Virus record (IMG/VR): IMGVR_UViG_3300009503_000020
Location: 56,718 to 120,717 of that record
From: a virus
DNA: 64,000 nt
Reading direction: 5' to 3' (one strand)
Made by a program: the position numbers and the translations under genes. The notes beneath the pieces were generated by a model, which saw only the letters and a list, made by a program, of their open reading frames with translations, was not told where the DNA came from and ran no database searches. Below are positions 1 through 64,000 of the stretch, piece by piece. Positions within the stretch are counted from its first letter, which is position 1. Each line of letters opens with the position of its first letter.

Positions 1-2
1 TT

Positions 3-512
3 TATTCTGTCTATGCAATACATGGTTCTACAGGAGCAACAGTCTACAAAGCTTCACAACTTGGTAAGATGTTTAGCAACATTCACACTTCACTAGCAGT
101 ACATGGACATAACCACCAGATCTTTAAAGATCATAGAACATATTATGGGGTAAGAGAGGCAGGAGGCAAATACTATATTTCAGTTCATGAACAGTATTGG
201 CTCACTACAGGATGCTTTGTAAAGAATCTAGGATATGCTGAAGCCAAGTCTATGCCAGTAACTAAGATAGGAGCTCCATTTGTAAGGTTCTATGCTAACA
301 GAGAAGCAATAGAGATAATAGATGACCCAAGGATAACCTATAGTGTAGGAACAGGAAGTGAAGCAAGATTAGAGGACTTAGGTCTAGCTGGACTTGACTT
401 GTCAAAATATGAAGAGAGAGCAGGATTTGGTGGGACAGAAGTAGTCAAGAAGAGATGGAATGAGGTGAAGTTATGCCCTTCAGAGAAATTAAACGAGGAG
501 CAGGAAAGCTAG
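3..512 (+). CDS. Calcineurin-like metallophosphoesterase, 5'-truncated by window edge
   Basis: Frame is open from position 3 (YSVYAIHGSTG...) into the listed ORF. HG and GHNH motifs fit the late motifs of calcineurin-like phosphoesterases. Confidence 0.55.
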   Translation, partial: YSVYAIHGSTGATVYKASQLGKMFSNIHTSLAVHGHNHQIFKDHRTYYGVREAGGKYYISVHEQYWLTTGCFVKNLGYAEAKSMPVTKIGAPFVRFYANREAIEIIDDPRITYSVGTGSEARLEDLGLAGLDLSKYEERAGFGGTEVVKKRWNEVKLCPSEKLNEEQES

Positions 513-769
513 TAATCAGATCTGAAGGATATATCAAGATACCTATCCTTTATAGGCACGAATTCTCTAAGAATGTGAAGATCTTATTTGATCCAGAACA
601 GAATCTTCTAGCCTTGCAACCATCTAATGACTTAGGTGATTATCCTATTACAAGATGGAGAATCTTCTGCACACAGTTCCTAAGAACCTACAAGATCTCC
701 TCTCAAGAAATAGAAACCGTATGGGATAGAAAGAACAAGTACTTAATAGCAAGAGTAAAACGAGGCTAG
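473..769 (+). CDS. Hypothetical protein, possibly AbrB/SpoVT-like
   Basis: GYIKIPILYRHEF followed by a short beta-rich stretch resembles the AbrB-type motif. Operonic overlap with the upstream gene. Confidence 0.35.
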   Translation: MPFREIKRGAGKLVIRSEGYIKIPILYRHEFSKNVKILFDPEQNLLALQPSNDLGDYPITRWRIFCTQFLRTYKISSQEIETVWDRKNKYLIARVKRG

Positions 770-780
770 GAAGTGTAGAC

Positions 781-1038
781 ATGGAACCTTTAGAACTTGT
801 GTTCAATCTAATAAATGTAGGATTCATAGGTAGTTTTGCTATCTATAGAACATATGTCAATTATAAGTCTCTGAAAGTGCAACAGGTAATGCTAGAAGAA
901 TCAAGAGACTATTGGAACAGTTGGAAAGAGAGAAGCAAGGATGTAGCTAGGAAGGTATTAGAGGAGATCTCTACTGAAGATTTGAAAGCAGAACTTAGAA
1001 AAAGGCAAAGAGTGAGAAAGATAAAGAGGAGAAGTTGA
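781..1038 (+). CDS. Small membrane protein with charged C-terminus
   Basis: N-terminal hydrophobic segment (LVFNLINVGFIGSFAIY) followed by a coiled/basic tail. Confidence 0.55.
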   Translation: MEPLELVFNLINVGFIGSFAIYRTYVNYKSLKVQQVMLEESRDYWNSWKERSKDVARKVLEEISTEDLKAELRKRQRVRKIKRRS

Positions 1039-1039
1039 A

Positions 1040-1513
1040 ATGTCTGAGCAGAAAAGAGTACCCAAATATGAAATTCTTAGGCAGATGAGGAAAAGGAAAA
1101 GAAGAGTGAAAATACAGTGTCCTATCTGTAAGGTAGAAATGAAGAGGAAAGGAAAGAAAGGAAGAGATGAGTATTTCAAGTGTCCTAAATGTAAAGGGAA
1201 ACTGTTTAGCAATGGTATCTTTAAACAAGCTGTACCAAAAGATTCTCTAGACATTAGAAATTATCAGTTGAAGGAAGAGAGGAAAGAAATAGCTCTTAGG
1301 AAGTTAATTAGGAGACTTAAGAAAGAAAAATACTTAGGATATCACACCTTCCAGTGGGAAGGAAAGATAATAGACTTAAATGACTATGATGTGGATGGTA
1401 TCTCTTTTGCAGAGAAGAAGGAGGCAGAAGAAGCTAGGAAGAAACAAGAAGAGGAACTAAAGCAAAAGCAAGAACAAGAACAGAAAGAGGAAGGAAAACA
1501 GAATGTGTCGTAA
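1040..1513 (+). CDS. Zinc-ribbon protein
   Basis: CPIC...CPKC pair; tight spacing with neighbours. Confidence 0.6.
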   Translation: MSEQKRVPKYEILRQMRKRKRRVKIQCPICKVEMKRKGKKGRDEYFKCPKCKGKLFSNGIFKQAVPKDSLDIRNYQLKEERKEIALRKLIRRLKKEKYLGYHTFQWEGKIIDLNDYDVDGISFAEKKEAEEARKKQEEELKQKQEQEQKEEGKQNVS

Positions 1514-1916
1514 CTGTGCATTTGCAATAGGAGACTCACCAAGCAACAGTGAAGAGTGCTCTATTTGTCTACGAAATCCAAAGATAATCTCTCAAAAATT
1601 TGAACCTAAGATATACAATGAAGAGCAGATAGATAGACCAATTGATATGTATGTCTCAAAGGAGTTCTGGAGAATACTTCAATCAGTAATCCTAAAAAGA
1701 ATAACAAAAGCACTCTCTCAAAGAGATAAGGAAGTCATTCCTTGGTTCCCTTGGTATCCAACAACTTGGAATGACAACACTTGGAGCTTCCACCTAGTAG
1801 AAGAGGATCCTGTAAACTATGAGGTTAAAATCTCTACTCCTATTCCAATAGAGAAAAAGAACAGGAGAAGGAAAGGAAGGAAGAATGAAACTAAACAAGT
1901 CCCCATTCACAGTTAA
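1503..1916 (+). CDS. Hypothetical Cys4 zinc-finger protein
   Basis: CRNC...CSIC at the N-terminus; overlaps both neighbours. Confidence 0.55.
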   Translation: MCRNCAFAIGDSPSNSEECSICLRNPKIISQKFEPKIYNEEQIDRPIDMYVSKEFWRILQSVILKRITKALSQRDKEVIPWFPWYPTTWNDNTWSFHLVEEDPVNYEVKISTPIPIEKKNRRRKGRKNETKQVPIHS

Positions 1917-3078
1917 GTTCTTTAAACAAGCATATGATACTTACAGAGAACCAGGATTGTTCTGGGCAACTCTAACTCTATTCTCTTCTTGTTTTGTAGT
2001 TACCAATGACAAGTGGTTGTTAATGAAGTTTGGTTCCTCAGGTGTAGGAAAGACAATAAGTGATAGAGTAGCAATAGAGTGTTTTGGTAGTAGATTAAAC
2101 CCACTAGTTATCTCAGGAAGACTAACTCCTGCAGGGATGGCTAAGGTAATGAAGAAAGCAGAGAAGAGTCCAGAGGCTAAGAATAACTTGGAAAGGTTCA
2201 GACAAGCTAAACTGATATTTGTAGAAGACCTTAGCAGGTGCACTACTCACTACTTGAAACTAGCATCTCTACAGTTCTTAGCAGGTTTAACTAAGACTAC
2301 ATCTTTAGATGACCTCACTTCTGAAGGAGGAACATTTGGAGGAGACTTAGGACCTGAACCAAAGAAGAGCATGGTAGCTGGAACTCCTTCAGACTGGGAA
2401 GAGATAGCATCTACTTCACTATACAATGAATTCATAGACAGGAGATCATTAACTGGAATCTCTCTCATGTCACCTAGAGAGTGGCAAGCAAGAGAGCAGC
2501 TAGCAAAGCAACAGAAACTGCTGAAGGAAGACTGGCAGATTATCCTAAGCTGGAAAGATATGATAAGAAGTGTGGATGTTCAGACTTACTATGGTCCAAT
2601 GAAACTCCCAGAACATGGTTCTCACAGGCTATTACTGTATGAGAAGCTCTCTGCCTTCAAACGCTTTCCTGAGAATGTTCTCCTAATGATAGATTCTCTT
2701 GCTGAAGGACATGCTAGACTTAACAGTAGAGATCAGGTTATACCAGAGGATTATGAAGTAATCAACAAGCTATTCTCTAGACTATTAACAATAGCAGATA
2801 TGAAGAAGAAGGAGTTGTTTATAGTAGAGGAGTTGGTTAGATCTCATGGCATGCTTGCCCTCGAAGAACTTTGTTACAGGCTACGCAAGAGAGCTAGGAA
2901 CGAAGATCTACCAGACTTGATGATAGTAGAAAAGACAATAAGTAACTATGCTAATGCTTCTAAATATCTGAATAAGACAAGAGCATGTAAGAACAAACCA
3001 GCTTACATACTGCTATCACAAGCATTGAGAGATCTCTTCAATAATTGGGACAAGGAAGTTAAGGAGATGCTTAGATAA
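1885..3078 (+). CDS. MCM-like AAA+ ATPase/helicase lacking the N-terminal domain
   Basis: Walker A GSSGVGKT, GRLTPAGM (cf. the MCM AGLTA motif), atypical Walker B FVED. The HARLNSRDQVIPEDYE helix resembles MCM sensor-2; probable C-terminal winged helix. Confidence 0.6.
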   Translation: MKLNKSPFTVKFFKQAYDTYREPGLFWATLTLFSSCFVVTNDKWLLMKFGSSGVGKTISDRVAIECFGSRLNPLVISGRLTPAGMAKVMKKAEKSPEAKNNLERFRQAKLIFVEDLSRCTTHYLKLASLQFLAGLTKTTSLDDLTSEGGTFGGDLGPEPKKSMVAGTPSDWEEIASTSLYNEFIDRRSLTGISLMSPREWQAREQLAKQQKLLKEDWQIILSWKDMIRSVDVQTYYGPMKLPEHGSHRLLLYEKLSAFKRFPENVLLMIDSLAEGHARLNSRDQVIPEDYEVINKLFSRLLTIADMKKKELFIVEELVRSHGMLALEELCYRLRKRARNEDLPDLMIVEKTISNYANASKYLNKTRACKNKPAYILLSQALRDLFNNWDKEVKEMLR

Positions 3079-3269
3079 TGTTGTCTAGAATTAAACATGC
3101 AATTGATATTAAGGACTGGACTAAGGAAGAGATAGCAAATAAACTGCAAGAGATTGTTCTAAAAGAACAAGGTCTAACATGGATAAGAGTAGAACCGCTT
3201 CTCATTGAGTATGAAACTGTCCTAGATCAACCTCTAAAGTTTAATCCAAGTTTGAGGCATTCAAAATGA
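3078..3269 (+). CDS. Hypothetical protein
   Basis: 63-aa ORF overlapping both neighbours at stop/start. Confidence 0.5.
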   Translation: MLSRIKHAIDIKDWTKEEIANKLQEIVLKEQGLTWIRVEPLLIEYETVLDQPLKFNPSLRHSK

Positions 3270-3964
3270 AAGAAGCTATTGTTCTTGCTGGTGGTAAAGG
3301 CTTAAGACTTAAAGGACAGATAGATGTACCTAAGCCTTTCTTGATAGTGCATCCAGAAACTGGAGAGACACTTTTAGAAGCACAGTTGAAGTGGTTAACT
3401 GCATATGACTTTGAACATGTCATTGTAGCTATTTCAAGAGAGAACTTCAAGTTCATGAGAGTAAACTATGCTAAACTCTTGAATATACCTTGGTTGGATA
3501 CTTCTATAGAAGAAGAACAACTGGGTACAGGAGGAGGACTCAAGAAAGCTTTAGACTTAGTTGAAGAGCCTGATTTCTATTGTATGAATTTAGATGATGT
3601 GTGTTTCTTTGACCCCACTGAGTTGTTTAATGCACAGAAAGGATTAAATGCTATCTTAATCCAACAAGCTAAACTACCATTTGGAGCAGTGCAGGTAGGG
3701 GAAGATATGAAGGTAATAGACTTCATAGAGAAACCTCTTATTGATAAGTTTGTATCTTGTGGTCACTATGCTTTCAATAGAAAACAGATAGAACCTTATT
3801 TGCCAGATGAGGGAGACTTGGAAATGACTCTCCTCAAAGCCTTAGCGAAGAATAATCTCCTATATGCACATATCTTGAAAGGAAAGTGGATAACAATTAA
3901 TACATATAAAGAGCTACTTGAAGCAAGAGGGATTATGAATGAGTCAAGAGAAGAGCAAGACTGA
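3266..3964 (+). CDS. Sugar-phosphate nucleotidyltransferase (NTP_transferase family)
   Basis: AIVLAGGKGLRL, LGTGGGL, NLDD and FIEKP motifs. Confidence 0.9.
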   Translation: MKEAIVLAGGKGLRLKGQIDVPKPFLIVHPETGETLLEAQLKWLTAYDFEHVIVAISRENFKFMRVNYAKLLNIPWLDTSIEEEQLGTGGGLKKALDLVEEPDFYCMNLDDVCFFDPTELFNAQKGLNAILIQQAKLPFGAVQVGEDMKVIDFIEKPLIDKFVSCGHYAFNRKQIEPYLPDEGDLEMTLLKALAKNNLLYAHILKGKWITINTYKELLEARGIMNESREEQD

Positions 3965-4175
3965 ACCTGAAAGTCTAAAGAATCCGTCTTTTAAAGTGAC
4001 TAAAGAAGAGTCTGTGGAGAGAGAGAAATTAGAAGAATTGAGGCTTTACCTTAATCACCTTAGGCGAGAGAATGAAGACATTAGAGAGCAGTGGCACAGA
4101 TACTATTCAAGAGCTTGCCTGGTCTTCTTCATAACAGGAATTCTGATAGGGTTTATTGTAGGGATGCTACTGTGA
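3939..4175 (+). CDS. Small protein with C-terminal transmembrane helix
   Basis: C-terminal ACLVFFITGILIGFIVGMLL. Confidence 0.55.
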   Translation: MSQEKSKTEPESLKNPSFKVTKEESVEREKLEELRLYLNHLRRENEDIREQWHRYYSRACLVFFITGILIGFIVGMLL

Positions 4176-4414
4176 TAGACCACCTAAGTGAAGAATTGAA
4201 TTGGATTAAAGAGAACATAAAAGGAGTGCTGAAGTATCCATATTTCTTTACAGGAGATACTCTAGTAATTTCTTCAGAAGACGTTCCTAGAGTGGAAAGA
4301 CGTTTAAAGGAACGGATCTGGATAGACCGAAATGGGCAAAGGAGATTATGGTTCCACAAGATAATCATATATCACTCTCAGGAGGAATATGCATGGTTGA
4401 GAATACTGAAATAG
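4172..4414 (+). CDS. Hypothetical protein
   Basis: GTG start in a GTGA overlap with the upstream stop; in frame with listed ORF 4091..4414. Confidence 0.5.
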   Translation: MIDHLSEELNWIKENIKGVLKYPYFFTGDTLVISSEDVPRVERRLKERIWIDRNGQRRLWFHKIIIYHSQEEYAWLRILK

Positions 4415-4761
4415 AAGAACTAGCTGCTGAATTGAGAAAGCATTTCAAGAGTGGACATCCTGACTTCTACACTCTACTAATTAAGATGGCAGAAATACAC
4501 AACATAAAGAATAAAGGATATGGTTTAGGAGACCCTCTTGGTAATTTTCTAGAATCAGAACGCTTTGGAGTGGAAGCTTGGAAAGGTTGCTTGGTTAGGC
4601 TCTCAGACAAGTGGAGTAGACTGTGCAATTTGGCTTCTAAACTAGAAGACCCAGAATATCAGGATGCAATCAAACTAGAGAATCTAGAGGATACTCTTAT
4701 AGACTTAGCTAACTATTCTCTCTTGTGTATAATTTTACTTAGGAGGAGATCCAAGGAATGA
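4393..4761 (+). CDS. DUF1599-like / nucleotide-modification-associated helical domain (MazG-like fold)
   Basis: KNKGYG...RLSDKWSRL...LEDTLIDLANYSLLCIILL pattern; GGAGG RBS at 4381. Confidence 0.65.
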   Translation: MVENTEIEELAAELRKHFKSGHPDFYTLLIKMAEIHNIKNKGYGLGDPLGNFLESERFGVEAWKGCLVRLSDKWSRLCNLASKLEDPEYQDAIKLENLEDTLIDLANYSLLCIILLRRRSKE

Positions 4762-4901
4762 GATGCCCCAAGTGCATGTCAACAGACATAGACCAATGCC
4801 CTACTTGTAGGAAAGGATTAAAGAAATGTAAGAACTGTGGCTTTGTAGCTGAACAGAAGTACTTTGAAGGAGAACCACTCCCATCTGAAAGGAAGGAATA
4901 G
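4758..4901 (+). CDS. 47-aa zinc-finger protein (not in ORF track)
   Basis: MRCPKC...CPTC...CKNC; ATGA overlap with the upstream stop; ends 1 nt before the next start. Confidence 0.6.
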   Translation: MRCPKCMSTDIDQCPTCRKGLKKCKNCGFVAEQKYFEGEPLPSERKE

Positions 4902-4902
4902 C

Positions 4903-5199
4903 ATGGATCTGCAAGAATATATAAAAAAATGTGGAGAGGCTGCCAACAAGAAAGGGTGGCTAGTTACCTGGGACATGTATCCTCCATATCTTTTAGCAAC
5001 TATAGATGAACTGACAGACTCCTTTGAATCTGGGTGGAGAGATGACAACAAGGAGAAAGCCTTTGAAGAACTAGGAGATGCTCTTGTGAGGCTATTTCAT
5101 ATTATACATGATTTAGATATTCCAATTGAAGACATACTTAGAAAGATAATGCAAGAAAATGAAACAAGACCATATCTCCACAATCACAAGAGGATTTAA
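4903..5199 (+). CDS. mazG: MazG-like NTP pyrophosphohydrolase
   Basis: DELTD...EELGDALVRLF acidic motif, with a C-terminal ENETRPYLHNHK typical of phage MazG-like proteins. Confidence 0.75.
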   Translation: MDLQEYIKKCGEAANKKGWLVTWDMYPPYLLATIDELTDSFESGWRDDNKEKAFEELGDALVRLFHIIHDLDIPIEDILRKIMQENETRPYLHNHKRI

Positions 5200-5240
5200 A
5201 TAGAAGAGAAGCCTACAGTAAGAGCTGCAAAGGGACCAAC

Positions 5241-5492
5241 ATGGATCATCTAGTTGAGAGATATATGGATGAAGAGACTATTCGTGTGTTCTGTTTCTTT
5301 CTAAAGAATAAATTCAATCCTAAAGATAAAGTCTGTGAAGGCTGTGCACGTTATGCATTGTGTAGCAATGATGCCTTCAAGATGCTTTCTTTTCTAGGAT
5401 ATATACCTTGGCTAGAAAAAGACAACAACGAAATTTCAACATTAATTGAGAAGATGTATGGTCATCAAAGATGCAAACAGTGTCTGATATGA
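5241..5492 (+). CDS. Hypothetical Cys-containing protein
   Basis: Follows a TTTAAATAG TATA-like box at about 5195; FC...CEGC...C. Confidence 0.5.
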   Translation: MDHLVERYMDEETIRVFCFFLKNKFNPKDKVCEGCARYALCSNDAFKMLSFLGYIPWLEKDNNEISTLIEKMYGHQRCKQCLI

Positions 5493-5668
5493 AACCTCAA
5501 TGTAATGCTTGTCTCAAATTTATAGACATATCAGAGTATCTTGAGAATGGTGGTTACTGTAAAGAATGCTCTAAGGAAGTAGATAGAATCTACAAGGAAG
5601 AAGGAAGTAATGGAGTCAGAAGATACATTATCAGAAAAAGAAAAGAAGCTATGCAAGAACAACTTTGA
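5471..5668 (+). CDS. Small zinc-finger protein
   Basis: CNAC...CKEC; may start at 5489. Confidence 0.5.
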   Translation: MQTVSDMKPQCNACLKFIDISEYLENGGYCKECSKEVDRIYKEEGSNGVRRYIIRKRKEAMQEQL

Positions 5669-5825
5669 GTGCTTTGGAGAATATGGTACTAGATTAGATT
5701 GCAAAGAATGTCCTCAGAGCCTAGCATGCAGAAACTTTTCTCACAGTTTACAAGAAGGCTTATATCTCCGAAACAAGACCAAATACAAAGGAAGAGGGAA
5801 GACTAGAAGAAAAGATAAGTATTAG
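5610..5825 (+). CDS. Small Cys-rich protein
   Basis: CFGEY...CKECPQSLAC pattern and a basic tail. Confidence 0.5.
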   Translation: MESEDTLSEKEKKLCKNNFECFGEYGTRLDCKECPQSLACRNFSHSLQEGLYLRNKTKYKGRGKTRRKDKY

Positions 5826-5828
5826 AGG

Positions 5829-7802
5829 ATGGAAGCTTTGCAGGTATTAAGCAAGAAAGAGATTATGGAATTAAAGAAGAAAATAGAACCTATAAAGAAA
5901 CTAGCTCTGCATGACGATGCAGATGGTGTAACTTCTGCAGTACTTATGTCTTATGTGTTTAAGATAAACAAAGTATGGGCTCCAGATGACTTTGGAGAGT
6001 GGCCTGTTGCTCCTTATAAAGTTCAAGGGCAAGAACAACTAGAGCTTCCACCAGATGTTTGTGTGGATATGGTACCAGCTAATCCTGAATGGGTTGGTTT
6101 AGCAATAGACCACCATCCAAATCACCCTCCTGAAGGAAAGAGAAGTTACCAGCTTATCTATGGAGAAGCACCTGCTTCTGTTATTGTCTATACTCTCTTT
6201 AAAGAATTAATTCCACAAGAACATAGATGGAAAGTAGTAGTTGGCTGCCTGTCCAAGGACACGGAAATACTTACTCCAAGTGGGCAAATTGAAATCAAAG
6301 ATCTTAATACTTTGGATTCTGGAATAGGTCTAGATGAACATGGAAAGCTTTGTAAAAATTTACTGTTTACAATACCTAAAGGACGGAAAGAACTGCTGCG
6401 AATCACTACCAGAAAGAGAGAGATATTAGTAACTCCTGAGCATAGGCTGTTTACACAAAGAGGTCTTGTTGAAGCAAAGGACTTAAATATTGGAGACTAC
6501 TTGGTGGTATACTTGAGGAGTTTAGATGACTTCTCAAAGAAAGTTAGAAGCAAACAGGAAGAATTTAGAGAAAGCACGCCAAGTCTTAAAACTATTAAGC
6601 GGAAATCCCAGCTGGAAGAGCTGGTGGCTTGGGAGAGTGAAAGCATCAATTACAGAAGAGAAAAGACAGAAGCTCAGAGAAGCAGCTATGAAGAATGGAA
6701 CAAGAGAACGAATTCTTCTTCACAATCTCAGTCATCGAGAGACGAGAATGTGCCCAATATGTGGGAAAGAGTTTACGGTAAAGAAATCTTCAAGAAAGAA
6801 ATATTGCTCAATGAGATGCTCAGGCAAAGCAAACTTGAAGAACCTTGGCAAATATACAGGTTCACACAGTGGGCGAGAAAACCCAAATTGGAAAGGTGGA
6901 ACTTCAGCCAAGCCATATCATTGGGAAATGAAGAAAAAAGAATGGAGAAACCTTTTGTATCAGAAGGTCGGGTACAAATGTCAACTTTGTGGCAACAAAG
7001 GCAAACTCAACATTCATCACATAAACAGAGACAAGATGGATGGAAGGCCAGAGAATTTGCTTATACTCTGCCCAAGTTGTCATTTAAAAGTTCACAAATT
7101 GGTTTGGAAAGGATTGAAAGCATAGACTATGAGGGCAGAGAAGAAGTATTTGACATACACTGGGCCTCTACCAACAATTTCTTCTTAGCTAATGGAATTC
7201 TTTCCCACAATTGCGTTGGAGACGGACAACCAGAACTTATACCTCCAGAGATATGGAGAGAATTTCCTATCTTACTGGAAGAGTCTGTTACTCCAAGAGA
7301 GAGATATGGAAAGCTAGAGACTTCTAATTATCCTCTGTATTTAAGATTAAGTTCAGGCATCAATGCAGTATGTAAGATACCTGAGAAATGGTACGTAGGA
7401 TATGCTATATTACGCAATGCAAAGTCACCTTGGGATCTAATCAATGATTCCTCTCTTAAGTCTGCTAAAGAACTTGTTGAGAGTGAAAGAGAAAGGATCT
7501 ACAGGGAGACAAGTCCCATACAACTCAGAAATGGAATAAGAGTCTGGGCGTTCCAGTCTGAGACCAAGATAGAGAGAACTCTAGCTTGGGAAATGTGGGA
7601 TACTGACAAACGCACTATTGTAGCTATAAACTCTGCTACTGGAAGAGGTAGCATAAGAGGTACATTAGCTACTTTAGTGTATGAGCATTTGACTGCTCAT
7701 GGTTTCAAGGCAAGTGGACATCCAGGGTTTGGAGGTTTAAAACTTAAACCTGACCAGACTTGGGAGGATGTGTACCACTGTCTTGCAAATCTAAAGATTT
7801 AA
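5829..7802 (+). CDS. DHH/DHHA1 phosphoesterase (RecJ/GAN-like), intein-containing
   Basis: HDDADG and IDHH motifs. The spliced junction VVVG|CVGDG matches the RecJ GTxAD motif. C-terminal GRGSIRG and SGHPGFGG are DHHA1-like. Confidence 0.8.
   Translation: MEALQVLSKKEIMELKKKIEPIKKLALHDDADGVTSAVLMSYVFKINKVWAPDDFGEWPVAPYKVQGQEQLELPPDVCVDMVPANPEWVGLAIDHHPNHPPEGKRSYQLIYGEAPASVIVYTLFKELIPQEHRWKVVVGCLSKDTEILTPSGQIEIKDLNTLDSGIGLDEHGKLCKNLLFTIPKGRKELLRITTRKREILVTPEHRLFTQRGLVEAKDLNIGDYLVVYLRSLDDFSKKVRSKQEEFRESTPSLKTIKRKSQLEELVAWESESINYRREKTEAQRSSYEEWNKRTNSSSQSQSSRDENVPNMWERVYGKEIFKKEILLNEMLRQSKLEEPWQIYRFTQWARKPKLERWNFSQAISLGNEEKRMEKPFVSEGRVQMSTLWQQRQTQHSSHKQRQDGWKAREFAYTLPKLSFKSSQIGLERIESIDYEGREEVFDIHWASTNNFFLANGILSHNCVGDGQPELIPPEIWREFPILLEESVTPRERYGKLETSNYPLYLRLSSGINAVCKIPEKWYVGYAILRNAKSPWDLINDSSLKSAKELVESERERIYRETSPIQLRNGIRVWAFQSETKIERTLAWEMWDTDKRTIVAINSATGRGSIRGTLATLVYEHLTAHGFKASGHPGFGGLKLKPDQTWEDVYHCLANLKI
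6246..7211 (+). mobile_element. Intein (322 aa)
   Basis: Starts CLSKDTEIL (block A); VTPEHRLFT (block B); ends VFDI...NNFFLANGILSHN, followed by +1 Cys at 7212. Confidence 0.93.
6526..7125 (+). CDS. HNH homing endonuclease nested in the +1 frame inside the intein
   Basis: NUMOD3-like TEEKRQKLREA, CPICG...YCSMRC, GRENPNWKGG, CQLCG...IHHINRDKMDGRPENLLILCPSCHLKVH. Own GAGGAG RBS at 6515-6520. Confidence 0.88.
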   Translation: MTSQRKLEANRKNLEKARQVLKLLSGNPSWKSWWLGRVKASITEEKRQKLREAAMKNGTRERILLHNLSHRETRMCPICGKEFTVKKSSRKKYCSMRCSGKANLKNLGKYTGSHSGRENPNWKGGTSAKPYHWEMKKKEWRNLLYQKVGYKCQLCGNKGKLNIHHINRDKMDGRPENLLILCPSCHLKVHKLVWKGLKA

Positions 7803-7846
7803 ATAGCCCAGACAAAGAAATAAAATAAAATGGAGGAATAGGAAAG

Positions 7847-8956
7847 ATGGACAAGAAAGAGGAAGAAGCTCTGTTAAAGGCTTTTTCTAAGTCTACTGGT
7901 AAAACAGTTGCTCAGTTGAGACCACTGCTTGAGAAAGCTAAACAAGAAGCAAAAGAACTAGGCTCTGCAGACAATGACAATATAATCAAAGGTAGATTCA
8001 GAAGGAAAGTAAGTGCTCTACTTTTTGCAGAGAGAACAGGGAAGCCAGTAGCAAGAAAAGAACCTGTAGTTTTCAGAGGATTCCTGTTAGGTGCAGATGC
8101 AATTAGAGACATCAAAGAACAGATGAGAAGGAAAGCACTGAGATACTTTGATGAAGAAGGAGAGAATGCAAGGATAGAAGGTTATGTGGATGAAAATGGA
8201 ACTCCGCTTGACTGGAGACCTACAATTAGAAACAGACGGGGAGAAGAAGTAGAGAACCCTGATTTCCATAAGCCAATTATAGGACATAGATATGTCAGAG
8301 ATATCTTTGGTATAGTTAAGAAGGAAGGAGATGAGAAAGCAAAGCTGTTCCAAATGACTCTGTGGGGAGGATTTGCTTCTAAGTTCACTTATAGACCTTT
8401 TACTCCAGTAGAGTTCAAAGCTACTATCAAAGCAGAGGGAAGCCACTACATTCTCAACCCACCTAGAGTACAGAAAGGAGAGAAAGGATTCAAGAGTATA
8501 ACTATGGATATAAACTATGAACAGTGGATAAGAGAAGCGTTAGGTTCTAGAGAATACACACTAGATAAACTAGAGAAAGCAGTTGCAGATACTAAGAATG
8601 CTAAAGATCCTTGGATAATGGTCACAGGAATTGTGGACTTCATAGACCCGGAGATTAACCCAAAGACAGGTTCTAGAAATATCACAATAGTAGATGTAGA
8701 CTCAGGAATGACAGACACAGTAAGAGTTTTCATACCTAAAGACTTCCCACTAGCATTCAGAGAATATTCAAAGGTAATTGTCTTTGGTAGACCTAGATCT
8801 TGGAAGAGAGATGACGATACTGAAGAACACTACTCTATCAATGGAATAAGTGTTTATCCAATACCAGGAGAGACAGTAGAAGCACCAGTAGAAGCAAGTA
8901 AACCAGCTAGAGAAACAGAAACTAGTGAAGAGGAAGGATGGGATCTCTGGGAGTAA
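7847..8956 (+). CDS. Probable OB-fold single-stranded DNA-binding protein
   Basis: OB-like beta pattern (IMVTGIV...ITIVD...VRVF...KVIVFG), acidic aromatic C-tail (EEEGWDLWE), adjacent to the recombinase; TATA box at about 7798. Confidence 0.55.
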   Translation: MDKKEEEALLKAFSKSTGKTVAQLRPLLEKAKQEAKELGSADNDNIIKGRFRRKVSALLFAERTGKPVARKEPVVFRGFLLGADAIRDIKEQMRRKALRYFDEEGENARIEGYVDENGTPLDWRPTIRNRRGEEVENPDFHKPIIGHRYVRDIFGIVKKEGDEKAKLFQMTLWGGFASKFTYRPFTPVEFKATIKAEGSHYILNPPRVQKGEKGFKSITMDINYEQWIREALGSREYTLDKLEKAVADTKNAKDPWIMVTGIVDFIDPEINPKTGSRNITIVDVDSGMTDTVRVFIPKDFPLAFREYSKVIVFGRPRSWKRDDDTEEHYSINGISVYPIPGETVEAPVEASKPARETETSEEEGWDLWE

Positions 8957-8965
8957 TCCCATCCT
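8935..8965 (+). repeat. 10-bp stem hairpin over the SSB stop, just before the recombinase RBS
   Basis: AGGATGGGAT (8935-8944) / ATCCCATCCT (8956-8965). Confidence 0.6.
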
Positions 8966-8984
8966 CACTAAGGAGGTTTAAAAG

Positions 8985-9944
8985 ATGGCAGTAATTTCTT
9001 CAGGATGCAAAGCATTGGATGAAGTTCTAGTAGGTGGCTTAAAGACTTCAGTTACTACTCTAGTCTTTGGAATACCAAACTTAGGTAAGACTTGGTTATG
9101 CTACCAACTTGCATGCATGTGCACTAGACCAGTTAAATCAGGAGGACTAGGGAAGAAAGCTCTCTACTTAGATACAGAAGGATTCTTCTTTACTGAAGAC
9201 ACTGTTGACAGGTTTGCAGGATATTTCAAGAAGAGATGGCCTGACTGTGATCCGAAGAAGATAGAGATAATACATGTACCTAGTATCTTTGACCTTGGAG
9301 AACTCTTTGGTATGCAATTGGATATACATATAGAAGAGTCTAGAGTCTCAGTGATAACTAAGTATCCTACAGAAGCACAAAAGAAGATAGCACAAGGAAA
9401 AGGAAAAAGTAAAGTAGACACAACAACAAGCAAAGACAAAGATTGGTTGGAGAAGGCTCCTATTTACCAGAAAGTGAAGACAGGAGAATTTGGTTTACTA
9501 ATAATAGACTCTATAACTATACCAATCAAGAGTGAGATAGCTGCAGCAACCCAGAACTTTCCTGCAAGGACAAGCATAGTATCTGCAATACTAGGTGCTT
9601 GTTATCCAATTGCAAGGAGAGCAGACATAGCTATTCTAATAACAGACCACATCACTAGCAACCCTATGTCTCCTACATATCAGTTTGGAACAGGAGATCC
9701 TTGGGGAGGAAGGAATATCCTCTACTATATTAAACACATCTTTGGATTGTACAAGCCACTAGCAGATCAAGTGAAAGCATATGCACCAGATGGACAGAGA
9801 GTTAGGAGATTCTCTAGGTATAGATATCCTGGATTAGATGCAGCTATGGCTGTAGTAAAACTAGAGAAAGACAAAGGCTATGTAGACTTACCACCAAAAG
9901 GACCTAAGCCAGCCACTGAAGAAGGTGGAGAGGAGGCTGCATAG
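8985..9944 (+). CDS. radB: RadA/RadB-family recombinase (no N-terminal HhH; RadB-like)
   Basis: SSGCKALDEVLVGG, Walker A GIPNLGKT, YLDTEG, Walker B LLIIDSI. Confidence 0.85.
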   Translation: MAVISSGCKALDEVLVGGLKTSVTTLVFGIPNLGKTWLCYQLACMCTRPVKSGGLGKKALYLDTEGFFFTEDTVDRFAGYFKKRWPDCDPKKIEIIHVPSIFDLGELFGMQLDIHIEESRVSVITKYPTEAQKKIAQGKGKSKVDTTTSKDKDWLEKAPIYQKVKTGEFGLLIIDSITIPIKSEIAAATQNFPARTSIVSAILGACYPIARRADIAILITDHITSNPMSPTYQFGTGDPWGGRNILYYIKHIFGLYKPLADQVKAYAPDGQRVRRFSRYRYPGLDAAMAVVKLEKDKGYVDLPPKGPKPATEEGGEEAA

Positions 9945-9946
9945 AA

Positions 9947-10111
9947 ATGCCAAAGGAAGATGAAAGCCCTCAAGTCTATTACTGTATCTGGGAAGGCAAT
10001 GAGAAAGTGGTGTGTCCAATAAGAACCAAGTACAAGCTCAAGCCTGAGAGTCTAGTGATGTTCTGTGAGAACTGTACTGAACTCCCTCTGAACAGGAAGA
10101 AACTCAGATAA
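9947..10111 (+). CDS. 54-aa Cys4 protein (not in ORF track)
   Basis: MPKEDESPQVYYCIWEGNEKVVCPIRTKYKLKPESLVMFCENC...; GGAGG upstream; followed by a T-rich tract. Confidence 0.65.
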   Translation: MPKEDESPQVYYCIWEGNEKVVCPIRTKYKLKPESLVMFCENCTELPLNRKKLR

Positions 10112-10143
10112 CCACTCCCTTTCTTTTCTTTGAGGTGTTAAAT

Positions 10144-10944
10144 ATGTCTCAAATTAAACTTGACAAGAGTCTCTTTCCAGAGAAGGAAACTAAACAGAAT
10201 AATTCAGGAGTTAAAGTTACTCCAACTAATAATGGACTTAGCAAGATACAACCTAACAAGGAAGGACTTACTATCTTATATGTAGATGTACATGAGCCTC
10301 CAGAGATTCCTGAGAGGCTGCAACGAGAGAAAGGAATCTATGTGATAGTCAAGTCTTTACCTGTATCAGATTATTGCTTCTCTAATATAGGAATAGAGAG
10401 GAAGACATTGAATGACTTCTATAACTCTATAGTACATGGAGACAAGCATATCTGGAAACAGATGTTTAACTTAAAACACGCATTTGAGAGACCTATACTC
10501 ATAATAGAGAGATGGGATGATAGTTTCTTATCTTCTCCTGCTGTGGAGAGAACAATTAGAGGAGCTATAGCTAGTATAGTCTTGATGGGTATTTCTGTGT
10601 TAGTGATACCAGGAAAAGGACATAACATTAAACCCTTTGTAGACCAACTAGCATATCTCTTCTATTCATCTGATAAGAAAGCATTGTCAATGAGACCTAT
10701 ACCAGAGAAGAGTAAAGAGAAAACTAAGAAAGCTATACTCTCTGATGTATTAAGTATGATTCCTGGATTTGGTAGGCAGAAAGCAGACTTAATAGCTAGT
10801 AAAGTAAATTCTATTGAGGAAGTTTGTAAGATGCCTGATGAAGAACTAAAGAAGCTATGTCCTGGTCTAGGACCTAAGAGACTAGAGATGCTCAGGTGGA
10901 TACTCAATGGAAGAGAAAACAAAGAAGAAGAGAAAGAAGCATAA
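10144..10944 (+). CDS. xpf: ERCC4/XPF-family structure-specific nuclease with HhH
   Basis: VDVHE, SDY, IERKTLNDF (ERK motif), HhH MIPGFGRQKA and PGLGPKR. Confidence 0.9.
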   Translation: MSQIKLDKSLFPEKETKQNNSGVKVTPTNNGLSKIQPNKEGLTILYVDVHEPPEIPERLQREKGIYVIVKSLPVSDYCFSNIGIERKTLNDFYNSIVHGDKHIWKQMFNLKHAFERPILIIERWDDSFLSSPAVERTIRGAIASIVLMGISVLVIPGKGHNIKPFVDQLAYLFYSSDKKALSMRPIPEKSKEKTKKAILSDVLSMIPGFGRQKADLIASKVNSIEEVCKMPDEELKKLCPGLGPKRLEMLRWILNGRENKEEEKEA

Positions 10945-11038
10945 ACAAACTTCTCTAGTAGACTATGGGTTCCCTGACAATATCCCTACAACTTTGAAGT
11001 TAGGACCAGGCGGAAAAGAAGATGAAGAGAAACACTAA
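10907..11038 (+). CDS. 43-aa basic peptide with a PIP-box-like motif (not in ORF track)
   Basis: MEEKTKKKRKKHKQTSLVDYGFP...; AGGTGG RBS 6 nt upstream; fills the XPF-PolB gap. Confidence 0.45.
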   Translation: MEEKTKKKRKKHKQTSLVDYGFPDNIPTTLKLGPGGKEDEEKH

Positions 11039-13703
11039 AGGTGTCTGGACTGCAATTAAGTATAAAGATGAAGTAGTAGATCCTAGTCTTTCTGAGACAG
11101 ATCCTAAGAAGTATAGACCTACAATCTATCTATGGGTTAGAGACACAGACTTAAAGAGACACAGGTTAGCTATCAAAGGATTCAAGCCATACTTCTATAC
11201 TATTCCTGCAGTTAAGTCTGATGCAAACTATATCTTTCAGATGCCAGAGATAGAGAAGTATGAGCTAGTAGAGTTTGGAAATAGAAAGCTATACAGGATC
11301 TACACATACATACCTGGTTTTGTACCTAAGATAAAGAGAACTATACAAGCTCAGTTTGCTCAAGCAGCAGTGAGAGAAGCAGATGTGCTCTTTGAACTTA
11401 GATTTTTAATAGACATGGGGATAAGAGGAGCAATTGACTGGTATGATGAAAGCAATCCAGTACCATTAGAAGAGGATTTGAATATTCCTCTAAGGAAAAT
11501 ATACATAGACACAGAAGTATGGTCTAAAAGACAAGTTAAGCCAGGAAGGATGAGAGCTAATGAATTTATTAAATGCTTAACTGCTTATGACTCTTATGAG
11601 AAGATATATTATACTTGGTATCTCAACGAATATGATTTGAAAGTACAAGAGACAGACTCTTGGAAGATAATCTGGTGTAGAACAGTAGAAGAGATGATGA
11701 AGGGATTTCTTAACTATGTCAAAGAGAGAGATCCTGATGTAATTACTGGATATAATGTAGACTTTGACCTATTGAATATAAGACAGGAAGCACTCAGAAG
11801 AGGATTACACACAGAGTTCAATTACTTGTCTGCTTTATCCGATTTGGGTTACTCTGTGGGAAAGGTAGTAACTAAGAAACACAGAATACGTGGAGTGGAC
11901 TGGTCTAGGGAAGGACTGTTGCTAGATGGTAGAGAAGTGATAGACATTCTAGACTGTATAAGAATGGTAGCAAGAACACAATTGAGGAGCTATACTCTTG
12001 ACTATGTGGTTGAAGTTTTCTTAGGAAAGGAAGAAAAGAAGGTAACCTATCAAGGAAAGCCTATAGCTCCTAATATAGTCAAAGTGTGGGAAGAAGCACC
12101 ACAAGTAGTTCTTGAATATAATAAACATGATGTGGAACTAGTAGTGAAACTAGATGGGAAGAATGACTTGATAGGCTTCTTAGACCAGTTGAGGAAGACT
12201 GTAGGTGTAAGGTTAGAAGATGCTTTCTCTACTCAGAGGATGATAGATACAGAAGCATTGAGAAGAAGGACATTTCCTCTTCCCTCTAAGTTCTCTAACA
12301 AGAAAGATGAGAAACAAAGCTACAAAGGTGCTATTGTAGTTAATCCAGTGATTGGTCTACACAAATGGGTAATCTGCCTAGACTACAAGTCTCTATACCC
12401 ATCTATCATTAGAACATTCAATATAGACACTGACACCTATGTGGTTGATTCCAAGTTTATTCCTAAGAAAGCTGAAGTATACAAGTTTAGCAATCTTGAA
12501 AACACTAAGTCGTGGATCTTCCTCAAGAAGCCTAGAGGTTTGTTCCCAGAGATGCTTGATGACTTCACTGCTTTGAGAGATAGTTTAAGAAAGCAGATAG
12601 AAATAGAGAAAGATCCTGAAAAGAAGAAGTTGCTAGATATCAAACAAGAAGTAATCAAAGTACTTTCAAATGCAGTGTATGGAGCTTTTGGATACAGGTC
12701 TAGGAAGCATAATTTAGAAGTAGCAGAAGCAATTACTGCATTTGGACAGAGGATGATTAGACTAGCAGCAGATATAGCTACTGAATTAGGAATGCAAGTA
12801 ATCTATGGTGATACAGATAGTATCTTTGTATGTACAGGAAAGAACAACTATGGAGAAGCATACAATGAAGGGATTAGACTACAAGATGAAATCATGAGAA
12901 GGATACCTAAGTTCACTTATCAGTTTAATGTAGATGAGAAGAACATCTTTGAGATTAAGCTAGAGAAGATATACAGTAAGTTCTTTATGGCAAAAGGAGC
13001 TACAGGAAAAGCTGCTAAGAAGAGATACTGTGGACAAATAATCCTTAAAGATGGGAAGACAAAGTTAGATGTGAAAGGATTTGATATCAAGAGAAGTGAT
13101 ACTTCAGAGTTTGCTAGTACACTTCAACAGAAGTTAATTGAGACAGTACTAACAGAGAAATCTAAAGAGGAACTTATTGAGGAGATAGCTAATGAGTTAA
13201 ACACCATTGACAAACTCCCGTTTGAAAAGATAGCTGTACCTTCAGCAATCTCTAAACCACTGAGAGGAGGATACAAGAAGAATCCTATACAGAAGAGAGC
13301 AGCTGAGAATGCTAACAAATATTTGGGAACTCACTATGAGTATGGTTCCAAGCCTCTTAGGTTATACATACAAGTTCCTAGTCTAGAAGAAGTGTATCCT
13401 AGAAGTCACAAGAAAACAGAGGTTGAGAGAAAAGAACTGGAGAAGGAGTTAAAGAATCTAAATGTGATAGCTTTTGATTCTTCAATTACCCTACCAGAGT
13501 GGATTAGAGTAGACTATCCCAGAATGCTAAAGCTGACTGTGAAACCTAAGATAGAGAAATTCCTAGAATCACTAGATATAACATGGGAAGAAGTTAAACA
13601 GAACTTGAAACCAGAATTGCAAGAAAAAGAAAAGAGAAAGAAGAAGAGAGAAGAACCAAAGACTACTCTTGACCTCTTCTTTGGAGGAAAGGAAAGTGCT
13701 TAG
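11022..13703 (+). CDS. polB: Family B DNA polymerase
   Basis: Exo motifs DTE, GYNVDFD and YNKHD; pol motifs DYKSLYPS, KVLSNAVYG and YGDTDS; C-terminal PIP-like KTTLDLFF. Confidence 0.97.
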   Translation: MKRNTKGVWTAIKYKDEVVDPSLSETDPKKYRPTIYLWVRDTDLKRHRLAIKGFKPYFYTIPAVKSDANYIFQMPEIEKYELVEFGNRKLYRIYTYIPGFVPKIKRTIQAQFAQAAVREADVLFELRFLIDMGIRGAIDWYDESNPVPLEEDLNIPLRKIYIDTEVWSKRQVKPGRMRANEFIKCLTAYDSYEKIYYTWYLNEYDLKVQETDSWKIIWCRTVEEMMKGFLNYVKERDPDVITGYNVDFDLLNIRQEALRRGLHTEFNYLSALSDLGYSVGKVVTKKHRIRGVDWSREGLLLDGREVIDILDCIRMVARTQLRSYTLDYVVEVFLGKEEKKVTYQGKPIAPNIVKVWEEAPQVVLEYNKHDVELVVKLDGKNDLIGFLDQLRKTVGVRLEDAFSTQRMIDTEALRRRTFPLPSKFSNKKDEKQSYKGAIVVNPVIGLHKWVICLDYKSLYPSIIRTFNIDTDTYVVDSKFIPKKAEVYKFSNLENTKSWIFLKKPRGLFPEMLDDFTALRDSLRKQIEIEKDPEKKKLLDIKQEVIKVLSNAVYGAFGYRSRKHNLEVAEAITAFGQRMIRLAADIATELGMQVIYGDTDSIFVCTGKNNYGEAYNEGIRLQDEIMRRIPKFTYQFNVDEKNIFEIKLEKIYSKFFMAKGATGKAAKKRYCGQIILKDGKTKLDVKGFDIKRSDTSEFASTLQQKLIETVLTEKSKEELIEEIANELNTIDKLPFEKIAVPSAISKPLRGGYKKNPIQKRAAENANKYLGTHYEYGSKPLRLYIQVPSLEEVYPRSHKKTEVERKELEKELKNLNVIAFDSSITLPEWIRVDYPRMLKLTVKPKIEKFLESLDITWEEVKQNLKPELQEKEKRKKKREEPKTTLDLFFGGKESA

Positions 13704-14142
13704 TTTTCCTTGTAGAGCATTTAGAGAGAACAGAGTTGTTTTCTCTAGAGAAGAATTAATAATGAGACTTAATGAAGCTAATGAGGCAGGGAAGAGTTGT
13801 GAGGTAGGGTTCTATGCATTCTCTACTTGGATAAACTTAGAACCAGTCAAAGAGAGTGTAGTGCTAGACAAAGTCATCTATACAGGAAAGCAAGAAACTT
13901 TAGAGAAGCTAGCAGAGAGAAAGCTAAGAGAAGGAAAAGAGTCTGTGCTTATATGGGATGGAGAGAGATACCTATTATTTGTAAGAGAAGAAGTAGATTC
14001 AATAGAAGGACTAGCAAAGAAGAAAGAGCCAGGAGCAGATGTAATAACTAATATAGAGGGCAAATTCACGTTCCCAGGCTTTAGGAATCTTAAAAGTGGT
14101 CAAATGAGCAAGATAATCAAGAAGTGGAGATTCAATGACTAA
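13696..14142 (+). CDS. Degenerate AEP primase-like protein
   Basis: FPCRAF...VVFSREEL...VGFYAF...LDKVIY...FTFPGFRNLKSG follows the archaeal-virus AEP layout, but the DxD and GxH motifs are absent. Confidence 0.4.
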   Translation: MLSFPCRAFRENRVVFSREELIMRLNEANEAGKSCEVGFYAFSTWINLEPVKESVVLDKVIYTGKQETLEKLAERKLREGKESVLIWDGERYLLFVREEVDSIEGLAKKKEPGADVITNIEGKFTFPGFRNLKSGQMSKIIKKWRFND

Positions 14143-15178
14143 AGTCTGTTGGATATCTGATTTTCCTCTCAGAGGCAGTTCTTTTGGTAATGTAACTTAT
14201 GAATTGCTTACAAGGATGCCTAAGGATTACTACTTTGAAGTGCTTAGTCTAGGATATGAAGGTATGCCTCTTAAACTAACAGATAACATAAGAATATTTG
14301 AATTGAAGAAGGCCTATCAGTTAAGGTATTACTACTCTAAGTTTAAACCAGATACAACTGTAGTATTTCATTCATTCTGGTTACTTAACTCAATTGCAAA
14401 TGAAATGGAAGCAATGACAGGTAAGAAGATCCTATACATACCAGTAGAGGGAGAAGAGGTTCCTTTTGAATATAGAAAACACTTCTTCTATTTTGACACT
14501 ATAGCAACACCTTCTGAATACTCCAGGAAAGTTTTAAAGAAATCAGGAATAAATGCAAGTGTAGTTCCTCATGGAGTAGATACTGCATTCTTCACACCTA
14601 AACCTAAAGTATGGCATGAGTTTAGATTTGGATATCTAGGACTAAATGACATTAGGAAACAGGTACCAAGAGTAATGGAAGCATATGCCAGACTTGGACA
14701 AGGGACTCTTGTAATTGCAGCAGAGAAAGAAGGACATTATGACTTGCCTAACCTAGCTAAGCAATACAATATATCTCCTATATTTGTAGAAGCTAAGTTG
14801 AATGGTCTAACTCTCAATAGAGAAGCAGTTAGAGACTTCTTGCAATCTCTAGATGTATACATTTCACCTGCATCAGAATCATTTGGCTTACCTGCATTAG
14901 AAGCACAAGCTTGTGGCATCCCAGTTATAGCTCTTGAACATGGAGCATCTAAAGAAGTCTTAGGCAATGGAGCAGTGTACTGTGGAGTAGCTGATCTCTT
15001 AGAGACAAGTATAGGAAAGATAGGTCTGATATCTGTCTCTGATCTATATAGGAAGATGAGATTCCTTATTCAAGTAAAAGAAGCTTATGAGAAGACAGCA
15101 AGTAAAGCTCTAGCTAATGCTCAGAACTGGACTTGGGAAAATGCTGTAAAGAAACTAACAGAGGTATTAGAGTCATGA
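14135..15178 (+). CDS. Glycosyltransferase family 4 (GT-B)
   Basis: VVPHGVD, RKQ, ESFGLPALEAQACGIPVI. Confidence 0.92.
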   Translation: MTKVCWISDFPLRGSSFGNVTYELLTRMPKDYYFEVLSLGYEGMPLKLTDNIRIFELKKAYQLRYYYSKFKPDTTVVFHSFWLLNSIANEMEAMTGKKILYIPVEGEEVPFEYRKHFFYFDTIATPSEYSRKVLKKSGINASVVPHGVDTAFFTPKPKVWHEFRFGYLGLNDIRKQVPRVMEAYARLGQGTLVIAAEKEGHYDLPNLAKQYNISPIFVEAKLNGLTLNREAVRDFLQSLDVYISPASESFGLPALEAQACGIPVIALEHGASKEVLGNGAVYCGVADLLETSIGKIGLISVSDLYRKMRFLIQVKEAYEKTASKALANAQNWTWENAVKKLTEVLES

Positions 15179-15549
15179 ACTTAGAAGGTATTAATTTGAA
15201 AGGAGTAAAACATCTAGATGCTAGGTTAAGAAAAAAGAAGAACAGTCTCAACTTAGAAGAAATGTGGCAAAGAATCCTTGGCTCAGGTTACTATCAGCCA
15301 TTCTGTCCTCTTTGTGGTGAGCCATTGAAATTAACTGATTGCACAATAGAGTATGAACTTGCTCCGGGCTTAGGAAAGAAACATTTCTTGTGGCATTTAA
15401 GGACAGCTACACCTACAATAATAGTTAAACTTAGATGTCTTCACTGTAATGTAGAGATAAAAGGACAAGGTTATGGACTTTCTTATGACAGTGAAGGAAT
15501 AGCCTTTGAATCTCTGCGTATGACTTCTATAGATAAAAAGGAGGAATGA
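15175..15549 (+). CDS. Zinc-finger protein
   Basis: CPLCG...CLHC; ATGA overlap. Confidence 0.55.
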   Translation: MNLEGINLKGVKHLDARLRKKKNSLNLEEMWQRILGSGYYQPFCPLCGEPLKLTDCTIEYELAPGLGKKHFLWHLRTATPTIIVKLRCLHCNVEIKGQGYGLSYDSEGIAFESLRMTSIDKKEE

Positions 15550-15827
15550 AATTGGAAGAAAAGAAAGAAGACAAAGTAAGATATGTGCAAGGTTGGCGTT
15601 GTGAGTTCTGTGGAGAAATATATTCTACTAAAGAAGAAGCAGAGACATGTTGGGAGAGACATGTACAGTTTGAGATACAGCCACTGTTCTCATTAAATGA
15701 AGAGTTCCCTACTGAAGTCCTAGTAAAGAAAATAGAGGGTAACTACTACACTGAAATAGCAACATATGAACTAGCTAAGAAAGAGAAAGTAAGCATCGAA
15801 AGGAAAGTGAGAAAAGAAGATGAGTAA
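15546..15827 (+). CDS. Small C2H2-like zinc-finger protein
   Basis: CEFCG...CWERH. Confidence 0.55.
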   Translation: MKLEEKKEDKVRYVQGWRCEFCGEIYSTKEEAETCWERHVQFEIQPLFSLNEEFPTEVLVKKIEGNYYTEIATYELAKKEKVSIERKVRKEDE

Positions 15828-17106
15828 ACCAACAGAAGCTAAGGTAATAGAACAAACTATAGCTCAAGATATAAAAGAGAATCGTACTTGGAGAGACATG
15901 AGAATACTATGGCATTCAGTAGCACCTTATATCAATTCTGGCTATGGCACTGTTACTCGTGAGTTTATGACAAGACTTTTGAATAAAGGCTTTGTAGGCT
16001 TCATATCAGCATATTATGGAATACAACCAGGAGGAATGTTAAATTGGCATGGACTATATGTCCTACCAGTTCAAAAGACTTCTTCAGATCAACTAGGATT
16101 TGAATCTGCTATTGAACACTACAAAAGATTCAAGTGTGACCTGGGAGTTTTTCATGCTGACTTTTGGGTATCATATCAGTTTGCTAAGAAGATACCTTAT
16201 ACTCTCTGTTACTCCCCTATAGATCATGAACAGTATCCTGATAAATGGTTAGAAATCTTAAGGACTTACAAGTGGGTAGCTGTTCCTTCACGACATGCTG
16301 AGAAGGAACTAAAGAAATCAGGGATAGAAGCAACCTTTGTTCCTCATGGTGTAGATATAAAAGAATATCATCCACTAGATAAAAAGACAAGCAGGCAAGC
16401 ATTCTCACTAAATCCAGAAGACTTCATAATTGGAATAGTTGCAGCTAACAACGATGAGGAGACCAGAAAAGCTTGGGATGCTAATTTCTTGGCAGTTAAG
16501 TACTTCCTTGATAACAATCCAGATGCTAAGAAAGATGTAAAAGTAGTGATACATACAGACCCTACTAATGAAAGAGGGAGAAACCTCTATGAACTAGTTG
16601 ATCAAGTAGGAATAGGAGAACAAGTTATTTGGAATGACCGCTACTTTGCTTCTCTTTTGACATTTCCTTCTTCAGTAATGTGTAAGCTATACAACTGTTT
16701 TGATGTGTTTCTCTTGTTATCTAGGAGAGAAGGATTCTGCATTCCTGCACTTGAAGCACAAGCATGTGGAGTACCTTGCATACTTAATGACTTCTCTGCA
16801 CTCTCTGAAAGAAATGACTATGGTAGAGTAGGGTGGCTAGTAAAACCGAGTGCACTAGTCTATTCTCCACTGAATGCAATTACTTCTATTCCTGATCCTT
16901 ACGGAGGGGCGAAGGCTCTTGAAGAAGCATACAATAATGAATCTAAGAGAAAGTTGTATGCAAAGAGATCACTTGAATATGCTAGACAACAGACATGGGA
17001 TATAGCTATTGACAAGTACATGATGCCTCTTCTAGAGAGAATAGGAGAAGAAATTCCTTCTCTAACAAGTAGAAAGGAGGCTAGAAAGATTGCAGGAAAC
17101 ACCTAG
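15820..17106 (+). CDS. Glycosyltransferase family 4 (GT-B)
   Basis: RILWHSVAP, SGYG, FVPHGVD, RK, EGFCIPALEAQACG. Confidence 0.92.
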   Translation: MSKPTEAKVIEQTIAQDIKENRTWRDMRILWHSVAPYINSGYGTVTREFMTRLLNKGFVGFISAYYGIQPGGMLNWHGLYVLPVQKTSSDQLGFESAIEHYKRFKCDLGVFHADFWVSYQFAKKIPYTLCYSPIDHEQYPDKWLEILRTYKWVAVPSRHAEKELKKSGIEATFVPHGVDIKEYHPLDKKTSRQAFSLNPEDFIIGIVAANNDEETRKAWDANFLAVKYFLDNNPDAKKDVKVVIHTDPTNERGRNLYELVDQVGIGEQVIWNDRYFASLLTFPSSVMCKLYNCFDVFLLLSRREGFCIPALEAQACGVPCILNDFSALSERNDYGRVGWLVKPSALVYSPLNAITSIPDPYGGAKALEEAYNNESKRKLYAKRSLEYARQQTWDIAIDKYMMPLLERIGEEIPSLTSRKEARKIAGNT

Positions 17107-17911
17107 AGTAATGATATGTCTACTAGTTAAGAATGATGCCAAGCATCTTCCTCAATTTCTGAATGCAATGAAGAACTTAGACTATCCAAAAGACAAACTT
17201 AGATGGATATGGATATATGGTAAGTCTGTTGATGACACCCTGGACATCATTCTTGAGTTTCATAAGAAAGAACCTTATAAGTATGAAGTCTATGAAGAAC
17301 CTGTCTTTGAGAGACTACTACCAAATGCCCTTTATGTTGCTAGACTCTGTAATGAATTTAAGAAGATGTATCAAGGAGAAGAGTATGTTCTCTTTGCTGA
17401 CTCTGATATAGTAGAAATGCCTCCTGAGACACTAAAAGAACTGATAAGAGTAGATAAGGACATAGTAGCTCCTTATGTGTACAGAAGAACTTCAGATGGA
17501 GAGGAGTTCTTCTATGACACCTATGTCTTTCGTTGGCATGGTTGGAAGTTTGAACATGTAGAATGTAAAGGAGTTGTATATGGCTATGAAAAACCAGTAT
17601 TTGCTAATGAAAAGCAACCTGTTGAATTAGATTCAGTAGGAACATTTCTCTTGATCAAAGGAGAAGTGTTCAAGAAAGTTGATTGGGATAATCCAGCTCC
17701 ACACTTACAATTCTGTAAGAATGCTAGGAAAGCAGGATATAAAGTGTGGGCTCTCCCATATCTTAAAATATACCATGCAGATGTGACTCAAGAAGAGTCA
17801 CCACACTACTCATTAGAATGGTATGCACAACACGATATGATACCCTTTGAGGAACTATACAAGGTCGGATATGTGAAGAAAGGAGGAAAACTTGTTCTGG
17901 AGACGTGGTAG
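17090..17911 (+). CDS. GT-A fold glycosyltransferase (Anp1/GT2-like)
   Basis: CLLVKND...LDYPK, DSD (DxD) motif, ELDSVG, IYH. Confidence 0.8.
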   Translation: MQETPRVMICLLVKNDAKHLPQFLNAMKNLDYPKDKLRWIWIYGKSVDDTLDIILEFHKKEPYKYEVYEEPVFERLLPNALYVARLCNEFKKMYQGEEYVLFADSDIVEMPPETLKELIRVDKDIVAPYVYRRTSDGEEFFYDTYVFRWHGWKFEHVECKGVVYGYEKPVFANEKQPVELDSVGTFLLIKGEVFKKVDWDNPAPHLQFCKNARKAGYKVWALPYLKIYHADVTQEESPHYSLEWYAQHDMIPFEELYKVGYVKKGGKLVLETW

Positions 17912-17938
17912 TTTGGACAAGAGAAAGGAGGGAAAAAA

Positions 17939-18382
17939 ATGAGACCTAAGGAGCAGATCCTTCAGTTCTTACAAGAAAAAATACAAGATAGTAATTGCAG
18001 TTTGTTAGATGTAGGTGCAGGAGAAGATTTTGTTAGGAATGTATTTATTAACACAGTTAGTTTGGACATTAGAGGTAAACCAGATGTGAAAGCTGATGCT
18101 CACTTTCTTCCTTTTAAATCTAATAGTTTTGATTATGTCATAGGCATATCTGTAATAGAGCATTTAGAGAATCCTGCTATAGCAGTGAGAGAAATGCTAA
18201 GAACAGCAAGAATAGCCGTTATCCTTTGGACTGATTTTACACAACACGATATGGAAGCTGATCCTGAACATAAGTATTGCTGGACACCTAAAGTCTTCCA
18301 GCAGTTTCTTAACATGTTTGGTTATCAATCTAAAGCAGAAGTGTGGAGAGACTTTGCACTTGTTGGAATCATATGGAAGTGA
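17939..18382 (+). CDS. Class I SAM-dependent methyltransferase
   Basis: LLDVGAG motif I, ADAHFLPF, SFD, VIEHL. Confidence 0.88.
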   Translation: MRPKEQILQFLQEKIQDSNCSLLDVGAGEDFVRNVFINTVSLDIRGKPDVKADAHFLPFKSNSFDYVIGISVIEHLENPAIAVREMLRTARIAVILWTDFTQHDMEADPEHKYCWTPKVFQQFLNMFGYQSKAEVWRDFALVGIIWK

Positions 18383-18386
18383 GAAA

Positions 18387-19130
18387 ATGAAAACAGTAGT
18401 CTTGATAACTGGTGGAACGAAAGGAGTTGGAAAGTGGATAGCAGAGGATTTTGCTAAATCTTTATCAGAAGTTGTCTTAGTGCTGAACTATAAATCAGAC
18501 TATGGCACAGCACTCCAGACTGAGGAAGAATTAAGACAGATGAGTAATGCAGAAATAATGTTATACAAAGCAGACATAAGAAACGAAGATGAAGTAGAGA
18601 AGATGGTAGATGTAATTATAAAGACTTATGGAAAGATAGATGTGCTGATAAACAATGCTGGTGTAAACAAGGATGCTGTTACTTGGAAAATGGAGAAGAA
18701 AGATTGGGATGAAGTCATAAATACTAATCTCACAGGAGCATTCTTATGTACCAAACACGTATTGCCACACATGAGACAAGCTTGCTTTGGAAGGATAATC
18801 AATATCTCTTCTGTTGTTGGACAAATGGGAGTCTTTGGAACATGTGCTTATTCAGCAACAAAAGCAGGACTTATAGGATTTACTAAGACAGTAGCTAAAG
18901 AAGTAGCAAATAAGAATATAACGGTGAACTGCATTGCATTAGGATATGTTCAGACAGGAATGAGTATGAGAATAGATGAAGAGTTAAGGAAAGCTTATGA
19001 GAAGAATATTCCTTTAGGAAGATTTGCTACTAAAGATGAAGTTACTGGGATTGTGCTATTTCTATGTTCAAAGGAAGCTAGTTACATAACAGGACAAGTA
19101 ATCAATGTAAATGGCGGGTGTTATATGTGA
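18387..19130 (+). CDS. fabG: SDR oxidoreductase, FabG/acetoacetyl-CoA reductase-like
   Basis: TGGTKGVG, NNAG, YSATK catalytic YxxxK, ITVNCIALG. Confidence 0.88.
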   Translation: MKTVVLITGGTKGVGKWIAEDFAKSLSEVVLVLNYKSDYGTALQTEEELRQMSNAEIMLYKADIRNEDEVEKMVDVIIKTYGKIDVLINNAGVNKDAVTWKMEKKDWDEVINTNLTGAFLCTKHVLPHMRQACFGRIINISSVVGQMGVFGTCAYSATKAGLIGFTKTVAKEVANKNITVNCIALGYVQTGMSMRIDEELRKAYEKNIPLGRFATKDEVTGIVLFLCSKEASYITGQVINVNGGCYM

Positions 19131-19705
19131 TGAACAAACTAGGAATGAAATACTACACAGAAGATGAACTTAGAAAGATGGGCTTCAAGTCAGTAGGAAA
19201 AGATGTACGAGTAGGAACTAGGGCTATTATTCGAGACCCTTCCATAGTCTCAATTGGAAACCATGTAGCAATAGATGACTTTGTTGTTATTCTAACAACA
19301 GTTGATATAGGTAATTATGTACATATAACAAGATTCACAAGCATCTCTGGTTCTAGAGATAGTTACTGTAAAATAAGTGATTATGCTGGCATTTCTGAAA
19401 GATGCTCCTTAATATGTGGTACAGATGACTTCTCTGGAGAATATCTTGCTAACCCAACTATACCGATAAAGTATAGGAAAGTGACTAATGGTAGGATAAT
19501 ACTTGAGAAGTATGTACAACTAGGAGCCAATGTAACTGTACTTCCAAACGTGACTATAGGAGAAGGTACTGCAGTAGGGGCATGCTCTCTTGTAACTAAA
19601 AGTCTAGACCCATGGGGTATCTATATAGGAATCCCGGTCATAAGGAAAAAAGAAAGAAGTAGACAGATGGTTGAATTAGCTAAAGATTTGGAGGCAAGTA
19701 AATAA
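19130..19705 (+). CDS. Left-handed beta-helix sugar N-acyltransferase (VioB/AntD-like)
   Basis: YYTEDELRKMGFKSVG, IDDF, TDDFSG...PTIP, hexapeptide repeats, WGIYIGIP. Confidence 0.85.
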   Translation: MNKLGMKYYTEDELRKMGFKSVGKDVRVGTRAIIRDPSIVSIGNHVAIDDFVVILTTVDIGNYVHITRFTSISGSRDSYCKISDYAGISERCSLICGTDDFSGEYLANPTIPIKYRKVTNGRIILEKYVQLGANVTVLPNVTIGEGTAVGACSLVTKSLDPWGIYIGIPVIRKKERSRQMVELAKDLEASK

Positions 19706-19725
19706 GAAACTAGAAGGGATTAGAA

Positions 19726-20805
19726 ATGAAGAAACAAATACACTGGGCTGAACCTAGAATAGAGGAAGAAGAAATAGAAGCTGTCAAGGAAGCAGTTAAG
19801 TCTACTTGGATAGGAGGAAATGGACCTCTAGTTAGGCAATTTGAAAAAGAACTAAGTTCTCTTCTTGGAGTTAAGTATGCAATTGCAGTCAATAATGGTA
19901 CATCTGCTTTGCTATGTGCTATGCAAGCATTGAGAGAAGCTAAGTATCCAATGAGATTTCTAGTTCCTACACTAACCTTCTTTGCTACTGGAGCTACTGT
20001 ACATGAGATGAGTGAGAAAGGACTGTCTTATCTTATAGACTGTGATAGGAAGACATTCAATATACTAACAGACTTAAGCTTCTACAGAGGAGTACCAATA
20101 GTAGTTCCAGTTGATGTAGGTGGACTTCCTGTAGACTATGATGAACTAAGAAAGAATGAGAAGATAATGCTAGCTGACTCTGCTGAAGCATTAGGATCTA
20201 AATACAAAGGAGAATATGTAGGAAAGCAAGCAGACATTCACACATTCAGTTTCCACTCTGCTAAAGTAATAACTACTGGAGAAGGAGGAGCAATAACTAC
20301 TAATAACAAAGAACTTTATGAGATGATGAAGTCTATTGCTAATCAAGGATATGGAAAGAAAGAGTGGTATGAATATAGGCATGAAAGAATAGGTTTCAAT
20401 TATAGAATGCCTGAACTTCAAGCAGCACTAGGTCTAGTCCAGTTAAAGAAACTAGACAGGTTCGTTAGAGAACGAAATGAGAAGGCTAAGACATATAAAG
20501 ACATCCTTGGAGACTTAGTAGAGTATCAGCATGTGCCTAAATGGGCAACACACAACTACTTCTTGTTTATTATACTAGTTAAGAACAATGTGAAACTTTG
20601 TCAGGAACTTAAGAAAGAAGGAATAGAAACTAAGACGATGTGGATACCTCTTCACAAACAACCTCCATTTGACAGGAATGCACATCTTGAAAATGCAGAA
20701 GAGGTAGCTAACCATGGATTAACACTTCCTATACATAACAATCTGTCTGAAGAAGATGTGAAGGAAATAGCTCAAGTAGTAAGGAGACTGATCAAGAATG
20801 AGTGA
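19726..20805 (+). CDS. DegT/DnrJ/EryC1/StrS PLP-dependent sugar aminotransferase
   Basis: NNGTSAL, DSAEALG, FSFHSAKVITTGEGG (PLP Lys), GFNYRM. Confidence 0.93.
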   Translation: MKKQIHWAEPRIEEEEIEAVKEAVKSTWIGGNGPLVRQFEKELSSLLGVKYAIAVNNGTSALLCAMQALREAKYPMRFLVPTLTFFATGATVHEMSEKGLSYLIDCDRKTFNILTDLSFYRGVPIVVPVDVGGLPVDYDELRKNEKIMLADSAEALGSKYKGEYVGKQADIHTFSFHSAKVITTGEGGAITTNNKELYEMMKSIANQGYGKKEWYEYRHERIGFNYRMPELQAALGLVQLKKLDRFVRERNEKAKTYKDILGDLVEYQHVPKWATHNYFLFIILVKNNVKLCQELKKEGIETKTMWIPLHKQPPFDRNAHLENAEEVANHGLTLPIHNNLSEEDVKEIAQVVRRLIKNE

Positions 20806-21763
20806 TCTGAAAGGTAGTAATGTGCTAGTGACTGGTGGAGCAGGTTTCATAGGATCTTCATTAGTTAGACAACTAGAGAAGTTGAATTGTCATATTATAG
20901 TACTAGATAATCTTATTGCAGGAAGAAAAGAAAACTTAGAAGGAACAAAGGCTGAACTAATAGAAGGAGACATAAGAAACCAAGAACTGTTGACTTACAT
21001 CCTTAACAAGAATAGTATAGAATATGTATTTCACTTGGCTGCTGAACCTTACATACCTAAAGGATATCAGAACCCTAATGTTATGTTTGAAGTGAATACA
21101 CTAGGGACAATGAAAGTTCTTCTTGAAAGTAAGAAAGCGGGAGTAAAAAGAATTCTGCACTACTCCACTTCAGAGGTATATGGCACAGCAAAGTATCTTC
21201 CAATGGATGAAAATCATCCCTTGTTGCCTCATAGTATCTATGCTGTATCTAAGCTAGCAGCAGACAGGTCAGCTTTTATTCTCTGGAAGGAAAAGGGAGT
21301 TCCTGTTGTAATCTTAAGACAATTTAATTGCTTTGGCCCAAGAGAGTGTCAACCTTACATTATTCCAGAGATTATCTCTCAATTTATCCACAAAGGACCT
21401 ATCCTCACTCTAGGCAATATAGATGCAAGACGAGACTTTACTTTTGTAGATGATGCTTCTCTAGGTGCTGTTAAACTAATGCAAGTTCCTGATATTGAGG
21501 GAACAGTAGTAAACTTAGGAAGAGGACTAAACTGGTCTGTAAAGGAAATAGCACAGAACATTGCAGAAGTGCTTAGTACAACTAATTGGGGCATACAAAT
21601 AGATAGCAATAGGTTAAGACCTTATGATGTAGATGAGCTTCTCTGCAATAATTCCTTCTTTAATCAACTAACTGGTGGTCTAGAATTCACAGACTTCAAA
21701 GAAGGACTCAAGAAAACTATTGAATGGTACAGAAGCAATGGAGCAAGGTGGAGTTGGGAATAG
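20798..21763 (+). CDS. NAD-dependent NDP-sugar 4,6-dehydratase/epimerase
   Basis: VTGGAGFIG, HLAA, STSEVYG, YAVSK, RDFTFV. Confidence 0.92.
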   Translation: MSDLKGSNVLVTGGAGFIGSSLVRQLEKLNCHIIVLDNLIAGRKENLEGTKAELIEGDIRNQELLTYILNKNSIEYVFHLAAEPYIPKGYQNPNVMFEVNTLGTMKVLLESKKAGVKRILHYSTSEVYGTAKYLPMDENHPLLPHSIYAVSKLAADRSAFILWKEKGVPVVILRQFNCFGPRECQPYIIPEIISQFIHKGPILTLGNIDARRDFTFVDDASLGAVKLMQVPDIEGTVVNLGRGLNWSVKEIAQNIAEVLSTTNWGIQIDSNRLRPYDVDELLCNNSFFNQLTGGLEFTDFKEGLKKTIEWYRSNGARWSWE

Positions 21764-21830
21764 TACCTACCAAAGAATATCTGAAGGGATATGTCTATAG
21801 GGCAATCTCTTCTGAACAGGAGGGAAGTTA

Positions 21831-22355
21831 ATGAATAAGGACTATAGGTCCTACAAACTATCTGGTTTGTATTCTAAGAACACTAATTCTCTAGATTCTA
21901 CTCTAAATACAGGTAATAACTATAGGTCCTGTAGACTATCAGGTCTACCATTTCAAGATACTAGTTTCTTAAAGGTTAGTCTAAATCTTGTTACTCCTGT
22001 ACAATTCCATGGTTCTATCCTTCAAGTATTTAGCTACAAAAGAATTAAAGTAGAAAGCTTGGATGCATCTCTTATAAAGAGAGTGTATGAGCTACAAAAT
22101 GCAAAGGCAGTCACTGTTCTGGAGTGCCCCAACTTCTTTCTAATACAGTATCCTGGCAAGCCATTTGTGTTTATCAATAAAAAGGATGGCAAGTTGTATG
22201 TCCTGAATGAGGATGGATTTGAACAAGAGGAGAAGGAAAGTCAGGCATCCTTTGTAGTTAGAATGCTTCATAAATTCCAGTTGGTTGAAGACTTGCACTC
22301 CAAGAAGATTTCAAGAAAACACATAAATATAGAGCAGAGAACAGGTAAGAGGTGA
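21831..22355 (+). CDS. Hypothetical protein with a repeated N-terminal segment
   Basis: AGGAGG RBS upstream; YRSYKLSGL / YRSCRLSGL repeat. Confidence 0.55.
   Translation: MNKDYRSYKLSGLYSKNTNSLDSTLNTGNNYRSCRLSGLPFQDTSFLKVSLNLVTPVQFHGSILQVFSYKRIKVESLDASLIKRVYELQNAKAVTVLECPNFFLIQYPGKPFVFINKKDGKLYVLNEDGFEQEEKESQASFVVRMLHKFQLVEDLHSKKISRKHINIEQRTGKR
21838..21948. repeat. 78-nt-period direct repeat containing covarying hairpins
   Basis: ACTATAGGTCCT at 21841 and 21919, each followed by a 6-7 bp stem with a TATC(T/A)G loop. Confidence 0.7.
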
Positions 22356-22678
22356 TAAGCATGGATAAAGTGTTTGAAATTTTAAAGAAGCACTTCAGTG
22401 AACTTAGAAAATATCCTAATGTGCTGAATGCTAATGTAGGAGAAGAAATAACTAAAGGAAAGAGGACTGGAAGGAAAGCAATTGTTGTCTTTGTTTCTCA
22501 GAAGAAACCACTGTCAGCCTTACCTATAAATGCTAGACTTCCAGATGAAGTAGAAGGAGTTCCAGTTGATGTTGTTGAATGGAAAGCAGACTATAAGTTA
22601 GGAGACACTGCTCCTTCCCATTTAGACCCTGAAACACAGCATAGGATTTCAAGTGGTGTTAGACATGGGAAACAGTGA
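22352..22678 (+). CDS. Stand-alone protease pro-domain-like protein
   Basis: NVLNANVG...RTGRKAIVVFVSQKKP...LPDEVEGVPVDVVE resembles the N-terminal domain of Nal1-like trypsin proteases. Confidence 0.5.
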   Translation: MISMDKVFEILKKHFSELRKYPNVLNANVGEEITKGKRTGRKAIVVFVSQKKPLSALPINARLPDEVEGVPVDVVEWKADYKLGDTAPSHLDPETQHRISSGVRHGKQ

Positions 22679-23408
22679 TTGGAGACCGTTCTGTTCTCCT
22701 ATTCGTGATCAGGGTTCATGTGGTTCCTGCACTGCCTTTGGAACAATTGGGGCCTGGGAGACTTGCATAAGAATAGCAGAAAACAATCCAAATGATCCAA
22801 TAGACTTGAGTGAGAGAGACTTGTTTGTTTGTTCAGGAGGATATTGTGCACTTGGCAATACAATGGAGAATGTACTCAACAAAGCCTTGAGTGGAGTGGC
22901 TTTAGAAAGTTGTTGCCCTTATGATGGACTAGATCATCTCTGTGGAGAAGGTCGTTGCCCTGACTGGACTAAGACAGGGAAGAGACTAAGGTCCTACAGA
23001 GAAGTAACTGAAAGAGAAGAAATGAAACAGTTGTTAAACAAAGAAGCTCTTGTAGGAGTAATGACAGTCCACCAATCATTTATTAACTATAAAGAAGGAG
23101 TTTATCACAGTCTTGGAGACACAGATCCTATATTAGGTGGACATGCTATTGCAATTGTTGGCTATAGTGATGATTTGCAAGCTTGGTTGGTCAGAAACTC
23201 CTGGGGCACTTCTTGGGGTATGGAAGGTTATGCTTGGGTAGCTTATGGTGATAGTGAGATAGACCAAATAATGTATGAGATTATACCTGATGGACCTATA
23301 AACCCAGTTCCAAGTCCATGCAAGCTAGGAAATGCTATTGCTAAATTCTTGAACTTCTTTGCTTGGTTGTTTCATAGAGAGGGAAGATTTTTCTATCTAA
23401 ACCCATAA
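22665..23408 (+). CDS. Papain-family (C1A) cysteine protease
   Basis: DWR...DQGSCGSCTAF (catalytic Cys), GGHAIAIVGY (His), RNSWGTSWG (Asn). Confidence 0.93.
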   Translation: MGNSDWRPFCSPIRDQGSCGSCTAFGTIGAWETCIRIAENNPNDPIDLSERDLFVCSGGYCALGNTMENVLNKALSGVALESCCPYDGLDHLCGEGRCPDWTKTGKRLRSYREVTEREEMKQLLNKEALVGVMTVHQSFINYKEGVYHSLGDTDPILGGHAIAIVGYSDDLQAWLVRNSWGTSWGMEGYAWVAYGDSEIDQIMYEIIPDGPINPVPSPCKLGNAIAKFLNFFAWLFHREGRFFYLNP

Positions 23409-23441
23409 ACTTTAAATTAGAAGGTGTAAGATTATAAAGAG

Positions 23442-23660
23442 GTGATAAATGTGTCAGAAGATAAAGAGGTTGTATCTGAAAGAGACAAGCCATTTGTTCT
23501 TGCTCTTATTTCAGCAGGCATTACTATAGTTTCACTTGCTTTTGCTGTTATTGGAGCTTTCCTGCATAATCAAGAAATGACCAACACATCAGTAGAAGCA
23601 CTTAAATTCACATTTCCTTTAACTGCAATGGCTTGGACTTTCTATCTGAAGAAAGAGTAG
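23442..23660 (+). CDS. Small two-TM membrane protein (holin-like)
   Basis: Two hydrophobic helices in 72 aa; CTTTAAAT TATA box at about 23410. Confidence 0.5.
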   Translation: MINVSEDKEVVSERDKPFVLALISAGITIVSLAFAVIGAFLHNQEMTNTSVEALKFTFPLTAMAWTFYLKKE

Positions 23661-23661
23661 T

Positions 23662-23946
23662 TTAGAGATTAAGAATAGTCCTTACCAACCAAAGAAGAAC
23701 TGCAGTTACTGAAGGACTGACAACAACTGCAAGTATCTTCCAAACCATAATACTTTCTTTTGATTTAGTTTCCAGTTCGTGTTGTTTTTGGATAAGATTT
23801 CCATACTCTTCATTTAATTTACGAAGAGATTCAGTTATTATCTTTAAGTCTTCATTCAAGTGTTTGAAGTCTGTTTCAACCAGAGTCTCAAGTTTAATTA
23901 TACGGTCTCTGAGTTCTCGTATCTCATTTCTTTCAGAAGTGTTCAT
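23662..23946 (-). CDS. Coiled-coil protein with C-terminal TM helix (holin/XhlA-like)
   Basis: Heptad-rich body, then WKILAVVVSPSVTAVLLWLV; last gene of the - strand arm. Confidence 0.5.
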   Translation of the reverse strand: MNTSERNEIRELRDRIIKLETLVETDFKHLNEDLKIITESLRKLNEEYGNLIQKQHELETKSKESIMVWKILAVVVSPSVTAVLLWLVRTILNL

Positions 23947-24124
23947 AGATATCACCAAATGAAATTGAGATTTACACTTATCTAAAGCTTATCTAAGACT
24001 AATTGTTAACAAATAACTCTTGTAGGAATGTTGAGACAAGAGCAACACATGCTAAAGAAATGCCTTTCACATTACTTCAGAACGAAAGGTAACGCTTGAA
24101 TATTTAAAGTGGTTGAAGAGGCTG

Positions 24125-24156
24125 TCGAGGTCGGTCCAGATGGACTATGACTTCGA
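24125..24156. other. Intergenic stem-loop
   Basis: TCGAGGTC/GACTTCGA outer stem, GGTCC/GGACT inner stem, AGAT loop. Confidence 0.45.
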
Positions 24157-24203
24157 GAACGTTTAGAAGTCTGAAACATTAAATAATTGCTACTCAAGGC
24201 ATG

Positions 24204-24272
24204 TCAGAAGTGAAGTTCATATTAGGGGGAAAAAAAAATTGTGGGCAATCTGACTTCTGAGTAAGCGCTTAC
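24204..24272 (-). terminator. Probable terminator after the tail-tip gene
   Basis: On the - strand a T9 tract (24230-24238) lies about 30 nt after the stop. It is flanked by an 8-bp inverted repeat (24204/24253); perfect palindrome GTAAGCGCTTAC at 24261-24272. Confidence 0.5.
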
Positions 24273-27200
24273 CTATGAGTATGTGGTGAATGACCCCAAA
24301 TAACCCAATTAACCATGCCGTTCATTGGATCATAGATACCGAAATTGTACACATAAACATCAATTGTATTACCTTTTATATTCTTTGGGATTGTTATAAC
24401 AAATGTCCAATAATTGTAAAGAGCTGTGCTTTTCACTTCATTCCATGCATTTATCCATCCAGGAGGGCATTGTTCGGGGTCGCTGGATGGATAGAATTCA
24501 CCTGTTGACTCATTTTTAACTGCTACTGCAAATTCATTTGCGTATCCGTCCGAACCAATCCAAAGACCAGTTGTCAAATGAATGTGGCAAATTAACACTT
24601 CGAAATCTTCATTTGGAACCGTTATTGCACAATACATTTTGTTCCAAGTTCCTGCTCTTATTGCTTCGGCTGTTCCTGTAGTCTTAGCACGGGCGTTAAC
24701 TATTCCAGTTGTTGGCACTGCCGCTCTTATTTCACTAAAAACGACATCATCATAATATGTAGTGTAAGTAGCTGATGTTCCAGCATACAAATGTATTCTA
24801 GCATATCTAACATTTGCTTGATATGTGCCATCAGTGGGCACTGTAGCAGTTACTTCGTGATAATCCCAAGATGTGCCTAGAGTCTTAACTGAGGATTGTA
24901 CTTCATTAAGATATGAAGAACCATCAGGAGCATACCAAGCAATGTGTATGATTCCTCCAGCTGGTGTATAAGAATTGTCAGCTTTTGCATAACATCTTGC
25001 ATACAGTTTTTGTCCAGGTCTCACTGGTATGCTGACTGATTGCCATTCTTTGTATGTTCCACTTGTTGAAATCTTACTCCAAATACATCTCTTGCCTTTA
25101 TAGGCAGAGCTTGAAGAACCATAGTCTGTACCTTTTGTTCCAGAAGGTGGTGTCCAATAGTCTGGAATATCATCCCCATCAACATCTTCTTCAAAACATG
25201 GATTTGGCAAGATAGTTTCAGGAGGCGCATTGTATTTAGTTAAAGGATATCGAGGAATGTATCCTTTTTCTCCTGTCTGTCCAATGAACCTTAGCGTATC
25301 ATCAGGAGTCCAGTAGTATAAGGCTCCTTCTTTAGTAGGTTCATTTGTATCGAGCCTAGAAAGCTGTAGTTGGTCAGTTGTTATAGCATTTGCTGCTATT
25401 TGTGTTGCAGTAACTGTTTGAGCACTGATTTGCCCACCATCAATCTTAGTTACATCTCCAGCTTTTTGCCAACTATTCACAAAGTATGTTGTACCATCCA
25501 ATAATATCTGACTAGCCTTTATAGCTAAGGAAGAGTCTGATGTAATATGAGTGGTATTTATCTGTCCTGCTTTGATATGGTCTGCCAAGATACTCTTAGC
25601 TGCTATACAACCAGCACCAATTGTTGGAGTATAGCTGTCAAACATCAAAATAGTGGATGGTGCATCTGTCTTTCTGTCAATCACAGTAACTAATCCTTTT
25701 CCTGTTCCTACAGCACTGCTATAGTCAGTAGTGATATGCAAATTACTGTCAGTATCTTGCCAATAAACGAAATGATTGCCAACTACTGAACTTGATAGTT
25801 TTGTTCCAGAAAGATCACCAGCAATTGTTTTAGTTGTTCCATCAGCAAATTTAATCGTTGCATCTTTCGTAGTCACTATACTAGTATCATAACCAGCACC
25901 AAAATATATTCTTCCTCTTGTAGTGTAGATGCCACCAAAATATGAAGTGCTTCTGTATGAATAATATGAGACCCTCCATGTACCAGCTGGTAGAGAAGTG
26001 ACGTTAAGCTGTTCAGTTACAGCTTTTATTTTTTCTTGATACCCAGAACCACTGTCTATGTAAAATTTTATACACAGCCTATCCGTTGTTGCAAATGTTG
26101 CACCTCCAAAAGAATAATCTGCTGTCTGAATTCCAGAACCATTTGAAGACCTGTAAACAATAGCAACAGGGGTACCAGCTGTCAGTTCTGTTTCAGTGCC
26201 ATCAGAGGCAACTTTGAAAATCCTGATGCCACAGTAAACAGGATAGTAAGTTTCTGTATCTCCTGTTATGTCCTCAACATAAGTGCTGGTATCACTGTTG
26301 ACAAGTCCAAAGTTGTAATAAGTATTTGAACCAACTGTTACTGTATCTGTTCTAACATAACGTTTCCAAGACTCAACAGCTCCAGAACTACCATAGTAAA
26401 ATGTGCCTCTTGAAACACAGTTCTCAAATATTTTAAGATTAGATGTCCAAGGACGACTCTCAATTGATAAATCAAGAGGAGTGACTTTAAGAGGAGTATA
26501 AGTGCTTGAACTAGAAGTTACACTGCTTGCATTCAGAGCAGTGTCAACTGCTGCTGCTCCTACATAGTAGGCTGAATAGTCGGAAGCTTTCCAAAAGAAT
26601 ATTGGCCTTGTAGATGTTCCTACAGGAGTGGAAGGAGGATAAGTTGTTCCTACATAAAATACATAATGACTAAAGTCTGTTGCAAAGACTGCACCACATT
26701 CAATAATAAGTCCATCAATTGCTGGAGTAGCTGAAGCACTTGCTGGTGCACTAGGTGCTACTTGATTAGGGGCAGTAGTCGCAGTTGTCACATTGTAATG
26801 AGGAGTATTATTTTTGTCAATAAATGTGAAGGTGTTGTTCCAAGGACCTGCTTCACCTAACTTAGTTACTGCACAAACCTCAACTTCATAAGTTGTGTTG
26901 CCTTCTAGAAATGTTGTGTTGACTGAAGGATTACCAGAAGAAGGTTGTTGAACAAATATAGGATGCCAATCACTAGTACCATACTTTCTGTAAGAGACAA
27001 AATATCCTCCAGCACCTTCTACTCTGGTAATAGTAACGTTTAACCAGACTTTAAAGTCAGAGACTGTATCTATTACTTGATTATAGGCAGAAACAGTGAA
27101 TGATGAGACTGAGAGTGTATTTTGAAAAACTTGATCTTGCGCATCTACCTTCAGTGGTGAACCATAAACTTCAGTACTTGGTCCTGACTCATTCCCTACT

Positions 27201-29008
27201 CTATCCACAGCCTTTACTTTATAGTAATAAGTAACACCTAAAGTAGTTGAAGTATCTGTGAACATGTTAGTATCTACTGCAGCAAAAGTTCCCTCTCCAC
27301 CAGATATTGTTCCTCTAAGGATAATATACCTGTCCAAATCTGCTTCTGTGTTAGCATCCCAGGCCAAGAGAATAGAAAGGGGTTTAGGAGTTAGTTGTAG
27401 ATTTACAGGAGTTACAGGAGGACCAGGTGGATAGTCTAATACAACAGTAGGTTCTTGAGGAGTGGCTGAAGGACCAGATACAGTTACACTTGGTTCTAGG
27501 TTCTCAGATTCATCTTCACCTAAACGTTGTTCATGTTCCTGGACTATCTCTGCTGCAGTCTTTGTCAAAGAAGATATTTCTAGTTCAGTATAGAGGTCTC
27601 CCTCATCTAAGTGATGTGTTAAGCCTACTATCTTTACATTAGAAATTGTTCCTTCAGATACACTGATAGTTATTAAGTCTCCTAGCTCATAAGCTTCCTT
27701 GAGATCTATTGTGACTATATTCTCTAAGATATCCTTAGGATCTTTATTCTCTTGTATTATAGAATTAGCTATCTCTTGACACTCTTCTGTAGTACGTAGA
27801 GAGTCTTTTATGATTGCAGGGCATTCATGTAGACCATATGTATTTTGAGAATTGGTATCCTCTGCTGTAGCATATATTCTCCCTTCAGAGAAGAAGAGTT
27901 TATCTACAAACAGTGATGCACTAATGTAAGTAGAGTATTGTACTTGAATACGAACCTTCGAGATACTGTCCCATGTTGGAGAACCAGTCGAAGACCAGCT
28001 AGTATCAGGACCAACTTCTAGAGATATTTCCTTCCAAGAAGTAGCATACTTATCAAAATTATTTACTAAGTTCCCACTAGAGAAGTAGTTTGAAGTGTCT
28101 TTGTAGAGGTATATAGAGACATCAGTTAGATAACCACTAGACATAGCATTGCCTATACTTACATTTATTTTCTTAGGAGACCATTTTTGTGAAAAGTCAA
28201 GAGGAGTAGCAAATGTGAATTGCAAATACTGTGAGTTGATCCCTGCTGCTGAAGACCTAATTGAGTATGATCCAGCTCGAGGAGGAAGAACAGCATCCTT
28301 ATCTGCTAGTGAGAGAGTTCCAGAGGCTGTCCATGTGCCATTTGTTCCAGATAGTTCTTCACATAAGTCTCCTGAAGTTGGGAAGAGATACTGTTTACCA
28401 AGAACAGCTACTCTATTGATTATATTAGATGTATCTTTCTTGTACGAATGAGAATCAAGGTCTTCTTCAGTTAGTGTTCCTCTATCGGTTCCAGACTCAA
28501 AGAAATGAAAGTCTTTGTTTGCATCAATGTACCACATCCAACCAGTTCTAGCACATATCTCCTCAACTCCCTCTAGTATTGTCTTATTCACAAGAGTTAA
28601 TGTGAGAGGAACAGTATTTGATTGAACATGGTTAGTAGTTATCTGACCAGAAAGAGGTTGCAATAAATCTACTAAGATAGTACTTGCTGGAGTCTCTGTG
28701 TATCGTTTTGTTACTGTTCTAAGTTCTAGAGTAGAAGAGATATCCTCTGCAGTAGCTTCTAAGACAGGTTGTCCTTCAGATGATTTTCTTTTGTATGATT
28801 TCACAGAACCTGAAAATATCTTCAGAGAAGAACCATATATCTCTAGTGTATCTCCTTCAGTTATAGGTTGGGCTAGTTCTTCTAAGAGGACAGAGACTGT
28901 TGCAGTTTGAGATTTACCTTTCTGCTTTGTAACTTCAAAACTGTCAACTAAAGTAGTTAAGTCATATGTATTAGAACCATGCTTATGGATAACTTGGTAG
29001 TCTCCCAT
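24269..29008 (-). CDS. Tail hub/tip and fibre protein with FN3 and carbohydrate-binding-like domains
   Basis: N-terminal hub pattern (WMWYIDANKDFHF, NRVAVLG, EDTNSQNTYG), FN3 repeats (LAWDANTEADL...YYYKVKAVD), C-terminal CBM-like ILPNPCFE; follows TMP and Dit-like genes. Confidence 0.75.
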   Translation of the reverse strand: MGDYQVIHKHGSNTYDLTTLVDSFEVTKQKGKSQTATVSVLLEELAQPITEGDTLEIYGSSLKIFSGSVKSYKRKSSEGQPVLEATAEDISSTLELRTVTKRYTETPASTILVDLLQPLSGQITTNHVQSNTVPLTLTLVNKTILEGVEEICARTGWMWYIDANKDFHFFESGTDRGTLTEEDLDSHSYKKDTSNIINRVAVLGKQYLFPTSGDLCEELSGTNGTWTASGTLSLADKDAVLPPRAGSYSIRSSAAGINSQYLQFTFATPLDFSQKWSPKKINVSIGNAMSSGYLTDVSIYLYKDTSNYFSSGNLVNNFDKYATSWKEISLEVGPDTSWSSTGSPTWDSISKVRIQVQYSTYISASLFVDKLFFSEGRIYATAEDTNSQNTYGLHECPAIIKDSLRTTEECQEIANSIIQENKDPKDILENIVTIDLKEAYELGDLITISVSEGTISNVKIVGLTHHLDEGDLYTELEISSLTKTAAEIVQEHEQRLGEDESENLEPSVTVSGPSATPQEPTVVLDYPPGPPVTPVNLQLTPKPLSILLAWDANTEADLDRYIILRGTISGGEGTFAAVDTNMFTDTSTTLGVTYYYKVKAVDRVGNESGPSTEVYGSPLKVDAQDQVFQNTLSVSSFTVSAYNQVIDTVSDFKVWLNVTITRVEGAGGYFVSYRKYGTSDWHPIFVQQPSSGNPSVNTTFLEGNTTYEVEVCAVTKLGEAGPWNNTFTFIDKNNTPHYNVTTATTAPNQVAPSAPASASATPAIDGLIIECGAVFATDFSHYVFYVGTTYPPSTPVGTSTRPIFFWKASDYSAYYVGAAAVDTALNASSVTSSSSTYTPLKVTPLDLSIESRPWTSNLKIFENCVSRGTFYYGSSGAVESWKRYVRTDTVTVGSNTYYNFGLVNSDTSTYVEDITGDTETYYPVYCGIRIFKVASDGTETELTAGTPVAIVYRSSNGSGIQTADYSFGGATFATTDRLCIKFYIDSGSGYQEKIKAVTEQLNVTSLPAGTWRVSYYSYRSTSYFGGIYTTRGRIYFGAGYDTSIVTTKDATIKFADGTTKTIAGDLSGTKLSSSVVGNHFVYWQDTDSNLHITTDYSSAVGTGKGLVTVIDRKTDAPSTILMFDSYTPTIGAGCIAAKSILADHIKAGQINTTHITSDSSLAIKASQILLDGTTYFVNSWQKAGDVTKIDGGQISAQTVTATQIAANAITTDQLQLSRLDTNEPTKEGALYYWTPDDTLRFIGQTGEKGYIPRYPLTKYNAPPETILPNPCFEEDVDGDDIPDYWTPPSGTKGTDYGSSSSAYKGKRCIWSKISTSGTYKEWQSVSIPVRPGQKLYARCYAKADNSYTPAGGIIHIAWYAPDGSSYLNEVQSSVKTLGTSWDYHEVTATVPTDGTYQANVRYARIHLYAGTSATYTTYYDDVVFSEIRAAVPTTGIVNARAKTTGTAEAIRAGTWNKMYCAITVPNEDFEVLICHIHLTTGLWIGSDGYANEFAVAVKNESTGEFYPSSDPEQCPPGWINAWNEVKSTALYNYWTFVITIPKNIKGNTIDVYVYNFGIYDPMNGMVNWVIWGHSPHTHR

Positions 29009-29446
29009 TTAGAGTTCCACCCTCTCTAGCTTTAGAGTGTATTCAAAGATTGTCTTTCCTGGAACTTGATTGCAAGAAAAATCAGTAATAACAAAGTAGC
29101 TTGTAGTTGCACTTGGAGGATAAGAAGAACCATCATCTATAGACTGATTAGCAGGACTCTGAAATCTAGTACCTAAATCAAGAGTAAATTTAGAGTTTCG
29201 TGTTGCAAGTGCTTCTAACTTTAGTCTGTCTGTTTCATTCTGAAGAATACCGTCTAAGGTAATTGTTTCTGCTCTCCTATAACGCCATTTTGCTTTCTTC
29301 AGTTCTTTTATTCCAGCATGTCTAACTCTCCAGGTTACATTAGCAGTCTTCTTTATAGAGGATGGTTCAGGATTGAATGTGAATGATACTCCTGTAGAAA
29401 CATAACTCCCATTTTGAAAATGATACTCATTTAGTTTAACTGTCAT
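29009..29446 (-). CDS. Distal tail (Dit-like) protein
   Basis: Position directly after the tape measure; beta-rich with terminal YTLKLERV. Confidence 0.5.
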   Translation of the reverse strand: MTVKLNEYHFQNGSYVSTGVSFTFNPEPSSIKKTANVTWRVRHAGIKELKKAKWRYRRAETITLDGILQNETDRLKLEALATRNSKFTLDLGTRFQSPANQSIDDGSSYPPSATTSYFVITDFSCNQVPGKTIFEYTLKLERVEL

Positions 29447-31656
29447 TATCTTGTCCTCCCTATTTCAGTACCTTGCAACCTGTTTATTTCTTGAGCTAGC
29501 TTAGTGATGTCTGCCTCTTCCCTTATAGTTGCTGTGATATAGAATGTATTGTACACTTCTCTAGTACCTGGAGTGCCTCTAGCAGGAACTATTTCTTCTC
29601 CAGCATGAACTACAGCAAGTCCTGTCTTAGTAACTACTCCACCTTCTTCAAATGTTGGTAAATGTCTAAGTGCTTCAGTTACTGCACCAGGTCCACCTAT
29701 AGCTGCAATTACTCCAAGAGGTATTGCTAATGCTCCTAAAGCAAGAGCTAATGCTCCTACTGACAAGGCTAAAGCTCCAAAGCTAATAGCTGCAAGGCCT
29801 GCTGAAACAGCTAGTGCTCCAAGAGCAACACTTGCAGCTAAGAGGCCAGGAGCTGCTGCAACTAAGAACTGAAGAGCTGGCATCATGTCGTTTAAACCTT
29901 TGGCAACTGTCTGTAGACCTATTCCTGCTACAATTAAAGCAGCTCCGAATGCAGCTACCCCTGCAGCAATAAGGAACATAGCAATAGCACCTAATACTGC
30001 AAGATCAAAGAGTGAGCCAAGAAGAACAACAATCAAGGCAAAAGCTCCCATTGCCGTTGCCAGACCAAGTAGAGTCTCTGTAAGTCCTTCCACTCCTCCT
30101 GTTACTTGTAGCAAAGGAGGAAGAATTTGAGTTAAGATTATCAAGAATAGAGAAACTACACCCAGTAAAGCAGCAAAGGCTGCTACACCTAAGAATATAT
30201 TTTCTGATGTACTTCCTAGAAGTTCTGAAAGAAGAGATAGTCCAGCTAAGAAACCTAAGATAGCTCCAAACAAGGCAGCTACTGCTGCTACACCTTCCCA
30301 AACATTCACTCCTAGACTACCAAATACACTGAATAAGTAAGCTATTGCTGCTACCAGAGCAGCTGTTGCAGCGACTAGTGCTGCATTTGCTAAAGTCATC
30401 TTCCATGAGACTGCACTTACAGCATCACCTGCTTGCACAAAATCAAACAACTTGCCAACTGCTTTAGCTACAAAGGAACCAACATTTGAGAAGATATCAA
30501 AGAGTTTTGGTCCAACAAGGAGTACTGCTCCTATAGCTAAAGCTACAGCTATTAGAGTCTTAGCTAATTCAGGATTTGCTTCCATCCAATCTACAAAGGA
30601 CTCAATTACAGGACCTAGTGGTTCAAATAGATCTATAAGCAAGTCTCCTATTGTTTGAAATAGATCTTGCAAGGGTTCAAAGTTAGCTATTAGAAAAGAA
30701 ACTACTCCACCTAAGAGGAGTCCACCTAAAGCAAATTTAGCTGCTGCTTTAGTTCCTCCCTTGAGAGTTTCTGTTAAACCTCTGCCTGTTTTTGCTTCTT
30801 TCTTGAACCCTGAAGCTCCTTCGGTAGTACTTACTCCCATATTTTCTAGTTGGTCAGTAACTGTTTCAGTTTGAATCTCATTCTTTAAAAGAGCACGGTT
30901 TGTTCTAGCTATCTCTGCTTCATAGAGCTTAAGTTTTTCTTGATAGTCAGGTAGACCTTGAGCATAAGCTGCCCAGGAAGCTGCATTCTCTTCTAATGTT
31001 TTCTTGTTAGCAAGTAGAGTTGCTTTCTGAGTTTTTAAAGAAGATAATGTTCCTAGCAGCTTGTTCTTGGTGATGTCTGCCTCTGTTCCAATTCCTTTCA
31101 CTGAGGCTATATATGCTAACATAGCCTCCTTACCTTCAGTAAACCCTATCACTAAGGCTCTGAGAGAGGCTCCAAGACCTAAGTGAGCTTTCCCAGCTAT
31201 CATTAGTGTACCTGAATACAAAGTGAAAGCTCCAACTGCTGTCAAAACTTTAGAAATTAACTTAGTGAAAAGCAGTATACCAATTCCTAACAGAACAAGG
31301 AATTGCAAGACAGGACTTTGTTCTAGAGCATTTGCAAAGTCTTCTATAAGACCTACTACTTCATCTATAAATGGTGCTAGTATATCACCTATAACTGAAC
31401 CTACATCTTCTAAAGCCCAGCTGATGTCTTCAAGACCAGCTTCCCAATCTAGTGAACCAGAGAGTGCTCGATTAACTCCAGTTAAGAAAGGAGTTATAGC
31501 TCTATCAATAGTACCTCCTAAACGCATCAAGTCACGGCCAGTAAGTCTCAGACTTAGACCTAACTTCTGTATCATTCTGTCTACTTCAGAAATAGGTTCA
31601 ACAGAGCCTTTGACTGTAAACAGTAGGTCTATTGGGAAGAGAGCAGACACTCTCAT
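29446..31656 (-). CDS. Tail tape measure protein
   Basis: 736-aa Ala/Leu/Gly-rich helical protein with hydrophobic stretches; C-terminal FEEGGVV...VHAGEEIVP; canonical position. Confidence 0.85.
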   Translation of the reverse strand: MRVSALFPIDLLFTVKGSVEPISEVDRMIQKLGLSLRLTGRDLMRLGGTIDRAITPFLTGVNRALSGSLDWEAGLEDISWALEDVGSVIGDILAPFIDEVVGLIEDFANALEQSPVLQFLVLLGIGILLFTKLISKVLTAVGAFTLYSGTLMIAGKAHLGLGASLRALVIGFTEGKEAMLAYIASVKGIGTEADITKNKLLGTLSSLKTQKATLLANKKTLEENAASWAAYAQGLPDYQEKLKLYEAEIARTNRALLKNEIQTETVTDQLENMGVSTTEGASGFKKEAKTGRGLTETLKGGTKAAAKFALGGLLLGGVVSFLIANFEPLQDLFQTIGDLLIDLFEPLGPVIESFVDWMEANPELAKTLIAVALAIGAVLLVGPKLFDIFSNVGSFVAKAVGKLFDFVQAGDAVSAVSWKMTLANAALVAATAALVAAIAYLFSVFGSLGVNVWEGVAAVAALFGAILGFLAGLSLLSELLGSTSENIFLGVAAFAALLGVVSLFLIILTQILPPLLQVTGGVEGLTETLLGLATAMGAFALIVVLLGSLFDLAVLGAIAMFLIAAGVAAFGAALIVAGIGLQTVAKGLNDMMPALQFLVAAAPGLLAASVALGALAVSAGLAAISFGALALSVGALALALGALAIPLGVIAAIGGPGAVTEALRHLPTFEEGGVVTKTGLAVVHAGEEIVPARGTPGTREVYNTFYITATIREEADITKLAQEINRLQGTEIGRTR

Positions 31657-31724
31657 CCACCTCTAGTTACTATAATTGAAAGACAAAAGAAACAAGGGAA
31701 TTGGAAGACAGTTTTCATAGTGTG

Positions 31725-31883
31725 TTACCTTTTAGAAGCAGCTCTCCTTTCTCTTTCTTTCTGTTCCTCTAGTTCCCTTACTATCCAATTGAATTGTGGT
31801 AAGGTTAACTTGCGTACATCATCAAGAGTCCAGTGCATATGATACATCACTTGAAAGACTGTCTTTAAGACTTTGTTCTGAAA
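31725..31883 (-). CDS. -1 frameshift extension of the tail assembly chaperone (lambda gpGT-like)
   Basis: Slippery A AAT TTT / T TTT TTC at 31880-31890. The -1 frame reads FQNKVLKTVFQVMYHMHWTLDDVRKLTLPQFNWIVRELEEQ... to TAA at 31725. Confidence 0.8.
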   Translation of the reverse strand, partial: FQNKVLKTVFQVMYHMHWTLDDVRKLTLPQFNWIVRELEEQKERERRAASKR

Positions 31884-32203
31884 AAATTTTCTAGTTTAGC
31901 TAGTGACTCTCTGTCAAGTTCTGAGAACTTAGAGATCTCCCAGACAAGTTGCAAGAGTGTCTTGTGTGACATCTTTCTTATCTGCTCTACTGTCAACTTA
32001 GGACTTACAAGGCATTTGTAGACAAGCCAAATGTTCTGTTCTAGTTGAGAGTCCTTTGCTACTTTAAGGATATCAGCTAGTTCACCTACTGTTATCTTTT
32101 TGATCTTTACAGACTTACCTTCAATAGTAACTATCTTTTCTCCTTCTGCAGGAGCTAGCAAGTCTGCTACTTCAGCTAATTCTGTACCTTCAGCTGTCGA
32201 CAT
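31865..32203 (-). CDS. Tail assembly chaperone
   Basis: Lies between the tube and TMP genes; ends at the slippery site. Confidence 0.8.
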   Translation of the reverse strand: MSTAEGTELAEVADLLAPAEGEKIVTIEGKSVKIKKITVGELADILKVAKDSQLEQNIWLVYKCLVSPKLTVEQIRKMSHKTLLQLVWEISKFSELDRESLAKLENFFRTKS

Positions 32204-32266
32204 ATTTATTCACCTTCCTTTCTTGGAAGTCAAACCCTTACTTGGGTATGATATACTTCCTTATGG

Positions 32267-32644
32267 TTACACTACAGCTATTGACTTAGCTCTGAAGTCA
32301 TAGTCTTCCTTCAAGACACCATCTTGAGGAATGTCCAGTGATCCTGTTTCAAAAGCACAGTCATAGCAATATATTTTCATTGTGCCTACTTCAAATGCAA
32401 GAGTGAAAGTAGTCAGTGAATTTTCTCCTGGAGCAACTAGTTGAAGATAGTTAGTATCTATCCAAGCTTTAGAGAATGAACCTGTGACCTCTTCATTTCC
32501 TGTAGTAAGGTCTACTGGTCTCCTTGAACCTAATTGGTAGAAAGCTTCTAAGTTAGTTGCTATCTCAACTGATGCAGAGTCAGCATAGCCTATTTGGACA
32601 TCATTTCTATAGATTTTTGCATTCCAACCTTTATAGACTGTCAT
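32267..32644 (-). CDS. Tail tube protein (paralog 2)
   Basis: Hcp/tube-like pattern MTVYKGWNA...G.R...TGSFSKAWI. Confidence 0.7.
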   Translation of the reverse strand: MTVYKGWNAKIYRNDVQIGYADSASVEIATNLEAFYQLGSRRPVDLTTGNEEVTGSFSKAWIDTNYLQLVAPGENSLTTFTLAFEVGTMKIYCYDCAFETGSLDIPQDGVLKEDYDFRAKSIAVV

Positions 32645-32688
32645 TCATGTTTCACCTACCTCTATATCCCTACATGAAATATTTAAGG

Positions 32689-33063
32689 TTAGCTCAGTGA
32701 GAAGGAAAGAGCAGAGAAGTCATAATCTTCTGTTAATATTCCATCCTGAGGGATAGTTAAAGTTCCTTTCTTTAGTTTACAGTTATTGAGGGTAATGTAC
32801 ATTGAGCCTACTTGAACTTTGAGAGAGAACTCCGAAAGAGTTCCTGTGTTATTAAGTAAAGACAAGTAGGTTGTATTGATCCAAGCTCTTGAAAAACTAC
32901 CTGTAATATTGACTGGTCCTTCAATAGTTAAAGCAGCTTGTCTATTGCCTGCAGGAAAATAATAGTCAAGAGAATGATCTATGTCAATTGTTACTTCTTT
33001 AACATAGCCTACTACACTTCCATCAATTAACAACTGAGCATTCCAGCCTTTGTATACTGTCAT
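32689..33063 (-). CDS. Tail tube protein (paralog 1)
   Basis: Same pattern as the neighbour (MTVYKGWNA...ITGSFSRAWINT...LDIP/LTIPQDG). Confidence 0.7.
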   Translation of the reverse strand: MTVYKGWNAQLLIDGSVVGYVKEVTIDIDHSLDYYFPAGNRQAALTIEGPVNITGSFSRAWINTTYLSLLNNTGTLSEFSLKVQVGSMYITLNNCKLKKGTLTIPQDGILTEDYDFSALSFSLS

Positions 33064-33539
33064 TAGCTTACCTCCCTTTCTTGTGTTACTCGTATAGTTA
33101 TAGTCTTTCTATGTAGCATATTCTCTTCATCTATAGGACTCGTAGTTATTCCTGTTATCTCTACATCAACTATCTTATTTGAACGTAGTGTATCTTTATT
33201 ATCAGTAAGAGTTTGAAGAACTAGATCTGCATACTTGTCTCTTAGTTTTGTACCTACATAAGTCTCTGAGTTTATTGTTGCTCTATCATTTACCTTCACC
33301 CAGATATCAATATCATATGTTATAGAGTAGAAATGTCCTTTCATTTGGTTACCCCACTCACCTATTCCTACTTCATCTAAGTTGCCTGATGTTTGTGTAA
33401 CAGAGATTCTGGGAAATGTTGCATCCATTCTAGGATAATCTGCATATACCCACTCACCTGAAGGATGTGGATTAGGTAAACTATTCCTCAAAAGGTCAAC
33501 TAATATAGTAGTTAACTCAACCAATGACAATTTTACCAC
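33063..33539 (-). CDS. Tail terminator/completion protein
   Basis: YPRMDATFPRISV...YDIDIW; position before the tube genes. Confidence 0.6.
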   Translation of the reverse strand: MVKLSLVELTTILVDLLRNSLPNPHPSGEWVYADYPRMDATFPRISVTQTSGNLDEVGIGEWGNQMKGHFYSITYDIDIWVKVNDRATINSETYVGTKLRDKYADLVLQTLTDNKDTLRSNKIVDVEITGITTSPIDEENMLHRKTITIRVTQEREVS

Positions 33540-34137
33540 CTCTCTCTCTGCTTGCTTTTATTGCATGCTGATGCAAGAGCTTAAGCAAGACGGGCTTATT
33601 CCTTTCAAATACTCTCCAAATAAAAGGATTATAAACACGCCAAGCATCAGGAGGCTGGAATACCCATTTTACTACTACCCAGTTCTTTGGTCCTCTAGTC
33701 CTTATCTTTTCTCTTGACACAGGGCTAGCTTTTCTTGAGTAGATAGTTTTAGAAGAGAGAGGAAAAGCCAATGCTTGCTTTCTTATAGGTTGAATGAGAA
33801 GAGGTTTAGTTCTCCTCGCTCCTGTGCCATGTAAAGCTAAGATTGCAGAATAAGCTCTCCAAGCTGGAGATCCTTGAACGCTTGCCCCTGGTACTCCTAT
33901 TGCTTGATAAGATCCTTCTTTTATCCTGTGAGTAACTAGCTTGATGTGACTCCTAACAAATCCTGGGCTTCTTCTTGGATCAGGAACTTTGTGTACAGGA
34001 CATTCACTGATGACTTGAGGATACATAAAGCGTTGCCAATCTGAAAATGCTGCATACATCATTCTTCTTGTTTTCTTACTTAAATTCCTAGGGTACCTAA
34101 GTTCAGTTCTTACAGTCTTGAACTTGAACTCTGGCAT
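33517..34137 (-). CDS. Neck/tail completion protein (HK97 gp10-like)
   Basis: Basic protein with ECPV...G.VRSHI...HGTG motifs; canonical position. Confidence 0.5.
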   Translation of the reverse strand: MPEFKFKTVRTELRYPRNLSKKTRRMMYAAFSDWQRFMYPQVISECPVHKVPDPRRSPGFVRSHIKLVTHRIKEGSYQAIGVPGASVQGSPAWRAYSAILALHGTGARRTKPLLIQPIRKQALAFPLSSKTIYSRKASPVSREKIRTRGPKNWVVVKWVFQPPDAWRVYNPFIWRVFERNKPVLLKLLHQHAIKASRERGGKIVIG

Positions 34138-34138
34138 T

Positions 34139-34516
34139 TTAAATCACTCTCTTGAGTAAAGCTCTCTTATAGAAGATACTGTTGCCTAGAGAATAGTCTT
34201 CTATCTTATCTATTCTCCAAGTCTTGTTATTCCACTTGACTATATCCTCAGGAGCTATCTTGATAGTTTGTCCTTTTACAGTATAATCTGGATAGAAGTA
34301 ACCCCAAGCATCTCCTACTTCAGCTGTCCCTGGAACTAAGAATGCTAAGTCTTCAGATGTTATCTCTTGTATCTCTGCATTTATAGTATAAGTATCCACT
34401 AAAGTTCCTGCTGACTGTCCATACTCATCACTACCATTAGTATAGGTATACTTTTCAAGAGTAACTGTCTTATTGAATATCTTGGAAAGTTTCTTTCTAG
34501 GAGGAACTTTCAACAT
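34139..34516 (-). CDS. Head closure/stopper protein
   Basis: DEYGQ...AEIQ...DIVKWNNKTWRI pattern; position. Confidence 0.6.
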   Translation of the reverse strand: MLKVPPRKKLSKIFNKTVTLEKYTYTNGSDEYGQSAGTLVDTYTINAEIQEITSEDLAFLVPGTAEVGDAWGYFYPDYTVKGQTIKIAPEDIVKWNNKTWRIDKIEDYSLGNSIFYKRALLKRVI

Positions 34517-34527
34517 GTTAAAGCCTC

Positions 34528-35226
34528 TTATTGAGCTTCAGGGTCTCTTTCATATGTTCCTACTTCTGTATCTTCTTCACTCAGGACAGTACCAGGACCT
34601 CTATAGTGTACTGTACTTCTTGAAGGTACCATTATCTTTCTATAGTTAACTATATCCATAGGAACACTTGTAAGGTGAAATACTATCCTCAGGAACTCAT
34701 TCCGTAATCTATCCCATGGTTGGGTTTGTCTGACTCGTATGTTACCAATCGCTAGTTGGTCTGGAACAAGAAACTCTTCTCTTGCAACCCAAAGCATGCC
34801 AGCATAGTAAGCAGTTGCTAGAGAAACTAAGTTCCAGTCTATAGCACAAGTGTAATAGGAATAAGATACAGTAACTGTCTGGTAAGAAGAAGCACTTGAG
34901 GCTAATTTGATTACTCCATTTTCAGGCCATATAGTTGATACTTGAAGTGTACTTCTTGTTTCCATACTTTCATCATGATAGCCATAAACAGTTACATCTG
35001 AAGCAGTAATTTGTTTATCAAAGTTAGTATCAGCTAAGTACTTGTGTGAAAGAACAATTGTCTTACCACTTGAATCTAGACTTACTACTTCTTCATCCAC
35101 TGGTATTTGGATATAATGAAGAATAACCTGTTGAGCTTTAGTAATGAACTCTTCTAGAACGTCATCTGGAGCTTCATCAATTGACAGTCCTAGAAGATCT
35201 CTGACATCTTGCTCAGTTGTATACAC
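34528..35226 (-). CDS. Head-tail adaptor protein
   Basis: MYTTEQDVRDLLG start; VTVSYSY...ATAYYA; directly after the MCP. Confidence 0.6.
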   Translation of the reverse strand: MYTTEQDVRDLLGLSIDEAPDDVLEEFITKAQQVILHYIQIPVDEEVVSLDSSGKTIVLSHKYLADTNFDKQITASDVTVYGYHDESMETRSTLQVSTIWPENGVIKLASSASSYQTVTVSYSYYTCAIDWNLVSLATAYYAGMLWVAREEFLVPDQLAIGNIRVRQTQPWDRLRNEFLRIVFHLTSVPMDIVNYRKIMVPSRSTVHYRGPGTVLSEEDTEVGTYERDPEAQ

Positions 35227-35284
35227 AAGTCTCCACCTACTTACATTAAGTCAACTTACAAATATAAAACCTTTCTAACATACA

Positions 35285-35327
35285 GAAAAAGAAACTCGGG
35301 CTTGAGTCCACACAGGGACAGAAGCCC
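35285..35327 (-). terminator. Hairpin plus U-tract after the major capsid gene
   Basis: - strand GGGCT-TCT-GTCC-CTGTGT-GGAC-TCA-AGCCC, then TTTCTTTTT. Confidence 0.55.
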
Positions 35328-35353
35328 TAATAATTTTAAACAAACTGGGTAGT

Positions 35354-36214
35354 TTAGCTTATGTTAGTGATCTTGACACATGCATTGGAATCTGTCAATT
35401 CTACACCATATTCAGTGTAGAAGTACAGCTCTATTGAGTCTGTATCAGGATTGTCCCAACGCTTCATGTCAAGATGTCTCCTAATTGCCATCCAAGCTGC
35501 TCTATCTGGATCAACTACCAGAGCTACATTGTCCCCATCTGGTATTTGAGTTGTTACAAGAACTTTAAGTCCTGCTATCTTACCAATCTCTCCATTCAAG
35601 ATTGGTTCATTGCTGCCATACTTAGAAGCATCTATGAACATGTCAGTTGTCAAGATACTCTTCAAGTCATTTGGATGGATTACTAGGAACTTAGGACTCC
35701 AGTTAGCAGCTCTTATCTTTGCAACTGCAGCTGATATTACTTTGTATGCATTAACTGACCAGGTTCCTTCTGCAGTTGCATTAACTGTATTTGTGGTTGT
35801 AAGTAATTCAGTTATGATGTCTGAGTCTTCCTTAACAGCTAATGCAATACCTGCTTCAGTTATTGCATCTCTTATCAAGTTCAGTTCACAGCCTTCAATT
35901 GCCTCTTGGGTAATCACAGCCCAAGTGCCAACTTTAGTTGGGTGTATTGTGCTTGCAGAGTATGTCAACGTGCCAGCATTAACAGAGCCTTTTAAGCTAG
36001 TTCCTTCAGAAACAGAACCAGCTGAAAGTGTAGATCTGCGACCTACAACTATCTCTCTGCCTTTAGTCCTTACAAGGTCTTCATTTATTCTGACCAAGTT
36101 ACGACCAAAGCGTCTAGCACGAGCAGCTTCCTCTACCTCATTAAGTATAACTTTTGGTATCAAGTCATATATCTCAGCTTCTTTGATAGTACCCAGTTCT
36201 TCTAGGCTTTTCAT
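35354..36214 (-). CDS. Major capsid protein (HK97 fold)
   Basis: LIPKVIL...KVGTWAVITQE...IHP...NGEIGKIAGLKVLVT; GGTGA RBS 7 nt upstream of 36214 (alternative start 36220). Confidence 0.88.
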   Translation of the reverse strand: MKSLEELGTIKEAEIYDLIPKVILNEVEEAARARRFGRNLVRINEDLVRTKGREIVVGRRSTLSAGSVSEGTSLKGSVNAGTLTYSASTIHPTKVGTWAVITQEAIEGCELNLIRDAITEAGIALAVKEDSDIITELLTTTNTVNATAEGTWSVNAYKVISAAVAKIRAANWSPKFLVIHPNDLKSILTTDMFIDASKYGSNEPILNGEIGKIAGLKVLVTTQIPDGDNVALVVDPDRAAWMAIRRHLDMKRWDNPDTDSIELYFYTEYGVELTDSNACVKITNIS

Positions 36215-36266
36215 TCTCATGTCACCTTTCAAGGTACAGAAGTACATAGAACATATTTAAGTGTTC

Positions 36267-36530
36267 TTACTCTTCTGTCTCTGCTTTAGCAGCTGAAGTT
36301 GTACGTGGAATTAGATCCTTTAAGATAGCATACCGAACAAGCTCTCCTAGGTGTACTTCTTTAAGTTCCTCTTTTAGAAGTTCTTTATCCACAGGAGGTT
36401 CTTCTTTTGGAGGAGCTTGTTGTTGAGTCTCTCTTTCTAGTTTCATCTTCTCAAGAGCAACTAGAGCTTCAACTGCTTTAGTTAACTCCTTTACCTTCTC
36501 TTCAAGAGACTTATCCTTCTCTTCAGACAT
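36267..36530 (-). CDS. Small acidic coiled-coil protein (scaffold-like)
   Basis: Lies between protease and MCP; E/K-rich helix. Confidence 0.5.
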   Translation of the reverse strand: MSEEKDKSLEEKVKELTKAVEALVALEKMKLERETQQQAPPKEEPPVDKELLKEELKEVHLGELVRYAILKDLIPRTTSAAKAETEE

Positions 36531-36574
36531 TTAAATACCTCTCAGTTGTAAGAATATTTAGAGAAAAGAGGAAT

Positions 36575-38767
36575 TTAAAACTTCTTTTCTTTAGCTAGTT
36601 TGTGAAGGACTTCTGCCCAGTGTTCTTTCAAGTAGGCATAGACTTCTTCTTCACTAGGTTCTTTCTTCTCTTCCTTTGGAGGCTCTTTAGGTGTTTCAAC
36701 TTTAGGCTCTTCTTTCTTTACCTCAGTAGGCTTTGTTTCCTCTTTTGGTACTTCTGTCTTGGGAGGAACTTCTTTCTTGGGTTCCTCTTTCTTAGCTTCC
36801 TCTTTTGGAGGTTCCGCTGGTTTCTTTTCCTCTTTAGGACACTCTTCACAAGGTTTCTCAGTCATTTTCTTTTCCTCAGTAGCTGTACTTTGTGGTTCCT
36901 CCTTTTTAACTGTTTCAGCACTCATCTTTACTTTCTCTGCTAAGGCTTTAGCTTGCTCATCTGGACCTGGAGGAGAAGTTATCCTTTCACCTGGCTTCAT
37001 GTCAGTGAACTCACGTCCACCACTTGGTGCTGTAACGGAAGCAGCTGAGGCAGGAGCAGGATACTTTTCTTTTCCTTCAACAGGGACGCACTTCTGTTCT
37101 TTCTCGTCCCATACTTGTCCTGCTGGGCATTCTTCTTTCTTCTTAGCCTTCTCTTCTTTCTGTTTCTTATATGCCTCTGCACATTCTTTCATTCTTTTAA
37201 CTACTGGCATTGTCTTGCTTTCTTTCATACACTTCTTCATAAAGTCTATATAGTCTGAAGCAAGAGGCAATGCATCAACTAGCTCATCTATTTCTGTATC
37301 ACTAATCTCTGTAGAGTTCTTAACCTCCTCTGATTTCTTTTCAGGATACCCATAATAGGGATAGTATCCTTTTACTTTCTTTTTCTTCTTTAGTTCTTCA
37401 AGGTCTTCCTCAGCTACTTCCATAGCAAAGTCTTGGCCATTTTCCTCGACTAAAGCTACTCCCATTTTCTTTGGATATCTGCCATATGGATAACCATAGT
37501 AGGGATAGTACTCAGAGTACGGATAACCGTAATATGGATAATAGCCATAACCAGGATATCCATAGCCAGGGTAACCATAATAGTAAGCAACTATCTTCTT
37601 TGCTTTCTTGAGTTCAGCCAGCTCATCTTCTGTATCGAACTCTATCTCTTCTCCCTCTTCAGTTATTGCTAGTCCTTTCTTAGTTCTCTTCTTTTCTGGA
37701 TAACCATAGTATGGGTAGCCATAGTAAGGATAGTTTCCTTTGCCATAGTAAGGATAGCCATAATGAGGATAGCCATAATAGCCATAGTAAACTGCTACAA
37801 CCTTCTTCCCTTTCTTTCTTAGAGCCTCAACCTCTTCAGGAGATTCGACTTCAAACAATGCATAGAGAGACTTCTTCTCTGGTTTCTTGACCTTGCCTTT
37901 TGGTTTGCCATAGTATGGGTAATAAGGATAGTATGGATAGTGTGGATATGGATATTTCTTTCCATAAGGATATGGATATCCATAGCCATAGTAGTAGCTT
38001 ACTATCTTCTTAGCCAACTCAGCATCAAAGTCTGCAAGTGAATCAGCTTCAACAACAGCATACATCTTTGGTTTCTCTATTTCAGAGAGATCTATTTCCT
38101 CTTCCTCTAGCTCTGCAATAATCTCTTCCTTTTCTTCTGACATATCTTTCACTTCTGTTGTAGTTACTTGAGAACTTTCAATATTTAAGTCTTCTTTCTT
38201 TCCTTGGTTTAATTGCTTGGAAAGCTCTTCAACAGCAAAGATAAAACACTTTTCACATGCTGGATTCCTAACCAAGGAAAGTTCATTGAATAGGAAATTA
38301 AAACCTATACTCTGTTCCTCATTAATTGGAAACTTGTCTATCCAAGTAGAACAGGAGACAGCAGGAAACGTTCCATTCTTTACTAACTTAATAGCTTCAG
38401 GGTCAGTTACTTCTGCTTGGAAGACAATAGACTTAAGTGTCTTATCATAATAAGCTTTAGTTACTTTACCTACATCTCTTGCTAAGAAGAGAGAATCCTG
38501 ACCATGTTCTACTTTAAGAGGTTTACCAACTAATCTGTCTGCAGCCTTCTGTATCTCATCTGCTGGATAAAATACATTCTTCCAGATGCCTTCAGCAAGA
38601 GCTATCCCAGTAATCATCAGTTTACCCTCTTTCTCTTCTAATGAGAAGAATGGAGCTGCAGATAGTATTACTTCTTCTTTAGTGATGTCCTTTGCTTCTC
38701 TAATCCTCTTCTCTAGTTCTTCACTTTCAGCTCTTAACTCTTCAAAGATACCAGAGTTATCTACCAT
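36575..38767 (-). CDS. Prohead protease-scaffold fusion with Tyr-rich repeats
   Basis: N-terminal caudoviral protease (GIALAEG, LKVEH, VGKV, PAVS, ELSLVRNPAC), then four Y/G/P-rich units and a PKEE-rich tail. Confidence 0.8.
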   Translation of the reverse strand: MVDNSGIFEELRAESEELEKRIREAKDITKEEVILSAAPFFSLEEKEGKLMITGIALAEGIWKNVFYPADEIQKAADRLVGKPLKVEHGQDSLFLARDVGKVTKAYYDKTLKSIVFQAEVTDPEAIKLVKNGTFPAVSCSTWIDKFPINEEQSIGFNFLFNELSLVRNPACEKCFIFAVEELSKQLNQGKKEDLNIESSQVTTTEVKDMSEEKEEIIAELEEEEIDLSEIEKPKMYAVVEADSLADFDAELAKKIVSYYYGYGYPYPYGKKYPYPHYPYYPYYPYYGKPKGKVKKPEKKSLYALFEVESPEEVEALRKKGKKVVAVYYGYYGYPHYGYPYYGKGNYPYYGYPYYGYPEKKRTKKGLAITEEGEEIEFDTEDELAELKKAKKIVAYYYGYPGYGYPGYGYYPYYGYPYSEYYPYYGYPYGRYPKKMGVALVEENGQDFAMEVAEEDLEELKKKKKVKGYYPYYGYPEKKSEEVKNSTEISDTEIDELVDALPLASDYIDFMKKCMKESKTMPVVKRMKECAEAYKKQKEEKAKKKEECPAGQVWDEKEQKCVPVEGKEKYPAPASAASVTAPSGGREFTDMKPGERITSPPGPDEQAKALAEKVKMSAETVKKEEPQSTATEEKKMTEKPCEECPKEEKKPAEPPKEEAKKEEPKKEVPPKTEVPKEETKPTEVKKEEPKVETPKEPPKEEKKEPSEEEVYAYLKEHWAEVLHKLAKEKKF
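37340..38075 (-). repeat. Four tandem units of acidic/basic linker plus (Y/G/P)n low-complexity segment
   Basis: KKIVSYYYGYGYPYPYG..., KKVVAVYYGYYGYPHYGYPYYG..., KKIVAYYYGYPGYGYPGYG..., KKVKGYYPYYGYP. Confidence 0.9.
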
Positions 38768-38801
38768 AAAGCATCACTACCTAAGAGTTCCTCTCTTCTA
38801 T

Positions 38802-38809
38802 ATTTAAAG
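38802..38809 (-). promoter_or_regulatory. Archaeal TATA box (CTTTAAAT) upstream of the protease gene
   Basis: The same or a near-identical motif occurs about 30-45 nt upstream of starts at 44811, 42621, 36255, 32681 and 63177 (- strand) and 5195, 7798 and 23410 (+ strand). Confidence 0.6.
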
Positions 38810-39286
38810 TTACTCTTCACCATTCTCATCTTCAAGTATCTCCCAGAGCATTTTCTTAAAGTCTTTCTTACCCTCACACTCGACTGAGAGTTTGAAAGGA
38901 GAAACTAGACTTCCAGATATAGGAATAGACTTAGATATCTTGTTAACTACATCTCCAGTTATCTGGTATTTCTCTGCAGTTGATTTGAAAGGAGTACCTA
39001 TTGTGGGTGTTTTAATTTGAACAGGAACTACTAAGTCTCCTCTAACTGGGGTTGAAGTTTCTTTCCTTTCAAAAGGATTTCCAGTCACATGGACAGGAAG
39101 CTGAAGAGGAGTAAACGGAGAACCTACTACTTGCACTTGAAAGAGTACTGCCTTTCTTCTTTTAGGTATGAATCTCTTAACTACTTCAATTATCTTCTTA
39201 ATTATCTTCTTCCAGAACTTCATCCTAAAAGGGTCTGCTACTAGGTAGTTACCCCAGGGTTCTCCCATACCTTTACTCAATGACAT
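38810..39286 (-). CDS. Hypothetical protein with short beta-repeats
   Basis: Recurring V/I-x-G-x-P/L units (VVGSP, VTGNP, VRGDL, TIGTP, ITGDV, ISGSL). Confidence 0.55.
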   Translation of the reverse strand: MSLSKGMGEPWGNYLVADPFRMKFWKKIIKKIIEVVKRFIPKRRKAVLFQVQVVGSPFTPLQLPVHVTGNPFERKETSTPVRGDLVVPVQIKTPTIGTPFKSTAEKYQITGDVVNKISKSIPISGSLVSPFKLSVECEGKKDFKKMLWEILEDENGEE

Positions 39287-39897
39287 TACGGTACCTCAGG
39301 AATAATCTCTATAACATTACCATCTGAGTCTTTAATCATCTTGTACCTGTAAACAACAGTCCCAGTCTCATCCTTGTATAGGATATAATCCCCTTCAATT
39401 ACTCTATGTAGAATATCGTGTTGCTTGACAACAGTTAGATCTTGTTTAATTGGTTGTCCTGTTTGCTGTTCAACTAGGCTAGCTATGTCTTCTTTATCTT
39501 GTTGAGTAACTCCAGAACCTGTCACTGAGATTATACCTTGACTAGATACTTGGAATACCCACTGAACTTCTCCAGAGTCTGGAGGAACAGTTCTTGGATA
39601 AGGATTGCCTTCTTGGTCTAGAGCAATAATTGTTCCCACAACTGAAAGAGTATAAGTTCCTGGATAAGGTTTAAGTTTCCAACCATTGATTAAGATAAAG
39701 ATCTTGTCTGTATAGGCTCCTCCTCCCAAGTTAGCATACCCTGTAGATGACATTGGGACATCGTATCCCATAGCCTCTGGACTGTCAGCCCAATCCATGG
39801 CTTCGTTGTAGATAGTCTGAGCTGTAATAGTGTAGTTTTGTCCACTTAAGTCTGGAAGTTTAATCCACTTGTTTACAGGATCAAATTCTATAGGCAT
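39286..39897 (-). CDS. Putative virion protein, N-terminus paralogous to 42635..44776
   Basis: Start MPIEFDPVNK with a GAGGTGA RBS; shares the D.VNK.I...Y....D..D...M..D.PM motif. Confidence 0.6.
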   Translation of the reverse strand: MPIEFDPVNKWIKLPDLSGQNYTITAQTIYNEAMDWADSPEAMGYDVPMSSTGYANLGGGAYTDKIFILINGWKLKPYPGTYTLSVVGTIIALDQEGNPYPRTVPPDSGEVQWVFQVSSQGIISVTGSGVTQQDKEDIASLVEQQTGQPIKQDLTVVKQHDILHRVIEGDYILYKDETGTVVYRYKMIKDSDGNVIEIIPEVP

Positions 39898-39907
39898 ATT
39901 ATTCACC

Positions 39908-42190
39908 TCATGGGTTGTAGTTTGGATCTGGCAACCATACAGCAGACACATCTAAACCATTTGAGGTAATTGTAGCTTCAGCTTCAAATGGTAACCATCC
40001 TTTCTCTCTAGCTCTAATTATCACTGTTGTATCTCCTGTATAGTTGTAAGTTGTTGAAGCCTTATAGTAGCCTGAATTCAGTTCATCAGTCTCTGTAGCA
40101 TCTTTGTTCATTATTTCTGTCATATCTGATTTCTTGTATATAGCTACTCTAACATACTCTGAAGGTTCATTTCCTGTCTTAACATGTCTTACAGTTAGAG
40201 TTACAGCATTGTTGATAACAGTTGTTCCTCCGCCTGTATTGATGTAAGTAGTAGGATTAGATCCGTTAATACAGTTAATAGTCACTAGTCCAGAACTTGC
40301 ATTCTCTATATCATAAGTATTACCAGAGAACTTTAAGTTGTCAAATGTATATGTTCCTGCAGATGTTATCTTGATTGCTCTTGTGTTGTTCTGAAACTGA
40401 CAATTCTTAATATTGTTCATTTCAGATACAGAGTTAACAGTCAGAGCAACAGTAGAGGTTCCTGATTTAAAAGTACAGTTTTCTATTGAGGCTCCAGAAG
40501 CAGATATTTCATCACACTGTTGGAAAGTAACTCCATGGATAGGAATATTAGCAACTAGTTGAACAGTCCCAGCATTAATAATAACAAGACCAGAGAAGTC
40601 ATAAGTGGCACTAGTCGAAGAACTAGAGTGTATTTTCCAGTGATATTTTGATGAGCTTGAGATAACTGAGTTTCTATGTATTATTGTGTCATTAGCTCCT
40701 GCATAGTATGTTATCCCAGAATAGTTTGGAACAGAACAATAGTATGTCTGTCTTGCAGCTAAGTTGTATATTTCTGGAAACTCTATAGCAGTTGATTCTA
40801 ACTTCAAATAAACTGGATTTGTTCCTCCATTTCCTATCTGGATTGGTTGTACAAATAATGCTTGGTTCTTTCCCTGAAGCAGTGCACTTATTCTCTCATG
40901 TCCATCAGCTACAGTCTTAACTATATCTTCTAACGTGACGGGTCTTGTAGAGCAACCTCCAGCTACGACAGTAGTATCGGAAATCCAAATCATTGTCCAA
41001 GTCCAGTCTGAAGATACTAGGTAACCACAAGTGAAGAATCCAAATATTTTAGTTAAAGTTTTATCAAATGTTCCCCTGGTATCTATTACTCCAGAAGTGT
41101 TTTGTTCATTTATGATTATAGGAACTCGTTTTACACCCCAAGGTGTGAATGCTCCGTGAACATGCCATACCATACCATTGTCTGCTGAAGATGCCATCCC
41201 AACCTCTATGCCCTTTCCTAAAGCAGTGTCGTAAACAGTCTGAATGTCTGCTGGAACTAATGGCATAGCATGAACCAATACATTCTTCCCAGTAACATTT
41301 ACCCTGTTAGCATCTGCTAAAACAAGGGTTGCTCCTTGATAGGTATTAGCTGTTGTTGGACCAGTCATTCCACCACAAGAACGGTATGTGTTTATACCAT
41401 AGTCTGTCTTTGCTGAGGCAGTAGCGTTAGCTAATGTTCTACTAGCAAGTGGAGAAGTCCAATATGTTGTAGCTGTTCCTGCAAATGCTGTGTTTCCATT
41501 GTATGCTGTTGTTCCATGTATTGGGTCAACGAAAATTGAATTGTCTGAAGCTGTGTATGCTGGAATTCTCGTTGCTCCAGTAGATGGTGGATTTACTACC
41601 ACAGTAGCTAACACTCCATTATAAGTTGTCCCAGTTACATTAGAAACAATGTTGGAAGGAGTGCTTCCAGAGCTTACTTGAAAGCCCCAAGATATATGGT
41701 CAGAATGAGCAGAACCGTCTTTAGCACAAAGTTGAAAAACAGGACCTTCAATAATTGACGGAATCACTGCTGTCGAACCATGACATCCACAGTAGATTAT
41801 GAGAGAATTGTTTCTTGTAGCTGTTGTAGTAGGCATATTCTGTCTTGCTGCAGTTCTGTTAGCTGTAGCATAGTTGGCTATTGGAGATGAAGTATCTACG
41901 TCTCTAATACTTAGGATAGCTGCATTAGCTGTCTCAGCAGTTGTGTATGTAAAAGTGTAGTTGTCTGGTTCAGATGAACCTGCAATCTTATACATCACAG
42001 CAAGATTAGACGTATTTGTTACACTAAACAACTGTGTCCATCCTGAACACGACCATGTTTGAGTTCCAGTATCTGTTGATAAAATAGCTAAAAGTAAATC
42101 TCCTCCTTGGCATTGAGGACGAGGACAATCAATAGTTGTGGCTGTAGTGGATGTATTATAGTTAAATGTCCAATCTATTACTTCTGGCAA
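39908..42190 (-). CDS. Large Thr/Ser/Asn-rich virion protein with a beta-helix segment
   Basis: IENCTF...IKNCQFQNNTRAI repeats; adhesin-like composition. Confidence 0.6.
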   Translation of the reverse strand: MPEVIDWTFNYNTSTTATTIDCPRPQCQGGDLLLAILSTDTGTQTWSCSGWTQLFSVTNTSNLAVMYKIAGSSEPDNYTFTYTTAETANAAILSIRDVDTSSPIANYATANRTAARQNMPTTTATRNNSLIIYCGCHGSTAVIPSIIEGPVFQLCAKDGSAHSDHISWGFQVSSGSTPSNIVSNVTGTTYNGVLATVVVNPPSTGATRIPAYTASDNSIFVDPIHGTTAYNGNTAFAGTATTYWTSPLASRTLANATASAKTDYGINTYRSCGGMTGPTTANTYQGATLVLADANRVNVTGKNVLVHAMPLVPADIQTVYDTALGKGIEVGMASSADNGMVWHVHGAFTPWGVKRVPIIINEQNTSGVIDTRGTFDKTLTKIFGFFTCGYLVSSDWTWTMIWISDTTVVAGGCSTRPVTLEDIVKTVADGHERISALLQGKNQALFVQPIQIGNGGTNPVYLKLESTAIEFPEIYNLAARQTYYCSVPNYSGITYYAGANDTIIHRNSVISSSSKYHWKIHSSSSTSATYDFSGLVIINAGTVQLVANIPIHGVTFQQCDEISASGASIENCTFKSGTSTVALTVNSVSEMNNIKNCQFQNNTRAIKITSAGTYTFDNLKFSGNTYDIENASSGLVTINCINGSNPTTYINTGGGTTVINNAVTLTVRHVKTGNEPSEYVRVAIYKKSDMTEIMNKDATETDELNSGYYKASTTYNYTGDTTVIIRAREKGWLPFEAEATITSNGLDVSAVWLPDPNYNP

Positions 42191-42366
42191 GATTCAGCAT
42201 CCTCAACTTCAACTTTAACAACTTTAGCAGGAGTTTTACAGCTTGCAAAATAGATGAATCTACCATCCAAATTATCAAAGAACTGCTTAAGTGCTTCTTC
42301 TTTCTCATCATCAGACAAGAGTCTACCAGCATTAACCTCTAGAGTAACTTTGACTTTTATTTGCAT
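42178..42366 (-). CDS. Hypothetical protein
   Basis: 62-aa ORF contiguous with neighbours. Confidence 0.45.
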   Translation of the reverse strand: MQIKVKVTLEVNAGRLLSDDEKEEALKQFFDNLDGRFIYFASCKTPAKVVKVEVEDAESCQK

Positions 42367-42576
42367 TTATTTCACCTCTACTTTAGGATTATATCGTTTA
42401 AAGTCTTCAATAGGATACCACTCTTTCCACACTCTACCAGTCTTGCCTTTGATTACAACTTCTACATACTCTTTAGTAGTAGCTACTCCTCCGTTAACAG
42501 CATCTGTTATCTGTTGAGTCATTCTCTTTACTGAGAGTACTTCTCTTTCTTTGCCATTGATGTCAATTATTTTCAT
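42367..42576 (-). CDS. Hypothetical protein
   Basis: 69-aa ORF after a TATA-like box at 42621. Confidence 0.55.
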   Translation of the reverse strand: MKIIDINGKEREVLSVKRMTQQITDAVNGGVATTKEYVEVVIKGKTGRVWKEWYPIEDFKRYNPKVEVK

Positions 42577-42634
42577 GTATTAGCCTCTAGTATCCTTTAA
42601 CAATAGTATAAAAAGAAGAATTTAAGGTTTAGGT

Positions 42635-44776
42635 CTAAGATACTATGCTGTCTACTGTTCTGATAGCTGTAATTGTTGTTGTACCATCAGCAAATGAACC
42701 TGAAACTTGGAATGGAATATATCCTTTCTTTCTTACTCTGCAGACTATATACTTTGTTGAGCCAGAGTATTTAACAGTGACTTCTGCATTTCCACTTGCA
42801 TTTGCTAGACCATCTATGTAAGGTACATAAGCTCTATCTCCTGAATCATAAGCTCTTGCAGTAGAACCTGAAATGTAGAATCTTTTCTCTGTCCTGTTTA
42901 TTGAAGTGTATGTGTAGATGTCTTCTCCTTCTGTTCCTAAGCCATAGTCATAGACAACTCTGATTACTCCTGTACTTGGACAATCATCTGCAGGTGTAGT
43001 AGTAACTTCCACATAGCTTAGACCAGAGCCTTGACTAGCTAAAGTGTATTGATTTCTTTTGATTGTAGTTGAACCTGAACTTGTTGTCTCACAAACTAAG
43101 ACTCTATCAACACTAGGAATGCAGCCAACAACTCTGATAGTTGAACTTAGTGGTGGATTCTGAGTTGTATTATTAGCATCAATTAATGAATACATAATAG
43201 CATCTAAACCAGAGACATTCTGTATCCAGATACCTCTAGCACCGAAGAACTTGCCACCAGCGAATGTACCATATGGAGAAGCTTTCTTTATTTGAGTATA
43301 GGTTGTGTTCGCTGTCTGATAGAATTCACCATTGTACTTATACACAGTGTCTGTTCCATTAGTAGGATAGCATGTTATTGTAGATGTCCTTCTAGTTACT
43401 GCTTTTACAAACTCATATAGGTTAGCTACTCTTTCTCCACCTAAGTCAATGACTACATTGTAAGGTTGAGGACCATTGCCATTGTCCAAGTCCTTATTTA
43501 TTGTGCAAGCAAAAGAAACTGTTCCAGAAGCTGTTGCAGTCCAAGTCTCAGAAGTTAAAGTACCATTTGCAGTTGCTGAACCATTAGTTGAGCCAGTAAG
43601 AGTCTCATTGTCTTGGAATGTTCCAGTGATGTTAGTTAGGAATAAAATACCTTCAGTACCTGTTCCTTGTGGATCCTGGATAACTCTCCTCAATGTTCCT
43701 GTAGCACCAGAAGAACCTCCAGTTATTGTCTGTCCTAGAGTTGTGAACAGAGCTGTTTGAGCATCAAATTTGAGTTCTCTGCATTGTTCTAGAGTCTCTC
43801 CATTGGAGAATGTACCTTCTATATTAGCAAGAGTAAGTGTGCCTGAGCTTCCTGAAGGTGCATTAAGGACAAAAGCTGTTGCATGACTTGTTTGCCCATG
43901 AACTACTCTGTGTGCAACAATTGTTCCAGAACCAGCAGTAAATGCTAACTGACCATTTACGTGCATGATCCTTATTGTATCCATGTAATTAAGAACAGTA
44001 GCCTCTACAGTTTGGTTGTCTAAGTCATTTGCTGTAGCCAAAGGCACAGCGTTTCTACCACCAGCAGATAAGTCAATCTCATAATTGTCATACAAGTCAG
44101 TATAGACACGAGCATAGACTGTTACCACTGCACCACCTATCGGAGCACCAAATTCTTTGACTTTTATCAAGATGTCTATATGTTGTTCTCCCCACCAGTC
44201 TGGAGCTATCTTAGAACCTGCTTGGTAGATGTATATCTTTGTACCAGACTCAATTGTACCTAAGGTATACAGGTTAGCAAATAAATCATCTCCTGTGTTG
44301 TCAAAGTCAGAAGAAGTACCTGCACCAGTTCCAGCAGTTATTGTCATTGCAGAACCATTAACTACTGTTTGTGTAGTTCTAACCCACCATTTCCTTGTAG
44401 TATTGTTGTAAGCTAAAAGAGCACCAATCTCTACACCATCATCTTTTACTTGCTTAGTTATGTCTGAAGGAACACAGTTAGTATAACCTGAAGATGAGAG
44501 AGTGATTAGGGCTATCTGTGCATTGTCTCTAGTTTGGGTGATAGCACCTTCTTTCAAATAGTGTGTGGACTCATCATCAATAAACCAGTTGTTTACAATA
44601 GTGTAAGCATTAGGTGTTTGAGCAGTCATAGGTATATCATCATCCATAGCTCCTTGTTCATCAAAGGTATCCATTAACCATGAGTAGAGTTGGTTAACAG
44701 TGTAAACTGAAGTTCCAGAGCTGTGATAAATCCTCTTGTTCACATAATCTATTGACCAATCATCACCAATAGCCAT
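42635..44776 (-). CDS. Large putative virion protein
   Basis: Thr/Gly-rich, internal repeat FSNGETL / FQDNETLTG; TATA box at 44811. Confidence 0.6.
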   Translation of the reverse strand: MAIGDDWSIDYVNKRIYHSSGTSVYTVNQLYSWLMDTFDEQGAMDDDIPMTAQTPNAYTIVNNWFIDDESTHYLKEGAITQTRDNAQIALITLSSSGYTNCVPSDITKQVKDDGVEIGALLAYNNTTRKWWVRTTQTVVNGSAMTITAGTGAGTSSDFDNTGDDLFANLYTLGTIESGTKIYIYQAGSKIAPDWWGEQHIDILIKVKEFGAPIGGAVVTVYARVYTDLYDNYEIDLSAGGRNAVPLATANDLDNQTVEATVLNYMDTIRIMHVNGQLAFTAGSGTIVAHRVVHGQTSHATAFVLNAPSGSSGTLTLANIEGTFSNGETLEQCRELKFDAQTALFTTLGQTITGGSSGATGTLRRVIQDPQGTGTEGILFLTNITGTFQDNETLTGSTNGSATANGTLTSETWTATASGTVSFACTINKDLDNGNGPQPYNVVIDLGGERVANLYEFVKAVTRRTSTITCYPTNGTDTVYKYNGEFYQTANTTYTQIKKASPYGTFAGGKFFGARGIWIQNVSGLDAIMYSLIDANNTTQNPPLSSTIRVVGCIPSVDRVLVCETTSSGSTTIKRNQYTLASQGSGLSYVEVTTTPADDCPSTGVIRVVYDYGLGTEGEDIYTYTSINRTEKRFYISGSTARAYDSGDRAYVPYIDGLANASGNAEVTVKYSGSTKYIVCRVRKKGYIPFQVSGSFADGTTTITAIRTVDSIVS

Positions 44777-44833
44777 ATTACTCACTACCCTTTCTACTTC
44801 TCAGTTTCTTATTTAAAGCTAACCTGAACACAT

Positions 44834-45196
44834 TCATTTCGTTACCTCCTTAGCTATTGCCTCTTCAGCCAAGTAAATCTCTTCCCCTCTAATTACCAAA
44901 TCAAGGACTAGTGCTCTTTTGAAGTGTGGAGAAGGTCTCCATTTAAGCACGAGAGGTTCTACCTTTCCAGGTTGGATAGTTACTGGACCACGAACCTCAA
45001 GAATTTCTGTAGGAGGTAGATTAGGAAATTCATAGACGAGATTAGAGAGTACAGCCTTAGAGTCATTCTCTAAATAAACAGTAATAGTCTTCTCATGTCC
45101 TACTTCTACTTTACCAAAGTTGATTCGTTGAAGAGGGATCTTCTTATCAGGATCTGCCCAGATTAACATCTTTAACTCTCCTGTGCCTTCAGCCAC
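44834..45196 (-). CDS. Ig-like beta-sandwich protein (ASH/MSP-like)
   Basis: INFGKVEVG...ITVYLEN...TIQPG...LVLKWRP. Confidence 0.5.
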   Translation of the reverse strand: MAEGTGELKMLIWADPDKKIPLQRINFGKVEVGHEKTITVYLENDSKAVLSNLVYEFPNLPPTEILEVRGPVTIQPGKVEPLVLKWRPSPHFKRALVLDLVIRGEEIYLAEEAIAKEVTK

Positions 45197-47280
45197 TTCT
45201 CTATGAGTTCTAGCTTCTTCTTTTTCAACTCTAGTTCAATCTTTCTCTCTTCAGGAGTCTTACTTCTCTTCTTAAGCTCATCATCTATTATCTTTGCTAG
45301 AGCTTCATCCTCCATGCTTAGGTGTTTCTTTCTGATAAGTTCACCTTCCCACTTGTGTAGCCCTTGTTTCTTTATCCACTGTGTTGCTTGTTCAACTGTC
45401 CATTCATCTGAGAACCTTACTCTAGATACTCTAGCTCCATGAATTGTCCCTGGTCTAGGATACAAACATACTAGTACTTCTAGAACTTGCTTGGGTGCAT
45501 CCTTCAATTCTGGAATGTAGTCTTCAGGATTGTCTACACATCTGGAGAATGCCTTCTGGTCATATATCTCTAACCAGAAGTAGTTCCAACCCTCTTTCTT
45601 TTCAACTTTGAATGGTATGTAGTAGTCACCTTTAGTAGGATCTCCACTCCTAGCTAATGCGTGAGGAAGCTTAGCTCTCTCAAGTACTCCTCCTCTTCCT
45701 TCTTTATTGATATAAACATAGTATCCTTTCAACTTATTGCCATGAAATATCATTGAGATGAAGTTAGGAGGAGACATATCTATCAAGTTAACTGTACCTT
45801 CATCCACTGGAGTAACATAAGTAACTAGATCTCCTACCATCATCTTAGTCTTAGGCTTATCTATAGCCATCCACTTCTGTATATCTCTGCATATCTTCCA
45901 GACTGCCTTAGCTGATTCTCCTTCTTGAGTCATTTCAGAAGGATCAGCATAGACATTGAATTCAAAACCTTCAGAGATACGGATATCCCAGTGTTTTTTC
46001 AAACCTTCAGGAGTTTCTATCTCATGAATCTGCAAGACAAACTTAGCTTCTTTTAACTCCTCTGCACTTAGTTTCTCTATTGTATAAATAGATGACCCTT
46101 CCTCTTCCTGGGTAATAGTGAACTCTCCTTTCATTTCCTTACCTTTGAAATCTGCTCTTATCAGCTCAGCTCCTTCTTCAGTCTCTCTTTTGAGAGTGAC
46201 TGTTCCTTGATCAACTATTTGCATCTTAGCTGTAAGAGTCTTAGAGGGATTGTACTTAGTGAGGGGAGGAATATCACCTTCATAGTCAAACCACTTCTTA
46301 TCAACAGTCCCTTCATATTCAAGAGGAACAGGAGAGAATCTAGTGAAATCTAAATCAGAAGACCAAGAGTATACCTTGTCTCCTTCTTTAATTCTTAGGA
46401 ACCACTTCTGATGAGGGATTCCTCTAACTACTATTTGTCCCATATAAGAGAGATACTGAACAGTAAACCTAGTTGCTGCTTCTTCTTCCTTAGACTTAAT
46501 ACCTTTCTCCCATGCCTCTTTAACCCATTTCTCCCACTCTTTGTATAGCTCACCTGTTCTCCAATCAGGAGGAACTGGAATGTAACCTTTAGGAGGAACC
46601 CACTTCTTCTTGAAACCTCTAGCTAGACAGTAAGGAGTTTGATCTCCAGGAACTAAGACTCTCCACATTAGTTCAGTTCCTGGTCTTGGTTTTTTCGTTT
46701 CAGGATCAATAACTTGTACATTAACTGCTCTCACAACTACTCTTGTCCAGTCACCACCAAAAGGACCCTCATTGTTGTCACTCTTCAAGAAATATTCATG
46801 GAAGTAAGGTTTTTGAACACCAAAGTGTACCCTTCCTTTATCTACTATAACAAATACTCCAGGATATTCTTTAGTTGAGCCTACTTGTCCTGGCTTAACT
46901 ACACCTTCCACTGTTAACCATACTTTAGGTTGCCTCGCCTTTGTCTCTGCTCTGAAACCCTTGTTCTTGTTGTTCTTAGTAAATTCTATTTTTACTTTCT
47001 TAACCATCTCTCTTCCATCTTCAATAGTGTAGCATGTCTTTGGAACTCCTCCTGGAGTTAATACTGTCCAACCTACTAGATGGTCATCAACTTCCATTCT
47101 CCAGTCAGTATGCACAGAGCGCCCTCTGATGTGCCATTGCATAACATATCTCATTTCTTTCTTAGGTGGAGGATATTCCATGTAAGGTGCTAGAAGAGCA
47201 CCTCCTTGCCCTCCCTCTCCTTCTTTTGGAATAGCTTTCATTACTTCTAACCAGTTAATCATGCTACTCTTGATTTTCAT
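45172..47280 (-). CDS. Protein with three LigD 3'-phosphoesterase-like domains
   Basis: YVMQWHIRGRSVHTDWRME and FVLQIH...KHWDIRI match the PE motif Q-x-H...H-x-D-x-R; the middle copy is degenerate; D.G.V...F.G.KLKG C-terminal elements. Confidence 0.7.
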   Translation of the reverse strand: MKIKSSMINWLEVMKAIPKEGEGGQGGALLAPYMEYPPPKKEMRYVMQWHIRGRSVHTDWRMEVDDHLVGWTVLTPGGVPKTCYTIEDGREMVKKVKIEFTKNNKNKGFRAETKARQPKVWLTVEGVVKPGQVGSTKEYPGVFVIVDKGRVHFGVQKPYFHEYFLKSDNNEGPFGGDWTRVVVRAVNVQVIDPETKKPRPGTELMWRVLVPGDQTPYCLARGFKKKWVPPKGYIPVPPDWRTGELYKEWEKWVKEAWEKGIKSKEEEAATRFTVQYLSYMGQIVVRGIPHQKWFLRIKEGDKVYSWSSDLDFTRFSPVPLEYEGTVDKKWFDYEGDIPPLTKYNPSKTLTAKMQIVDQGTVTLKRETEEGAELIRADFKGKEMKGEFTITQEEEGSSIYTIEKLSAEELKEAKFVLQIHEIETPEGLKKHWDIRISEGFEFNVYADPSEMTQEGESAKAVWKICRDIQKWMAIDKPKTKMMVGDLVTYVTPVDEGTVNLIDMSPPNFISMIFHGNKLKGYYVYINKEGRGGVLERAKLPHALARSGDPTKGDYYIPFKVEKKEGWNYFWLEIYDQKAFSRCVDNPEDYIPELKDAPKQVLEVLVCLYPRPGTIHGARVSRVRFSDEWTVEQATQWIKKQGLHKWEGELIRKKHLSMEDEALAKIIDDELKKRSKTPEERKIELELKKKKLELIEKWLKAQES

Positions 47281-50200
47281 CTATCTCCTCACCTGTATCT
47301 TCATCTACTTCACTCTGAACTTTCCACTCTTTATAACCATAGTAGTAGGATTTCACATATCTACACTTGTAATGGTTAGCAAAGGGACACACTATTGGAT
47401 ATTTGAGGTACTCTACTAAGATACTACTTAAGTTATCTCTAGGCATCCTAAATCTTTCTTTGAGTGGACAAATTCTCTCATCATTCCAGAAAGGACAGAT
47501 AGGCAAATCAAAGACCCAAGCTCCTAGTTGTTCAGGAGGTGGACCTGTGCCTATAGCTACTAACTTCTTGACCACATCTATTGAATCTGGTTCTTTCTTT
47601 GCAGGATGTTTTCCTTCATAGTATGGGAACATCCATGTATAGTATATCTTTCCTTTAGGATCTTTAAACTCAGCTATTCTGATAGGTCTTACAGTTACAA
47701 TAGTACCTGGACTTACTTTCTCTCCTGTGGCATAAGTTCTACCTATCCAGAGATAGCACTTACCATCTCTCTTTACTATATCTCTCTCCCTATATTTGTC
47801 TAAGTCTTTGCAAGGAACTGCGAAGATGCACTCATACAAGTATTGATTAAGAGGCTTCCCTTCTTTTGTCTTCTTCTGTATCACTTTCCAGACCATCACA
47901 TCTATCTCTTTAAGGTTCTTAAGTTTAGCCCAATCAGCAGCTCTGTTCTCTCCTGAATACTTAATTGGGTAGATTGAATCAGATGCTTTAGCTACTATAC
48001 CTTCTGAGTTCATCAAGGAACGATATTTCTTTGCTAACCTGAAGAATGTTTTCATGTCAGTGGCTTTTTCACCGTCTATCCTCTTCCAATGCCTCAAATT
48101 ATCTGGAAAGACTTTCTTAATTGCTTCCCATCTTTCTACATATGGCTTGTCATTCAAAGGTTCTCCATTCAAGTATGTACAGTCATGCACGTGGAAGACT
48201 ACATTCTCATCATCTAATTCCTTCTTCTCTGCTCCTATCCATTTGATCATCTCTTCACGAGGTACTTGTTCACACATGTCTGGATGAGAAACTTTCTTGT
48301 CTCCACAAGCATACTCTACCATCTCTGCATCTATAATAAAAGAGTCAGCTTTCTTGTTCTTAAGTAACTCTGCAAGTGATTTCTTGAAGACAGAAGCTCT
48401 ATCTCTTTCTCTATCTTCAGTAATAAACTTGCATTGGTTTCCTTTGCAGTGGACCTGGAACCTCATGCCATCAAACTTCTTCTGTACTATTATCCCTTTA
48501 TCAATGTACTTCTTAGCCCATTTATCCCACATCTCTTTTATATCCCAAAACTCATTTTTCTGAAAACCTGACTTTGGTTTTAGTCCAATGTATGGTTTGA
48601 ATATCTCTGCCTTTGCTCCAGCTAAGAATTCAAAAGGAGAAGTTCTTCGCATCTCATCATCTGAGACTCTTTCAAAAGAGAGTCGATAAACAGGAACTGT
48701 CATTCCAATGTGAGGTCCCTTTGAGTCCCAAACAAAGTGAAGACGCTTAGCTACTTCTGGATCTCTCTCAGATATCTCATTGAGAAATGCTCTTATTGTT
48801 GGGACATGATACCAACCTTGTTTGAACAATAAGTCTATATCATGAGATGCAGGTATCTTGCCTTCATTGACTACTCTCCCACATAGATAGACATGAATAG
48901 GATCTTCAACGAACACTTTCTCTGGAAATGCCTTCAGTACTCTTTCAAGAGTGATCTCCTCTTCTGAGGATATTTGTTGAGGAACTCCTTCTTCAGGTTC
49001 AGGATACTCAATAACTTCAAGAGATGTTGCTCTGTCTAGTCCATCTTCTATCTGATGAGGAAGTTTTCTCTTCTGCATTTCTTTCCAGACAAAGATGTGA
49101 GCATTCTGAAGAGGCTCTGTCACCTTTCCTAGCTTCTTGAATATCTCATGTAGCTTCTTGTGTAGAGCCATAAGTTGGTCGTCTGTTAGCTTAGAGACAT
49201 AGACATCATCTATATCCTCTAAGTTAGGAATACCTACCTGAGTTGGTTCTGGTACTGTCTTAGCTTTCTCTTCTGTTTCTTTCCAGGGAATCTTATCTAC
49301 ACCTATTTCTTTAATAACAGTCTCAAAGAGTTCTCTTGCGTGTTTCTTGTAAGTTTCAGGCTTGTTAAAGGTAGCTCCTCTGTCAATTAATTCTTTAACT
49401 ATTGCTACTGCTAGTTTCTTGCAATCCTCTTCTGTTATTGGTAAGTCTCCTACATCTGTGTGCTTAGTTATCTTCTTGCCTCTCTTGATAGAAGAATACC
49501 AACCTAGTACGATACGGAAATCATCTCCTACCTGAGCTCTTGTATACTTCTTCAAGTTCTTAATGTATTGATTAACCCAGTCTTTCGTTGCTTCTTTGAT
49601 TAGTTCTGTTTGGAGTAGACCTCTGTTGAACATCTCTTCAGATACTTTAGCAAACAACTCATCTGATATCTCTAAGTCTGCAAAGTCAAATAAGTCAAGG
49701 ATAGTTAGTGACTTCAAGTCCTGAAACTTAATGTTCTTAGCATCCACAAAGACCTGGATACCTTTTGGGAGTTTGACAGGAATAGGAGGCTCAAACTGTT
49801 CATCTATCCTAAACTCATAAGCATAAAGAGGAGCATCTTCTTTCCAACCCCAATGCTTGAATGCTTCTTCATCTGTTATTTGATGCTTGTCTCTTAGCTT
49901 CTTGAATTCTTCAGGACTTATCTCATAAGGCTCTTTGAGAGTAATGATACCAAAGCAGAGTTTATCTTGCAATAGATACAATGGTTCGTTAATGTGACTA
50001 GTGAACTTCTTAGACTTAACAATTAACGTCTTCTGTCCAGTCATAATCATCTCTGCATGAGGAGCCACTAGGTATAGACCTGCCTTAGGCTGAATCTTAG
50101 CTATTGTTTTAGGACTAACAGGTTCTACTTCTTCAGTTGTAGTCTTACCCAATTCAGATTTCTCCTCTAGAGTTATCTCTTTACCATCGAAAGCTGGTTC

Positions 50201-50827
50201 TACTTTAATACTATCTGAGTACCCTCTTATTTGTTCCTTTCCTTTCTCAACGTCCTTTAAGAACCACTCTCCAAAGTGAGTGACAATTATACGTTTAGCA
50301 TTCAACTTCTTAAAGAGATCTGCTAGATTAGGGATACCAGCATGTCCATACACTTCTCCTGTCTTCTTATCTCTTCTTATCATGCCTCCCTTCCTGTTGA
50401 ATGACCCATCAGTTATTACTAAGTCTAGGTCTTTCAACAGATCCTGATATTTCTTCTTAATCCAAATAAGATCTCCAGTGTACAAAACTCTAAGGTGATC
50501 CTTCTCAATCAAGTAAGCTACAGACCTCACTTTCTTTGAATGAATAGTAGGGATGGGTGTAACTTTTATGTCTCCAACTTTCATAGGCTCCAGGAGTTTA
50601 ATATTTTCTGGATAGAAAAAGTGTGGAGGAGGTTCTTCTTTAGTTCCTATCCAGAATGCATGATCTGGATGGAGATGGGTACAGAAAATCTCTTTAGGCT
50701 TTAGGTCTAGAAACTCCTTCTCACCTACATCAAACAGAATTCCATCTATGAGAATCCCTGAATGCTTCTTGTGCATAGGTGCAGAGGAGTCTACTTCGCC
50801 ACGAGTGCCAAGAAACTTTATGTGCAT
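47264..50827 (-). CDS. Multidomain protein: MBL hydrolase + ASCH-like + Pol-beta NTase-like + ATP-dependent DNA ligase
   Basis: FLGT, THLHPDH, TGD and THF (MBL); LYLVAPHAEMIMTGQKTLIV (ASCH); LCG...HDIDLL (NTase); KKFDG, DAE, VHD, EGIVAK and WAKLK plus OB domain (ligase). Confidence 0.85.
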   Translation of the reverse strand: MHIKFLGTRGEVDSSAPMHKKHSGILIDGILFDVGEKEFLDLKPKEIFCTHLHPDHAFWIGTKEEPPPHFFYPENIKLLEPMKVGDIKVTPIPTIHSKKVRSVAYLIEKDHLRVLYTGDLIWIKKKYQDLLKDLDLVITDGSFNRKGGMIRRDKKTGEVYGHAGIPNLADLFKKLNAKRIIVTHFGEWFLKDVEKGKEQIRGYSDSIKVEPAFDGKEITLEEKSELGKTTTEEVEPVSPKTIAKIQPKAGLYLVAPHAEMIMTGQKTLIVKSKKFTSHINEPLYLLQDKLCFGIITLKEPYEISPEEFKKLRDKHQITDEEAFKHWGWKEDAPLYAYEFRIDEQFEPPIPVKLPKGIQVFVDAKNIKFQDLKSLTILDLFDFADLEISDELFAKVSEEMFNRGLLQTELIKEATKDWVNQYIKNLKKYTRAQVGDDFRIVLGWYSSIKRGKKITKHTDVGDLPITEEDCKKLAVAIVKELIDRGATFNKPETYKKHARELFETVIKEIGVDKIPWKETEEKAKTVPEPTQVGIPNLEDIDDVYVSKLTDDQLMALHKKLHEIFKKLGKVTEPLQNAHIFVWKEMQKRKLPHQIEDGLDRATSLEVIEYPEPEEGVPQQISSEEEITLERVLKAFPEKVFVEDPIHVYLCGRVVNEGKIPASHDIDLLFKQGWYHVPTIRAFLNEISERDPEVAKRLHFVWDSKGPHIGMTVPVYRLSFERVSDDEMRRTSPFEFLAGAKAEIFKPYIGLKPKSGFQKNEFWDIKEMWDKWAKKYIDKGIIVQKKFDGMRFQVHCKGNQCKFITEDRERDRASVFKKSLAELLKNKKADSFIIDAEMVEYACGDKKVSHPDMCEQVPREEMIKWIGAEKKELDDENVVFHVHDCTYLNGEPLNDKPYVERWEAIKKVFPDNLRHWKRIDGEKATDMKTFFRLAKKYRSLMNSEGIVAKASDSIYPIKYSGENRAADWAKLKNLKEIDVMVWKVIQKKTKEGKPLNQYLYECIFAVPCKDLDKYRERDIVKRDGKCYLWIGRTYATGEKVSPGTIVTVRPIRIAEFKDPKGKIYYTWMFPYYEGKHPAKKEPDSIDVVKKLVAIGTGPPPEQLGAWVFDLPICPFWNDERICPLKERFRMPRDNLSSILVEYLKYPIVCPFANHYKCRYVKSYYYGYKEWKVQSEVDEDTGEEIDENQE

Positions 50828-50831
50828 CTAA

Positions 50832-51158
50832 TCACGCTACATAGGCTTCTTTTTTTAGAGAGGAATATTCATCTTTGAGTTTATTTTTCATCATCATAGT
50901 GTACTTAGTGTCAAGTTCCAAGAAGTCAACTGTCAGTTTCTCAAATGCTACAGCTAACTTCTCCAGTTCATCTGCACTAAAGCGTTCCATGACAGTGGCA
51001 TTTGTCAACCAAGAATTCCAACCAGTTACTGAACTAGCTAGTGCTGAGTTCATATATGTTAATTTAGAGACAAAGGATAACCTATCATCTACTTTCCATT
51101 TCTTTATCTTCTCTATTTCTTTCAATGTCTCTTGTATCCAATCTTTTTCTTCTGACAT
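50832..51158 (-). CDS. Hypothetical helical protein
   Basis: 108-aa ORF with AGG RBS, contiguous. Confidence 0.55.
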   Translation of the reverse strand: MSEEKDWIQETLKEIEKIKKWKVDDRLSFVSKLTYMNSALASSVTGWNSWLTNATVMERFSADELEKLAVAFEKLTVDFLELDTKYTMMMKNKLKDEYSSLKKEAYVA

Positions 51159-51159
51159 T

Positions 51160-51480
51160 TTATCCTACATCCTCTATTATTTTTATCACTATATCTGGTG
51201 CAGTCAACTGTTGTCCATTCACATATATTATTTCTATTTCACCTTTATATTCTCCAGATAAGTCAACAAACGTAGTACCAGCATCAAAACTTACTTTCCC
51301 AGAAGTAGCATCCTCGACTGTCCCTGTTAGAGAAAACATCATGTCATTGCCATACTTTTTAAACTTGAGAACTACAGAAGAAACTGCTGCTAGGGAAACA
51401 GCATTGCCTTCCTCATCTTTAATATAGAAGACTAGGGGAAAGTTCTTGTCTCCTTTTACTATATTAATAACTGTGCCCAT
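51160..51480 (-). CDS. BppU N-terminal-like Ig domain protein
   Basis: IVKGD..PLVFYIKDEEGNAVSL...DATSGKVSF...GEYKGEIEI. Confidence 0.65.
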   Translation of the reverse strand: MGTVINIVKGDKNFPLVFYIKDEEGNAVSLAAVSSVVLKFKKYGNDMMFSLTGTVEDATSGKVSFDAGTTFVDLSGEYKGEIEIIYVNGQQLTAPDIVIKIIEDVG

Positions 51481-51540
51481 TTTCTACCCTAACCTACTTT
51501 CCAAGACTACATATTTATTCATTGCCTCTTTGCTTGACAA

Positions 51541-54500
51541 TCATCTTCTTCTTACTTTTGCAAAGTATTTTTCTCTCCACCTTAGGTATCCAAAGTAACT
51601 CGCTTTCCAGATAAGTCTTGCAAATGCAATTAGAGGAATGGGAGGTATCTCCCATTTGTCCTGAAGTGTTAAACTTGCACTCAATGATAAAATAAATGAA
51701 CACAATCTTGAAAAAGTGGGAAGAAGTTTCAAGCTTTCTATACACTTATGAGAGAATGATCTGGTCCATTTCTCCAACAGTTGAAGAGCTTCAGTTAGGG
51801 AGAGAAGTCTTGTTTTAGTTAATGAAGCATTCAAGGTAAGACTTGACAACATTTCTTTTCTTTCTTCCTTTTGGATATTAGCAAGAGAGAAGAGCGATTC
51901 CAATACTAGCTTATAACTTAGAGAAATGAAGAACTCTTCCAGAGTTAAAAATGCAAGAATCAACTGGCCTATTCGTTTTATGACTGTCTCAGAAGCAGAA
52001 AGCACTTCTGTAGCTAACTTATAACTTTGAACAAGACGATGTTCCTCTAGTGTTAATGAGGAAACAATTGACGTGCTTGTTTGTTTCAAAGTAACATCAG
52101 AAGGAACAAACAATTCAAAAATCGATTTGTCAATTTGTTTTCTGATAGCGTCTAGAGAAGTAAAGAGTCCAAAAACTGTCTTTCCTATTTGTTTTGTGAC
52201 AGCTTCTAAAGAACTGAGACATTCAACAAGAGTCCTGAAGAAATAGGCTGAAGATGTTCTCGAAGCAATAAGGAACAAAGTTTCAAAACATAAGATGTAT
52301 TTGAAGGGACTAACAGTATGCACCAGTTTCAAAGAATCAACTATAGTTCTTAAGTATTGTATTTCTCTCTCAAAAGTGCCTGTTAAAGTTAGCAATTCAG
52401 TATATGTCTTTTTAGCTGTCCAAGTTCGATTGTAAATATCTGACAAGCTGACAAGTTCATTTGTTATAGCTGCCCTAGCTTCTAATATTGAATAAGCAAG
52501 TCCCAAACTCTCGATTAAAGTCTGGATAATAAAACTTTCCTCACTTCCCCAACTTCCATGAGCAGGTTCAGGGTCAACCCATTTCCGCACAAAGACCCAA
52601 TCCACATACATATCTACTGAATTGGATGTTCCATCATTATAACCATAAATATAGAATCCTAACAATATTTTAAGCAATGTTCCAGATGCAAATGTACAAG
52701 TAGTTGTCCATGAGCTTGAGTCCCGCTCATATTTTGAACCAGATGAGTTATGAGCACTTCTGCAAATGTAATTCGTATTTGTTGCCCATGTGACAACCTC
52801 CCAATATCCGCTGCTAGTACCCGCAATATAATAATCATATGAATCAGGTGATGTTGCTAACCAGAAAAAGTAGTAACCGTTAGACCTTGCATTAAAACCA
52901 TATTGTCTAACAGTTGGGAGGGATGCGAAACGCATCTTACATTCAAACTTCTTATTTAAAGGGTCAATTCCATTGAGCGCTTGTATTGCTGGGTTAACTC
53001 CAGTTGAAGGAGCAGAATAAATGCGTACTTCACTATTAGCAACAGTTATAGAACCTTTCCCAGCATTCCACTGCCACTTGCTAGAATCAAGACTTGTCCC
53101 AAGAAAATCATCAAAGAATATAAACGTATTATCTCCATTACTTGTTGTTGTAGCAGTTGCATTCCCATAATAAATGTAAATTGTAGCGGTGTTTGTGCTT
53201 AGGTCATCTGCAACTTCAACCCAGAAAATAGCAACGGTTTTTTTTCCATCCAATACGTTAAGAGAAGGTTCAATTAGTAAACCATGCCCTAAATTCGTAG
53301 TTGAAGAACTATAACCACCATAATATATCCATAGTTCATTGTTTGTAGCATTAAATGTTGACTTCGTAATGTCATCAGTCATAACCCACACCGCATCAAT
53401 AACTGTTCCTTCCCATGAACTACCAGCAACTGTTGAATGTGCTACTTGAATAAATGTTCTACTGCTTGAATAAAATGTTGGTGAAGTATCTTTGTAAAGC
53501 TCTAGACTGTTAGTTTGGTTATTGAAAATAAACAAATAGTAGTAACTTCCATACTTAACAACACTTGTCATATAGCGTCCATTAGTGAAAATAGGATTGT
53601 TTGAGTCTCTAGTCCAGTTAATAAGGTCAGTAGACGTTGCTAACCCAGTTGCTCTATTCGTACCTGAGGCAACATTGTTATACCAAAGATAATAAGTAGT
53701 TCCTACTTTTATTACACTCCAAGGCTCACAATTTGTTTCCCATCCACCGATAGGTTCAAGAACAGGATTATCGCTGTTTTGAACAGTCCAAGTTATACCA
53801 TCAGGACTTGTAGCATAAAAAGTTCTCCATACACTGTCGCCAGAATAAACACCACTAAAAAGCATCTTATATGTAGAATCTTCCTTCCACACGTTTGCAC
53901 AAGTCACACCATTATTGTATTTTGTTCCTGCTTTACCTTCAAGCACTGGAGTAGAAGGATTATCTGTCCATCCCGTTTTTCCATCAGAGGACTGTGCACG
54001 ATAAATCTTTCTACCAGTTGCAGCGTATGGTTTAGTATAGTATTTATAATAGTAGCTTCCATCTTTCACTACACTTATAGGATAATCCATTCCAGTGTTG
54101 CTAAGAACTTGTATTGGATTACCAGAATATTCAGAATAGTTTTCTGTTCCAGTACCTTGGAACCAATAATCCAAAAGCGTAGTGCCATCAGACTCCGTGA
54201 ACCTCACATCACCAAAGTCTGTTCGACAATGCCGATTGAGATATACATCAGCACCACTATCTGTTCCAGTACCATAATGAGCTACTATTTTAACTTGATA
54301 GTTTGTTCCAGCGCCTGAAGAAGAGTTGAACATATGACATTTACGATAATTCCAACCAGAAAGCCAGTTGGGGATTTGTGCAAACTTCACATTGTATGGA
54401 CTTGCCGTTTTCGTCATGTATGCTAAACCTATTTTCCCATCATAAGCCTTATAGAAGCATGTGAGTCTGGAAGAATTGGACAACTGTTCTACGCTTTCAT

Positions 54501-55440
54501 CAATCCAGTCTCTCCATGGACCCCAAGTGCCAGATGAAGCCGTATATTTAATATAGTAGATGTGATTTGCAATCCAGCCACTAGGTGACCCAGTTGTTCT
54601 AGTTGCTGCGAAAACATATAAGTCATTTGTTGGTGTGATACTTATCACTGGAGCTGAGGTGCCTGTTGTAGCAGCCTTTAGTGTTGTTTCAGCACTAAAA
54701 GAGTTTGATAAGTAAGTGTATTTAACATAGCGAATGTCGTATGGGGAGGTTGTCAGAAAGACTACGTGAACATCATCTCCCTCAGCAACTGCTGTATAAT
54801 AATAATTTAGAAATATCCTCGATGTTGCAGCTACTTCTGTGCCCCAAGATGAACCATCCCATCTCTTTGCTTTCACAGGAGAATCTCCTGCATAGAGAAC
54901 AAGCATTTTTCCAGATGTCAATGGAATCGGAGTAACTCTCCAAGTATTATCTGAAATTGTTGACAGTTGAGTTATTGTTCCTGATCCAAAAATTCCATTG
55001 TTGTATTGGCTTTTAATTACGAAAGGATAATAATTCCAGCCATCGTAATCGAAATATCCAATCCAAACGTATCCATCTGAATCAACAGAAACCATAGCAT
55101 TAGCAGTGTGGTTATACTTTGTTGAAATAGTCTGCTCATTTGTACTCCAACTGATTGTCCCATCACTATTCGGTGTTCCCCTACGATAATATAACGAAGA
55201 AGACATAGCATAGACATAGTGTAGGTATGTTCCATCAAACCAAATGTTAAAGTAGGAAGCAGTTGCTGTTCTGATTGCTGTTGGTGATGTCCACGTTAGT
55301 CCATCCGTGCTTGTTCTATAAACCTCGTTAGTGCTATCATTATAAACAACCCAGAATCTTCCATTTGCATAGAAGCTTCTATGGCTGCAAGGCCAAACCG
55401 TTGCGTAAAAGTCTGCAGTTGTTCCAACAAGACTAGGCAA
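51541..55440 (-). CDS. Large adhesin-like protein: propeller + DUF2341 interrupted by a GH32/43-like propeller + lectin-like + repeat stalk
   Basis: WLSGWNYRK...DFGDVRFT...LLDYW, then an NPVLE...YKMLFSG...NPIF propeller, then FWVEV...IYIYYGN...FFDDF. C-terminal E-x-L-x-L-x-D/E repeats. TTG start. Confidence 0.7.
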
Positions 55441-55443
55441 TGA

Positions 55444-55500
55444 TTATCCTTCCTCTGATCTTGTGGTTTTTTGACATTGCCAACCACTAAGCCAACTCAT
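55444..55500 (-). pseudogene. Relic 5' end of a DUF2341-type gene
   Basis: MSWLSGWQCQK, and one added base in the A6 run gives NHKIRG; this mirrors the internal [11 protein letters not shown] of the next gene. Confidence 0.4.
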
Positions 55501-55684
55501 TAGGAAGCCTCAGAAAGTAAAGAATTGTTTGGTTCTCTGAAACTTCGATACAGTAAACTTTTGCAATATCTCATTTTTCATGACATAGGGGTCTAGGCAA
55601 CATATTGTTTCACTTAGTCTGCTTTGATTTACAATCATATCCAACACTTAATTAGCACTGAAAAAGAAAGAAACTTCAAGAGCT

Positions 55685-56137
55685 TTAGCTTAATGTATAT
55701 TGCCAAGAGACAACTAGAGTGTCACTTGCTCCTTTGTTAATCACTGCAAATGTTTGTCTACATAGCATTGTGCCACCAGATGAAGCATTAAACAGACCTG
55801 ATTCTGTAATAGCTCCTGTGCCTACTCCAGCATCAAATGTAGCATCATTCTTCCAGATAGTATTAGCTGTTCTTGTATATCCTCCTGCAACTCTGGAAAT
55901 TTCTCCACCAAGAGCAGTATCTGAAGGAGAAGGAGCTGAAGTTGCTGTTCCAATAGCACAGTATCCAAAGCCAACTGGTTGTCCTGAAGTTTTGCCCATC
56001 ATGTCACAAACAGCAGCAAAACCAGTGTTCACTGTTATGTTCTTCACATGCCTGTAAGCCTTAAGCCTCTTGTTATCATCATACAGGAATACTTCAAACT
56101 CTCCTTTTAATCCAGTAAGTTCAAGCACATCATTCAC
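55685..56137 (-). CDS. Phage structural protein (tail-collar/fibre-anchor-like)
   Basis: KNITVNTG...AIGT..SAPS.SDTALGGE...ITESGLFNASSGGTML pattern, common in tailed-phage structural genes. Confidence 0.55.
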   Translation of the reverse strand: MNDVLELTGLKGEFEVFLYDDNKRLKAYRHVKNITVNTGFAAVCDMMGKTSGQPVGFGYCAIGTATSAPSPSDTALGGEISRVAGGYTRTANTIWKNDATFDAGVGTGAITESGLFNASSGGTMLCRQTFAVINKGASDTLVVSWQYTLS

Positions 56138-56151
56138 CTAAAAACATTAAC

Positions 56152-57321
56152 CTAAGCTATCTTATTTAAGCCTTTATTGGTCAAATCTTTGAGGAGAGGA
56201 AGCCATTTTGAAGTAACTATTTTATTCCAATCAAAAGACTGAGCAAACTGTATAGAAGCTTGTGAATAAGTCTCTCTTAATTCTTTATTAAAGTAAGCTT
56301 CTTCTATCTTCTTAGTTAGATCTTCTCTGTCAACTCGTTGGCATTTCCAACCTCTAGGAGTAAAAACAGTTTCACCCATCTTGACTAACCAACCATGTCC
56401 TTTTACAATCTCTGGTAATGCTGAAGAGTCCGAAGCTATAACAGGAACACCACAAGCTTGAGCTTCAAGAACTGGTAGACAGAAACCTTCACGTCTTGAA
56501 GCATTGACTAAGACATCAAAACAAGAGTACAACTTTGCCATTTCAAGATCAGGAAGACCAACCATCTGAGGAAGGTGCTCAGGAAATATCACATGCTTTT
56601 CAAGATTAAGCTTCTTGGCTACTTCAACTAAGTTATATCCTCTAGAATCAGAAGGTTTAGTGTAAGCAAATATCATCCATTTCTTAGATTCACTAGGAAA
56701 CTCTTCTTTAAACTTAGAGAATGCAAGGAACATGTCATCCCATCCTTTCCTCGGTTCAGGATCACTATTAGCAGCCACTATGCCAAAGAAGAATTTATCT
56801 TGCTTGAGGTTGAAGAGTTTCCTACTTTCCTCTTTCGGATATGGTTTAAAGGCTTGCAAGTCTACTCCATGTGGTATTACTGCAGTAGGTTCTCTCTTTG
56901 CTAATTTTCGGTAGACTCTAGCTCCAAACTCAGAGCAAGGTACAAAGTAAGAAAAGGATTTCATAGTAGTAATGTCTTCAGGAGAATAGTCAAAAGAATC
57001 TACAGGACCATAAAACATTGAGTGTGGAAGAAGAGAGAACCAACGAAATGGCCAGAAGTCTGAGGCTAGAATAGGTAGATCAATATTGAACTTCTTAATA
57101 TAGTGTTCAACAGAGTATCTTCCCCACTCTTCCTCAGCTGTAGGAATCACTCTTACTCCAGAAATTCTAAGAGAAGCTCCTGGATGCAAACCATAGTATG
57201 TTGAAATGACTAGAGGAAACTGCTGGGCTAACCTGAGGGCAATATTTTTGGTTACAACCCCATATCCAGAAGCAACAAAAGGAGCAACTGAATGCCAAAG
57301 AATTCTAAGTTCCTTTACCAT
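56152..57321 (-). CDS. Glycosyltransferase family 4, paralog of 15820..17106
   Basis: RILWHSVAP, SGYG, IPHGVD, RKG, EGFCLPVLEAQACG. Confidence 0.92.
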   Translation of the reverse strand: MVKELRILWHSVAPFVASGYGVVTKNIALRLAQQFPLVISTYYGLHPGASLRISGVRVIPTAEEEWGRYSVEHYIKKFNIDLPILASDFWPFRWFSLLPHSMFYGPVDSFDYSPEDITTMKSFSYFVPCSEFGARVYRKLAKREPTAVIPHGVDLQAFKPYPKEESRKLFNLKQDKFFFGIVAANSDPEPRKGWDDMFLAFSKFKEEFPSESKKWMIFAYTKPSDSRGYNLVEVAKKLNLEKHVIFPEHLPQMVGLPDLEMAKLYSCFDVLVNASRREGFCLPVLEAQACGVPVIASDSSALPEIVKGHGWLVKMGETVFTPRGWKCQRVDREDLTKKIEEAYFNKELRETYSQASIQFAQSFDWNKIVTSKWLPLLKDLTNKGLNKIA

Positions 57322-57464
57322 CTTTCAAGCATCCACCTAAGAGCATCTAGGAATTTCTCCAATTTAGTCTTTTTGTGTTTAGAACTTGCCTGCTTGACAT
57401 GTCCTTCTGAATCATATAGAATAAACTGCACTTCATCTTTTGCCTTAATATCTTCTTTGGACAT
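57315..57464 (-). CDS. 49-aa hypothetical protein (not in ORF track)
   Basis: MSKEDIKAKDEVQFILYDSEG...RW; fills the gap between LonB and GT4 and overlaps the GT4 start. Confidence 0.5.
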   Translation of the reverse strand: MSKEDIKAKDEVQFILYDSEGHVKQASSKHKKTKLEKFLDALRWMLERW

Positions 57465-59843
57465 CTAAATTGACACCGAGGGTTTAGATTTTTTCTCTAC
57501 TTCATGAGTGTAAGCTCGATGAGCCCATCTTGTTCTCCTTAGTTCTTGTTTCTTCTTTTCAATGAATTTCTGCAACTCTTTTCCCTTCTTTCTTCCACAC
57601 TCTTCTGCTAGCACCTCTTTCAAATAGTCATCTAAAGTACTAGCTCCAACTACTTCTATCTTGTAATCAGATTCCTTAATTGAATGCTTGAAGTTCTTCA
57701 TTGGTATAACTACCTTCTTAAAACCCCAAGCTTCAGCAGCCTTAATCTTCTCATGAACTCCTCCTACTGCTGTAATCTCTATCTCATCCTCTGCAGAGAT
57801 GTTGATCTCTCCTGTTACTGCTACATCTTGTCTTATTGGTTTACCTTCCAACAGTGAACAAAGTAACAATGCCATAGTTACTCCTGCAGAAGGACCATCT
57901 ACACTGTATGCTTGGGAGAAATCTATATGAGTAAAATATTCTTGAGCAATATCAACACCATACTTTTGAAGGATAACAGAACGTACCTTCTCAGCAGAGT
58001 CATTAATCCATTTAGCATCTTTAGCTATCCCTGTAACTTTATAGTAACCTTGTTCTTTTGTCTTGGAAGTTTTCTTGACCATTTGAGCTTTTACTCTTAA
58101 GATGCTCCCTGTCATCTCTCCAGAATACTGATCAGTAACAACAGCTAATCCATAGATAGTACCAAGTTTTGTTCCTACTGGTTTAATCTCTAATAGCTTA
58201 CCCTGTTCCTGTACTTGGTGCTCGAGTAACTGCCGTTGGATTGTCTTGCAGTGAACATCTAGAGCTTCTTTTACTTCTTCTACCCCTACAACAGTCTTAC
58301 CTTTATTTTGTGCTAAAGTTCCAGCTGTCTTTATTACAGCTATTAATGGTCTAAACTTACACACCAGAGAGTCACGTTTGTTAGACCTACGCCTTCCTTC
58401 TTCAACTAATTCAATACATGCTTCTCTAGAGAATGGAGGTAAGTGAAATCGCTCGACTTCCTGAGAAATGAACTGCACATATTTTCTTCTATTCTCAATA
58501 GTATTAGGCATGTCATTATTCATTCTAACAACTTTTCCATAGCCATAGATACGATCCATTAAGGCTGGATGAATTTGGCTTATACTGTCAAAGTTTCCTG
58601 CACCCAGTAAGAAAATAACACATGGAATCGGTTCTGTAGATACAGCCATAGCTGCAGTATCTCCTCCATGCCATTGACTTCTTAATGTTACTGGAAGTTG
58701 TCCATCTTCTAGTACTGTTAAAAGAGTTATAGCCTCATCTGGTCTTAAATTCTTTATCTCATCTAAATATAAAATTCCAAGGTTAGCTCTATGAACATCT
58801 CCAGCAGTAACTCGTTGATGCTCTGGAGTACCCAATCCACCTGTTTGATATGGGTCCCATGCTATGCTCCCAAATAATTGTGAAGATGCATGTCCAGTGG
58901 CATCAATAAATTTAGCCTTTCCATCTGAATTATCCACTAACAGTTTAGGAGCATTTGAAGAAGTGGCACCTCCGATGCCTTTCAGATTACTAGTTCCAAG
59001 TAAGTTTTTAAATATAAATAGCATTGCACCCATGGATAGAGATCCAATTCCTAGATATAACAACTGTGAATTAGTAACCAGACTATTTAAGAAGTAACCT
59101 AGAAATCCACCTCTTGCAGCCCAGTATTGATGAAGAGTTAGCAACCCATCTGCTGCTGCTTTCTCAACATCATCAACCATGACACCAAGACCATAATTAG
59201 TGTACATTAGATTTGGCAAAGGATTTATCCAATTATTCACTGAATAACCAAGTATGAATGCAATTATAAGAATTCCAAACCCGATCATTGTTCCTATGAG
59301 AAGTCTAAAGCCCCATTTTCTCCAGAAACTCTTTTTCTGCTCCTTCTTAGTTTCTATATCTACTATCCTTTTTCCCATACCTGATTGATGAATGCTTATC
59401 TTTGGTTCTCCAGGAGTGCTTTTGTTTTTCCACGATAAAACATCATATAGCTTTATGTCGTGTTCCTTGTACAAGTCTGTTAACTTTTCAGCTAGAGCTC
59501 TACCAATTAAAGATTTACCAGTTCCTGGATCTCCAAGCAATAAGAGGTATGGACCAGGAGATAACTTCTTTTTGACGATGGGTTTTACATTTTCTGGTTT
59601 CTCCCAGTCTTTCCACCATTCTTCTTTCTCAAGGTTCTTCAGTTTATTGATCCATTCATCTAAGCATAGATAACATTCTTGCATAGCCTGATCTTGACCA
59701 ATAACCCAGTCTAGAAGTTTGTCTGAAATTGGAAAGTTCTCTGTGGACTGAAAGTTCTCCCAATCCCAGACTTTTCCTCGAACCTCCTGTGTACCTTTTC
59801 CAAAGAAGTCACGCTTGTCTTCCTGACTTGGCATCTTGTTCAC
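57465..59843 (-). CDS. lonB: Archaeal-type membrane-anchored Lon protease
   Basis: Walker A GDPGTGKS, TM insert between the Walker motifs, HRANLGILYLDEI, DRIYGYG, catalytic DGPSAG and K in HEKIKAA; start may be 59834. Confidence 0.92.
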   Translation of the reverse strand: MNKMPSQEDKRDFFGKGTQEVRGKVWDWENFQSTENFPISDKLLDWVIGQDQAMQECYLCLDEWINKLKNLEKEEWWKDWEKPENVKPIVKKKLSPGPYLLLLGDPGTGKSLIGRALAEKLTDLYKEHDIKLYDVLSWKNKSTPGEPKISIHQSGMGKRIVDIETKKEQKKSFWRKWGFRLLIGTMIGFGILIIAFILGYSVNNWINPLPNLMYTNYGLGVMVDDVEKAAADGLLTLHQYWAARGGFLGYFLNSLVTNSQLLYLGIGSLSMGAMLFIFKNLLGTSNLKGIGGATSSNAPKLLVDNSDGKAKFIDATGHASSQLFGSIAWDPYQTGGLGTPEHQRVTAGDVHRANLGILYLDEIKNLRPDEAITLLTVLEDGQLPVTLRSQWHGGDTAAMAVSTEPIPCVIFLLGAGNFDSISQIHPALMDRIYGYGKVVRMNNDMPNTIENRRKYVQFISQEVERFHLPPFSREACIELVEEGRRRSNKRDSLVCKFRPLIAVIKTAGTLAQNKGKTVVGVEEVKEALDVHCKTIQRQLLEHQVQEQGKLLEIKPVGTKLGTIYGLAVVTDQYSGEMTGSILRVKAQMVKKTSKTKEQGYYKVTGIAKDAKWINDSAEKVRSVILQKYGVDIAQEYFTHIDFSQAYSVDGPSAGVTMALLLCSLLEGKPIRQDVAVTGEINISAEDEIEITAVGGVHEKIKAAEAWGFKKVVIPMKNFKHSIKESDYKIEVVGASTLDDYLKEVLAEECGRKKGKELQKFIEKKKQELRRTRWAHRAYTHEVEKKSKPSVSI

Positions 59844-61188
59844 TGTTCTTTATCTCTTTTTCCTTTTGAAGTCTAATGACACATATGTTACAGAAGGTAG
59901 CAAGTTTATCAAGAGGAATCGCTTCTTCTTGTCTTACTGGGCATTTTCCTAAACCAAAGATGCACTCATCACGGTCTTCTTTAACTGTCTTCTTCTTTTT
60001 CTTGAGTGGAAAGCCTTCAGCAGCTCTCAATGCATTCTCTAGCTCATCAGTACGAGTTATAAGTCCATGTTTAGCATATGCAGAGAGTCTTCTTAGTTTA
60101 AGGTTCTGAAGTTCTGGAGAGTATTCAGAAAACGTCATTGATGGCCTAGTTTTGAATCCTGCCTCTTTATAGTATGGGAATAAGAGTTGTTCTTCAAGCT
60201 GCCTCTTTAGTTCCTCTTGAAAAACTATAATAGTCTTCTCAAAGTCTAGTTCCTCTACTGTCCTTCCTCCAAGTCCTTTAGTCTCAACTCCAAATCCTTT
60301 TGGTATTTCAAATGCAGCCAAGATTTCCATACCTAGCAATTCTAGAAACTCGTGAATACCTCCAATGTCAGTCCTCTTTGCTAATATGTCTGCATCAATC
60401 CACCAAGGCAACACAAGCTCAGTTGCACTCTCAAGATCTGCAAGTATCTTCTTTGCAGCTTTTATCTTCTCAGGAGTAATTTCATGCCAAGGTCCTTCTT
60501 CTGGAGTGCCTACTTTAAATTTAATTAATGGATATCCATGTCTAAAGATAGCTTCACCCAGCGCCTCTTCTAAGTTCAATTTAATCCATGCAGCCTTGAA
60601 AGCAGCTTCAACAGGTGAAATCCCTAAACAGTATTCTCCTAAGGAGAAGAACCTAATGATTAGTACCTCAGAAGGAGCTAGCTTGCGTTCTTCTCCAGCC
60701 CTCTTCCAAACAAATCCAATTACATTTCCTTTGTCATCTAGAGCAATATCTGCTCCTTCTCTTTGGAAGTCAAATTCCTTAGGATCTATTTGAGAAATAG
60801 TAGTCTTACCTCCTTTTCTTACTATCTCAGCTACTCCAAAGCCATAAATGAAAGCATCTTTGACTAAGTGTGGAAGCAGGTTTCTAGTATTAGACTCTTC
60901 AAAGAACCTCAATGCTTTCTCATTCTCCTCATCAGATCCTCCAGTAAAGTATATCTTTGAACCTGTTATTCTCCTTGTAAGCTTATTTATTCCAGAAAAG
61001 ACAAGAGGTTCAAGTCTATATAGCAACTCAGCTCTTTTCATTAAAGTCTCAGAAGGTTCTATTCTCTCAGTAGGTAAAGTCTTTCCTCTCTTGACAAGAG
61101 ACATCAACTGTTCTAATCTATAGTCATGAGTTGGTGGTTTCTTACCAGAGAGAGCCTTTCTAATTACAGCCCATCTACTATCTGACAA
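59809..61188 (-). CDS. Portal protein
   Basis: DAFIYGFGVAEI, IRFF..GEYCLGISPVEAA, GYP.IKFK; directly after TerL. Confidence 0.8.
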   Translation of the reverse strand: MSDSRWAVIRKALSGKKPPTHDYRLEQLMSLVKRGKTLPTERIEPSETLMKRAELLYRLEPLVFSGINKLTRRITGSKIYFTGGSDEENEKALRFFEESNTRNLLPHLVKDAFIYGFGVAEIVRKGGKTTISQIDPKEFDFQREGADIALDDKGNVIGFVWKRAGEERKLAPSEVLIIRFFSLGEYCLGISPVEAAFKAAWIKLNLEEALGEAIFRHGYPLIKFKVGTPEEGPWHEITPEKIKAAKKILADLESATELVLPWWIDADILAKRTDIGGIHEFLELLGMEILAAFEIPKGFGVETKGLGGRTVEELDFEKTIIVFQEELKRQLEEQLLFPYYKEAGFKTRPSMTFSEYSPELQNLKLRRLSAYAKHGLITRTDELENALRAAEGFPLKKKKKTVKEDRDECIFGLGKCPVRQEEAIPLDKLATFCNICVIRLQKEKEIKNSEQDAKSGRQA

Positions 61189-61189
61189 T

Positions 61190-62590
61190 TTATATCCTCC
61201 CTATTTCTTTAAGTCTATTACCTATTTGTCTCTTTCTATCCTCATCTTCAGGAAGGTTGACTGAATGTCTTCCAACTACCTCCTTAAGAACTTCCTCAAG
61301 ATCAAATCTAGAAGTAGAGACCATAGGGTTAGCTTTAACAGCTAGCATGAGAGCATCCACAAAGTCATCATTACGTTTAGAGTCATAAACATAATCTAAC
61401 AATTGACTAATAAGACGTTGCTGAGTCAAAGGATCGAACTTTAACCTATGTTGTTCTATTAGCATCCTTAGATTTGAAAGCATACCAGCTTTCTCTCCTT
61501 TAAATGCTACGGGAGTTACTGGAAGGCCTTCTGCAGCTAGTCTCAAGTTCTCACCTTTGTCTGTTGAGTCAGTAAATATATTAATTACATTGTAACTTAG
61601 ACATATCTCCTTTATCTTTTCATGCACATTCTCAAATTTCTCAGCAAGGAAAGCTTGAGTGTATAGAACCCTCCATATATTCCCGATTTTCTTGACAATT
61701 ACTAAAACTGTAGGGGCGGGGTGGTACCCCCAGTCGCACCCTGCATATACTTCTCCAGTCTGTTTCTTCTCTTCTTCGGTTTCTGCTTCTTGACATGCTT
61801 TGAGGTCTTCAAGCCTAAAGACTTTACCTTCTCTCTTGTATGGTAGACCTTGAATTGCAGAGACATACTCGTTAGATGGAAGTGCAGACTTGAGGAAAGC
61901 TATCTGTTCTGAAGGAAGAAAAGACTCTGCATTCCAGTTGAAGAACTTCCATTCAGGATACTTGTACTGTCCTTGGTGTTCCCACTTGTCTTCTATCCAG
62001 GATGATCCAGTAGAAGGAGTAGTAGAGAATATATGTCTAGCATATGGAGAAGGTGCAGTCATAGGTAAAGCTGCATAGATAATATTATCTTCTACCTCAG
62101 CTGCTTCATCTATAATTAACAAATCAGGATGAAAACCACGGATGCTCTTTGTAGAAGCTGGTAGAGGCATTATAATAGAACCATCTTTGAATACTATTTC
62201 TTGCTGAGTGGGTTCTTTAGCTAGTTGCTTTTGTAGGAAAGAAGAATTGTTAATGAAATCCATTATGTAAGTGAAACATATCTTTGCTTGTTTAAGAGAA
62301 CCAGCCAATATAATCACTTTGAATGGCCTGTTCTCTGTGATAGAGAGAACTAAAACATACCATAGAGCAACAACAGCTAATGCAAGTGTTTTGCCTATGC
62401 CTCTTCCAGCTACTATAACTATATTTTTAGCTTTTAGTTCCTGAACTGCTTCAAAGAATTCTTTTTGGAATGGCCTAGGAGTTAAGCCTGTTACATCTTG
62501 GAAAAATAAAGAGAGATCACGTCTCCAGGCTATAATCTTAAGAAGGAAGTCTGTGAGTTTGAAACCTTTAAACGATGGACTGGTTGCCAT
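61190..62590 (-). CDS. terL: Terminase large subunit
   Basis: AGRGIGKT, IRG...LLIIDEAA, STP, GCDWG, DDFVDA. Confidence 0.93.
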   Translation of the reverse strand: MATSPSFKGFKLTDFLLKIIAWRRDLSLFFQDVTGLTPRPFQKEFFEAVQELKAKNIVIVAGRGIGKTLALAVVALWYVLVLSITENRPFKVIILAGSLKQAKICFTYIMDFINNSSFLQKQLAKEPTQQEIVFKDGSIIMPLPASTKSIRGFHPDLLIIDEAAEVEDNIIYAALPMTAPSPYARHIFSTTPSTGSSWIEDKWEHQGQYKYPEWKFFNWNAESFLPSEQIAFLKSALPSNEYVSAIQGLPYKREGKVFRLEDLKACQEAETEEEKKQTGEVYAGCDWGYHPAPTVLVIVKKIGNIWRVLYTQAFLAEKFENVHEKIKEICLSYNVINIFTDSTDKGENLRLAAEGLPVTPVAFKGEKAGMLSNLRMLIEQHRLKFDPLTQQRLISQLLDYVYDSKRNDDFVDALMLAVKANPMVSTSRFDLEEVLKEVVGRHSVNLPEDEDRKRQIGNRLKEIGRI

Positions 62591-63146
62591 ATTCTTTCTT
62601 CCTCAGATACTCTTCTAAGTTCTGTTTAAACTTTACAGTACAATCTGGACACAAGTCTTTGGAAAACAAGTAAAGCAAGCGAAGAATCTCTGCTTCAGAA
62701 AGAGAAGTGCTTTCAGATAGCTTGGAAGTCAACCTCTCACAAGCTTCTAAAGACTGCCTGTGTTCTCTGTATAAGTCTGTAAGGCTTCTAATTAACACAG
62801 GAGAAATCTTTTGCCCTTGAGTAGCCTGGAGAGTAGTATTCAAAAGTGCTTTGAGACCGTTTAGATTCTCCTTGATCTCTTGAACTATATCTATGACTTC
62901 TTTCTTTGCTTCTTCAACCACTTTAGAGACTGTCTCTTCCTTTTCAATGAGTTCAGCTACAGAAGCAGAATAGTGTCTAGAGAAATGCCTCTCAAATGCC
63001 TTATAAGATATATCCTCTCCTAGAACCTTAGCCTTGTCCTCAAAAGCTTGCCAAGTAGGTCTTGGTTGACTTGCAAGGTACATTTCTTCATAGAGTTTCC
63101 TATTAGGTGAAGTACAGACTTTACAACGAGGCTCAAAGACTGACAT
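62568..63146 (-). CDS. terS: Probable terminase small subunit
   Basis: Immediately upstream of TerL; CKVC...HFSRH Zn/HTH-like N-terminus and a coiled body. Confidence 0.55.
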   Translation of the reverse strand: MSVFEPRCKVCTSPNRKLYEEMYLASQPRPTWQAFEDKAKVLGEDISYKAFERHFSRHYSASVAELIEKEETVSKVVEEAKKEVIDIVQEIKENLNGLKALLNTTLQATQGQKISPVLIRSLTDLYREHRQSLEACERLTSKLSESTSLSEAEILRLLYLFSKDLCPDCTVKFKQNLEEYLRKKEYGNQSIV

Positions 63147-63176
63147 GATCTCTCGATTATACTAACTTTCATTCCC

Positions 63177-63242
63177 CTATTTAAAGTGTCCGATTCTGTC
63201 TACAGTTGTCAGATAATAATCTTTAAGTATTTGTCAAGACAA
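63177..63242. promoter_or_regulatory. Divergent promoter region with phased TGTC boxes
   Basis: - strand TATA at 63177-63186; + strand CTTTAAGTAT at 63221; TGTC ending at 63190, 63200 and 63210; TTGTC-AA-GACAA at 63231-63242. Confidence 0.6.
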
Positions 63243-63262
63243 GAACAGTTTAGGTGAACCTA

Positions 63263-63502
63263 ATGGGTGGAACTCCTAGACAAACATTTAGAATAAGTGA
63301 ACTAGCTTGGACTCAATTCCAGAAGAAATGTGCAGCTAAAGGATACAATGCCTCTGAAGTCTTGAGAGCATTTATTATGGAAGTAATCAAAGGCAACATT
63401 AGTGTAGAGACAGTACATCCCAAGAAGTCTACTAAAGGAGAAACTCTAGCTAATGATGAGATGTTTATGGAGTGGTTGAAGACTAATCAGCATTCTGTAT
63501 AG
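63263..63502 (+). CDS. Ribbon-helix-helix (CopG-like) transcription regulator
   Basis: RQTFRISELAWTQFQKKCAAKGYNASEVLRAFI. Confidence 0.75.
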   Translation: MGGTPRQTFRISELAWTQFQKKCAAKGYNASEVLRAFIMEVIKGNISVETVHPKKSTKGETLANDEMFMEWLKTNQHSV

Positions 63503-63549
63503 ACACTAGGCATTCCTGACACTCTGTTATATAGCCTGATCACATCCTC

Positions 63550-63633
63550 ATTTTCGGATTTTCATAAAAAAATTTCGGAGCCTTTTCGCTCCCAGCCATG
63601 GGCTTTTCCCATGCCTCGAAGTAGCCTCGAAGT
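63550..63633. repeat. Cluster of hairpins and direct repeats
   Basis: GGAGC-CTTTTC-GCTCC (63577-92), CATGGG-CTTTT-CCCATG (63597-613), GCCTCGAAGT x2 (63613, 63624), TTTCGGA x2. Confidence 0.7.
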
Positions 63634-63723
63634 GATTTTGGTTCTGCTCTCAAGGAAATTATCTGAAACCTTTAAGTATCCCACAGATAAGGTTATTTCA
63701 GAAACATGATGGAGGTGAGTGAT

Positions 63724-64000
63724 ATGGAAAGTTCAACCAGAAGTGGAATAGACATTTCATATTACAGTGGAATGCTAAAACGAATAGCCCGTGAGCATCG
63801 AGTAGTAATCCATCCACGAACCAGAGAGTTAATCGGCAGTTGCACTGAAGATTCACATCCTAAAGTAAACCACAAAATACAATCCACAATTAAACTCAAC
63901 GATTGGTTAGTAAACGGCAGAGTTCAACCAGAAAGGACACCCATAAGCTACCCACACGGACATCTTGGCGGATTCCCAACAGTTGCATACCACAGGACAA
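63724..64000 (+). CDS. Hypothetical protein, 3'-truncated by window edge
   Basis: GGAGGTGA RBS, CTTTAAGTAT TATA box at 63670, open to the end of the window (MESSTRSGIDISYY...). Confidence 0.6.
   Translation, partial: MESSTRSGIDISYYSGMLKRIAREHRVVIHPRTRELIGSCTEDSHPKVNHKIQSTIKLNDWLVNGRVQPERTPISYPHGHLGGFPTVAYHRT

Follow-up and report, generated by a model that had tools for sequence, protein, structure and literature searches.

Inteins with an out-of-frame endonuclease have already been described, in 2015 and again in 2025-26. In the Brucella phages (Tb, Pr and others; GenBank KC556897, Tb_07/Tb_08) the TerL intein belongs to class 1; its frame stays open across the middle, and between the two Hint lobes there is a zinc-ribbon/HNH gene in the +1 frame (Virol J 2015, PMC4422536). 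The authors of that study considered a terminase-linked role for the HNH protein. By our own reading, the TerL intein of Gordonia phage Clown, a phage in the data set of Gosselin, Arsenault and Gogarten (bioRxiv 10.1101/2025.01.02.630785), has a +1-frame HNH in the same layout. These authors describe non-canonical actinobacteriophage inteins with out-of-frame endonucleases, in which the in-frame middle has no recognisable structure, and they propose that a free-standing endonuclease invaded an intein. On the same strand they have an endonuclease VII-like gene, in "frame 3"; the others are antisense LAGLIDADG or VSR-like genes. Finally, Phillips, DeSimone and Gogarten (bioRxiv 10.64898/2026.09.14.751524) report a cyanobacterial dnaX intein with an overlapping, out-of-frame LAGLIDADG homing endonuclease ORF, a case which, as cited there, was first noted by Gorbalenya in 1998. 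Intein-free and intein-bearing dnaX alleles coexist, and a secondary invasion of a mini-intein has been proposed.

Other known systems share single elements of this layout. Canonical in-frame HNH inteins, for example the two in P0002, contain the nuclease within the intein polypeptide itself. In phage DNA methylases, the ShiLan insertion (Genes 2025, PMC11855218), which is in frame and stop-free, has an HNH gene overprinted on it. In the fractured genes of Dassa et al. (2009, PMC2677866), an endonuclease gene of the free-standing type is reported to occupy the position of the nuclease domain.

The locus described here lies in a window of 64,000 nucleotides (positions 56,718 to 120,717 of IMG/VR record IMGVR_UViG_3300009503_000020). 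Its source is a hot-spring virus with a low-GC genome (38% GC). A first-pass annotation, made from the letters alone, had proposed an intein with an endonuclease gene of its own in the +1 frame, and had suspected that such architectures might have occasional precedents in phages. The Brucella TerL intein (PMC4422536), Gordonia phage Clown and the preprints of 2025 and 2026 bear out this suspicion. The host gene and the intein are made up of the following parts.

5829-7802, plus strand: precursor gene of 657 aa, DHH-superfamily phosphoesterase with intein (ORF list, intein-less homologues)
5829-6245, plus strand: N-extein, 139 aa, with the C-terminal end ...RWKVVVG (alignment with intein-less homologues; weak Pfam DHH match)
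6246-7211, plus strand: predicted class 1 intein (Cys1 ... His-Asn, then Cys+1), 966 nt or 322 aa (Pfam Intein_splicing)
6246-6524, plus strand: putative N-terminal Hint lobe, with block A Cys1 and block B TPEH at residues 63-66 (sequence)
6525-7124, plus strand: frame-0 middle of the intein, 200 hydrophilic codons, no recognisable domain, taken as a loop or linker (no profile match; composition)
7113-7211, plus strand: putative C-terminal Hint lobe, with blocks F and G, ...EEVFDIHW...FLANGILSHN (sequence)
7212-7802, plus strand: C-extein, 196 aa and stop, beginning with CVGDGQPE (alignment with intein-less homologues)

The host protein carries the DHH motifs I-IV (DxD, D, DHH, D) and a DHHA1-type GGH motif. 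Among 32 intein-less homologues of about 330 aa, the motifs HxDxDG, D, DHH, GD and GH.G are all invariant (H25, D27, D29, D77, D91-H92-H93, G139-D140 and G305-H306...G308). When the exteins were searched separately, Pfam DHH scored 13.9 bits on the N-extein, which is under the cutoff of 28.1, and no Pfam match was found for the C-extein alone. A profile built from the 32 homologues matched the DHH-family PAP phosphatase 8a8k at 1.1e-4 and RecJ2 at 0.11. We were not able to find any close relatives of the whole 657-aa protein in IMG/VR, and in a set of 5.8 billion proteins it matched, between 361 and 1150 aa, itself alone.

By its motifs and profile, the inserted element is predicted to be a self-splicing class 1 intein. 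It starts with CLSKDTEIL (Cys1 codon at 6246-6248), has T63-P-E-H66 as block B and ends in SHN, after which comes the Cys+1 codon at 7212-7214; this Cys+1 stands where intein-less alleles have Ala. Pfam Intein_splicing (PF14890) matches the N and C parts with 60.4 bits (cutoff 35.8), leaving the middle unmatched. The ORF, the motifs and this score together confirm the intein at 6246-7211 and its open frame of 322 aa. The N-terminal Hint lobe resembles those of the Brucella phage Tb TerL intein, of P0002 and of the other intein of the same genome, and the C-terminal lobe resembles those of the Tb and P0002 inteins. The centre had been said to lack recognisable endonuclease motifs, and indeed neither Pfam nor PHROG matched the frame-0 middle (6525-7124); compared with P0002 it gave no match either (best E 0.37). 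Polar, charged or small residues make up 70% of this stretch, a composition from which we take it to be a disordered loop. In an AlphaFold2 model of the 322-aa intein from the single sequence the mean pLDDT was 36, and the Hint lobes were left unresolved as well.

The same DNA, read one base further on, contains a second gene.

6515-6520, plus strand: Shine-Dalgarno-like GAGGAG, 5 nt 5' of the HNH ATG (sequence)
6526-7125, plus strand: HNH endonuclease ORF in the +1 frame, 199 aa and stop (Pfam HNH, phrog_1271)
6751-6819, plus strand: predicted zinc-ribbon module of the HNH protein, C76, C79, C94 and C98 (alignment A1; pLDDT about 96)
6979-7095, plus strand: predicted HNH catalytic core, C152, C155, H164, H165, N177, C182, C185, H186 and H190 (alignment A1; pLDDT 90-97)

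That this ORF encodes a complete zinc-ribbon/HNH endonuclease, as first proposed, is upheld by Pfam HNH (PF01844; 25.7 bits, cutoff 21.4) and by phrog_1271, an HNH endonuclease family matched at 5e-23. At E<=1e-3 its homologues number 14,274 representatives. In an alignment of 60 sequences (A1) the zinc-ribbon cysteines are near-invariant and C152, C155, H164, H165, N177, C182 and C185 fall in invariant or near-invariant columns; H186 and H190 were read off the sequence. The AlphaFold2 model of the ORF has a mean pLDDT of 78, with 90-97 in the core. Its top Foldseek matches are Cap5, IscB, Cas5-HNH, McrA, GVE2 HNH and Gme HNH, with probabilities of 0.96-1.0 for domain-sized matches and lower ones for the long IscB alignments; the E-values are just 0.01-0.2 because the HNH domain is small. 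A sequence search of the PDB gave weak matches only (IscB HNH domain, DotN), with E of at least 0.28. The nearest relatives in viral and metagenome contigs, at 44% identity for the best one, are all free-standing.

One detail of the earlier description did not hold: a NUMOD3 domain (PF07460) was not reported by Pfam at E<=1. Residues 18-60 do align with a NUMOD3-bearing homologue (P0100), so that the N-terminal part possibly holds a degenerate NUMOD3 copy. In addition, the ORF has K147 and V148 where at least 90% of the 60 aligned sequences have R and D. This R-D pair precedes the first CxxC of the HNH core; it is conserved, and we know of no catalytic role for it. The two replacements could reflect the constraint of the overlap or an early decay.

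The GAGGAG reported 5 nt before the ATG was found again at 6515-6520. Its spacing is the peak position for GGAG/GAGG in this genome, where a 6-mer Shine-Dalgarno sequence precedes 13% of gene starts vs 2.1% of all ATGs. The +1 frame is shut immediately 5' of the ATG (6526) by a TAG at 6523-6525. The ORF thus appears to have a translation start of its own, an ATG with GAGGAG at the usual spacing. With its zinc ligands and H/N/H residues kept, a confident model and a Shine-Dalgarno sequence at the preferred distance, the HNH protein looks functional.

Of the described systems, the Brucella phage intein shares its layout with the locus. The HNH protein is homologous to Tb_08 (BLASTP 5e-17, 29% identity) and the Hint lobes are homologous too, whereas the host gene is TerL there and a DHH phosphoesterase here. 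Tb_08 begins with GTG and extends over blocks F and G nearly to the end of the intein; the HNH ORF described here, on the other hand, stops about where block F begins. Moreover, the Brucella genome is high in GC, so that open off-frames are far less surprising there. From the actinobacteriophage cases the locus differs by its +1 zinc-ribbon HNH, its low-GC hot-spring virus and its new host protein. The dnaX intein has a LAGLIDADG endonuclease in a "+2" ORF and a cellular host, and frame-specific purifying selection was demonstrated for it. The canonical HNH inteins are built of these three modules too, in this order and each of them detectably similar, but here the nuclease forms an ORF of its own, one base out of frame and with its own start and stop. 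The ShiLan insertion is without a splicing domain or a detectable RBS, whereas here there are a complete Hint domain and a strong Shine-Dalgarno sequence. In fractured genes the insertion is reported to split the intein into two trans-splicing genes, while here the intein frame is continuous.

The claim that 600 nt are open in both frames could be tested against the codon usage of the genome. Synonymous resampling of the HNH protein with this codon usage put 16.9 stops on average into the intein frame, where the observed number is 0; none of 20,000 resamplings was stop-free. Similarly, the off-frame stop frequency of the genome, 0.094 per codon, leads one to expect about 19 stops in 199 unselected codons, and there are 0. 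If the offset is +1, a stop can arise in the intein frame only as a T followed by AA, AG or GA, and a synonymous change of the third base of the nuclease codon is enough to remove it. Among HNH codons that precede a codon starting with AA, AG or GA, the third base is T in 0/77, compared with 42/121 (35%) elsewhere in the HNH ORF and 30.5% at comparable at-risk sites in other genes. In the 64 large ORFs of the genome the longest off-frame open runs have 221 and 199 codons, both in intein genes, and the next one has 103; the only run longer than that of the HNH belongs to a second overprinted intein of the same genome. The log-likelihood per codon is near 0 to 0.1 in both frames and -0.66 in the third, and the ordinary off-frames of the genome have a mean of -1.07 (sd 0.28). 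Of 49 related free-standing HNH loci, none has a second sense frame that is open across the gene. Chance therefore does not account for the two open frames, and selection keeps both of them open. Since 200 codons of double open frame at low GC cannot be a chance event, selection is unusually plain here. The one diverged copy found, represented by two 151-nt contigs of run X4, has 13 listed substitutions, which are too few to decide between the frames (4 synonymous changes in the HNH frame vs 2 in the intein frame). We were not able to find close intein-bearing relatives.

Intein-less relatives are 97-99% identical. Over about 8 kb, one contig (L005) has an identity of 97.4-98.3% and is missing precisely these 966 nt; in a contig of run X5, position 6232 is joined to 7215 with 16 nt between them, a net loss of 966 nt. 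Near-identical viruses thus differ exactly in the presence or absence of the intein, which was seen in one viral lineage only. At VVVG/AVGDG, none of the 32 homologues of the host protein has an intein, so the element must have arrived recently. It must then have been mobile not long ago and has had little time to decay. The codon adaptation of the intein is 0.10, that of the exteins 0.30-0.32.

In summary, our main reading, to which we give a probability of about 0.82, is that of a class 1 intein in a viral DHH-family gene, mobile or recently mobile and inserted at a conserved G/A-V-G-D motif, with an overprinted +1 HNH as its likely homing endonuclease. Frame 0 would supply the two Hint lobes, joined by a hydrophilic, domain-free stretch of about 200 residues. 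This stretch would need nothing but freedom from stops for the precursor to be made and spliced, while the identical 600 nt, one base on, would encode the complete zinc-ribbon/HNH endonuclease. Separate translation of the HNH, protein splicing and cleavage of the empty allele are steps that we infer. The HNH is most likely a separate polypeptide, made from the mRNA of the host gene by internal initiation at its own Shine-Dalgarno sequence and ATG. During co-infection it would most likely act as the homing endonuclease and nick or cut intein-less alleles around GTAGTTGGA|GCAGTAGGAGA, after which repair would copy the intein into the empty allele.

As for the origin of this layout, we lean, with some reserve, towards the invasion of a mini-intein by a free-standing HNH gene. 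This had also been the view of the first-pass annotation. It gains from the existence of free-standing homologues of equal length (Serratia phage BF gp455, 198 aa, and P0100) and from the fact that all 49 related HNH loci that we fetched are free-standing; it loses some of its force as the locus is collinear with in-frame HNH inteins too. Because of this collinearity with canonical inteins, a change of frame remains a candidate origin: a canonical in-frame HNH intein would have suffered small indels on both sides of the nuclease module, which would then have gained its own start. We regard this as a serious but tentative alternative, somewhat short of an even chance. The best database match of the HNH is P0002, with its two canonical zinc-ribbon/HNH inteins, and the modules run in parallel with it, both Hint lobes in frame 0 and the HNH between them in +1, with no match for the middle read in frame 0; frame transitions via indels of 1-2 bp are discussed by Gosselin et al., albeit in the opposite direction. 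However, per domain P0002 is no closer than free-standing genes (79 bits vs 84-92 bits for the best of these), and the +1 ORF is complete as a gene: a strong Shine-Dalgarno sequence precedes its ATG, and a stop codon lies immediately 5' of this ATG. Furthermore, it can be aligned over almost its whole length with free-standing genes of equal size (residues 18-197 with P0100; Serratia phage BF gp455). Finally, a change of frame requires two simultaneous indels and an alternative frame that is already stop-free, which is very unlikely at 38% GC.

Potentially, the HNH ORF could be dead and the intein could persist by splicing alone, as a mini-intein with a long junk loop. The replacement of the near-invariant R and D by K147 and V148, the restriction of the intein to a single viral lineage and the few substitutions in the X4 fragments, which give the HNH frame no clear preference, would all agree with such a relic. 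Among the sequencing runs listed as containing this stretch, none is an RNA run. Still, we consider it unlikely: an unselected off-frame of this length should have collected its 19 or so stops, the catalytic and zinc-binding residues are all intact in a confidently predicted fold, the Shine-Dalgarno sequence and the ATG have been kept, and with intein-less relatives 97-99% identical there has been little time for decay.

Programmed ribosomal frameshifting, which would give a Hint-HNH fusion in place of separate initiation, was rejected as very improbable. It has no direct support, although a +1 offset is common to both nucleases of this genome and to those of the Brucella and Gordonia phages; by eye, there is no slippery heptamer around 6500-6530 or 7100-7130, the TAG right before the ATG closes the +1 frame, so that the ribosome would have to change frame within the ORF itself, and the strong Shine-Dalgarno sequence at the right distance is the simpler route. 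We have also rejected a terminase-associated role of the HNH, once suggested for the Brucella phages, since the host gene here is not a terminase.

The first-pass annotation had named an assembly indel as a possible source of error, and the sequence does come from one metagenome assembly. In assembled (Logan) contigs of a second hot-spring run from another study (X2), the sequence is identical and gap-free at 5700-6264, 6270-6727, 6973-7376 and 7516-7831, that is, in the covered stretches, which include both ends of the HNH ORF and leave out 6728-6972. That the HNH is truly in frame, and that two compensating indel errors only mimic an overlap, is scarcely credible in view of these contigs, of the 77 at-risk third positions without a single T, a pattern that indel errors cannot yield, of the stop codon directly before the HNH start in its own frame, and of the recurrence of the +1 layout in the second intein of the genome, in Gordonia phage Clown and in Brucella phages, which different groups have sequenced repeatedly.

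The general phenomenon has already been published, and the value of the overprinted HNH intein is that of a supporting case with an experimental handle, not that of a discovery. The settings are new for an overprinted intein nuclease: a DHH-family phosphoesterase as host gene, a hot-spring virus and a low-GC genome. The near-identical intein-less viruses (97-99%) give the empty homing site directly, and a test of cleavage and homing is simple to design.

The second intein of the same genome also has its nuclease in the +1 frame, in this case a LAGLIDADG ORF; both inteins are 966 nt long and their nucleases are unrelated. Overprinting may be the preferred way in which this lineage carries an intein nuclease, and not an accident, although we find this more doubtful than probable. 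If it were true, the +1 offset would be the one arrangement that is able to survive even at 38% GC, and the nuclease could be expressed on a schedule and at a level independent of the host protein. In that case, one could predict from the offset and the codon rule where any genome may hide an intein nuclease.

The virus record is 120,717 bp long with direct terminal repeats, the window being its last 64 kb, and hot-spring metagenome runs contain window DNA. We find here a dual-coding element that is real and maintained by selection: an intein whose frame stays open across a second gene. Its anatomy is as follows.

Open reading frames of the element (window coordinates)
5829-7802: precursor ORF, 657 aa
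6246-7211: class 1 intein, 966 nt; Cys1 (CLSKDTEIL...), TPEH at residues 63-66, ...FLANGILSHN and then Cys
6526-7125: HNH ORF in the +1 frame, 199 aa; Pfam HNH, PHROG 1271

The intein with its open frame, proposed in the first-pass annotation, is borne out by Cys1, TPEH, HN with the following Cys, and Pfam Intein_splicing (60.4 bits, cutoff 35.8), which matches both intein ends and leaves the middle without a match. This middle part of 200 hydrophilic residues (70% polar, charged or small) matches nothing in Pfam, PHROG or the comparison with the homologous database protein P0002, in agreement with the earlier statement that the centre of the intein frame lacks endonuclease motifs.

The +1 ORF, on the other hand, matches Pfam HNH (25.7 bits, cutoff 21.4) and PHROG 1271 "HNH endonuclease" (5e-23), and an exhaustive search yields 14,274 homologous representatives at E<=1e-3. 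In an alignment of 60 HNH homologues, the zinc-ribbon cysteines C76, C79, C94 and C98, the NPNWKGG motif and the HNH core (C152, C155, H164, H165, N177, C182, C185) all fall into invariant or near-invariant columns. The sole deviation is K147/V148 (window 6964-6969), just ahead of the first CxxC of the core, where at least 90% of the 60 members have Arg-Asp; it may be a price paid for the overlap or mark the onset of decay. The AlphaFold2 model calculated with this alignment has a mean pLDDT of 78, rising to 90-97 across the zinc ribbon and HNH core. Its top structural matches are the HNH nucleases Cap5, IscB, Cas5-HNH, McrA, GVE2 HNH and Gme HNH, at E-values (0.01-0.2) that are modest because the domain is small. 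Of the complete NUMOD3/Zn/HNH protein described earlier, the zinc ribbon and HNH thus hold; NUMOD3 has no Pfam match in the ORF, and the N-terminal part can be aligned with a NUMOD3-bearing homologue (P0100). GAGGAG does lie 5 nt upstream of the ATG, as had been noted, with a same-frame TAG immediately before the ATG. In this genome GGAG/GAGG peaks 11-12 nt upstream of starts, and a 6-mer Shine-Dalgarno sequence precedes 13% of gene starts compared with only 2.1% of all ATGs; that of the HNH ORF fits the pattern.

The double open frame is not a product of chance. We kept the HNH protein constant and redrew its codons from the genome's usage: in 20,000 draws the intein frame had a mean of 16.9 stops and was never stop-free. 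An HNH codon is at risk if it stands before a codon beginning with AA, AG or GA, where a T at its third base creates an intein-frame stop. The intein frame is stop-free because all 77 at-risk codons avoid a final T, whereas 42 of the 121 other codons of the same ORF end in T; among at-risk codons in the remaining genes of the genome, 30.5% do. Among 64 ORFs of at least 150 aa, the longest off-frame open runs (221 and 199 codons) are in the genome's two intein genes, and the next has 103. The codon log-likelihood per codon is about 0 to 0.1 in both overlapping frames and -0.66 in the third frame here, while ordinary off-frames have a mean of -1.07 (sd 0.28). Related HNH loci served as a control; none of the 49 taken from IMG/VR and metagenomes has a second sense frame that is open across the gene. 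Judging from the contigs, an assembly error as the cause of the overlap, such as the indel placing the HNH in frame that the first-pass annotation had considered, is very unlikely: contigs of X2, an independent assembly of another study's hot-spring run, match the window exactly and without gaps over 5700-6264, 6270-6727, 6973-7376 and 7516-7831, which includes both ends of the HNH ORF, and indel errors could not produce the third-base pattern of its codons.

The same virus genome carries a second intein, in a different host gene.

Second intein (locus L060, outside the window)
L060:1053-2018 (G000:C1:46052-47017): intein, 966 nt, in a 607-aa ORF
L060:1306-1956: LAGLIDADG ORF in the +1 frame, 216 aa; Pfam LAGLIDADG_3, 3.6e-5

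Its intein frame has no stops where about 16 are expected, and the Hint N-lobes of the two inteins share 31% identity. There is no obvious strong Shine-Dalgarno sequence before the first ATG of its LAGLIDADG ORF.

With the C-extein as query, we recovered 32 full-length homologues of the host protein (about 330 aa), none of which contains an intein. They align over the insertion site as ...WKVVVG|AVGDGQPE..., and their invariant residues (HxDxDG, D, DHH, GD, GH.G) are, judged by sequence, the DHH-superfamily motifs. Their profile matches the DHH-family PAP phosphatase 8a8k at 1.1e-4 and archaeal RecJ2 at 0.11. The intein sits two residues ahead of the invariant motif-IV Asp, a site typical for inteins, and the junction residue is Cys in the intein-bearing allele and Ala in empty alleles. 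Directly 3' of the DHH gene, window 7847-9944 encodes two proteins: one of 369 aa, conserved and matching no family, and a Rad51/RadA-like ATPase of 319 aa (Pfam Rad51, 8e-20). All three genes keep their synteny in L005, a relative's contig, and together they resemble an archaeal-type nuclease/recombinase module.

L005 also encodes P0152, the closest host-protein homologue (C-extein 99% identical). Over roughly 8 kb this contig shares 97.4-98.3% identity with the window, and precisely 966 nt are missing from it. In a contig of X5, a hot-spring run of 2025, 6232 is joined to 7215 with 16 nt between (...RWKTVLGAVGDG), for a net loss of 966 nt here too, and a loose end in the sediment run X4 reads VVGAVGD, the intein-less junction. 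This presence/absence polymorphism is observed directly. Synonymous codon usage is poorer in the intein (0.10) than in the exteins (0.30-0.32), as expected for a newcomer, and its recent arrival argues for mobility. Most likely, it is a homing intein that is active or was recently active, with a separately translated nuclease. At the junction, 6 of 24 nt differ between the window (6233-6245 and 7212-7223) and L005:4396-4420, compared with about 2% elsewhere (window/L005: GGC/GGA, TGC/GCA, GTT/GTA, GAC/GAT); to the right, the next 138 nt show no difference. These differences could reflect a co-conversion tract or target-site protection. Because the empty X5 allele shares some of the variants, we draw no conclusion from them. 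Two 151-nt contigs of X4 are 91% and 96% identical, gap-free, to the HNH region (window 6633-6935), so a diverged copy of the element appears to exist in another habitat.

We infer that translation of the host gene would give a precursor with two Hint lobes linked by the hydrophilic stretch, whose splicing would restore the DHH protein. Other ribosomes would use the internal Shine-Dalgarno sequence and ATG to make a 23-kDa HNH protein. During co-infection, nicking or cleavage of the empty allele by this protein would be followed by repair that inserts a copy of the intein.

As to the origin of the layout, two routes are plausible. The first-pass annotation had a free-standing HNH gene invade a mini-intein. 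In line with this, the +1 ORF is a complete gene, it aligns nearly end to end with the free-standing P0100 of the same size and the 198-aa gp455 of Serratia phage BF (whose neighbours are tRNA genes), and all 49 related HNH loci retrieved are free-standing. On the other hand, an in-frame HNH intein may have shifted its nuclease to another frame: the best match, P0002, has two canonical in-frame zinc-ribbon/HNH inteins, and the present element, read in frame 0, then +1, then 0, is collinear with them. Both routes need a pre-existing stop-free alternative frame, which is far easier at high genomic GC; we therefore speculate that the layout perhaps arose elsewhere and was kept open as composition drifted.

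An out-of-frame intein nuclease is not new, and the earlier suspicion of phage precedent was justified. Brucella phages have a TerL intein with an HNH annotated in GenBank as "intein-encoded"; we checked the reading frames and found it at +1 relative to the intein. Both this HNH (5e-17) and the Hint lobes are homologous to ours. The +1 arrangement is also seen in the TerL intein of Gordonia phage Clown (NC_055867). There, an open stretch of 380 codons (L003:1365-2504, in terminase gene 5, L003:797-3556) encodes several zinc ribbons and an HNH, and the record has no separate CDS annotation at this place. Inteins whose endonuclease is encoded in another frame or on the other strand were described by Gosselin, Arsenault and Gogarten, who propose that free-standing genes invaded them (bioRxiv 10.1101/2025.01.02.630785). 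Phillips et al. report a dnaX intein with an out-of-frame LAGLIDADG under frame-specific selection (bioRxiv 10.64898/2026.09.14.751524), and Arsenault et al. a hidden out-of-frame HNH in an insertion that does not splice (PMC11855218). The novelty of the present element lies in its host gene and low-GC setting, its occurrence in a hot-spring virus, and the availability of natural empty alleles.

What the first reader, a model, noticed from the sequence alone, without database searches (positions are those of the whole stretch)
14135..21763. Virus-encoded pathway for an N-acylated, possibly methylated 4-amino-4,6-dideoxysugar plus transferases
Seen: contiguous GT4, GT4, GT-A, SAM methyltransferase, FabG-like SDR, VioB/AntD-like acyltransferase, DegT aminotransferase and 4,6-dehydratase genes, plus a nucleotidyltransferase at 3266. 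Known: dehydratase, aminotransferase and LbH acyltransferase make viosamine/perosamine-type sugars, as in Bacillus anthrose and mimivirus fibril glycans; acetoacetyl-CoA reductases make 3-hydroxybutyryl-CoA. Inference: a modest-sized archaeal tailed virus autonomously makes an N-(3-hydroxybutyryl)-type sugar to glycosylate virions, remodel the host S-layer (superinfection exclusion) or modify DNA.
Basis: partly seen in the sequence, partly recalled or inferred. Interest (0 to 1): 0.85.

Follow-up and report, generated by a model that had tools for sequence, protein, structure and literature searches.

The report
Archaeal virus sugar-coat gene island
A complete 121-kb tailed virus with archaeal-type replication genes carries a real operon for making an acylated amino-deoxy sugar and attaching it to something inside the infected cell, and its relatives keep the operon's core but swap the decorating genes; what gets decorated is still unknown.

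Summary
Window 14135-21763 holds ten co-directional, overlapping genes:
- two GT4 glycosyltransferases, two small conserved ORFs and an Anp1-like GT-A;
- a small SAM methyltransferase and a FabG-type reductase;
- an AntD-family N-acyltransferase (E 9e-51 to the B. cereus AntD structure);
- a DegT aminotransferase and an extended-SDR enzyme with a dehydratase-type STSE/YxxxK site.

The block is viral, not mis-assembled host DNA. Its composition matches the rest of the genome. An independent 97% identical assembly joins PolB to the island. At least five related virus contigs (RadA-XPF-PolB) keep the core GT4 / GT-A / aminotransferase / dehydratase.

The relatives vary the tailoring genes. Some have AntD+FabG; others have GNAT, ATP-grasp and pyruvyl transferase.

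An N-(3-hydroxyacyl) 4-amino-4,6-dideoxyhexose is the best reading. However, the aminotransferase and dehydratase are not anthrose/RmlB-type. They form virus-specific clades nearest LegB/GMD and Per/LegC/PseC. The C2 group and the nucleotide (GDP favoured) are therefore unresolved.

No gene encodes a membrane protein, a flippase, NeuB or a hydroxymethyl-base enzyme. The target (virion, host glycan or DNA) is unproven.

This scan has already noted similar sugar islands in other archaeal viruses and phages.

The parts
3266..3964 (+). Sugar-1-phosphate nucleotidyltransferase, probably a guanylyltransferase. It is conserved across the virus lineage but not adjacent to the island. Membership in the pathway is inferred.
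   Evidence: Pfam NTP_transferase 6e-16. LAGGKGLRL motif. Best PDB and NCBIfam matches are GDP-mannose pyrophosphorylases and HddC. About 25 homologues at 59-74% identity lie on virus-like contigs, one on the same 61-kb contig as the L008 island.
14135..15178 (+). GT4 (GT-B, retaining-type) glycosyltransferase a, soluble.
   Evidence: Glycos_transf_1 48 bits, above cut-off. E248-x7-E256 motif. No hydrophobic segment. 37% identical homologue in L111.
15175..15549 (+). Small Zn-ribbon-like ORF of unknown role, conserved within the island.
   Evidence: Weak zinc-ribbon Pfam hits below cut-off. 28% identical homologue at the same place in L007/L008.
15546..15827 (+). Small CxxC ORF of unknown role, conserved within the island.
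   Evidence: 59% identical in L008 and 39% in L111, at the same position.
15820..17106 (+). GT4 glycosyltransferase b, soluble. It hosts a LAGLIDADG intein in a 97% identical strain.
   Evidence: Glyco_trans_1_4 46 bits. E304-x7-E312 motif. 68% identical in L008. The L011 copy is 778 aa with an in-frame 350-aa LAGLIDADG insert.
17111..17911 (+). GT-A fold glycosyltransferase (Anp1/GT62- and GT25-like), soluble, present in every relative examined.
   Evidence: Pfam Anp1 65 bits, above cut-off. D104-S-D106 motif. AlphaFold model (pLDDT 67) matches PcManGT, ColGalT1 and Mnn9 with TM up to 0.56. 43-69% identical in L008, L110 and L111.
17939..18382 (+). Small class-I SAM methyltransferase; sugar O- or N-methylation is inferred. 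Found only in this virus and its 96-98% identical strain L011.
   Evidence: Methyltransf_11 34.9 bits, above cut-off. Motif I LLDVGAG. No tblastn hit in relatives or bacterial AntD loci. Covered by L011.
18387..19130 (+). FabG-type 3-oxoacyl reductase. Its inferred product is a (3R)-3-hydroxyacyl thioester, the donor for the next enzyme.
   Evidence: adh_short_C2 2e-60. NCBIfam NF009466 FabG 254.9 bits, above the 222 cut-off. Best PDB match is a (3R)-hydroxyacyl-CoA dehydrogenase, 4e-64. TGxxxGxG, NNAG and YxxxK motifs. Its stop overlaps the LbH start (TAATG).
19130..19705 (+). AntD-family left-handed beta-helix N-acyltransferase.
   Evidence: E 9e-51 to PDB 3VBI/3VBN over residues 11-190, with over half the aligned residues identical by eye. 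3VBN is AntD of B. cereus. 64-69% identical in the related virus contigs L008 and L009.
19726..20805 (+). DegT/DnrJ/EryC1 PLP-dependent sugar aminotransferase, in a virus-specific clade.
   Evidence: Pfam 293.7 bits. SFHSAK lysine motif. Below every NCBIfam equivalog cut-off, with PseC 257 and LegC-family 242 bits the best. Tree: viral clade 100*, unresolved against Per, LegC, PseC and ArnB.
20798..21763 (+). Extended-SDR NDP-hexose 4,6-dehydratase-type enzyme, overlapping the aminotransferase gene by 8 nt.
   Evidence: GDP_Man_Dehyd/Epimerase 1e-53. GGAGFIGS, STSEVYG and YAVSK motifs; the Glu aligns with the catalytic Glu of dTDP-glucose dehydratases and is absent from archaeal epimerases. 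Tree: viral clade 97*, sister to an archaeal-named cellular clade 99*, apart from RmlB, ArnA and GalE.
21831..22355 (+). Conserved ORF of unknown function just downstream. Membership in the island is uncertain.
   Evidence: No Pfam match. 44% identical ORF at the end of the island in L007.

Best explanation
The block is a genuine viral operon, inherited within a lineage of archaeal tailed viruses, that equips the infected cell with a cytoplasmic glycosylation kit.

Proposed steps:
1. A nucleotide-activated hexose is oxidised and dehydrated at C4/C6 by the extended-SDR enzyme. GDP-linked is favoured. It is possibly supplied by the conserved viral nucleotidyltransferase at 3266.
2. The DegT enzyme transaminates the product at C4.
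3. The FabG-type reductase turns a host 3-oxoacyl thioester, most simply acetoacetyl-CoA, into a 3-hydroxyacyl thioester.
4. The AntD-family acyltransferase puts that acyl group on the C4 amine. This gives a 4-(3-hydroxyacyl)amido-4,6-dideoxyhexose.
5. The small methyltransferase may add a methyl group.
6. Three soluble glycosyltransferases (two GT4, one GT-A) assemble this sugar with host sugars on an acceptor reachable in the cytoplasm, most likely virion proteins.

Shown: gene identities, intact motifs, viral ownership, lineage conservation and diversification.

Inferred: substrate order, acyl chain, methylation site, nucleotide, C2 substituent and acceptor.
For: - Family assignments and intact catalytic motifs for all enzymes.
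- AntD homology at E 9e-51.
- The dehydratase has the T-x-E site of 4,6-dehydratases, unlike epimerases, and falls outside the ArnA, RmlB and GalE clades.
- The FabG and AntD genes are translationally coupled. A FabG-like SDR recurs beside AntD-like genes in 7 of 80 bacterial loci, including a bona fide LegB/LegC cluster with KAS III.
- In P. syringae, an SDR (vioR), an acyltransferase (vioB) and a methyltransferase (vioM) are genetically required for N-(3-hydroxybutanoyl)-2-O-methyl-viosamine.
- No protein in the island has a transmembrane segment. There is no flippase, polymerase or oligosaccharyltransferase.
- Viral ownership: native composition, an independent 97% identical assembly across the PolB-island junction, and a core conserved at 43-74% identity in related virus contigs beside RadA, XPF and PolB.
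- Inteins sit in the dehydratase and GT4 genes of relatives. This argues that these genes matter to the virus.
Against: - No biochemical or expression data exist.
- The aminotransferase and dehydratase fall below every curated equivalog cut-off. Their clades are unresolved relative to characterised enzymes.
- The nearest cellular dehydratase homologues sit with GT2 and GT-C (PMT_2) genes in Arn-like contexts. This allows other chemistry.
- AntD's natural donor is 3-hydroxy-3-methylbutyryl-CoA (from memory of Kubiak and Holden 2012, which could not be read here). No ACP or KAS III is encoded, so the acyl chain is a guess.
- The methyltransferase is short and unique to this strain pair.
- The nucleotidyltransferase is 10 kb away, inside the replication module.
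- Nothing identifies the acceptor.
Confidence: 0.55

Rival explanations
1. Same sugar chemistry, but the target is the host envelope. The soluble viral GT4 and GT-A enzymes act on the cytoplasmic face on host dolichol-phosphate-linked glycan precursors. The host flippase and AglB then display an altered N-glycan on S-layer and surface proteins. This would give superinfection exclusion or altered receptor display.
For: - GT2/GT4 enzymes without membrane spans commonly act on lipid-linked intermediates.
- The nearest cellular homologues of the dehydratase lie in envelope-glycan contexts with GT2, PMT_2 (GT-C) and Wzx-like genes.
- The island lies on the early/replication arm, not in the structural operon.
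- Phage sugar clusters have been read this way since P-SSM2.
Against: - No lipid-carrier, flippase or oligosaccharyltransferase gene is in the virus.
- No integrase was seen among the ORFs scanned, so surface conversion has less obvious benefit.
- The serotype-like swapping of tailoring genes between close relatives fits a virion-borne antigen at least as well.
Confidence: 0.25
2. The SDR enzyme is a UDP-glucuronate decarboxylase (UXS/ArnA-like), and the pathway makes an N-acylated 4-amino-4-deoxy-pentose (Ara4N-like) rather than a 6-deoxyhexose.
For: - The STSEVYG motif is shared with UXS and ArnA (from general knowledge of these families, not tested here).
- Human UXS scores 105 bits against 120 for RmlB in the PDB search.
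- Cellular homologues are flanked by DegT, an ArnC-like GT2 and an ArnT-like PMT_2.
Against: - NCBIfam scores are 51-67 bits for ArnA and UDP-4-keto-pentose synthase, against 213 for LegB and 158 for RmlB.
- ArnA branches far from the viral clade.
- ArnB is only 27% identical to the viral aminotransferase.
- AntD-family partners known here work on 6-deoxyhexoses.
Confidence: 0.08
3. The glycan is put on viral DNA as a base hypermodification that protects against host nucleases.
For: - In this virus the island directly follows PolB. In relatives it is interleaved with RadA, dCMP deaminase and PolB.
- A nucleoside 2-deoxyribosyltransferase-like gene and a weak DUF1599 (nucleotide-modification-associated) match exist elsewhere in the genome.
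- Phage GT-A and GT-B enzymes are known to build complex glycans on 5hmC.
Against: - No thymidylate-synthase-like hydroxymethylase, ThyX or C5-cytosine methyltransferase matched in the complete genome, and those searches had positive controls.
- The TET/JBP search also found nothing, but its control rang nowhere, so it is uninformative.
- The known DNA-glycan systems depend on these enzymes.
- The GT-A model resembles protein- and lipid-directed GTs at low TM only.
Confidence: 0.07
4. The block is host chromosomal DNA joined to the virus by mis-assembly.
For: The enzymes belong to cellular families. The contig comes from a metagenome.
Against: - Tetranucleotide distance is at the 46th percentile of genome windows, and GC is 0.371 against 0.385.
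- The contig closes with 123-bp terminal repeats.
- An independent assembly from another sample is colinear from PolB through the island at 96-98% identity.
- Homologous islands lie beside PolB in at least five other virus contigs.
- The genes overlap PolB-side ORFs in one operon.
Confidence: 0.01

Closest known systems
Pseudomonas syringae pv. tabaci viosamine island (vioA, vioB, vioR, vioM, vioT, vioS, acp), which makes dTDP-N-(3-hydroxybutanoyl)-2-O-methyl-viosamine for flagellin (PMC3927599)
   Same: The logic is the same: a 4-aminotransferase, an N-acyltransferase, a FabG-type 3-oxoacyl reductase, a methyltransferase and a dedicated transferase. The glycan is put directly on a protein in the cytoplasm.
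   Different: The virus has no KAS III and no ACP. Its acyltransferase is AntD-type. Its aminotransferase is not WecE-type (26% identical; no VioA reference was compared). The nucleotide is probably not dTDP. The owner is an archaeal virus.
Bacillus anthrose pathway (antABCD plus rmlAB); AntD structures 3VBI-3VBP
   Same: The N-acyltransferase is a clear AntD homologue (E 9e-51). The product class is a 4-(3-hydroxyacyl)amido-4,6-dideoxyhexose, possibly methylated.
   Different: There is no AntA enoyl-CoA hydratase; FabG stands in its place. The aminotransferase is 27% identical to the aminotransferase beside the B. paranthracis AntD homologue (taken as AntC) and lies in another clade. The dehydratase is outside the RmlB clade.
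Legionaminic-acid early steps (LegB, LegC, LegH), for example the Helicobacter pametensis cluster found here with LegB, LegC, FabG-like SDRs, KAS III, an AntD-like acyltransferase and NeuB
   Same: LegB and LegC/PseC are the best-scoring curated families for the viral dehydratase and aminotransferase. The same AntD-like plus FabG pairing occurs in a true Leg cluster. The viral nucleotidyltransferase is of the GDP type.
   Different: Scores are far below the family cut-offs (213 against 475; 242 against 420). There is no NeuB/LegI anywhere in the genome and no LegG or LegF among the ORFs scanned, so the pathway must stop at the hexose.
Autonomous glycosylation of giant viruses (Mimivirus R141/L136/L142 viosamine; Megavirinae clade-specific sugar clusters) and sugar clusters of tailed phages (P-SSM2; glycosylated actinobacteriophage virions)
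   Same: These are virus-encoded nucleotide-sugar enzymes plus soluble GTs acting without host secretory machinery. Sugar gene sets vary by clade.
   Different: The host domain is Archaea and the virion is a head-tail particle of 121 kb. The acylation uses an AntD/FabG module rather than N-acetylation. The aminotransferase and dehydratase clades are virus-specific with archaeal-named sisters.

Membership tests
AntD-type LbH sugar N-acyltransferase | Left-handed beta-helix hexapeptide repeats and full-length similarity to AntD (PDB 3VBI/3VBN). | tested here: met
   Hexapep 56.6 bits. phmmer E 9e-51 over residues 11-190 against 20-198 of AntD. 3VBN is named as AntD in PMC6031040.
AntD-type LbH sugar N-acyltransferase | Transfers a 3-hydroxyacyl group from CoA to the C4 amine of an NDP-4-amino-4,6-dideoxyhexose. 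| not testable with these tools
   This needs an enzyme assay. Context supports it: the gene lies next to DegT and FabG genes.
Bacillus anthrose operon (antABCD) | AntA enoyl-CoA hydratase and an AntC-type aminotransferase accompany AntD. | tested here: not met
   No hydratase is in the island. The viral aminotransferase is 27% identical to the aminotransferase beside the B. paranthracis AntD homologue (taken as AntC) and lies in a different clade.
NDP-hexose 4,6-dehydratase (extended SDR) | GxxGxxG Rossmann motif, YxxxK, and a Thr-x-Glu acid/base site. | tested here: met
   GGAGFIGS, YAVSK and STSEVYG are present. The Glu aligns with the STDEVYG site of 6BI4 and 1R66. The archaeal epimerases 6PMH and 6DNT lack it.
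dTDP-glucose 4,6-dehydratase RmlB (TIGR01181) | Score above the curated equivalog cut-off and placement in the RmlB clade. | tested here: not met
   157.6 bits against a cut-off of 365.1. The RmlB clade (100*) excludes the viral clade.
LegB GDP-GlcNAc 4,6-dehydratase (TIGR04180) and LegC aminotransferase (TIGR04181) | Scores above the curated cut-offs, and co-occurrence with NeuB/LegI, LegG and LegF. | tested here: not met
   213 against 475 bits, and 242 against 420 bits. No NeuB is in the complete genome. These are the best-scoring families, but grouping with LegB+GMD is loose (support 84).
DegT/DnrJ/EryC1 sugar aminotransferase (PF01041) | Pfam score above cut-off and a PLP-binding lysine. 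| tested here: met
   293.7 bits against 19.8. SFHSAK motif.
FabG 3-oxoacyl reductase | Classical SDR with TGxxxGxG, NNAG and S/YxxxK, and a score above a curated FabG model. | tested here: met
   NF009466 scores 254.9 bits against a cut-off of 222. The equivalog TIGR01830 just misses (275.6 against 297.75). Motifs.
GT4 glycosyltransferases | Glycos_transf_1 domain and an E-x7-E motif. | tested here: met
   Both proteins score above cut-off. E248-x7-E256 and E304-x7-E312.
GT-A glycosyltransferase (Anp1/GT62-like) | GT-A Rossmann-like fold with a DxD motif. | tested here: met
   Anp1 65.3 bits against 28.8. D104-S-D106. The model matches GT-A structures with probability 1.0 but TM up to 0.56 only.
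Phage DNA glycan hypermodification systems | A hydroxymethyl-pyrimidine source (ThyA-like hydroxymethylase, or C5-MTase plus TET/5mYOX) encoded with the GTs. | tested here: not met
   No PF00303, PF02511 or PF00145 match in the complete genome, with positive controls. No PF12851 match either, but its control rang nowhere, so that search is uninformative.
Lipid-carrier (Wzx/Wzy or AglB) glycan export pathway | Membrane-embedded initiating transferase, flippase, polymerase or oligosaccharyltransferase. | tested here: not met
   No hydrophobic 19-residue window of 1.6 or more in any island protein. No such Pfam family in the island.

The most novel reading that the evidence does not exclude
The island, which in every relative is interleaved with replication and nucleotide-metabolism genes (RadA, dCMP deaminase, PolB), decorates the viral DNA with an N-acyl amino sugar. 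It would do so through a base-activation chemistry that none of the known marker enzymes (ThyA-like, TET, C5-MTase) reports.
Probability: 0.07. Interest if true: 0.85.

Novelty: new variant of a known kind. Interest (0 to 1): 0.55.

Why it matters
Virus-encoded sugar synthesis with soluble transferases is established for giant viruses and is seen in some phages. In the archaeal-virus papers I searched, only single glycosyltransferases are discussed.

Here a whole lineage of archaeal head-tail viruses keeps a core: nucleotidyltransferase, dehydratase, aminotransferase, GT-A and GT4. Around that core it swaps the tailoring enzymes, much as bacteria swap O-antigen genes.

If the glycan sits on the virion, it would be a strain-specific coat. 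Such a coat is relevant to host recognition, particle stability and escape from host surface-binding defences in uncultured archaea.

The finding also offers a compact, ACP-free enzyme set for making 3-hydroxyacylated amino sugars.

Tried and rejected
- Nucleotide and capsid-protein searches of GenBank phages found nothing related.
- Viral-contig scans with the dehydratase alone found nothing. With the LbH alone they found only two distant loci.
- A genome-contig scan with the dehydratase alignment was swamped by a generic Rossmann pattern. It returned only matches of 37% identity or less, so it says nothing about the donor lineage.
- The related contigs L005, L008 and L009 are not held as genomes. 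Their capsid and PolB could not be searched directly.
No read-pair or RNA evidence was obtained, and read laying was not used.
- The Kubiak and Holden AntD paper is not held. AntD substrate-contact residues could not be compared.
- PDB codes 8VR2, 8VR3 and 8VR5 could not be traced to a paper.
- The aminotransferase tree did not resolve which characterised clade is nearest.
- The 79-aa ORF before the LbH gene in L007 was checked as a possible ACP. It is a Cys/His-rich protein instead.
- An HD-domain gene that follows the nucleotidyltransferase in relatives is absent from the window.
- PDB matches for the two GT4 enzymes are too weak (E about 1e-5) to suggest an acceptor.
- No tRNA genes were found.

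Full report
**What is there.** The window is the right-hand 64 kb of a complete virus record of 120,717 bp that closes with 123-bp direct terminal repeats.

It is a head-tail virus. It has an HK97-type capsid gene at 35354-36247, a tail protein at 24269-29008, and a long minus-strand structural arm. The plus-strand arm carries an archaeal-style replication set:
- a DHH/RecJ-like gene with an intein, RadA, an XPF/ERCC4 nuclease with HhH, and family-B polymerase;
- in the left half, a full-length eukaryote-type topoisomerase IB. Its closest cellular relatives found are a Nitrososphaerales MAG (39%) and two Asgard MAGs (38-39%).

'Archaeal tailed virus' is therefore supported. The host lineage is not resolved.

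**The observation.** From the end of polB to 21763 there are ten same-strand genes that overlap by 1-8 nt or are 4-27 nt apart once likely ATG starts are used.

Two small conserved ORFs lie between the GT4 genes.

Catalytic signatures are intact:
- E-x7-E in both GT4 enzymes and DSD in the GT-A;
- LLDVGAG in the methyltransferase;
- TGxxxGxG, NNAG and YxxxK in FabG;
- SFHSAK in the aminotransferase;
- GGAGFIGS, STSEVYG and YAVSK in the last enzyme.

None of the proteins has a hydrophobic segment. The nucleotidyltransferase at 3266-3964 is real and carries the LAGGKGLRL signature.

**Is it viral DNA?** Yes.
- The island's tetranucleotide profile sits at the 46th percentile of equal-sized windows of the genome. 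Its GC is 0.371 against 0.385 for the genome.
- An IMG/VR fragment from another sample (L011) is colinear with window 11847-18997 at 96-98% identity, so it independently joins polB to the island. Its only difference is an in-frame 350-aa LAGLIDADG intein inside the second GT4.
- Related contigs carry homologous islands in the same neighbourhood. L007/L008 (21 and 61 kb) share GT4b, GT-A, SDR, LbH, aminotransferase and dehydratase at 65-74% identity.
- L009 (129 kb), L110 (78 kb), L111 (78 kb) and a 64-kb JGI contig share the GT4, GT-A, aminotransferase and dehydratase core at 43-65% beside RadA, XPF or PolB.
- In L009 the dehydratase gene itself carries a Hint intein.

**A conserved core and a variable tail.** Across these relatives the GT4 genes, the Anp1-like GT-A, the aminotransferase and the dehydratase are constant. 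What follows differs.
- This virus and L008 have FabG plus the AntD-like acyltransferase. In L008 the SDR is fused to a GDSL/SGNH-like domain and an ATP-grasp gene is added.
- The others have a GNAT acetyltransferase, ATP-grasp, FtsJ-like methyltransferase, cytidylyltransferase-like and polysaccharide pyruvyl transferase genes. L009 has both a GNAT and the AntD-like enzyme.
- The methyltransferase at 17939 is seen only here and in the near-identical L011.
- The nucleotidyltransferase has about 25 homologues at 59-74% identity on long virus-like contigs, then nothing above 44%. One homologue lies on the very contig that carries the L008 island.
- In L221 and L222 the nucleotidyltransferase occupies a fixed place in the same Topo IB ... 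ClpP ... RadA-XPF-PolB synteny.

The nucleotidyltransferase is thus co-conserved with the core, though never adjacent to it in the loci seen.

**What the enzymes most likely do.** The acyltransferase is the firmest call. It matches AntD of B. cereus over its whole length (E 9e-51).

The AntD family is overwhelmingly bacterial. In the top 80 species-representative hits, the best identity is 50% and only one archaeon appears. The viral copies are 64-69% identical to each other.

In bacteria an aminotransferase sits beside the AntD-like gene in 63 of 80 loci, and a FabG-like SDR in 7 of 80. One of those is a bona fide legionaminic-acid cluster in Helicobacter pametensis. It has LegB (504 bits), LegC (510 bits), two SDRs, an acyl-CoA ligase, KAS III, the AntD-like enzyme, an FkbM methyltransferase and NeuB.

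So the AntD/FabG pair is a portable 'put a 3-hydroxyacyl group on a C4 amine' module. It is not tied to viosamine.

The FabG enzyme passes a curated FabG model (254.9 against 222 bits). Its best solved relative is a (3R)-hydroxyacyl-CoA dehydrogenase. Its stop codon overlaps the acyltransferase start.

The P. syringae viosamine island shows genetically that such a reductase (vioR) and a methyltransferase (vioM) are needed to make N-(3-hydroxybutanoyl)-2-O-methyl-viosamine on flagellin.

The virus has no KAS III or ACP. A CoA-bound C4 donor from host acetoacetyl-CoA is the simplest inference, and it is only an inference.

The last enzyme has the Thr-x-Glu site that aligns with STDEVYG of dTDP-glucose 4,6-dehydratases. 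The two archaeal epimerases that top the PDB list lack the Glu. Dehydratase-type chemistry is therefore likely.

The enzyme scores best to LegB (213 bits, cut-off 475), then RmlB (158, cut-off 365). GMD, ArnA and UXS models score far lower.

In a tree with reference enzymes taken from E. coli, Bacillus, Helicobacter and Fervidobacterium genomes:
- the viral sequences form one clade (97*);
- that clade is sister to a cellular clade whose named members are Diapherotrites, Thermoplasmata and Methanobacteriota archaea (99*);
- the pair lies apart from RmlB (100*), ArnA and GalE;
- it groups only loosely (84) with LegB and GMD, both GDP-sugar dehydratases.

The aminotransferase likewise forms a virus-only clade (100*) that is unresolved against the reference clades. 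Identities to references are:

| Reference | Identity to the viral aminotransferase |
|---|---|
| E. coli O157 Per | 33% |
| PseC | 31% |
| LegC | 29% |
| ArnB | 27% |
| Aminotransferase beside the B. paranthracis AntD homologue (taken as AntC) | 27% |
| WecE | 26% |

The nucleotidyltransferase resembles GDP-mannose and GDP-heptose pyrophosphorylases, not RmlA.

Taken together, a 4-amino-4,6-dideoxyhexose remains the best reading, and a GDP-linked substrate is favoured. Whether C2 bears an equatorial OH (viosamine-like), an axial OH (perosamine-like) or an acetamido group (bacillosamine-like) cannot be told from sequence.

There is no NeuB in the genome, so nothing goes on to a nonulosonic acid.

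A pentose (Ara4N-like) route is a minor rival. It is suggested by the Arn-like neighbourhoods of the nearest cellular homologues and weakened by the scores and the tree.

**What is decorated.** This is not shown. The absence of any membrane component means the three transferases must work on something reachable in the cytoplasm.
- Virion proteins. Head-tail particles assemble in the cytoplasm. In L009 the island abuts tail-fibre-like genes (Collar, fn3), and in L111 it abuts a convergent block of unannotated genes. The strain-level swapping of tailoring genes resembles a surface antigen.
- Host dolichol-linked glycan precursors. This fits the early-arm location and the envelope-glycan context of the cellular homologues.
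- DNA. The known DNA routes need a hydroxymethyl-pyrimidine source. The complete genome has no match to thymidylate-synthase-like, ThyX or C5-methyltransferase families, all with positive controls. The TET/JBP search also found nothing, but its control rang nowhere, so it is uninformative.

The GT-A model (pLDDT 67) resembles an archaeal mannosyltransferase, collagen galactosyltransferase and Mnn9, at TM of 0.56 or less. This confirms the fold but not the acceptor.

I put about 0.45 on virion proteins, 0.25-0.3 on host glycan and below 0.1 on DNA.

**Comparison with what is known.** Virus-encoded nucleotide-sugar pathways with soluble transferases are established for giant viruses. Sugar clusters have been noted in tailed phages since P-SSM2. 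Virion glycosylation by phage GTs is documented for actinobacteriophages (cited).

The papers on archaeal viruses that I could search mention single glycosyltransferases or a general enrichment of glycan genes. They do not describe a dehydratase-aminotransferase-acyltransferase pathway.

Earlier notes of this scan describe comparable variable sugar islands in other archaeal viruses and phages on unrelated DNA. I did not test those.

I therefore class this as a new variant of a known kind. The biochemistry is ordinary. The combination (AntD/FabG acylation on a virus-specific LegB/Per-like core), the owner (an archaeal head-tail virus lineage) and the serotype-like diversification are the new parts.

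**Limits.** All functional statements rest on homology and context. Several 'viral' dehydratase homologues in the tree come from short contigs whose viral nature I did not check; the long ones I did. Trees were built with the quick method, and long reference branches make deep nodes unreliable. No read-level or expression data could be obtained.

Noticed in passing
window about 16461 (inside GT4b, 15820-17106) versus L011:4615-5665: Intein presence/absence polymorphism. A 97% identical strain carries an in-frame 350-aa LAGLIDADG intein in this glycosyltransferase, and the window's copy has none. Relatives also have a Hint intein in the dehydratase (L009) and a LAGLIDADG-bearing 694-aa GT4 (L007/L008).
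   Followed up: partly
L007/L008:8230-9633: In the closest relative, the FabG-type reductase is fused to an N-terminal GDSL/SGNH hydrolase-like domain (467 aa). This suggests acyl-thioester handling is built into one protein.
   Followed up: no
L082 (Helicobacter pametensis) 1275-11307: A bona fide LegB/LegC/NeuB legionaminic-acid cluster contains an AntD-like acyltransferase, two FabG-like SDRs, an acyl-CoA ligase, KAS III and an FkbM methyltransferase. This implies a 3-hydroxyacylated, possibly methylated, legionaminic acid.
   Followed up: partly
L066 (Methanomassiliicoccus MAG) 1432-3168: The only archaeal genome among the top 80 AntD-like hits pairs the acyltransferase with an aminotransferase that is sister to E. 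coli O157 perosamine synthase (100*). This hints at N-acyl-perosamine in an archaeon.
   Followed up: no
window 1885-3964; L221 and L222: The nucleotidyltransferase and the preceding 397-aa ORF of unknown function (74% identical in L221) form a conserved pair in the lineage. Relatives follow them with an HD-domain gene that this virus lacks.
   Followed up: partly
genome 50338-51891 (L004:10338-11891): A full-length eukaryote-type topoisomerase IB (N-terminal, core and C-terminal domains) is encoded by the virus and by relative L221. The nearest cellular matches are Nitrososphaerales and Asgard MAGs at 38-39%.
   Followed up: partly
genome 55052-56201 (L004:15052-16201): A nucleoside 2-deoxyribosyltransferase-like gene is followed directly by a ClpP protease. 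The pair is conserved in L221 and L222, and its role is unknown.
   Followed up: no
genome 26597-28209, minus strand (L003:6597-8209): A phosphatidylserine-decarboxylase-like gene lies next to a weak DDAH/amidinotransferase-fold gene. These are possible auxiliary metabolic genes on the opposite strand to their neighbours.
   Followed up: no
window 4348-4761: A weak, sub-threshold match to DUF1599 (nucleotide-modification-associated domain 1), about 400 nt downstream of the nucleotidyltransferase.
   Followed up: no
window 22352-23408: A papain-family (C1) cysteine protease with a preceding small ORF lies at the end of the plus-strand arm, just after the sugar island. Earlier notes read it as a lysis cassette.
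   Followed up: no
window 29446-31656, minus strand: A 736-aa protein in the tail module has a very long hydrophobic stretch: 182 windows with mean hydropathy of 1.6 or more, between residues 110 and 642. It has no Pfam match. It may be a tape-measure or membrane-active protein.
   Followed up: no

Follow-up and report, generated by a model that had tools for sequence, protein, structure and literature searches.

Why should an archaeal tailed virus from hot springs encode a multidomain DNA ligase among its head genes? The question was raised by a stretch of 64,000 nucleotides (the window, to whose positions all coordinates refer) taken from a complete 120.7-kb hot-spring virus genome. The open reading frame for the ligase-containing protein, P0001, runs from 47264 to 50827 on the minus strand, starts with ATG and encodes 1187 residues, exactly as given in the initial annotation. 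The gene lies in a same-strand block, with the portal gene (59809–61188) on one side and the gene of the major capsid protein (35354–36247) on the other, and PolB and RadA are encoded about 33 kb away on the opposite strand. This agrees with the earlier description of the setting as one of late structural genes, far from the replication arm. Along with PolB and RadA, the virus encodes a RecJ-like protein and a separate RNA ligase (PF09414, TIGR01209), and P0001 is the sole PF01068 ligase of the complete genome. A search of the whole genome with the Ku family (PF02735) gave no match up to an E of 1. The genes considered below are:

47264..50827, minus strand: whole gene of P0001, in the order MBL, ASCH, helical, MNT, ligase, OB, Cys4
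45172..47280, minus strand: P0068, 702 residues, three LigD-type PE repeats and a conserved tail, overlapping the P0001 gene by 17 nt
50832..51158, minus strand: small DUF2153 protein, 108 residues, found near the Lig-PE pair in 17 of 28 related loci
36575..38767, minus strand: p730, a 730-residue protein just upstream of the capsid gene, N-terminal domain (residues 31–176) prohead-protease-like

P0001 was divided into the following parts:

50165..50827, minus strand: MBL phosphodiesterase, binuclear, RNase Z/PhnP/Apyc1 clade, residues 1–221, HxHxDH at 51–56
49727..50092, minus strand: ASCH/PUA-like domain, residues 246–367, phmmer match to 2dp9/1wk2 (TTHA0113), E 4e-5
49013..49702, minus strand: conserved helical region, residues 376–605, DDxRI at 435–439, TEPLxNAH at 570–577, EYP at 607–609
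48668..48961, minus strand: MNT, a minimal Pol-beta-superfamily nucleotidyltransferase, residues 623–720, G650, D663, D665, D701
47912..48559, minus strand: ATP-dependent DNA ligase adenylation domain, residues 757–972, K784 in KxDG, E835, E942/G943/K947, K968/K970
47594..47911, minus strand: ligase OB-fold domain, residues 973–1078, profile alignments running through the OB, beta-rich model with pLDDT of ~90
47324..47515, minus strand: C-terminal Cys4 module, residues 1105–1168, C1111, C1120, C1147, C1155, low model confidence

The ligase part matched DNA_ligase_A_M of Pfam above the cut-off (E 5e-22). An intact ligase with KxDG near 48470 and an OB domain had been claimed, and the lysine of this motif is K784, with its codon at 48476–48478. 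In 27 sequences K784, D786, G787, E835, E942, and G943 were invariant, and K947, K968, and K970 were kept in at least 90%. The family profile aligned with archaeal DNA ligases over both the adenylation and the OB domains (4eq5 residues 260–560, E 2e-19), and Foldseek matched the ligase to 6wbo with an E of 8e-20. The domain was equally near to Lig1-type replicative ligases and to LigD; neither profile nor structural matches revealed in P0001 the DNA-binding domain that Lig1-type ligases have at their N-terminus. C-terminal to the OB, four cysteines that were absent from the initial domain list are kept in at least 90% of 27 sequences (alignment A1) and in 13/13 of alignment A4. They form a probable zinc site, of which the fold is not established given the low model confidence.

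The nucleotidyltransferase preceding the ligase carries the motif G650-R-x11-D663-I-D665 followed by D701, which fits the signature hG[GS]-x(9-13)-Dh[DE]h with a third carboxylate. The codon of D663 occupies 48839–48841, where a Pol-beta-like G..DID motif had been noticed (about 48840). Among 56 sequences G650, N654, and D665 were invariant, and D663 was kept in at least 90%. When the fold was compared by VIA-align, the best match was 1no5_B (Z 8.2, rmsd 3.0, 88/102 residues), followed by 8xeh_E (Z 6.8), 1wot (Z 6.1), and 2rff (Z 5.5). The best Z lies close to the upper limit of noise stated for the tool; the fold support is thus moderate, and part of the case for the assignment is the conserved motif.

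The MBL, with boundaries set from the structure model, matched Lactamase_B_2 of Pfam above the cut-off (E 2.7e-11). Its metal ligands H51, H53, D55, H96, D119, H162, and H184 were invariant among 13 MBL-bearing homologs, and H56 was kept in at least 90% of these. Its nearest named families were PhnP (NCBIfam, E 7e-11) and RNase Z, in line with the RNase Z/PhnP-like MBL reported earlier, and its profile matched 1y44, 1zkp, 6kns, and 7t28 in the PDB. Matches to Apyc1 structures were weak (7t28, E 4e-4; 7u2r, E 0.08), and weaker than those to RNase Z; the Anti-Pycsar_Apyc1 model (PF23023) is recorded on the MBL of homologs, but not on P0001 itself. The ASCH-like call stands on the match to TTHA0113, which is treated as an ASCH protein (PMC6803910). 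The GxKxxExR motif is partly kept in P0001 (G264-x-K266-x4-K271), and no Pfam family matched the region at E up to 10. When the ASCH, MNT, and C-terminal pieces were searched against Pfam separately, no informative match was obtained. About half of the family lacks the MBL and ASCH domains, which are therefore regarded as accessory.

For residues 376–605, the structure model predicted helices with good pLDDT. Helical repeats had been proposed here; the helical nature was borne out by the model, but a repeat structure was not seen. The region gave only generic helical fold matches, and Foldseek with the model of residues 370–770 returned nothing at E ≤ 0.001. With the whole P0001 model, some Foldseek alignments spanned more than 650 columns of archaeal ligases. 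The possibilities that the region is a HEPN or a ligase DNA-binding domain were considered and were unsupported by structural matches; no ligase DNA-binding domain was present among the top 50 for residues 376–605. Sub-modules of the region recur in other multidomain viral proteins. The domain calls of the initial annotation were verified in P0001, the ASCH-like one by a sequence match with a reduced motif. As judged from conserved residues, the protein should possess an intact ligase with OB, an MNT with all catalytic carboxylates and an MBL with all metal ligands.

The overlapping gene encodes the partner, P0068. As claimed earlier, it is a triple-PE protein, with mutually homologous PE-type repeats at residues 36–175, 265–400, and 406–535 and a tail at 542–660. 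Repeats 1 and 3 keep the H-x-H-x-D-x-R site (H50, H57, D59, R61 and H419, H430, D432, R434, respectively), and the middle repeat lacks H..HxDxR. In a phmmer search P0068 alone matched nothing in the PDB; with its family profile, LigD PE structures were matched (3p4h, E 1e-11). In LigD, the PE domain strips 3'-phosphates and 3'-ribonucleotides. Complex prediction for P0001 residues 973–1187 with P0068 gave scores of 0.33, 0.00, and 0.00, which speak neither for nor against pairing.

About 60 close protein clusters were found for P0001, nearly all of them viral, so that the family is essentially virus-restricted; in the INPHARED phage collection there was one relative, in ANMV-1. A survey of portal-linked homologs, which the initial annotation had proposed, showed a conserved head-gene neighbourhood across 28 loci. 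The PE homolog was directly downstream of the ligase in 26 of these, and the Lig-PE pair stood between portal and capsid genes wherever the flank was long enough, at identities of 25–100%. Where flanks allowed, portal and LonB were upstream, and a p730 protease-like gene and the capsid gene were downstream. Residues 31–176 of p730 are homologous to the C-terminus of a Lig-PE fusion protein, P0279 (BLASTP, E 2e-11), and 23 of the 30 nearest named clusters in the Atlas carry a prohead-protease family; against Pfam the N-terminus gave only a weak DUF2213 match. On this homology and the Atlas lead, p730 is best called prohead-protease-like.

At least 10 clusters were single Lig+PE polypeptides. 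Moreover, in 15 relatives the C-terminal domain is that of a prohead protease; some match XkdF (PF14550, E down to 1e-37), and the others are S78-like. Four fused loci were examined. In three of them (L098, L099, L100) the fused gene came directly after portal or MuF and was followed by a gene in the scaffold position and a capsid-family match, i.e., the Lig-PE-protease gene occupied the protease slot. The fourth (L008) was arranged likewise, except that two further genes followed the portal. P0001 and P0068 are not protease-fused in their own virus, and XkdF was not found in its genome. Other accessory domains in relatives were Dam methylase, Pyr_excise, 2H, and Nudix, all DNA-directed or end-healing. 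What is new here is the Lig-PE fusions, in at least 10 clusters, and the prohead-protease fusions in the protease slot.

With the prohead protease fused to MNT-Lig-PE in relatives, and the fused gene standing in the protease slot of the head operon, we infer that these enzymes enter capsids. It is conceivable, though, that a protease at the C-terminus has no other task than to cut a polyprotein. The idea of a virion-borne protein was at first a positional guess, for which the protease fusions provide independent, though indirect, support; they suggest a DNA repair kit inside the virus particle. P0001 and P0068 most likely belong to the head-morphogenesis module and are most likely incorporated into procapsids. 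The reading we favour, to which we give a little less than an even chance, is that the two proteins are a virus-specific LigD-like heal-and-seal machine, built into the capsid and acting at entry or packaging. The PE domains and the MBL (on cyclic or blocked phosphates) would convert dirty 3' ends to 3'-OH, the MNT may attach a single nucleotide or a few more, or carry out some other nucleotidyl transfer, and the ligase, possibly pre-adenylated at K784, would seal nicks or breaks in the viral DNA. Whether as infection begins, during packaging or once it is complete, the loaded enzymes would repair breaks that heat or nucleases had caused in the genome of this hot-spring virus. A heal-fill-seal kit had been proposed. 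The heal-add-seal logic is upheld by homology to LigD PE and DNA ligase, by the Lig-PE pair and by the fusions; the templated 'fill' step is dropped, the nucleotidyltransferase being a minimal MNT and not a polymerase. Genome circularization by cos-end ligation was also set aside, as TerL is T4-type, the only known terminal overlap is 123 bp (possibly an assembly overlap), and Ku is missing. The proposed protection from restriction, CRISPR or anticodon nucleases likewise drew no support from the sequences.

More specifically, and more tentatively, the MNT-ligase and PE proteins may enter procapsids by the prohead-protease route, stay in the head through maturation, the ligase being adenylated in advance, and leave together with the genome on ejection. 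Among prokaryotic tailed viruses this would be the first case of DNA break repair by enzymes from the virion, and the system would be an analogue of LigD built on a Pol-beta-type enzyme and not on an AEP. Thermophilic viruses could use it to mend genomes damaged by heat or nucleases before these are replicated.

The chief alternative, which we consider unlikely though deserving real weight, is that P0001 is a general late or replicative DNA ligase that is never packaged. It would join Okazaki fragments, serve recombination or seal concatemer nicks before packaging, and the head operon would reflect late timing only. In T4, nicked DNA is a poor packaging substrate, and late ligase activity would thus make sense. 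As the sole PF01068 ligase of a virus that encodes its own PolB and RadA as well as a RecJ-like protein, P0001 could be a replication or recombination ligase expressed late, and its ligase domain is as near to the Lig1 type as to LigD. Such a role is at odds with a head-gene adjacency conserved in 28/28 loci examined, over 25–100% identity, with the 15 prohead-protease fusions, and with the failure to detect a Lig1-type N-terminal DNA-binding domain. Magroviruses of groups A and B, which are likened to this virus by description, also speak against it, since they have a second ligase in the replication module in addition to the structural-module one (PMC5434244).

A different substrate is proposed in the reading of P0001 and P0068 as an RNA or tRNA repair kit, which appears improbable. 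Here the MBL and PE would heal 2',3'-cyclic-phosphate or 3'-phosphate ends left by host HEPN or anticodon nucleases, the MNT would restore 3' nucleotides, the ligase would reseal RNA and the ASCH domain would bind it. The MBL is indeed nearest to RNase Z and PhnP, and LigD PE depends on a 2'-OH close to the end that it cleaves. An association with RNA is described for ASCH domains (PMC6803910), and some relatives have a 2H phosphoesterase, a classic partner of RNA ligases (PMC5512222). The sealing domain, however, is of the DNA-ligase type with OB and not Rnl-type, the genome has its separate RNA ligase, relatives add the DNA enzymes Dam methylase and pyrimidine-dimer glycosylase, and about half of the family dispenses with the MBL and ASCH. 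Slightly less probable again is a polyvalent effector whose main role would be anti-defence on entry, in line with the version of the initial annotation; an Apyc1-like MBL would degrade cyclic (oligo)nucleotide alarms, and ligase and PE would reseal restriction or Cas cuts. It can draw on the Anti-Pycsar_Apyc1 model on homologs and the weak Apyc1 matches, and on relatives in which Dam methylase, 2H, and Nudix, typical polyvalent-protein domains, occur beside MuF and portal. But PhnP and RNase Z are better matches for the P0001 MBL than Apyc1 is, no partner or target related to defence could be identified, and resealing of double-strand cuts is unsupported without Ku or an end-bridging factor. 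This reading overlaps with the capsid-borne heal-and-seal machine and does not exclude it.

Compared with LigD, the viral pair shares an ATP-dependent ligase, LigD-type PE (H..HxDxR) and a nucleotidyl-adding module. Both occur in fused and split forms (for LigD, bacterial PE-Lig-Pol versus the split PE, Lig, Pol, and Ku of Methanocella), and the best NCBIfam ligase model for P0001 is NHEJ_ligase_lig. Scores were far under the curated cut-offs (63.5 against 227.75 bits for TIGR02779; 59.2 against 373.2 for TIGR02776). The P0001 nucleotidyltransferase is minimal Pol-beta-type, and no AEP-type polymerase domain was detected in P0001 or P0068. PE is triplicated in P0068, no Ku is encoded, and P0001, the product of a viral gene in a head operon, has the additional MBL, ASCH, helical, and Cys4 modules. 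With HI0073-type MNTs (of MNT-HEPN pairs), the P0001 MNT shares its fold at the Z of 8.2 over 88/102 residues and G-x(9-13)-DxD with a third Asp, but it has no HEPN partner and lies directly upstream of the ligase adenylation domain.

The packaged prototype of polyvalent proteins is P1 DarB. P0001 resembles this class (Iyer et al. 2017, PMC5512222) in being large and multidomain, in its place beside portal/MuF, in the shuffling of Dam methylase, 2H, and Nudix among relatives, and in a delivery with DNA that is likewise inferred. It differs in that its family has a constant core of MNT-Lig-OB with PE, and in that the capsid link is a prohead-protease fusion and not MuF/portal. In the text of Iyer et al. 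the word 'ligase' appears only for RNA ligases, and polyvalent proteins are reported to be scarce in archaea (PMC5512222).

The earlier term 'undescribed system' was too strong, as a 2017 study had already noted a ligase among the structural genes of magroviruses and a fused ANMV-1 relative is annotated as a ligase. For the magrovirus protein, no domain architecture, partner or function was given (Philosof et al. 2017, PMC5434244). P0001 is likened to it by module position, and differs in that its virus comes from hot springs and has one PF01068 ligase only. ANMV-1 AJP62006.1 (KP703175) is a true relative, with 26% identity over residues 616–1095. Its architecture is MNT-Lig-OB-PE-PE, the PE being fused and not a separate gene, without MBL and ASCH, and it is annotated only as 'ATP-dependent DNA ligase'; a Nudix gene is directly upstream, and TerL is nearby. 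For African swine fever virus, the particle proteome places the repair enzymes in virions. In that virus, a base-excision repair set of a minimal Pol-beta-family Pol X, an ATP ligase, and an end-cleaning AP endonuclease guards the viral genome (PMC9353306). This giant virus infects eukaryotes, encodes the enzymes in separate genes and has a Pol X that is a genuine templated polymerase; it has no evolutionary link to P0001 beyond superfamilies.

If the favoured reading is true, the presence of a ligase in the magrovirus structural module would no longer be puzzling, and polyvalent packaged proteins would be seen to include DNA ligases and to occur in archaeal viruses as well. The modular enzymes of these thermophile-associated viruses may also serve as reagents for ligating dirty ends. 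An end-joining toolkit parallel to LigD and eukaryotic NHEJ would have been assembled from other parts, namely an MBL nuclease, a Pol-beta-family enzyme, an ATP ligase, and a 3'-phosphatase. Outside cells, virus particles cannot repair their own DNA, and nicks and blocked ends accumulate rapidly in hot springs. For tailed viruses, transporting repair enzymes inside the capsid would be a novel way of coping with DNA damage outside cells.

The window covers the right half of an IMG/VR virus record from hot-spring metagenomes; the record is complete at 120,717 bp, and its ends overlap by 123 bp. The source is a tailed virus of archaeal flavour that encodes RadA, PolB, a LonB-type protease and DUF2153. 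The minus strand carries a T4-type TerL, a Mu-type portal, an HK97-type capsid protein and tail genes. On the same strand, the ORF at 47264..50827 has an ATG start and 1187 open codons, and about 60 close homologous protein clusters were found for its product, P0001, in public metagenomes. It is a genuine gene. Every domain that the initial annotation had named in P0001 was found where it had been placed, along with a further C-terminal module.

Features of P0001 (window 47264..50827, minus strand)
aa 1-221: metallo-beta-lactamase (MBL) fold (Pfam Lactamase_B_2, E 2.7e-11)
aa 246-367: ASCH-like domain (match to TTHA0113, 2dp9/1wk2, E 4e-5)
aa 376-605: helical region
G650-x12-D663-I-D665 plus D701: Pol-beta-like motif
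K784 in KxDG: ATP-dependent DNA ligase with OB domain (Pfam E 5e-22)
C-terminus: module with four conserved cysteines, absent from the initial annotation

The MBL resembles PhnP/RNase Z, and its HxHxDH motif is conserved together with the ligands that follow downstream (H51, H53, D55, H96, D119, H162 and H184 are invariant; H56 is present in at least 90%). TTHA0113 is counted among ASCH members (PMC6803910); the GxKxxExR motif is retained only in part in P0001. The ligase had been described as intact; the P0001 family profile matched archaeal DNA ligases over the adenylation and OB domains (E 2e-19), and Foldseek gave E 8e-20. Structural searches with the helical region returned generic helical matches only. 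Its second sub-module (aa 524-612, window 48992-49258; LEDID...TEPLxNAH) is also found outside ligases, as in P0118, where a Dam methylase precedes it, and may serve as a portable module for DNA binding or targeting.

The Pol-beta-like motif was examined in two AlphaFold2 models, one of whole P0001 (pLDDT 80) and one of aa 370-770 (pLDDT 84, alignment of 56 sequences). A compact alpha/beta domain was observed at aa 623-720. In an all-against-representatives search its top match was the HI0073 minimal nucleotidyltransferase (MNT) 1no5_B (rmsd 3.0 Å, 88/102 residues) at Z 8.2, a Z of 8 being close to the noise ceiling of the tool; the MNT-type structures 8xeh_E, 1wot and 2rff came next. Since the matches span the whole target and the residues defining the Pol-beta superfamily are invariant or nearly so (56 sequences, down to ~28% identity), we assign with moderate confidence a predicted MNT-type domain. 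A templated gap-filling polymerase was rejected, as the domain is too small.

The gene of P0068, the 702-aa phosphoesterase (PE) partner, shares a 17-nt overlap with that of P0001. By itself P0068 scored weakly against LigD_N, and a single-sequence search of the PDB gave no match. A profile of 24 homologs matched the LigD 3'-phosphoesterase structures 3p4h (E 1e-11), 3p43, 5dmp, 3n9b and 2lj6. In iterated searches each third of P0068 recovered the other two; hence, the protein consists of three homologous PE repeats. The H..HxDxR site is retained in repeat 1 (H50/H57/D59/R61) and repeat 3 (H419/H430/D432/R434), and the middle repeat is devoid of it. Thus the 'triple PE' described earlier is triple by fold, but only two repeats are likely to be catalytic.

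The pair belongs to the head operon. The P0001 gene lies within a tightly packed same-strand block running from the portal (59809-61188) to the capsid gene (35354-36247), and the replication genes are ~33 kb away on the opposite strand, which bears out the setting among structural genes described initially. P0001 is the sole PF01068 ligase of the complete genome. A separate RNA ligase (PF09414, E 4e-16; TIGR01209) is encoded outside the window at genome 36305-37579 (L013:16305-17579), so that one virus has two covalent nucleotidyltransferase ligases. A genome search for Ku found none.

The block also holds other genes. A LonB-type AAA+ protease (TIGR00764, E 7e-125; 57465-59843, minus) directly follows the portal gene, as it does in L003, L023, L025, L027 and L029; a second protease is unusual for a head operon. 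Also on the minus strand are a 108-aa DUF2153 protein (50832-51158), a 106-aa protein that matches BppU_N weakly (51160-51480) and a 1299-aa DUF2341 protein (51541-55440; Laminin_G_3 in relatives). With the last of these and a gp80-like fibre gene (55685-56137) between portal and capsid, the head module is interleaved with fibre/adhesin genes. Outside the window, the same archaeal virus encodes a full-length eukaryotic-type topoisomerase IB (L014:10338-11891, genome 50338-51891; E to 2e-53) comprising Topoisom_I_N, the catalytic core and the C-terminal domain. Genes for a DUF2201 metallopeptidase/VWA protein and for a MoxR-like AAA+ ATPase (L012:11519-12670, L014:3584-5143) lie in the left genome half.

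The P0001 family is almost entirely viral. IMG/VR contained 377 relatives; among 185,579 species genomes there were 2 close matches, both Guaymas Basin MAG bins resembling viral contigs. When homologs of the window head genes were mapped by tblastn in 28 related loci, 26 of these had a same-strand PE homolog after the ligase. Portal and LonB lay upstream, and the gene of p730 (the 730-aa protein encoded at 36575-38767, minus) and the capsid gene lay downstream wherever the flank sufficed. In 17 of the 28 loci DUF2153 adjoined the pair, at varying positions (after PE in L010, L028 and L034). The constant core of the family is (helical)-MNT-Lig-OB; MBL and ASCH are added in about half, and Nudix, Dam methylase, 2H phosphoesterase or pyrimidine-dimer glycosylase elsewhere. 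Ligase and PE form a single polypeptide in at least 10 clusters, e.g., P0025 (1853 aa, 'Ignisphaera' MAG). The MNT-Lig-OB-PE-PE protein of the published virus ANMV-1 carries no annotation beyond 'ATP-dependent DNA ligase'; a Nudix gene lies immediately upstream of its gene. Judged from sequence, the P0001 and P0068 genes are translationally coupled, and natural fusions exist.

Inteins (PF14890) and LAGLIDADG domains (PF14528) were recorded in many relatives, both in ligases (P0003, P0005, P0031, P0033, P0035, P0042, P0047, P0055, P0062) and in PE proteins (P0238, P0243, P0266). These may account for the 'homing endonuclease gene in the structural module' of magroviruses.

A link to the capsid came from fusions. 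Fifteen fetched relatives bear a C-terminal prohead-protease domain, XkdF (PF14550, E to 1e-37) or S78-like; of 55 distant relatives tallied by Pfam domain, 6 have XkdF and 2 have S78. The C-terminus of P0279, a Lig-PE fusion, aligned to aa 31-176 of p730 (BLASTP E 2e-11), whose gene sits just upstream of the capsid gene. By protein-language-model features, 23 of the 30 named clusters nearest to the p730 N-terminus are prohead proteases (S78, S77, S78_2). The prohead-protease-like N-terminal domain of p730 is followed by low-complexity and scaffold-like parts.

Four protease-fused contexts were examined. L098, L099 and L100 have the order (TerL)-portal-(MuF)-[Lig-PE-protease]. After it come a single gene in the scaffold position and a further gene, which has a capsid-family match in L098 and L100 and is an unannotated 396-aa gene in L099. 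L008 keeps this general order, except that genes coding for 517 aa and 96 aa separate the portal from the fusion, and the capsid gene is preceded by three small genes. From these orders, the fusion occupies the place usually taken by the maturation protease, which in HK97- and T4-types acts inside the procapsid. We infer that the ligase-PE module is head-internal cargo, the fusion in the protease slot being the strongest available argument; capsid incorporation within the family is somewhat favoured. P0001 and P0068 of the window virus are themselves unfused to a protease. The L098 genome also has an Amidase_2 (peptidoglycan amidase) gene (L098:1046-1531), because of which the ligase-PE-protease family may occur in bacteriophages too.

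P0001 and P0068 would work like LigD, yet they are not members of it, because the AEP polymerase and Ku of LigD are missing and P0001 scores far below the curated cut-offs. P0001 fits the theme of polyvalent proteins (Iyer et al. 2017, PMC5512222); in that paper a term search met 'ligase' only in the RNA-ligase context, and the authors report few polyvalent proteins in archaea. A ligase embedded among the structural genes was noted for magroviruses by Philosof et al. (2017, PMC5434244). The Pol X, ligase and AP endonuclease of ASFV are a functional parallel.

The catalytic motifs of the DNA-type ligase, MNT and binuclear MBL are intact in P0001, as are those of two PE domains in P0068, and the two are probably an end-healing and sealing enzyme pair. 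The PE would strip 3'-phosphate or ribonucleotide ends in the LigD manner, the MBL would open or remove cyclic or blocked phosphates, the MNT might add one nucleotide or perform other nucleotidyl transfer, and the ligase would seal, possibly once without ATP if pre-adenylated. Two facts favour DNA over RNA as substrate: relatives have partners that act on DNA (Dam, Pyr_excise), and this genome encodes an RNA ligase of its own. Large proteins such as T7 gp16, N4 vRNAP and P1 DarB pass through tails, so size is no obstacle to passage of P0001.

The initial annotation had proposed a heal-fill-seal kit injected with the genome for circularisation or repair; its observation was confirmed, but its interpretation was only partly supported. 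Genome circularisation and anti-defence are at most possible roles. The full best explanation, a LigD-like end-healing and sealing machine of the head module that is incorporated in the capsid and acts on the viral genome, is put forward tentatively, at slightly below an even chance. Packaging of the ligase-PE module, if true, would make the system notable.
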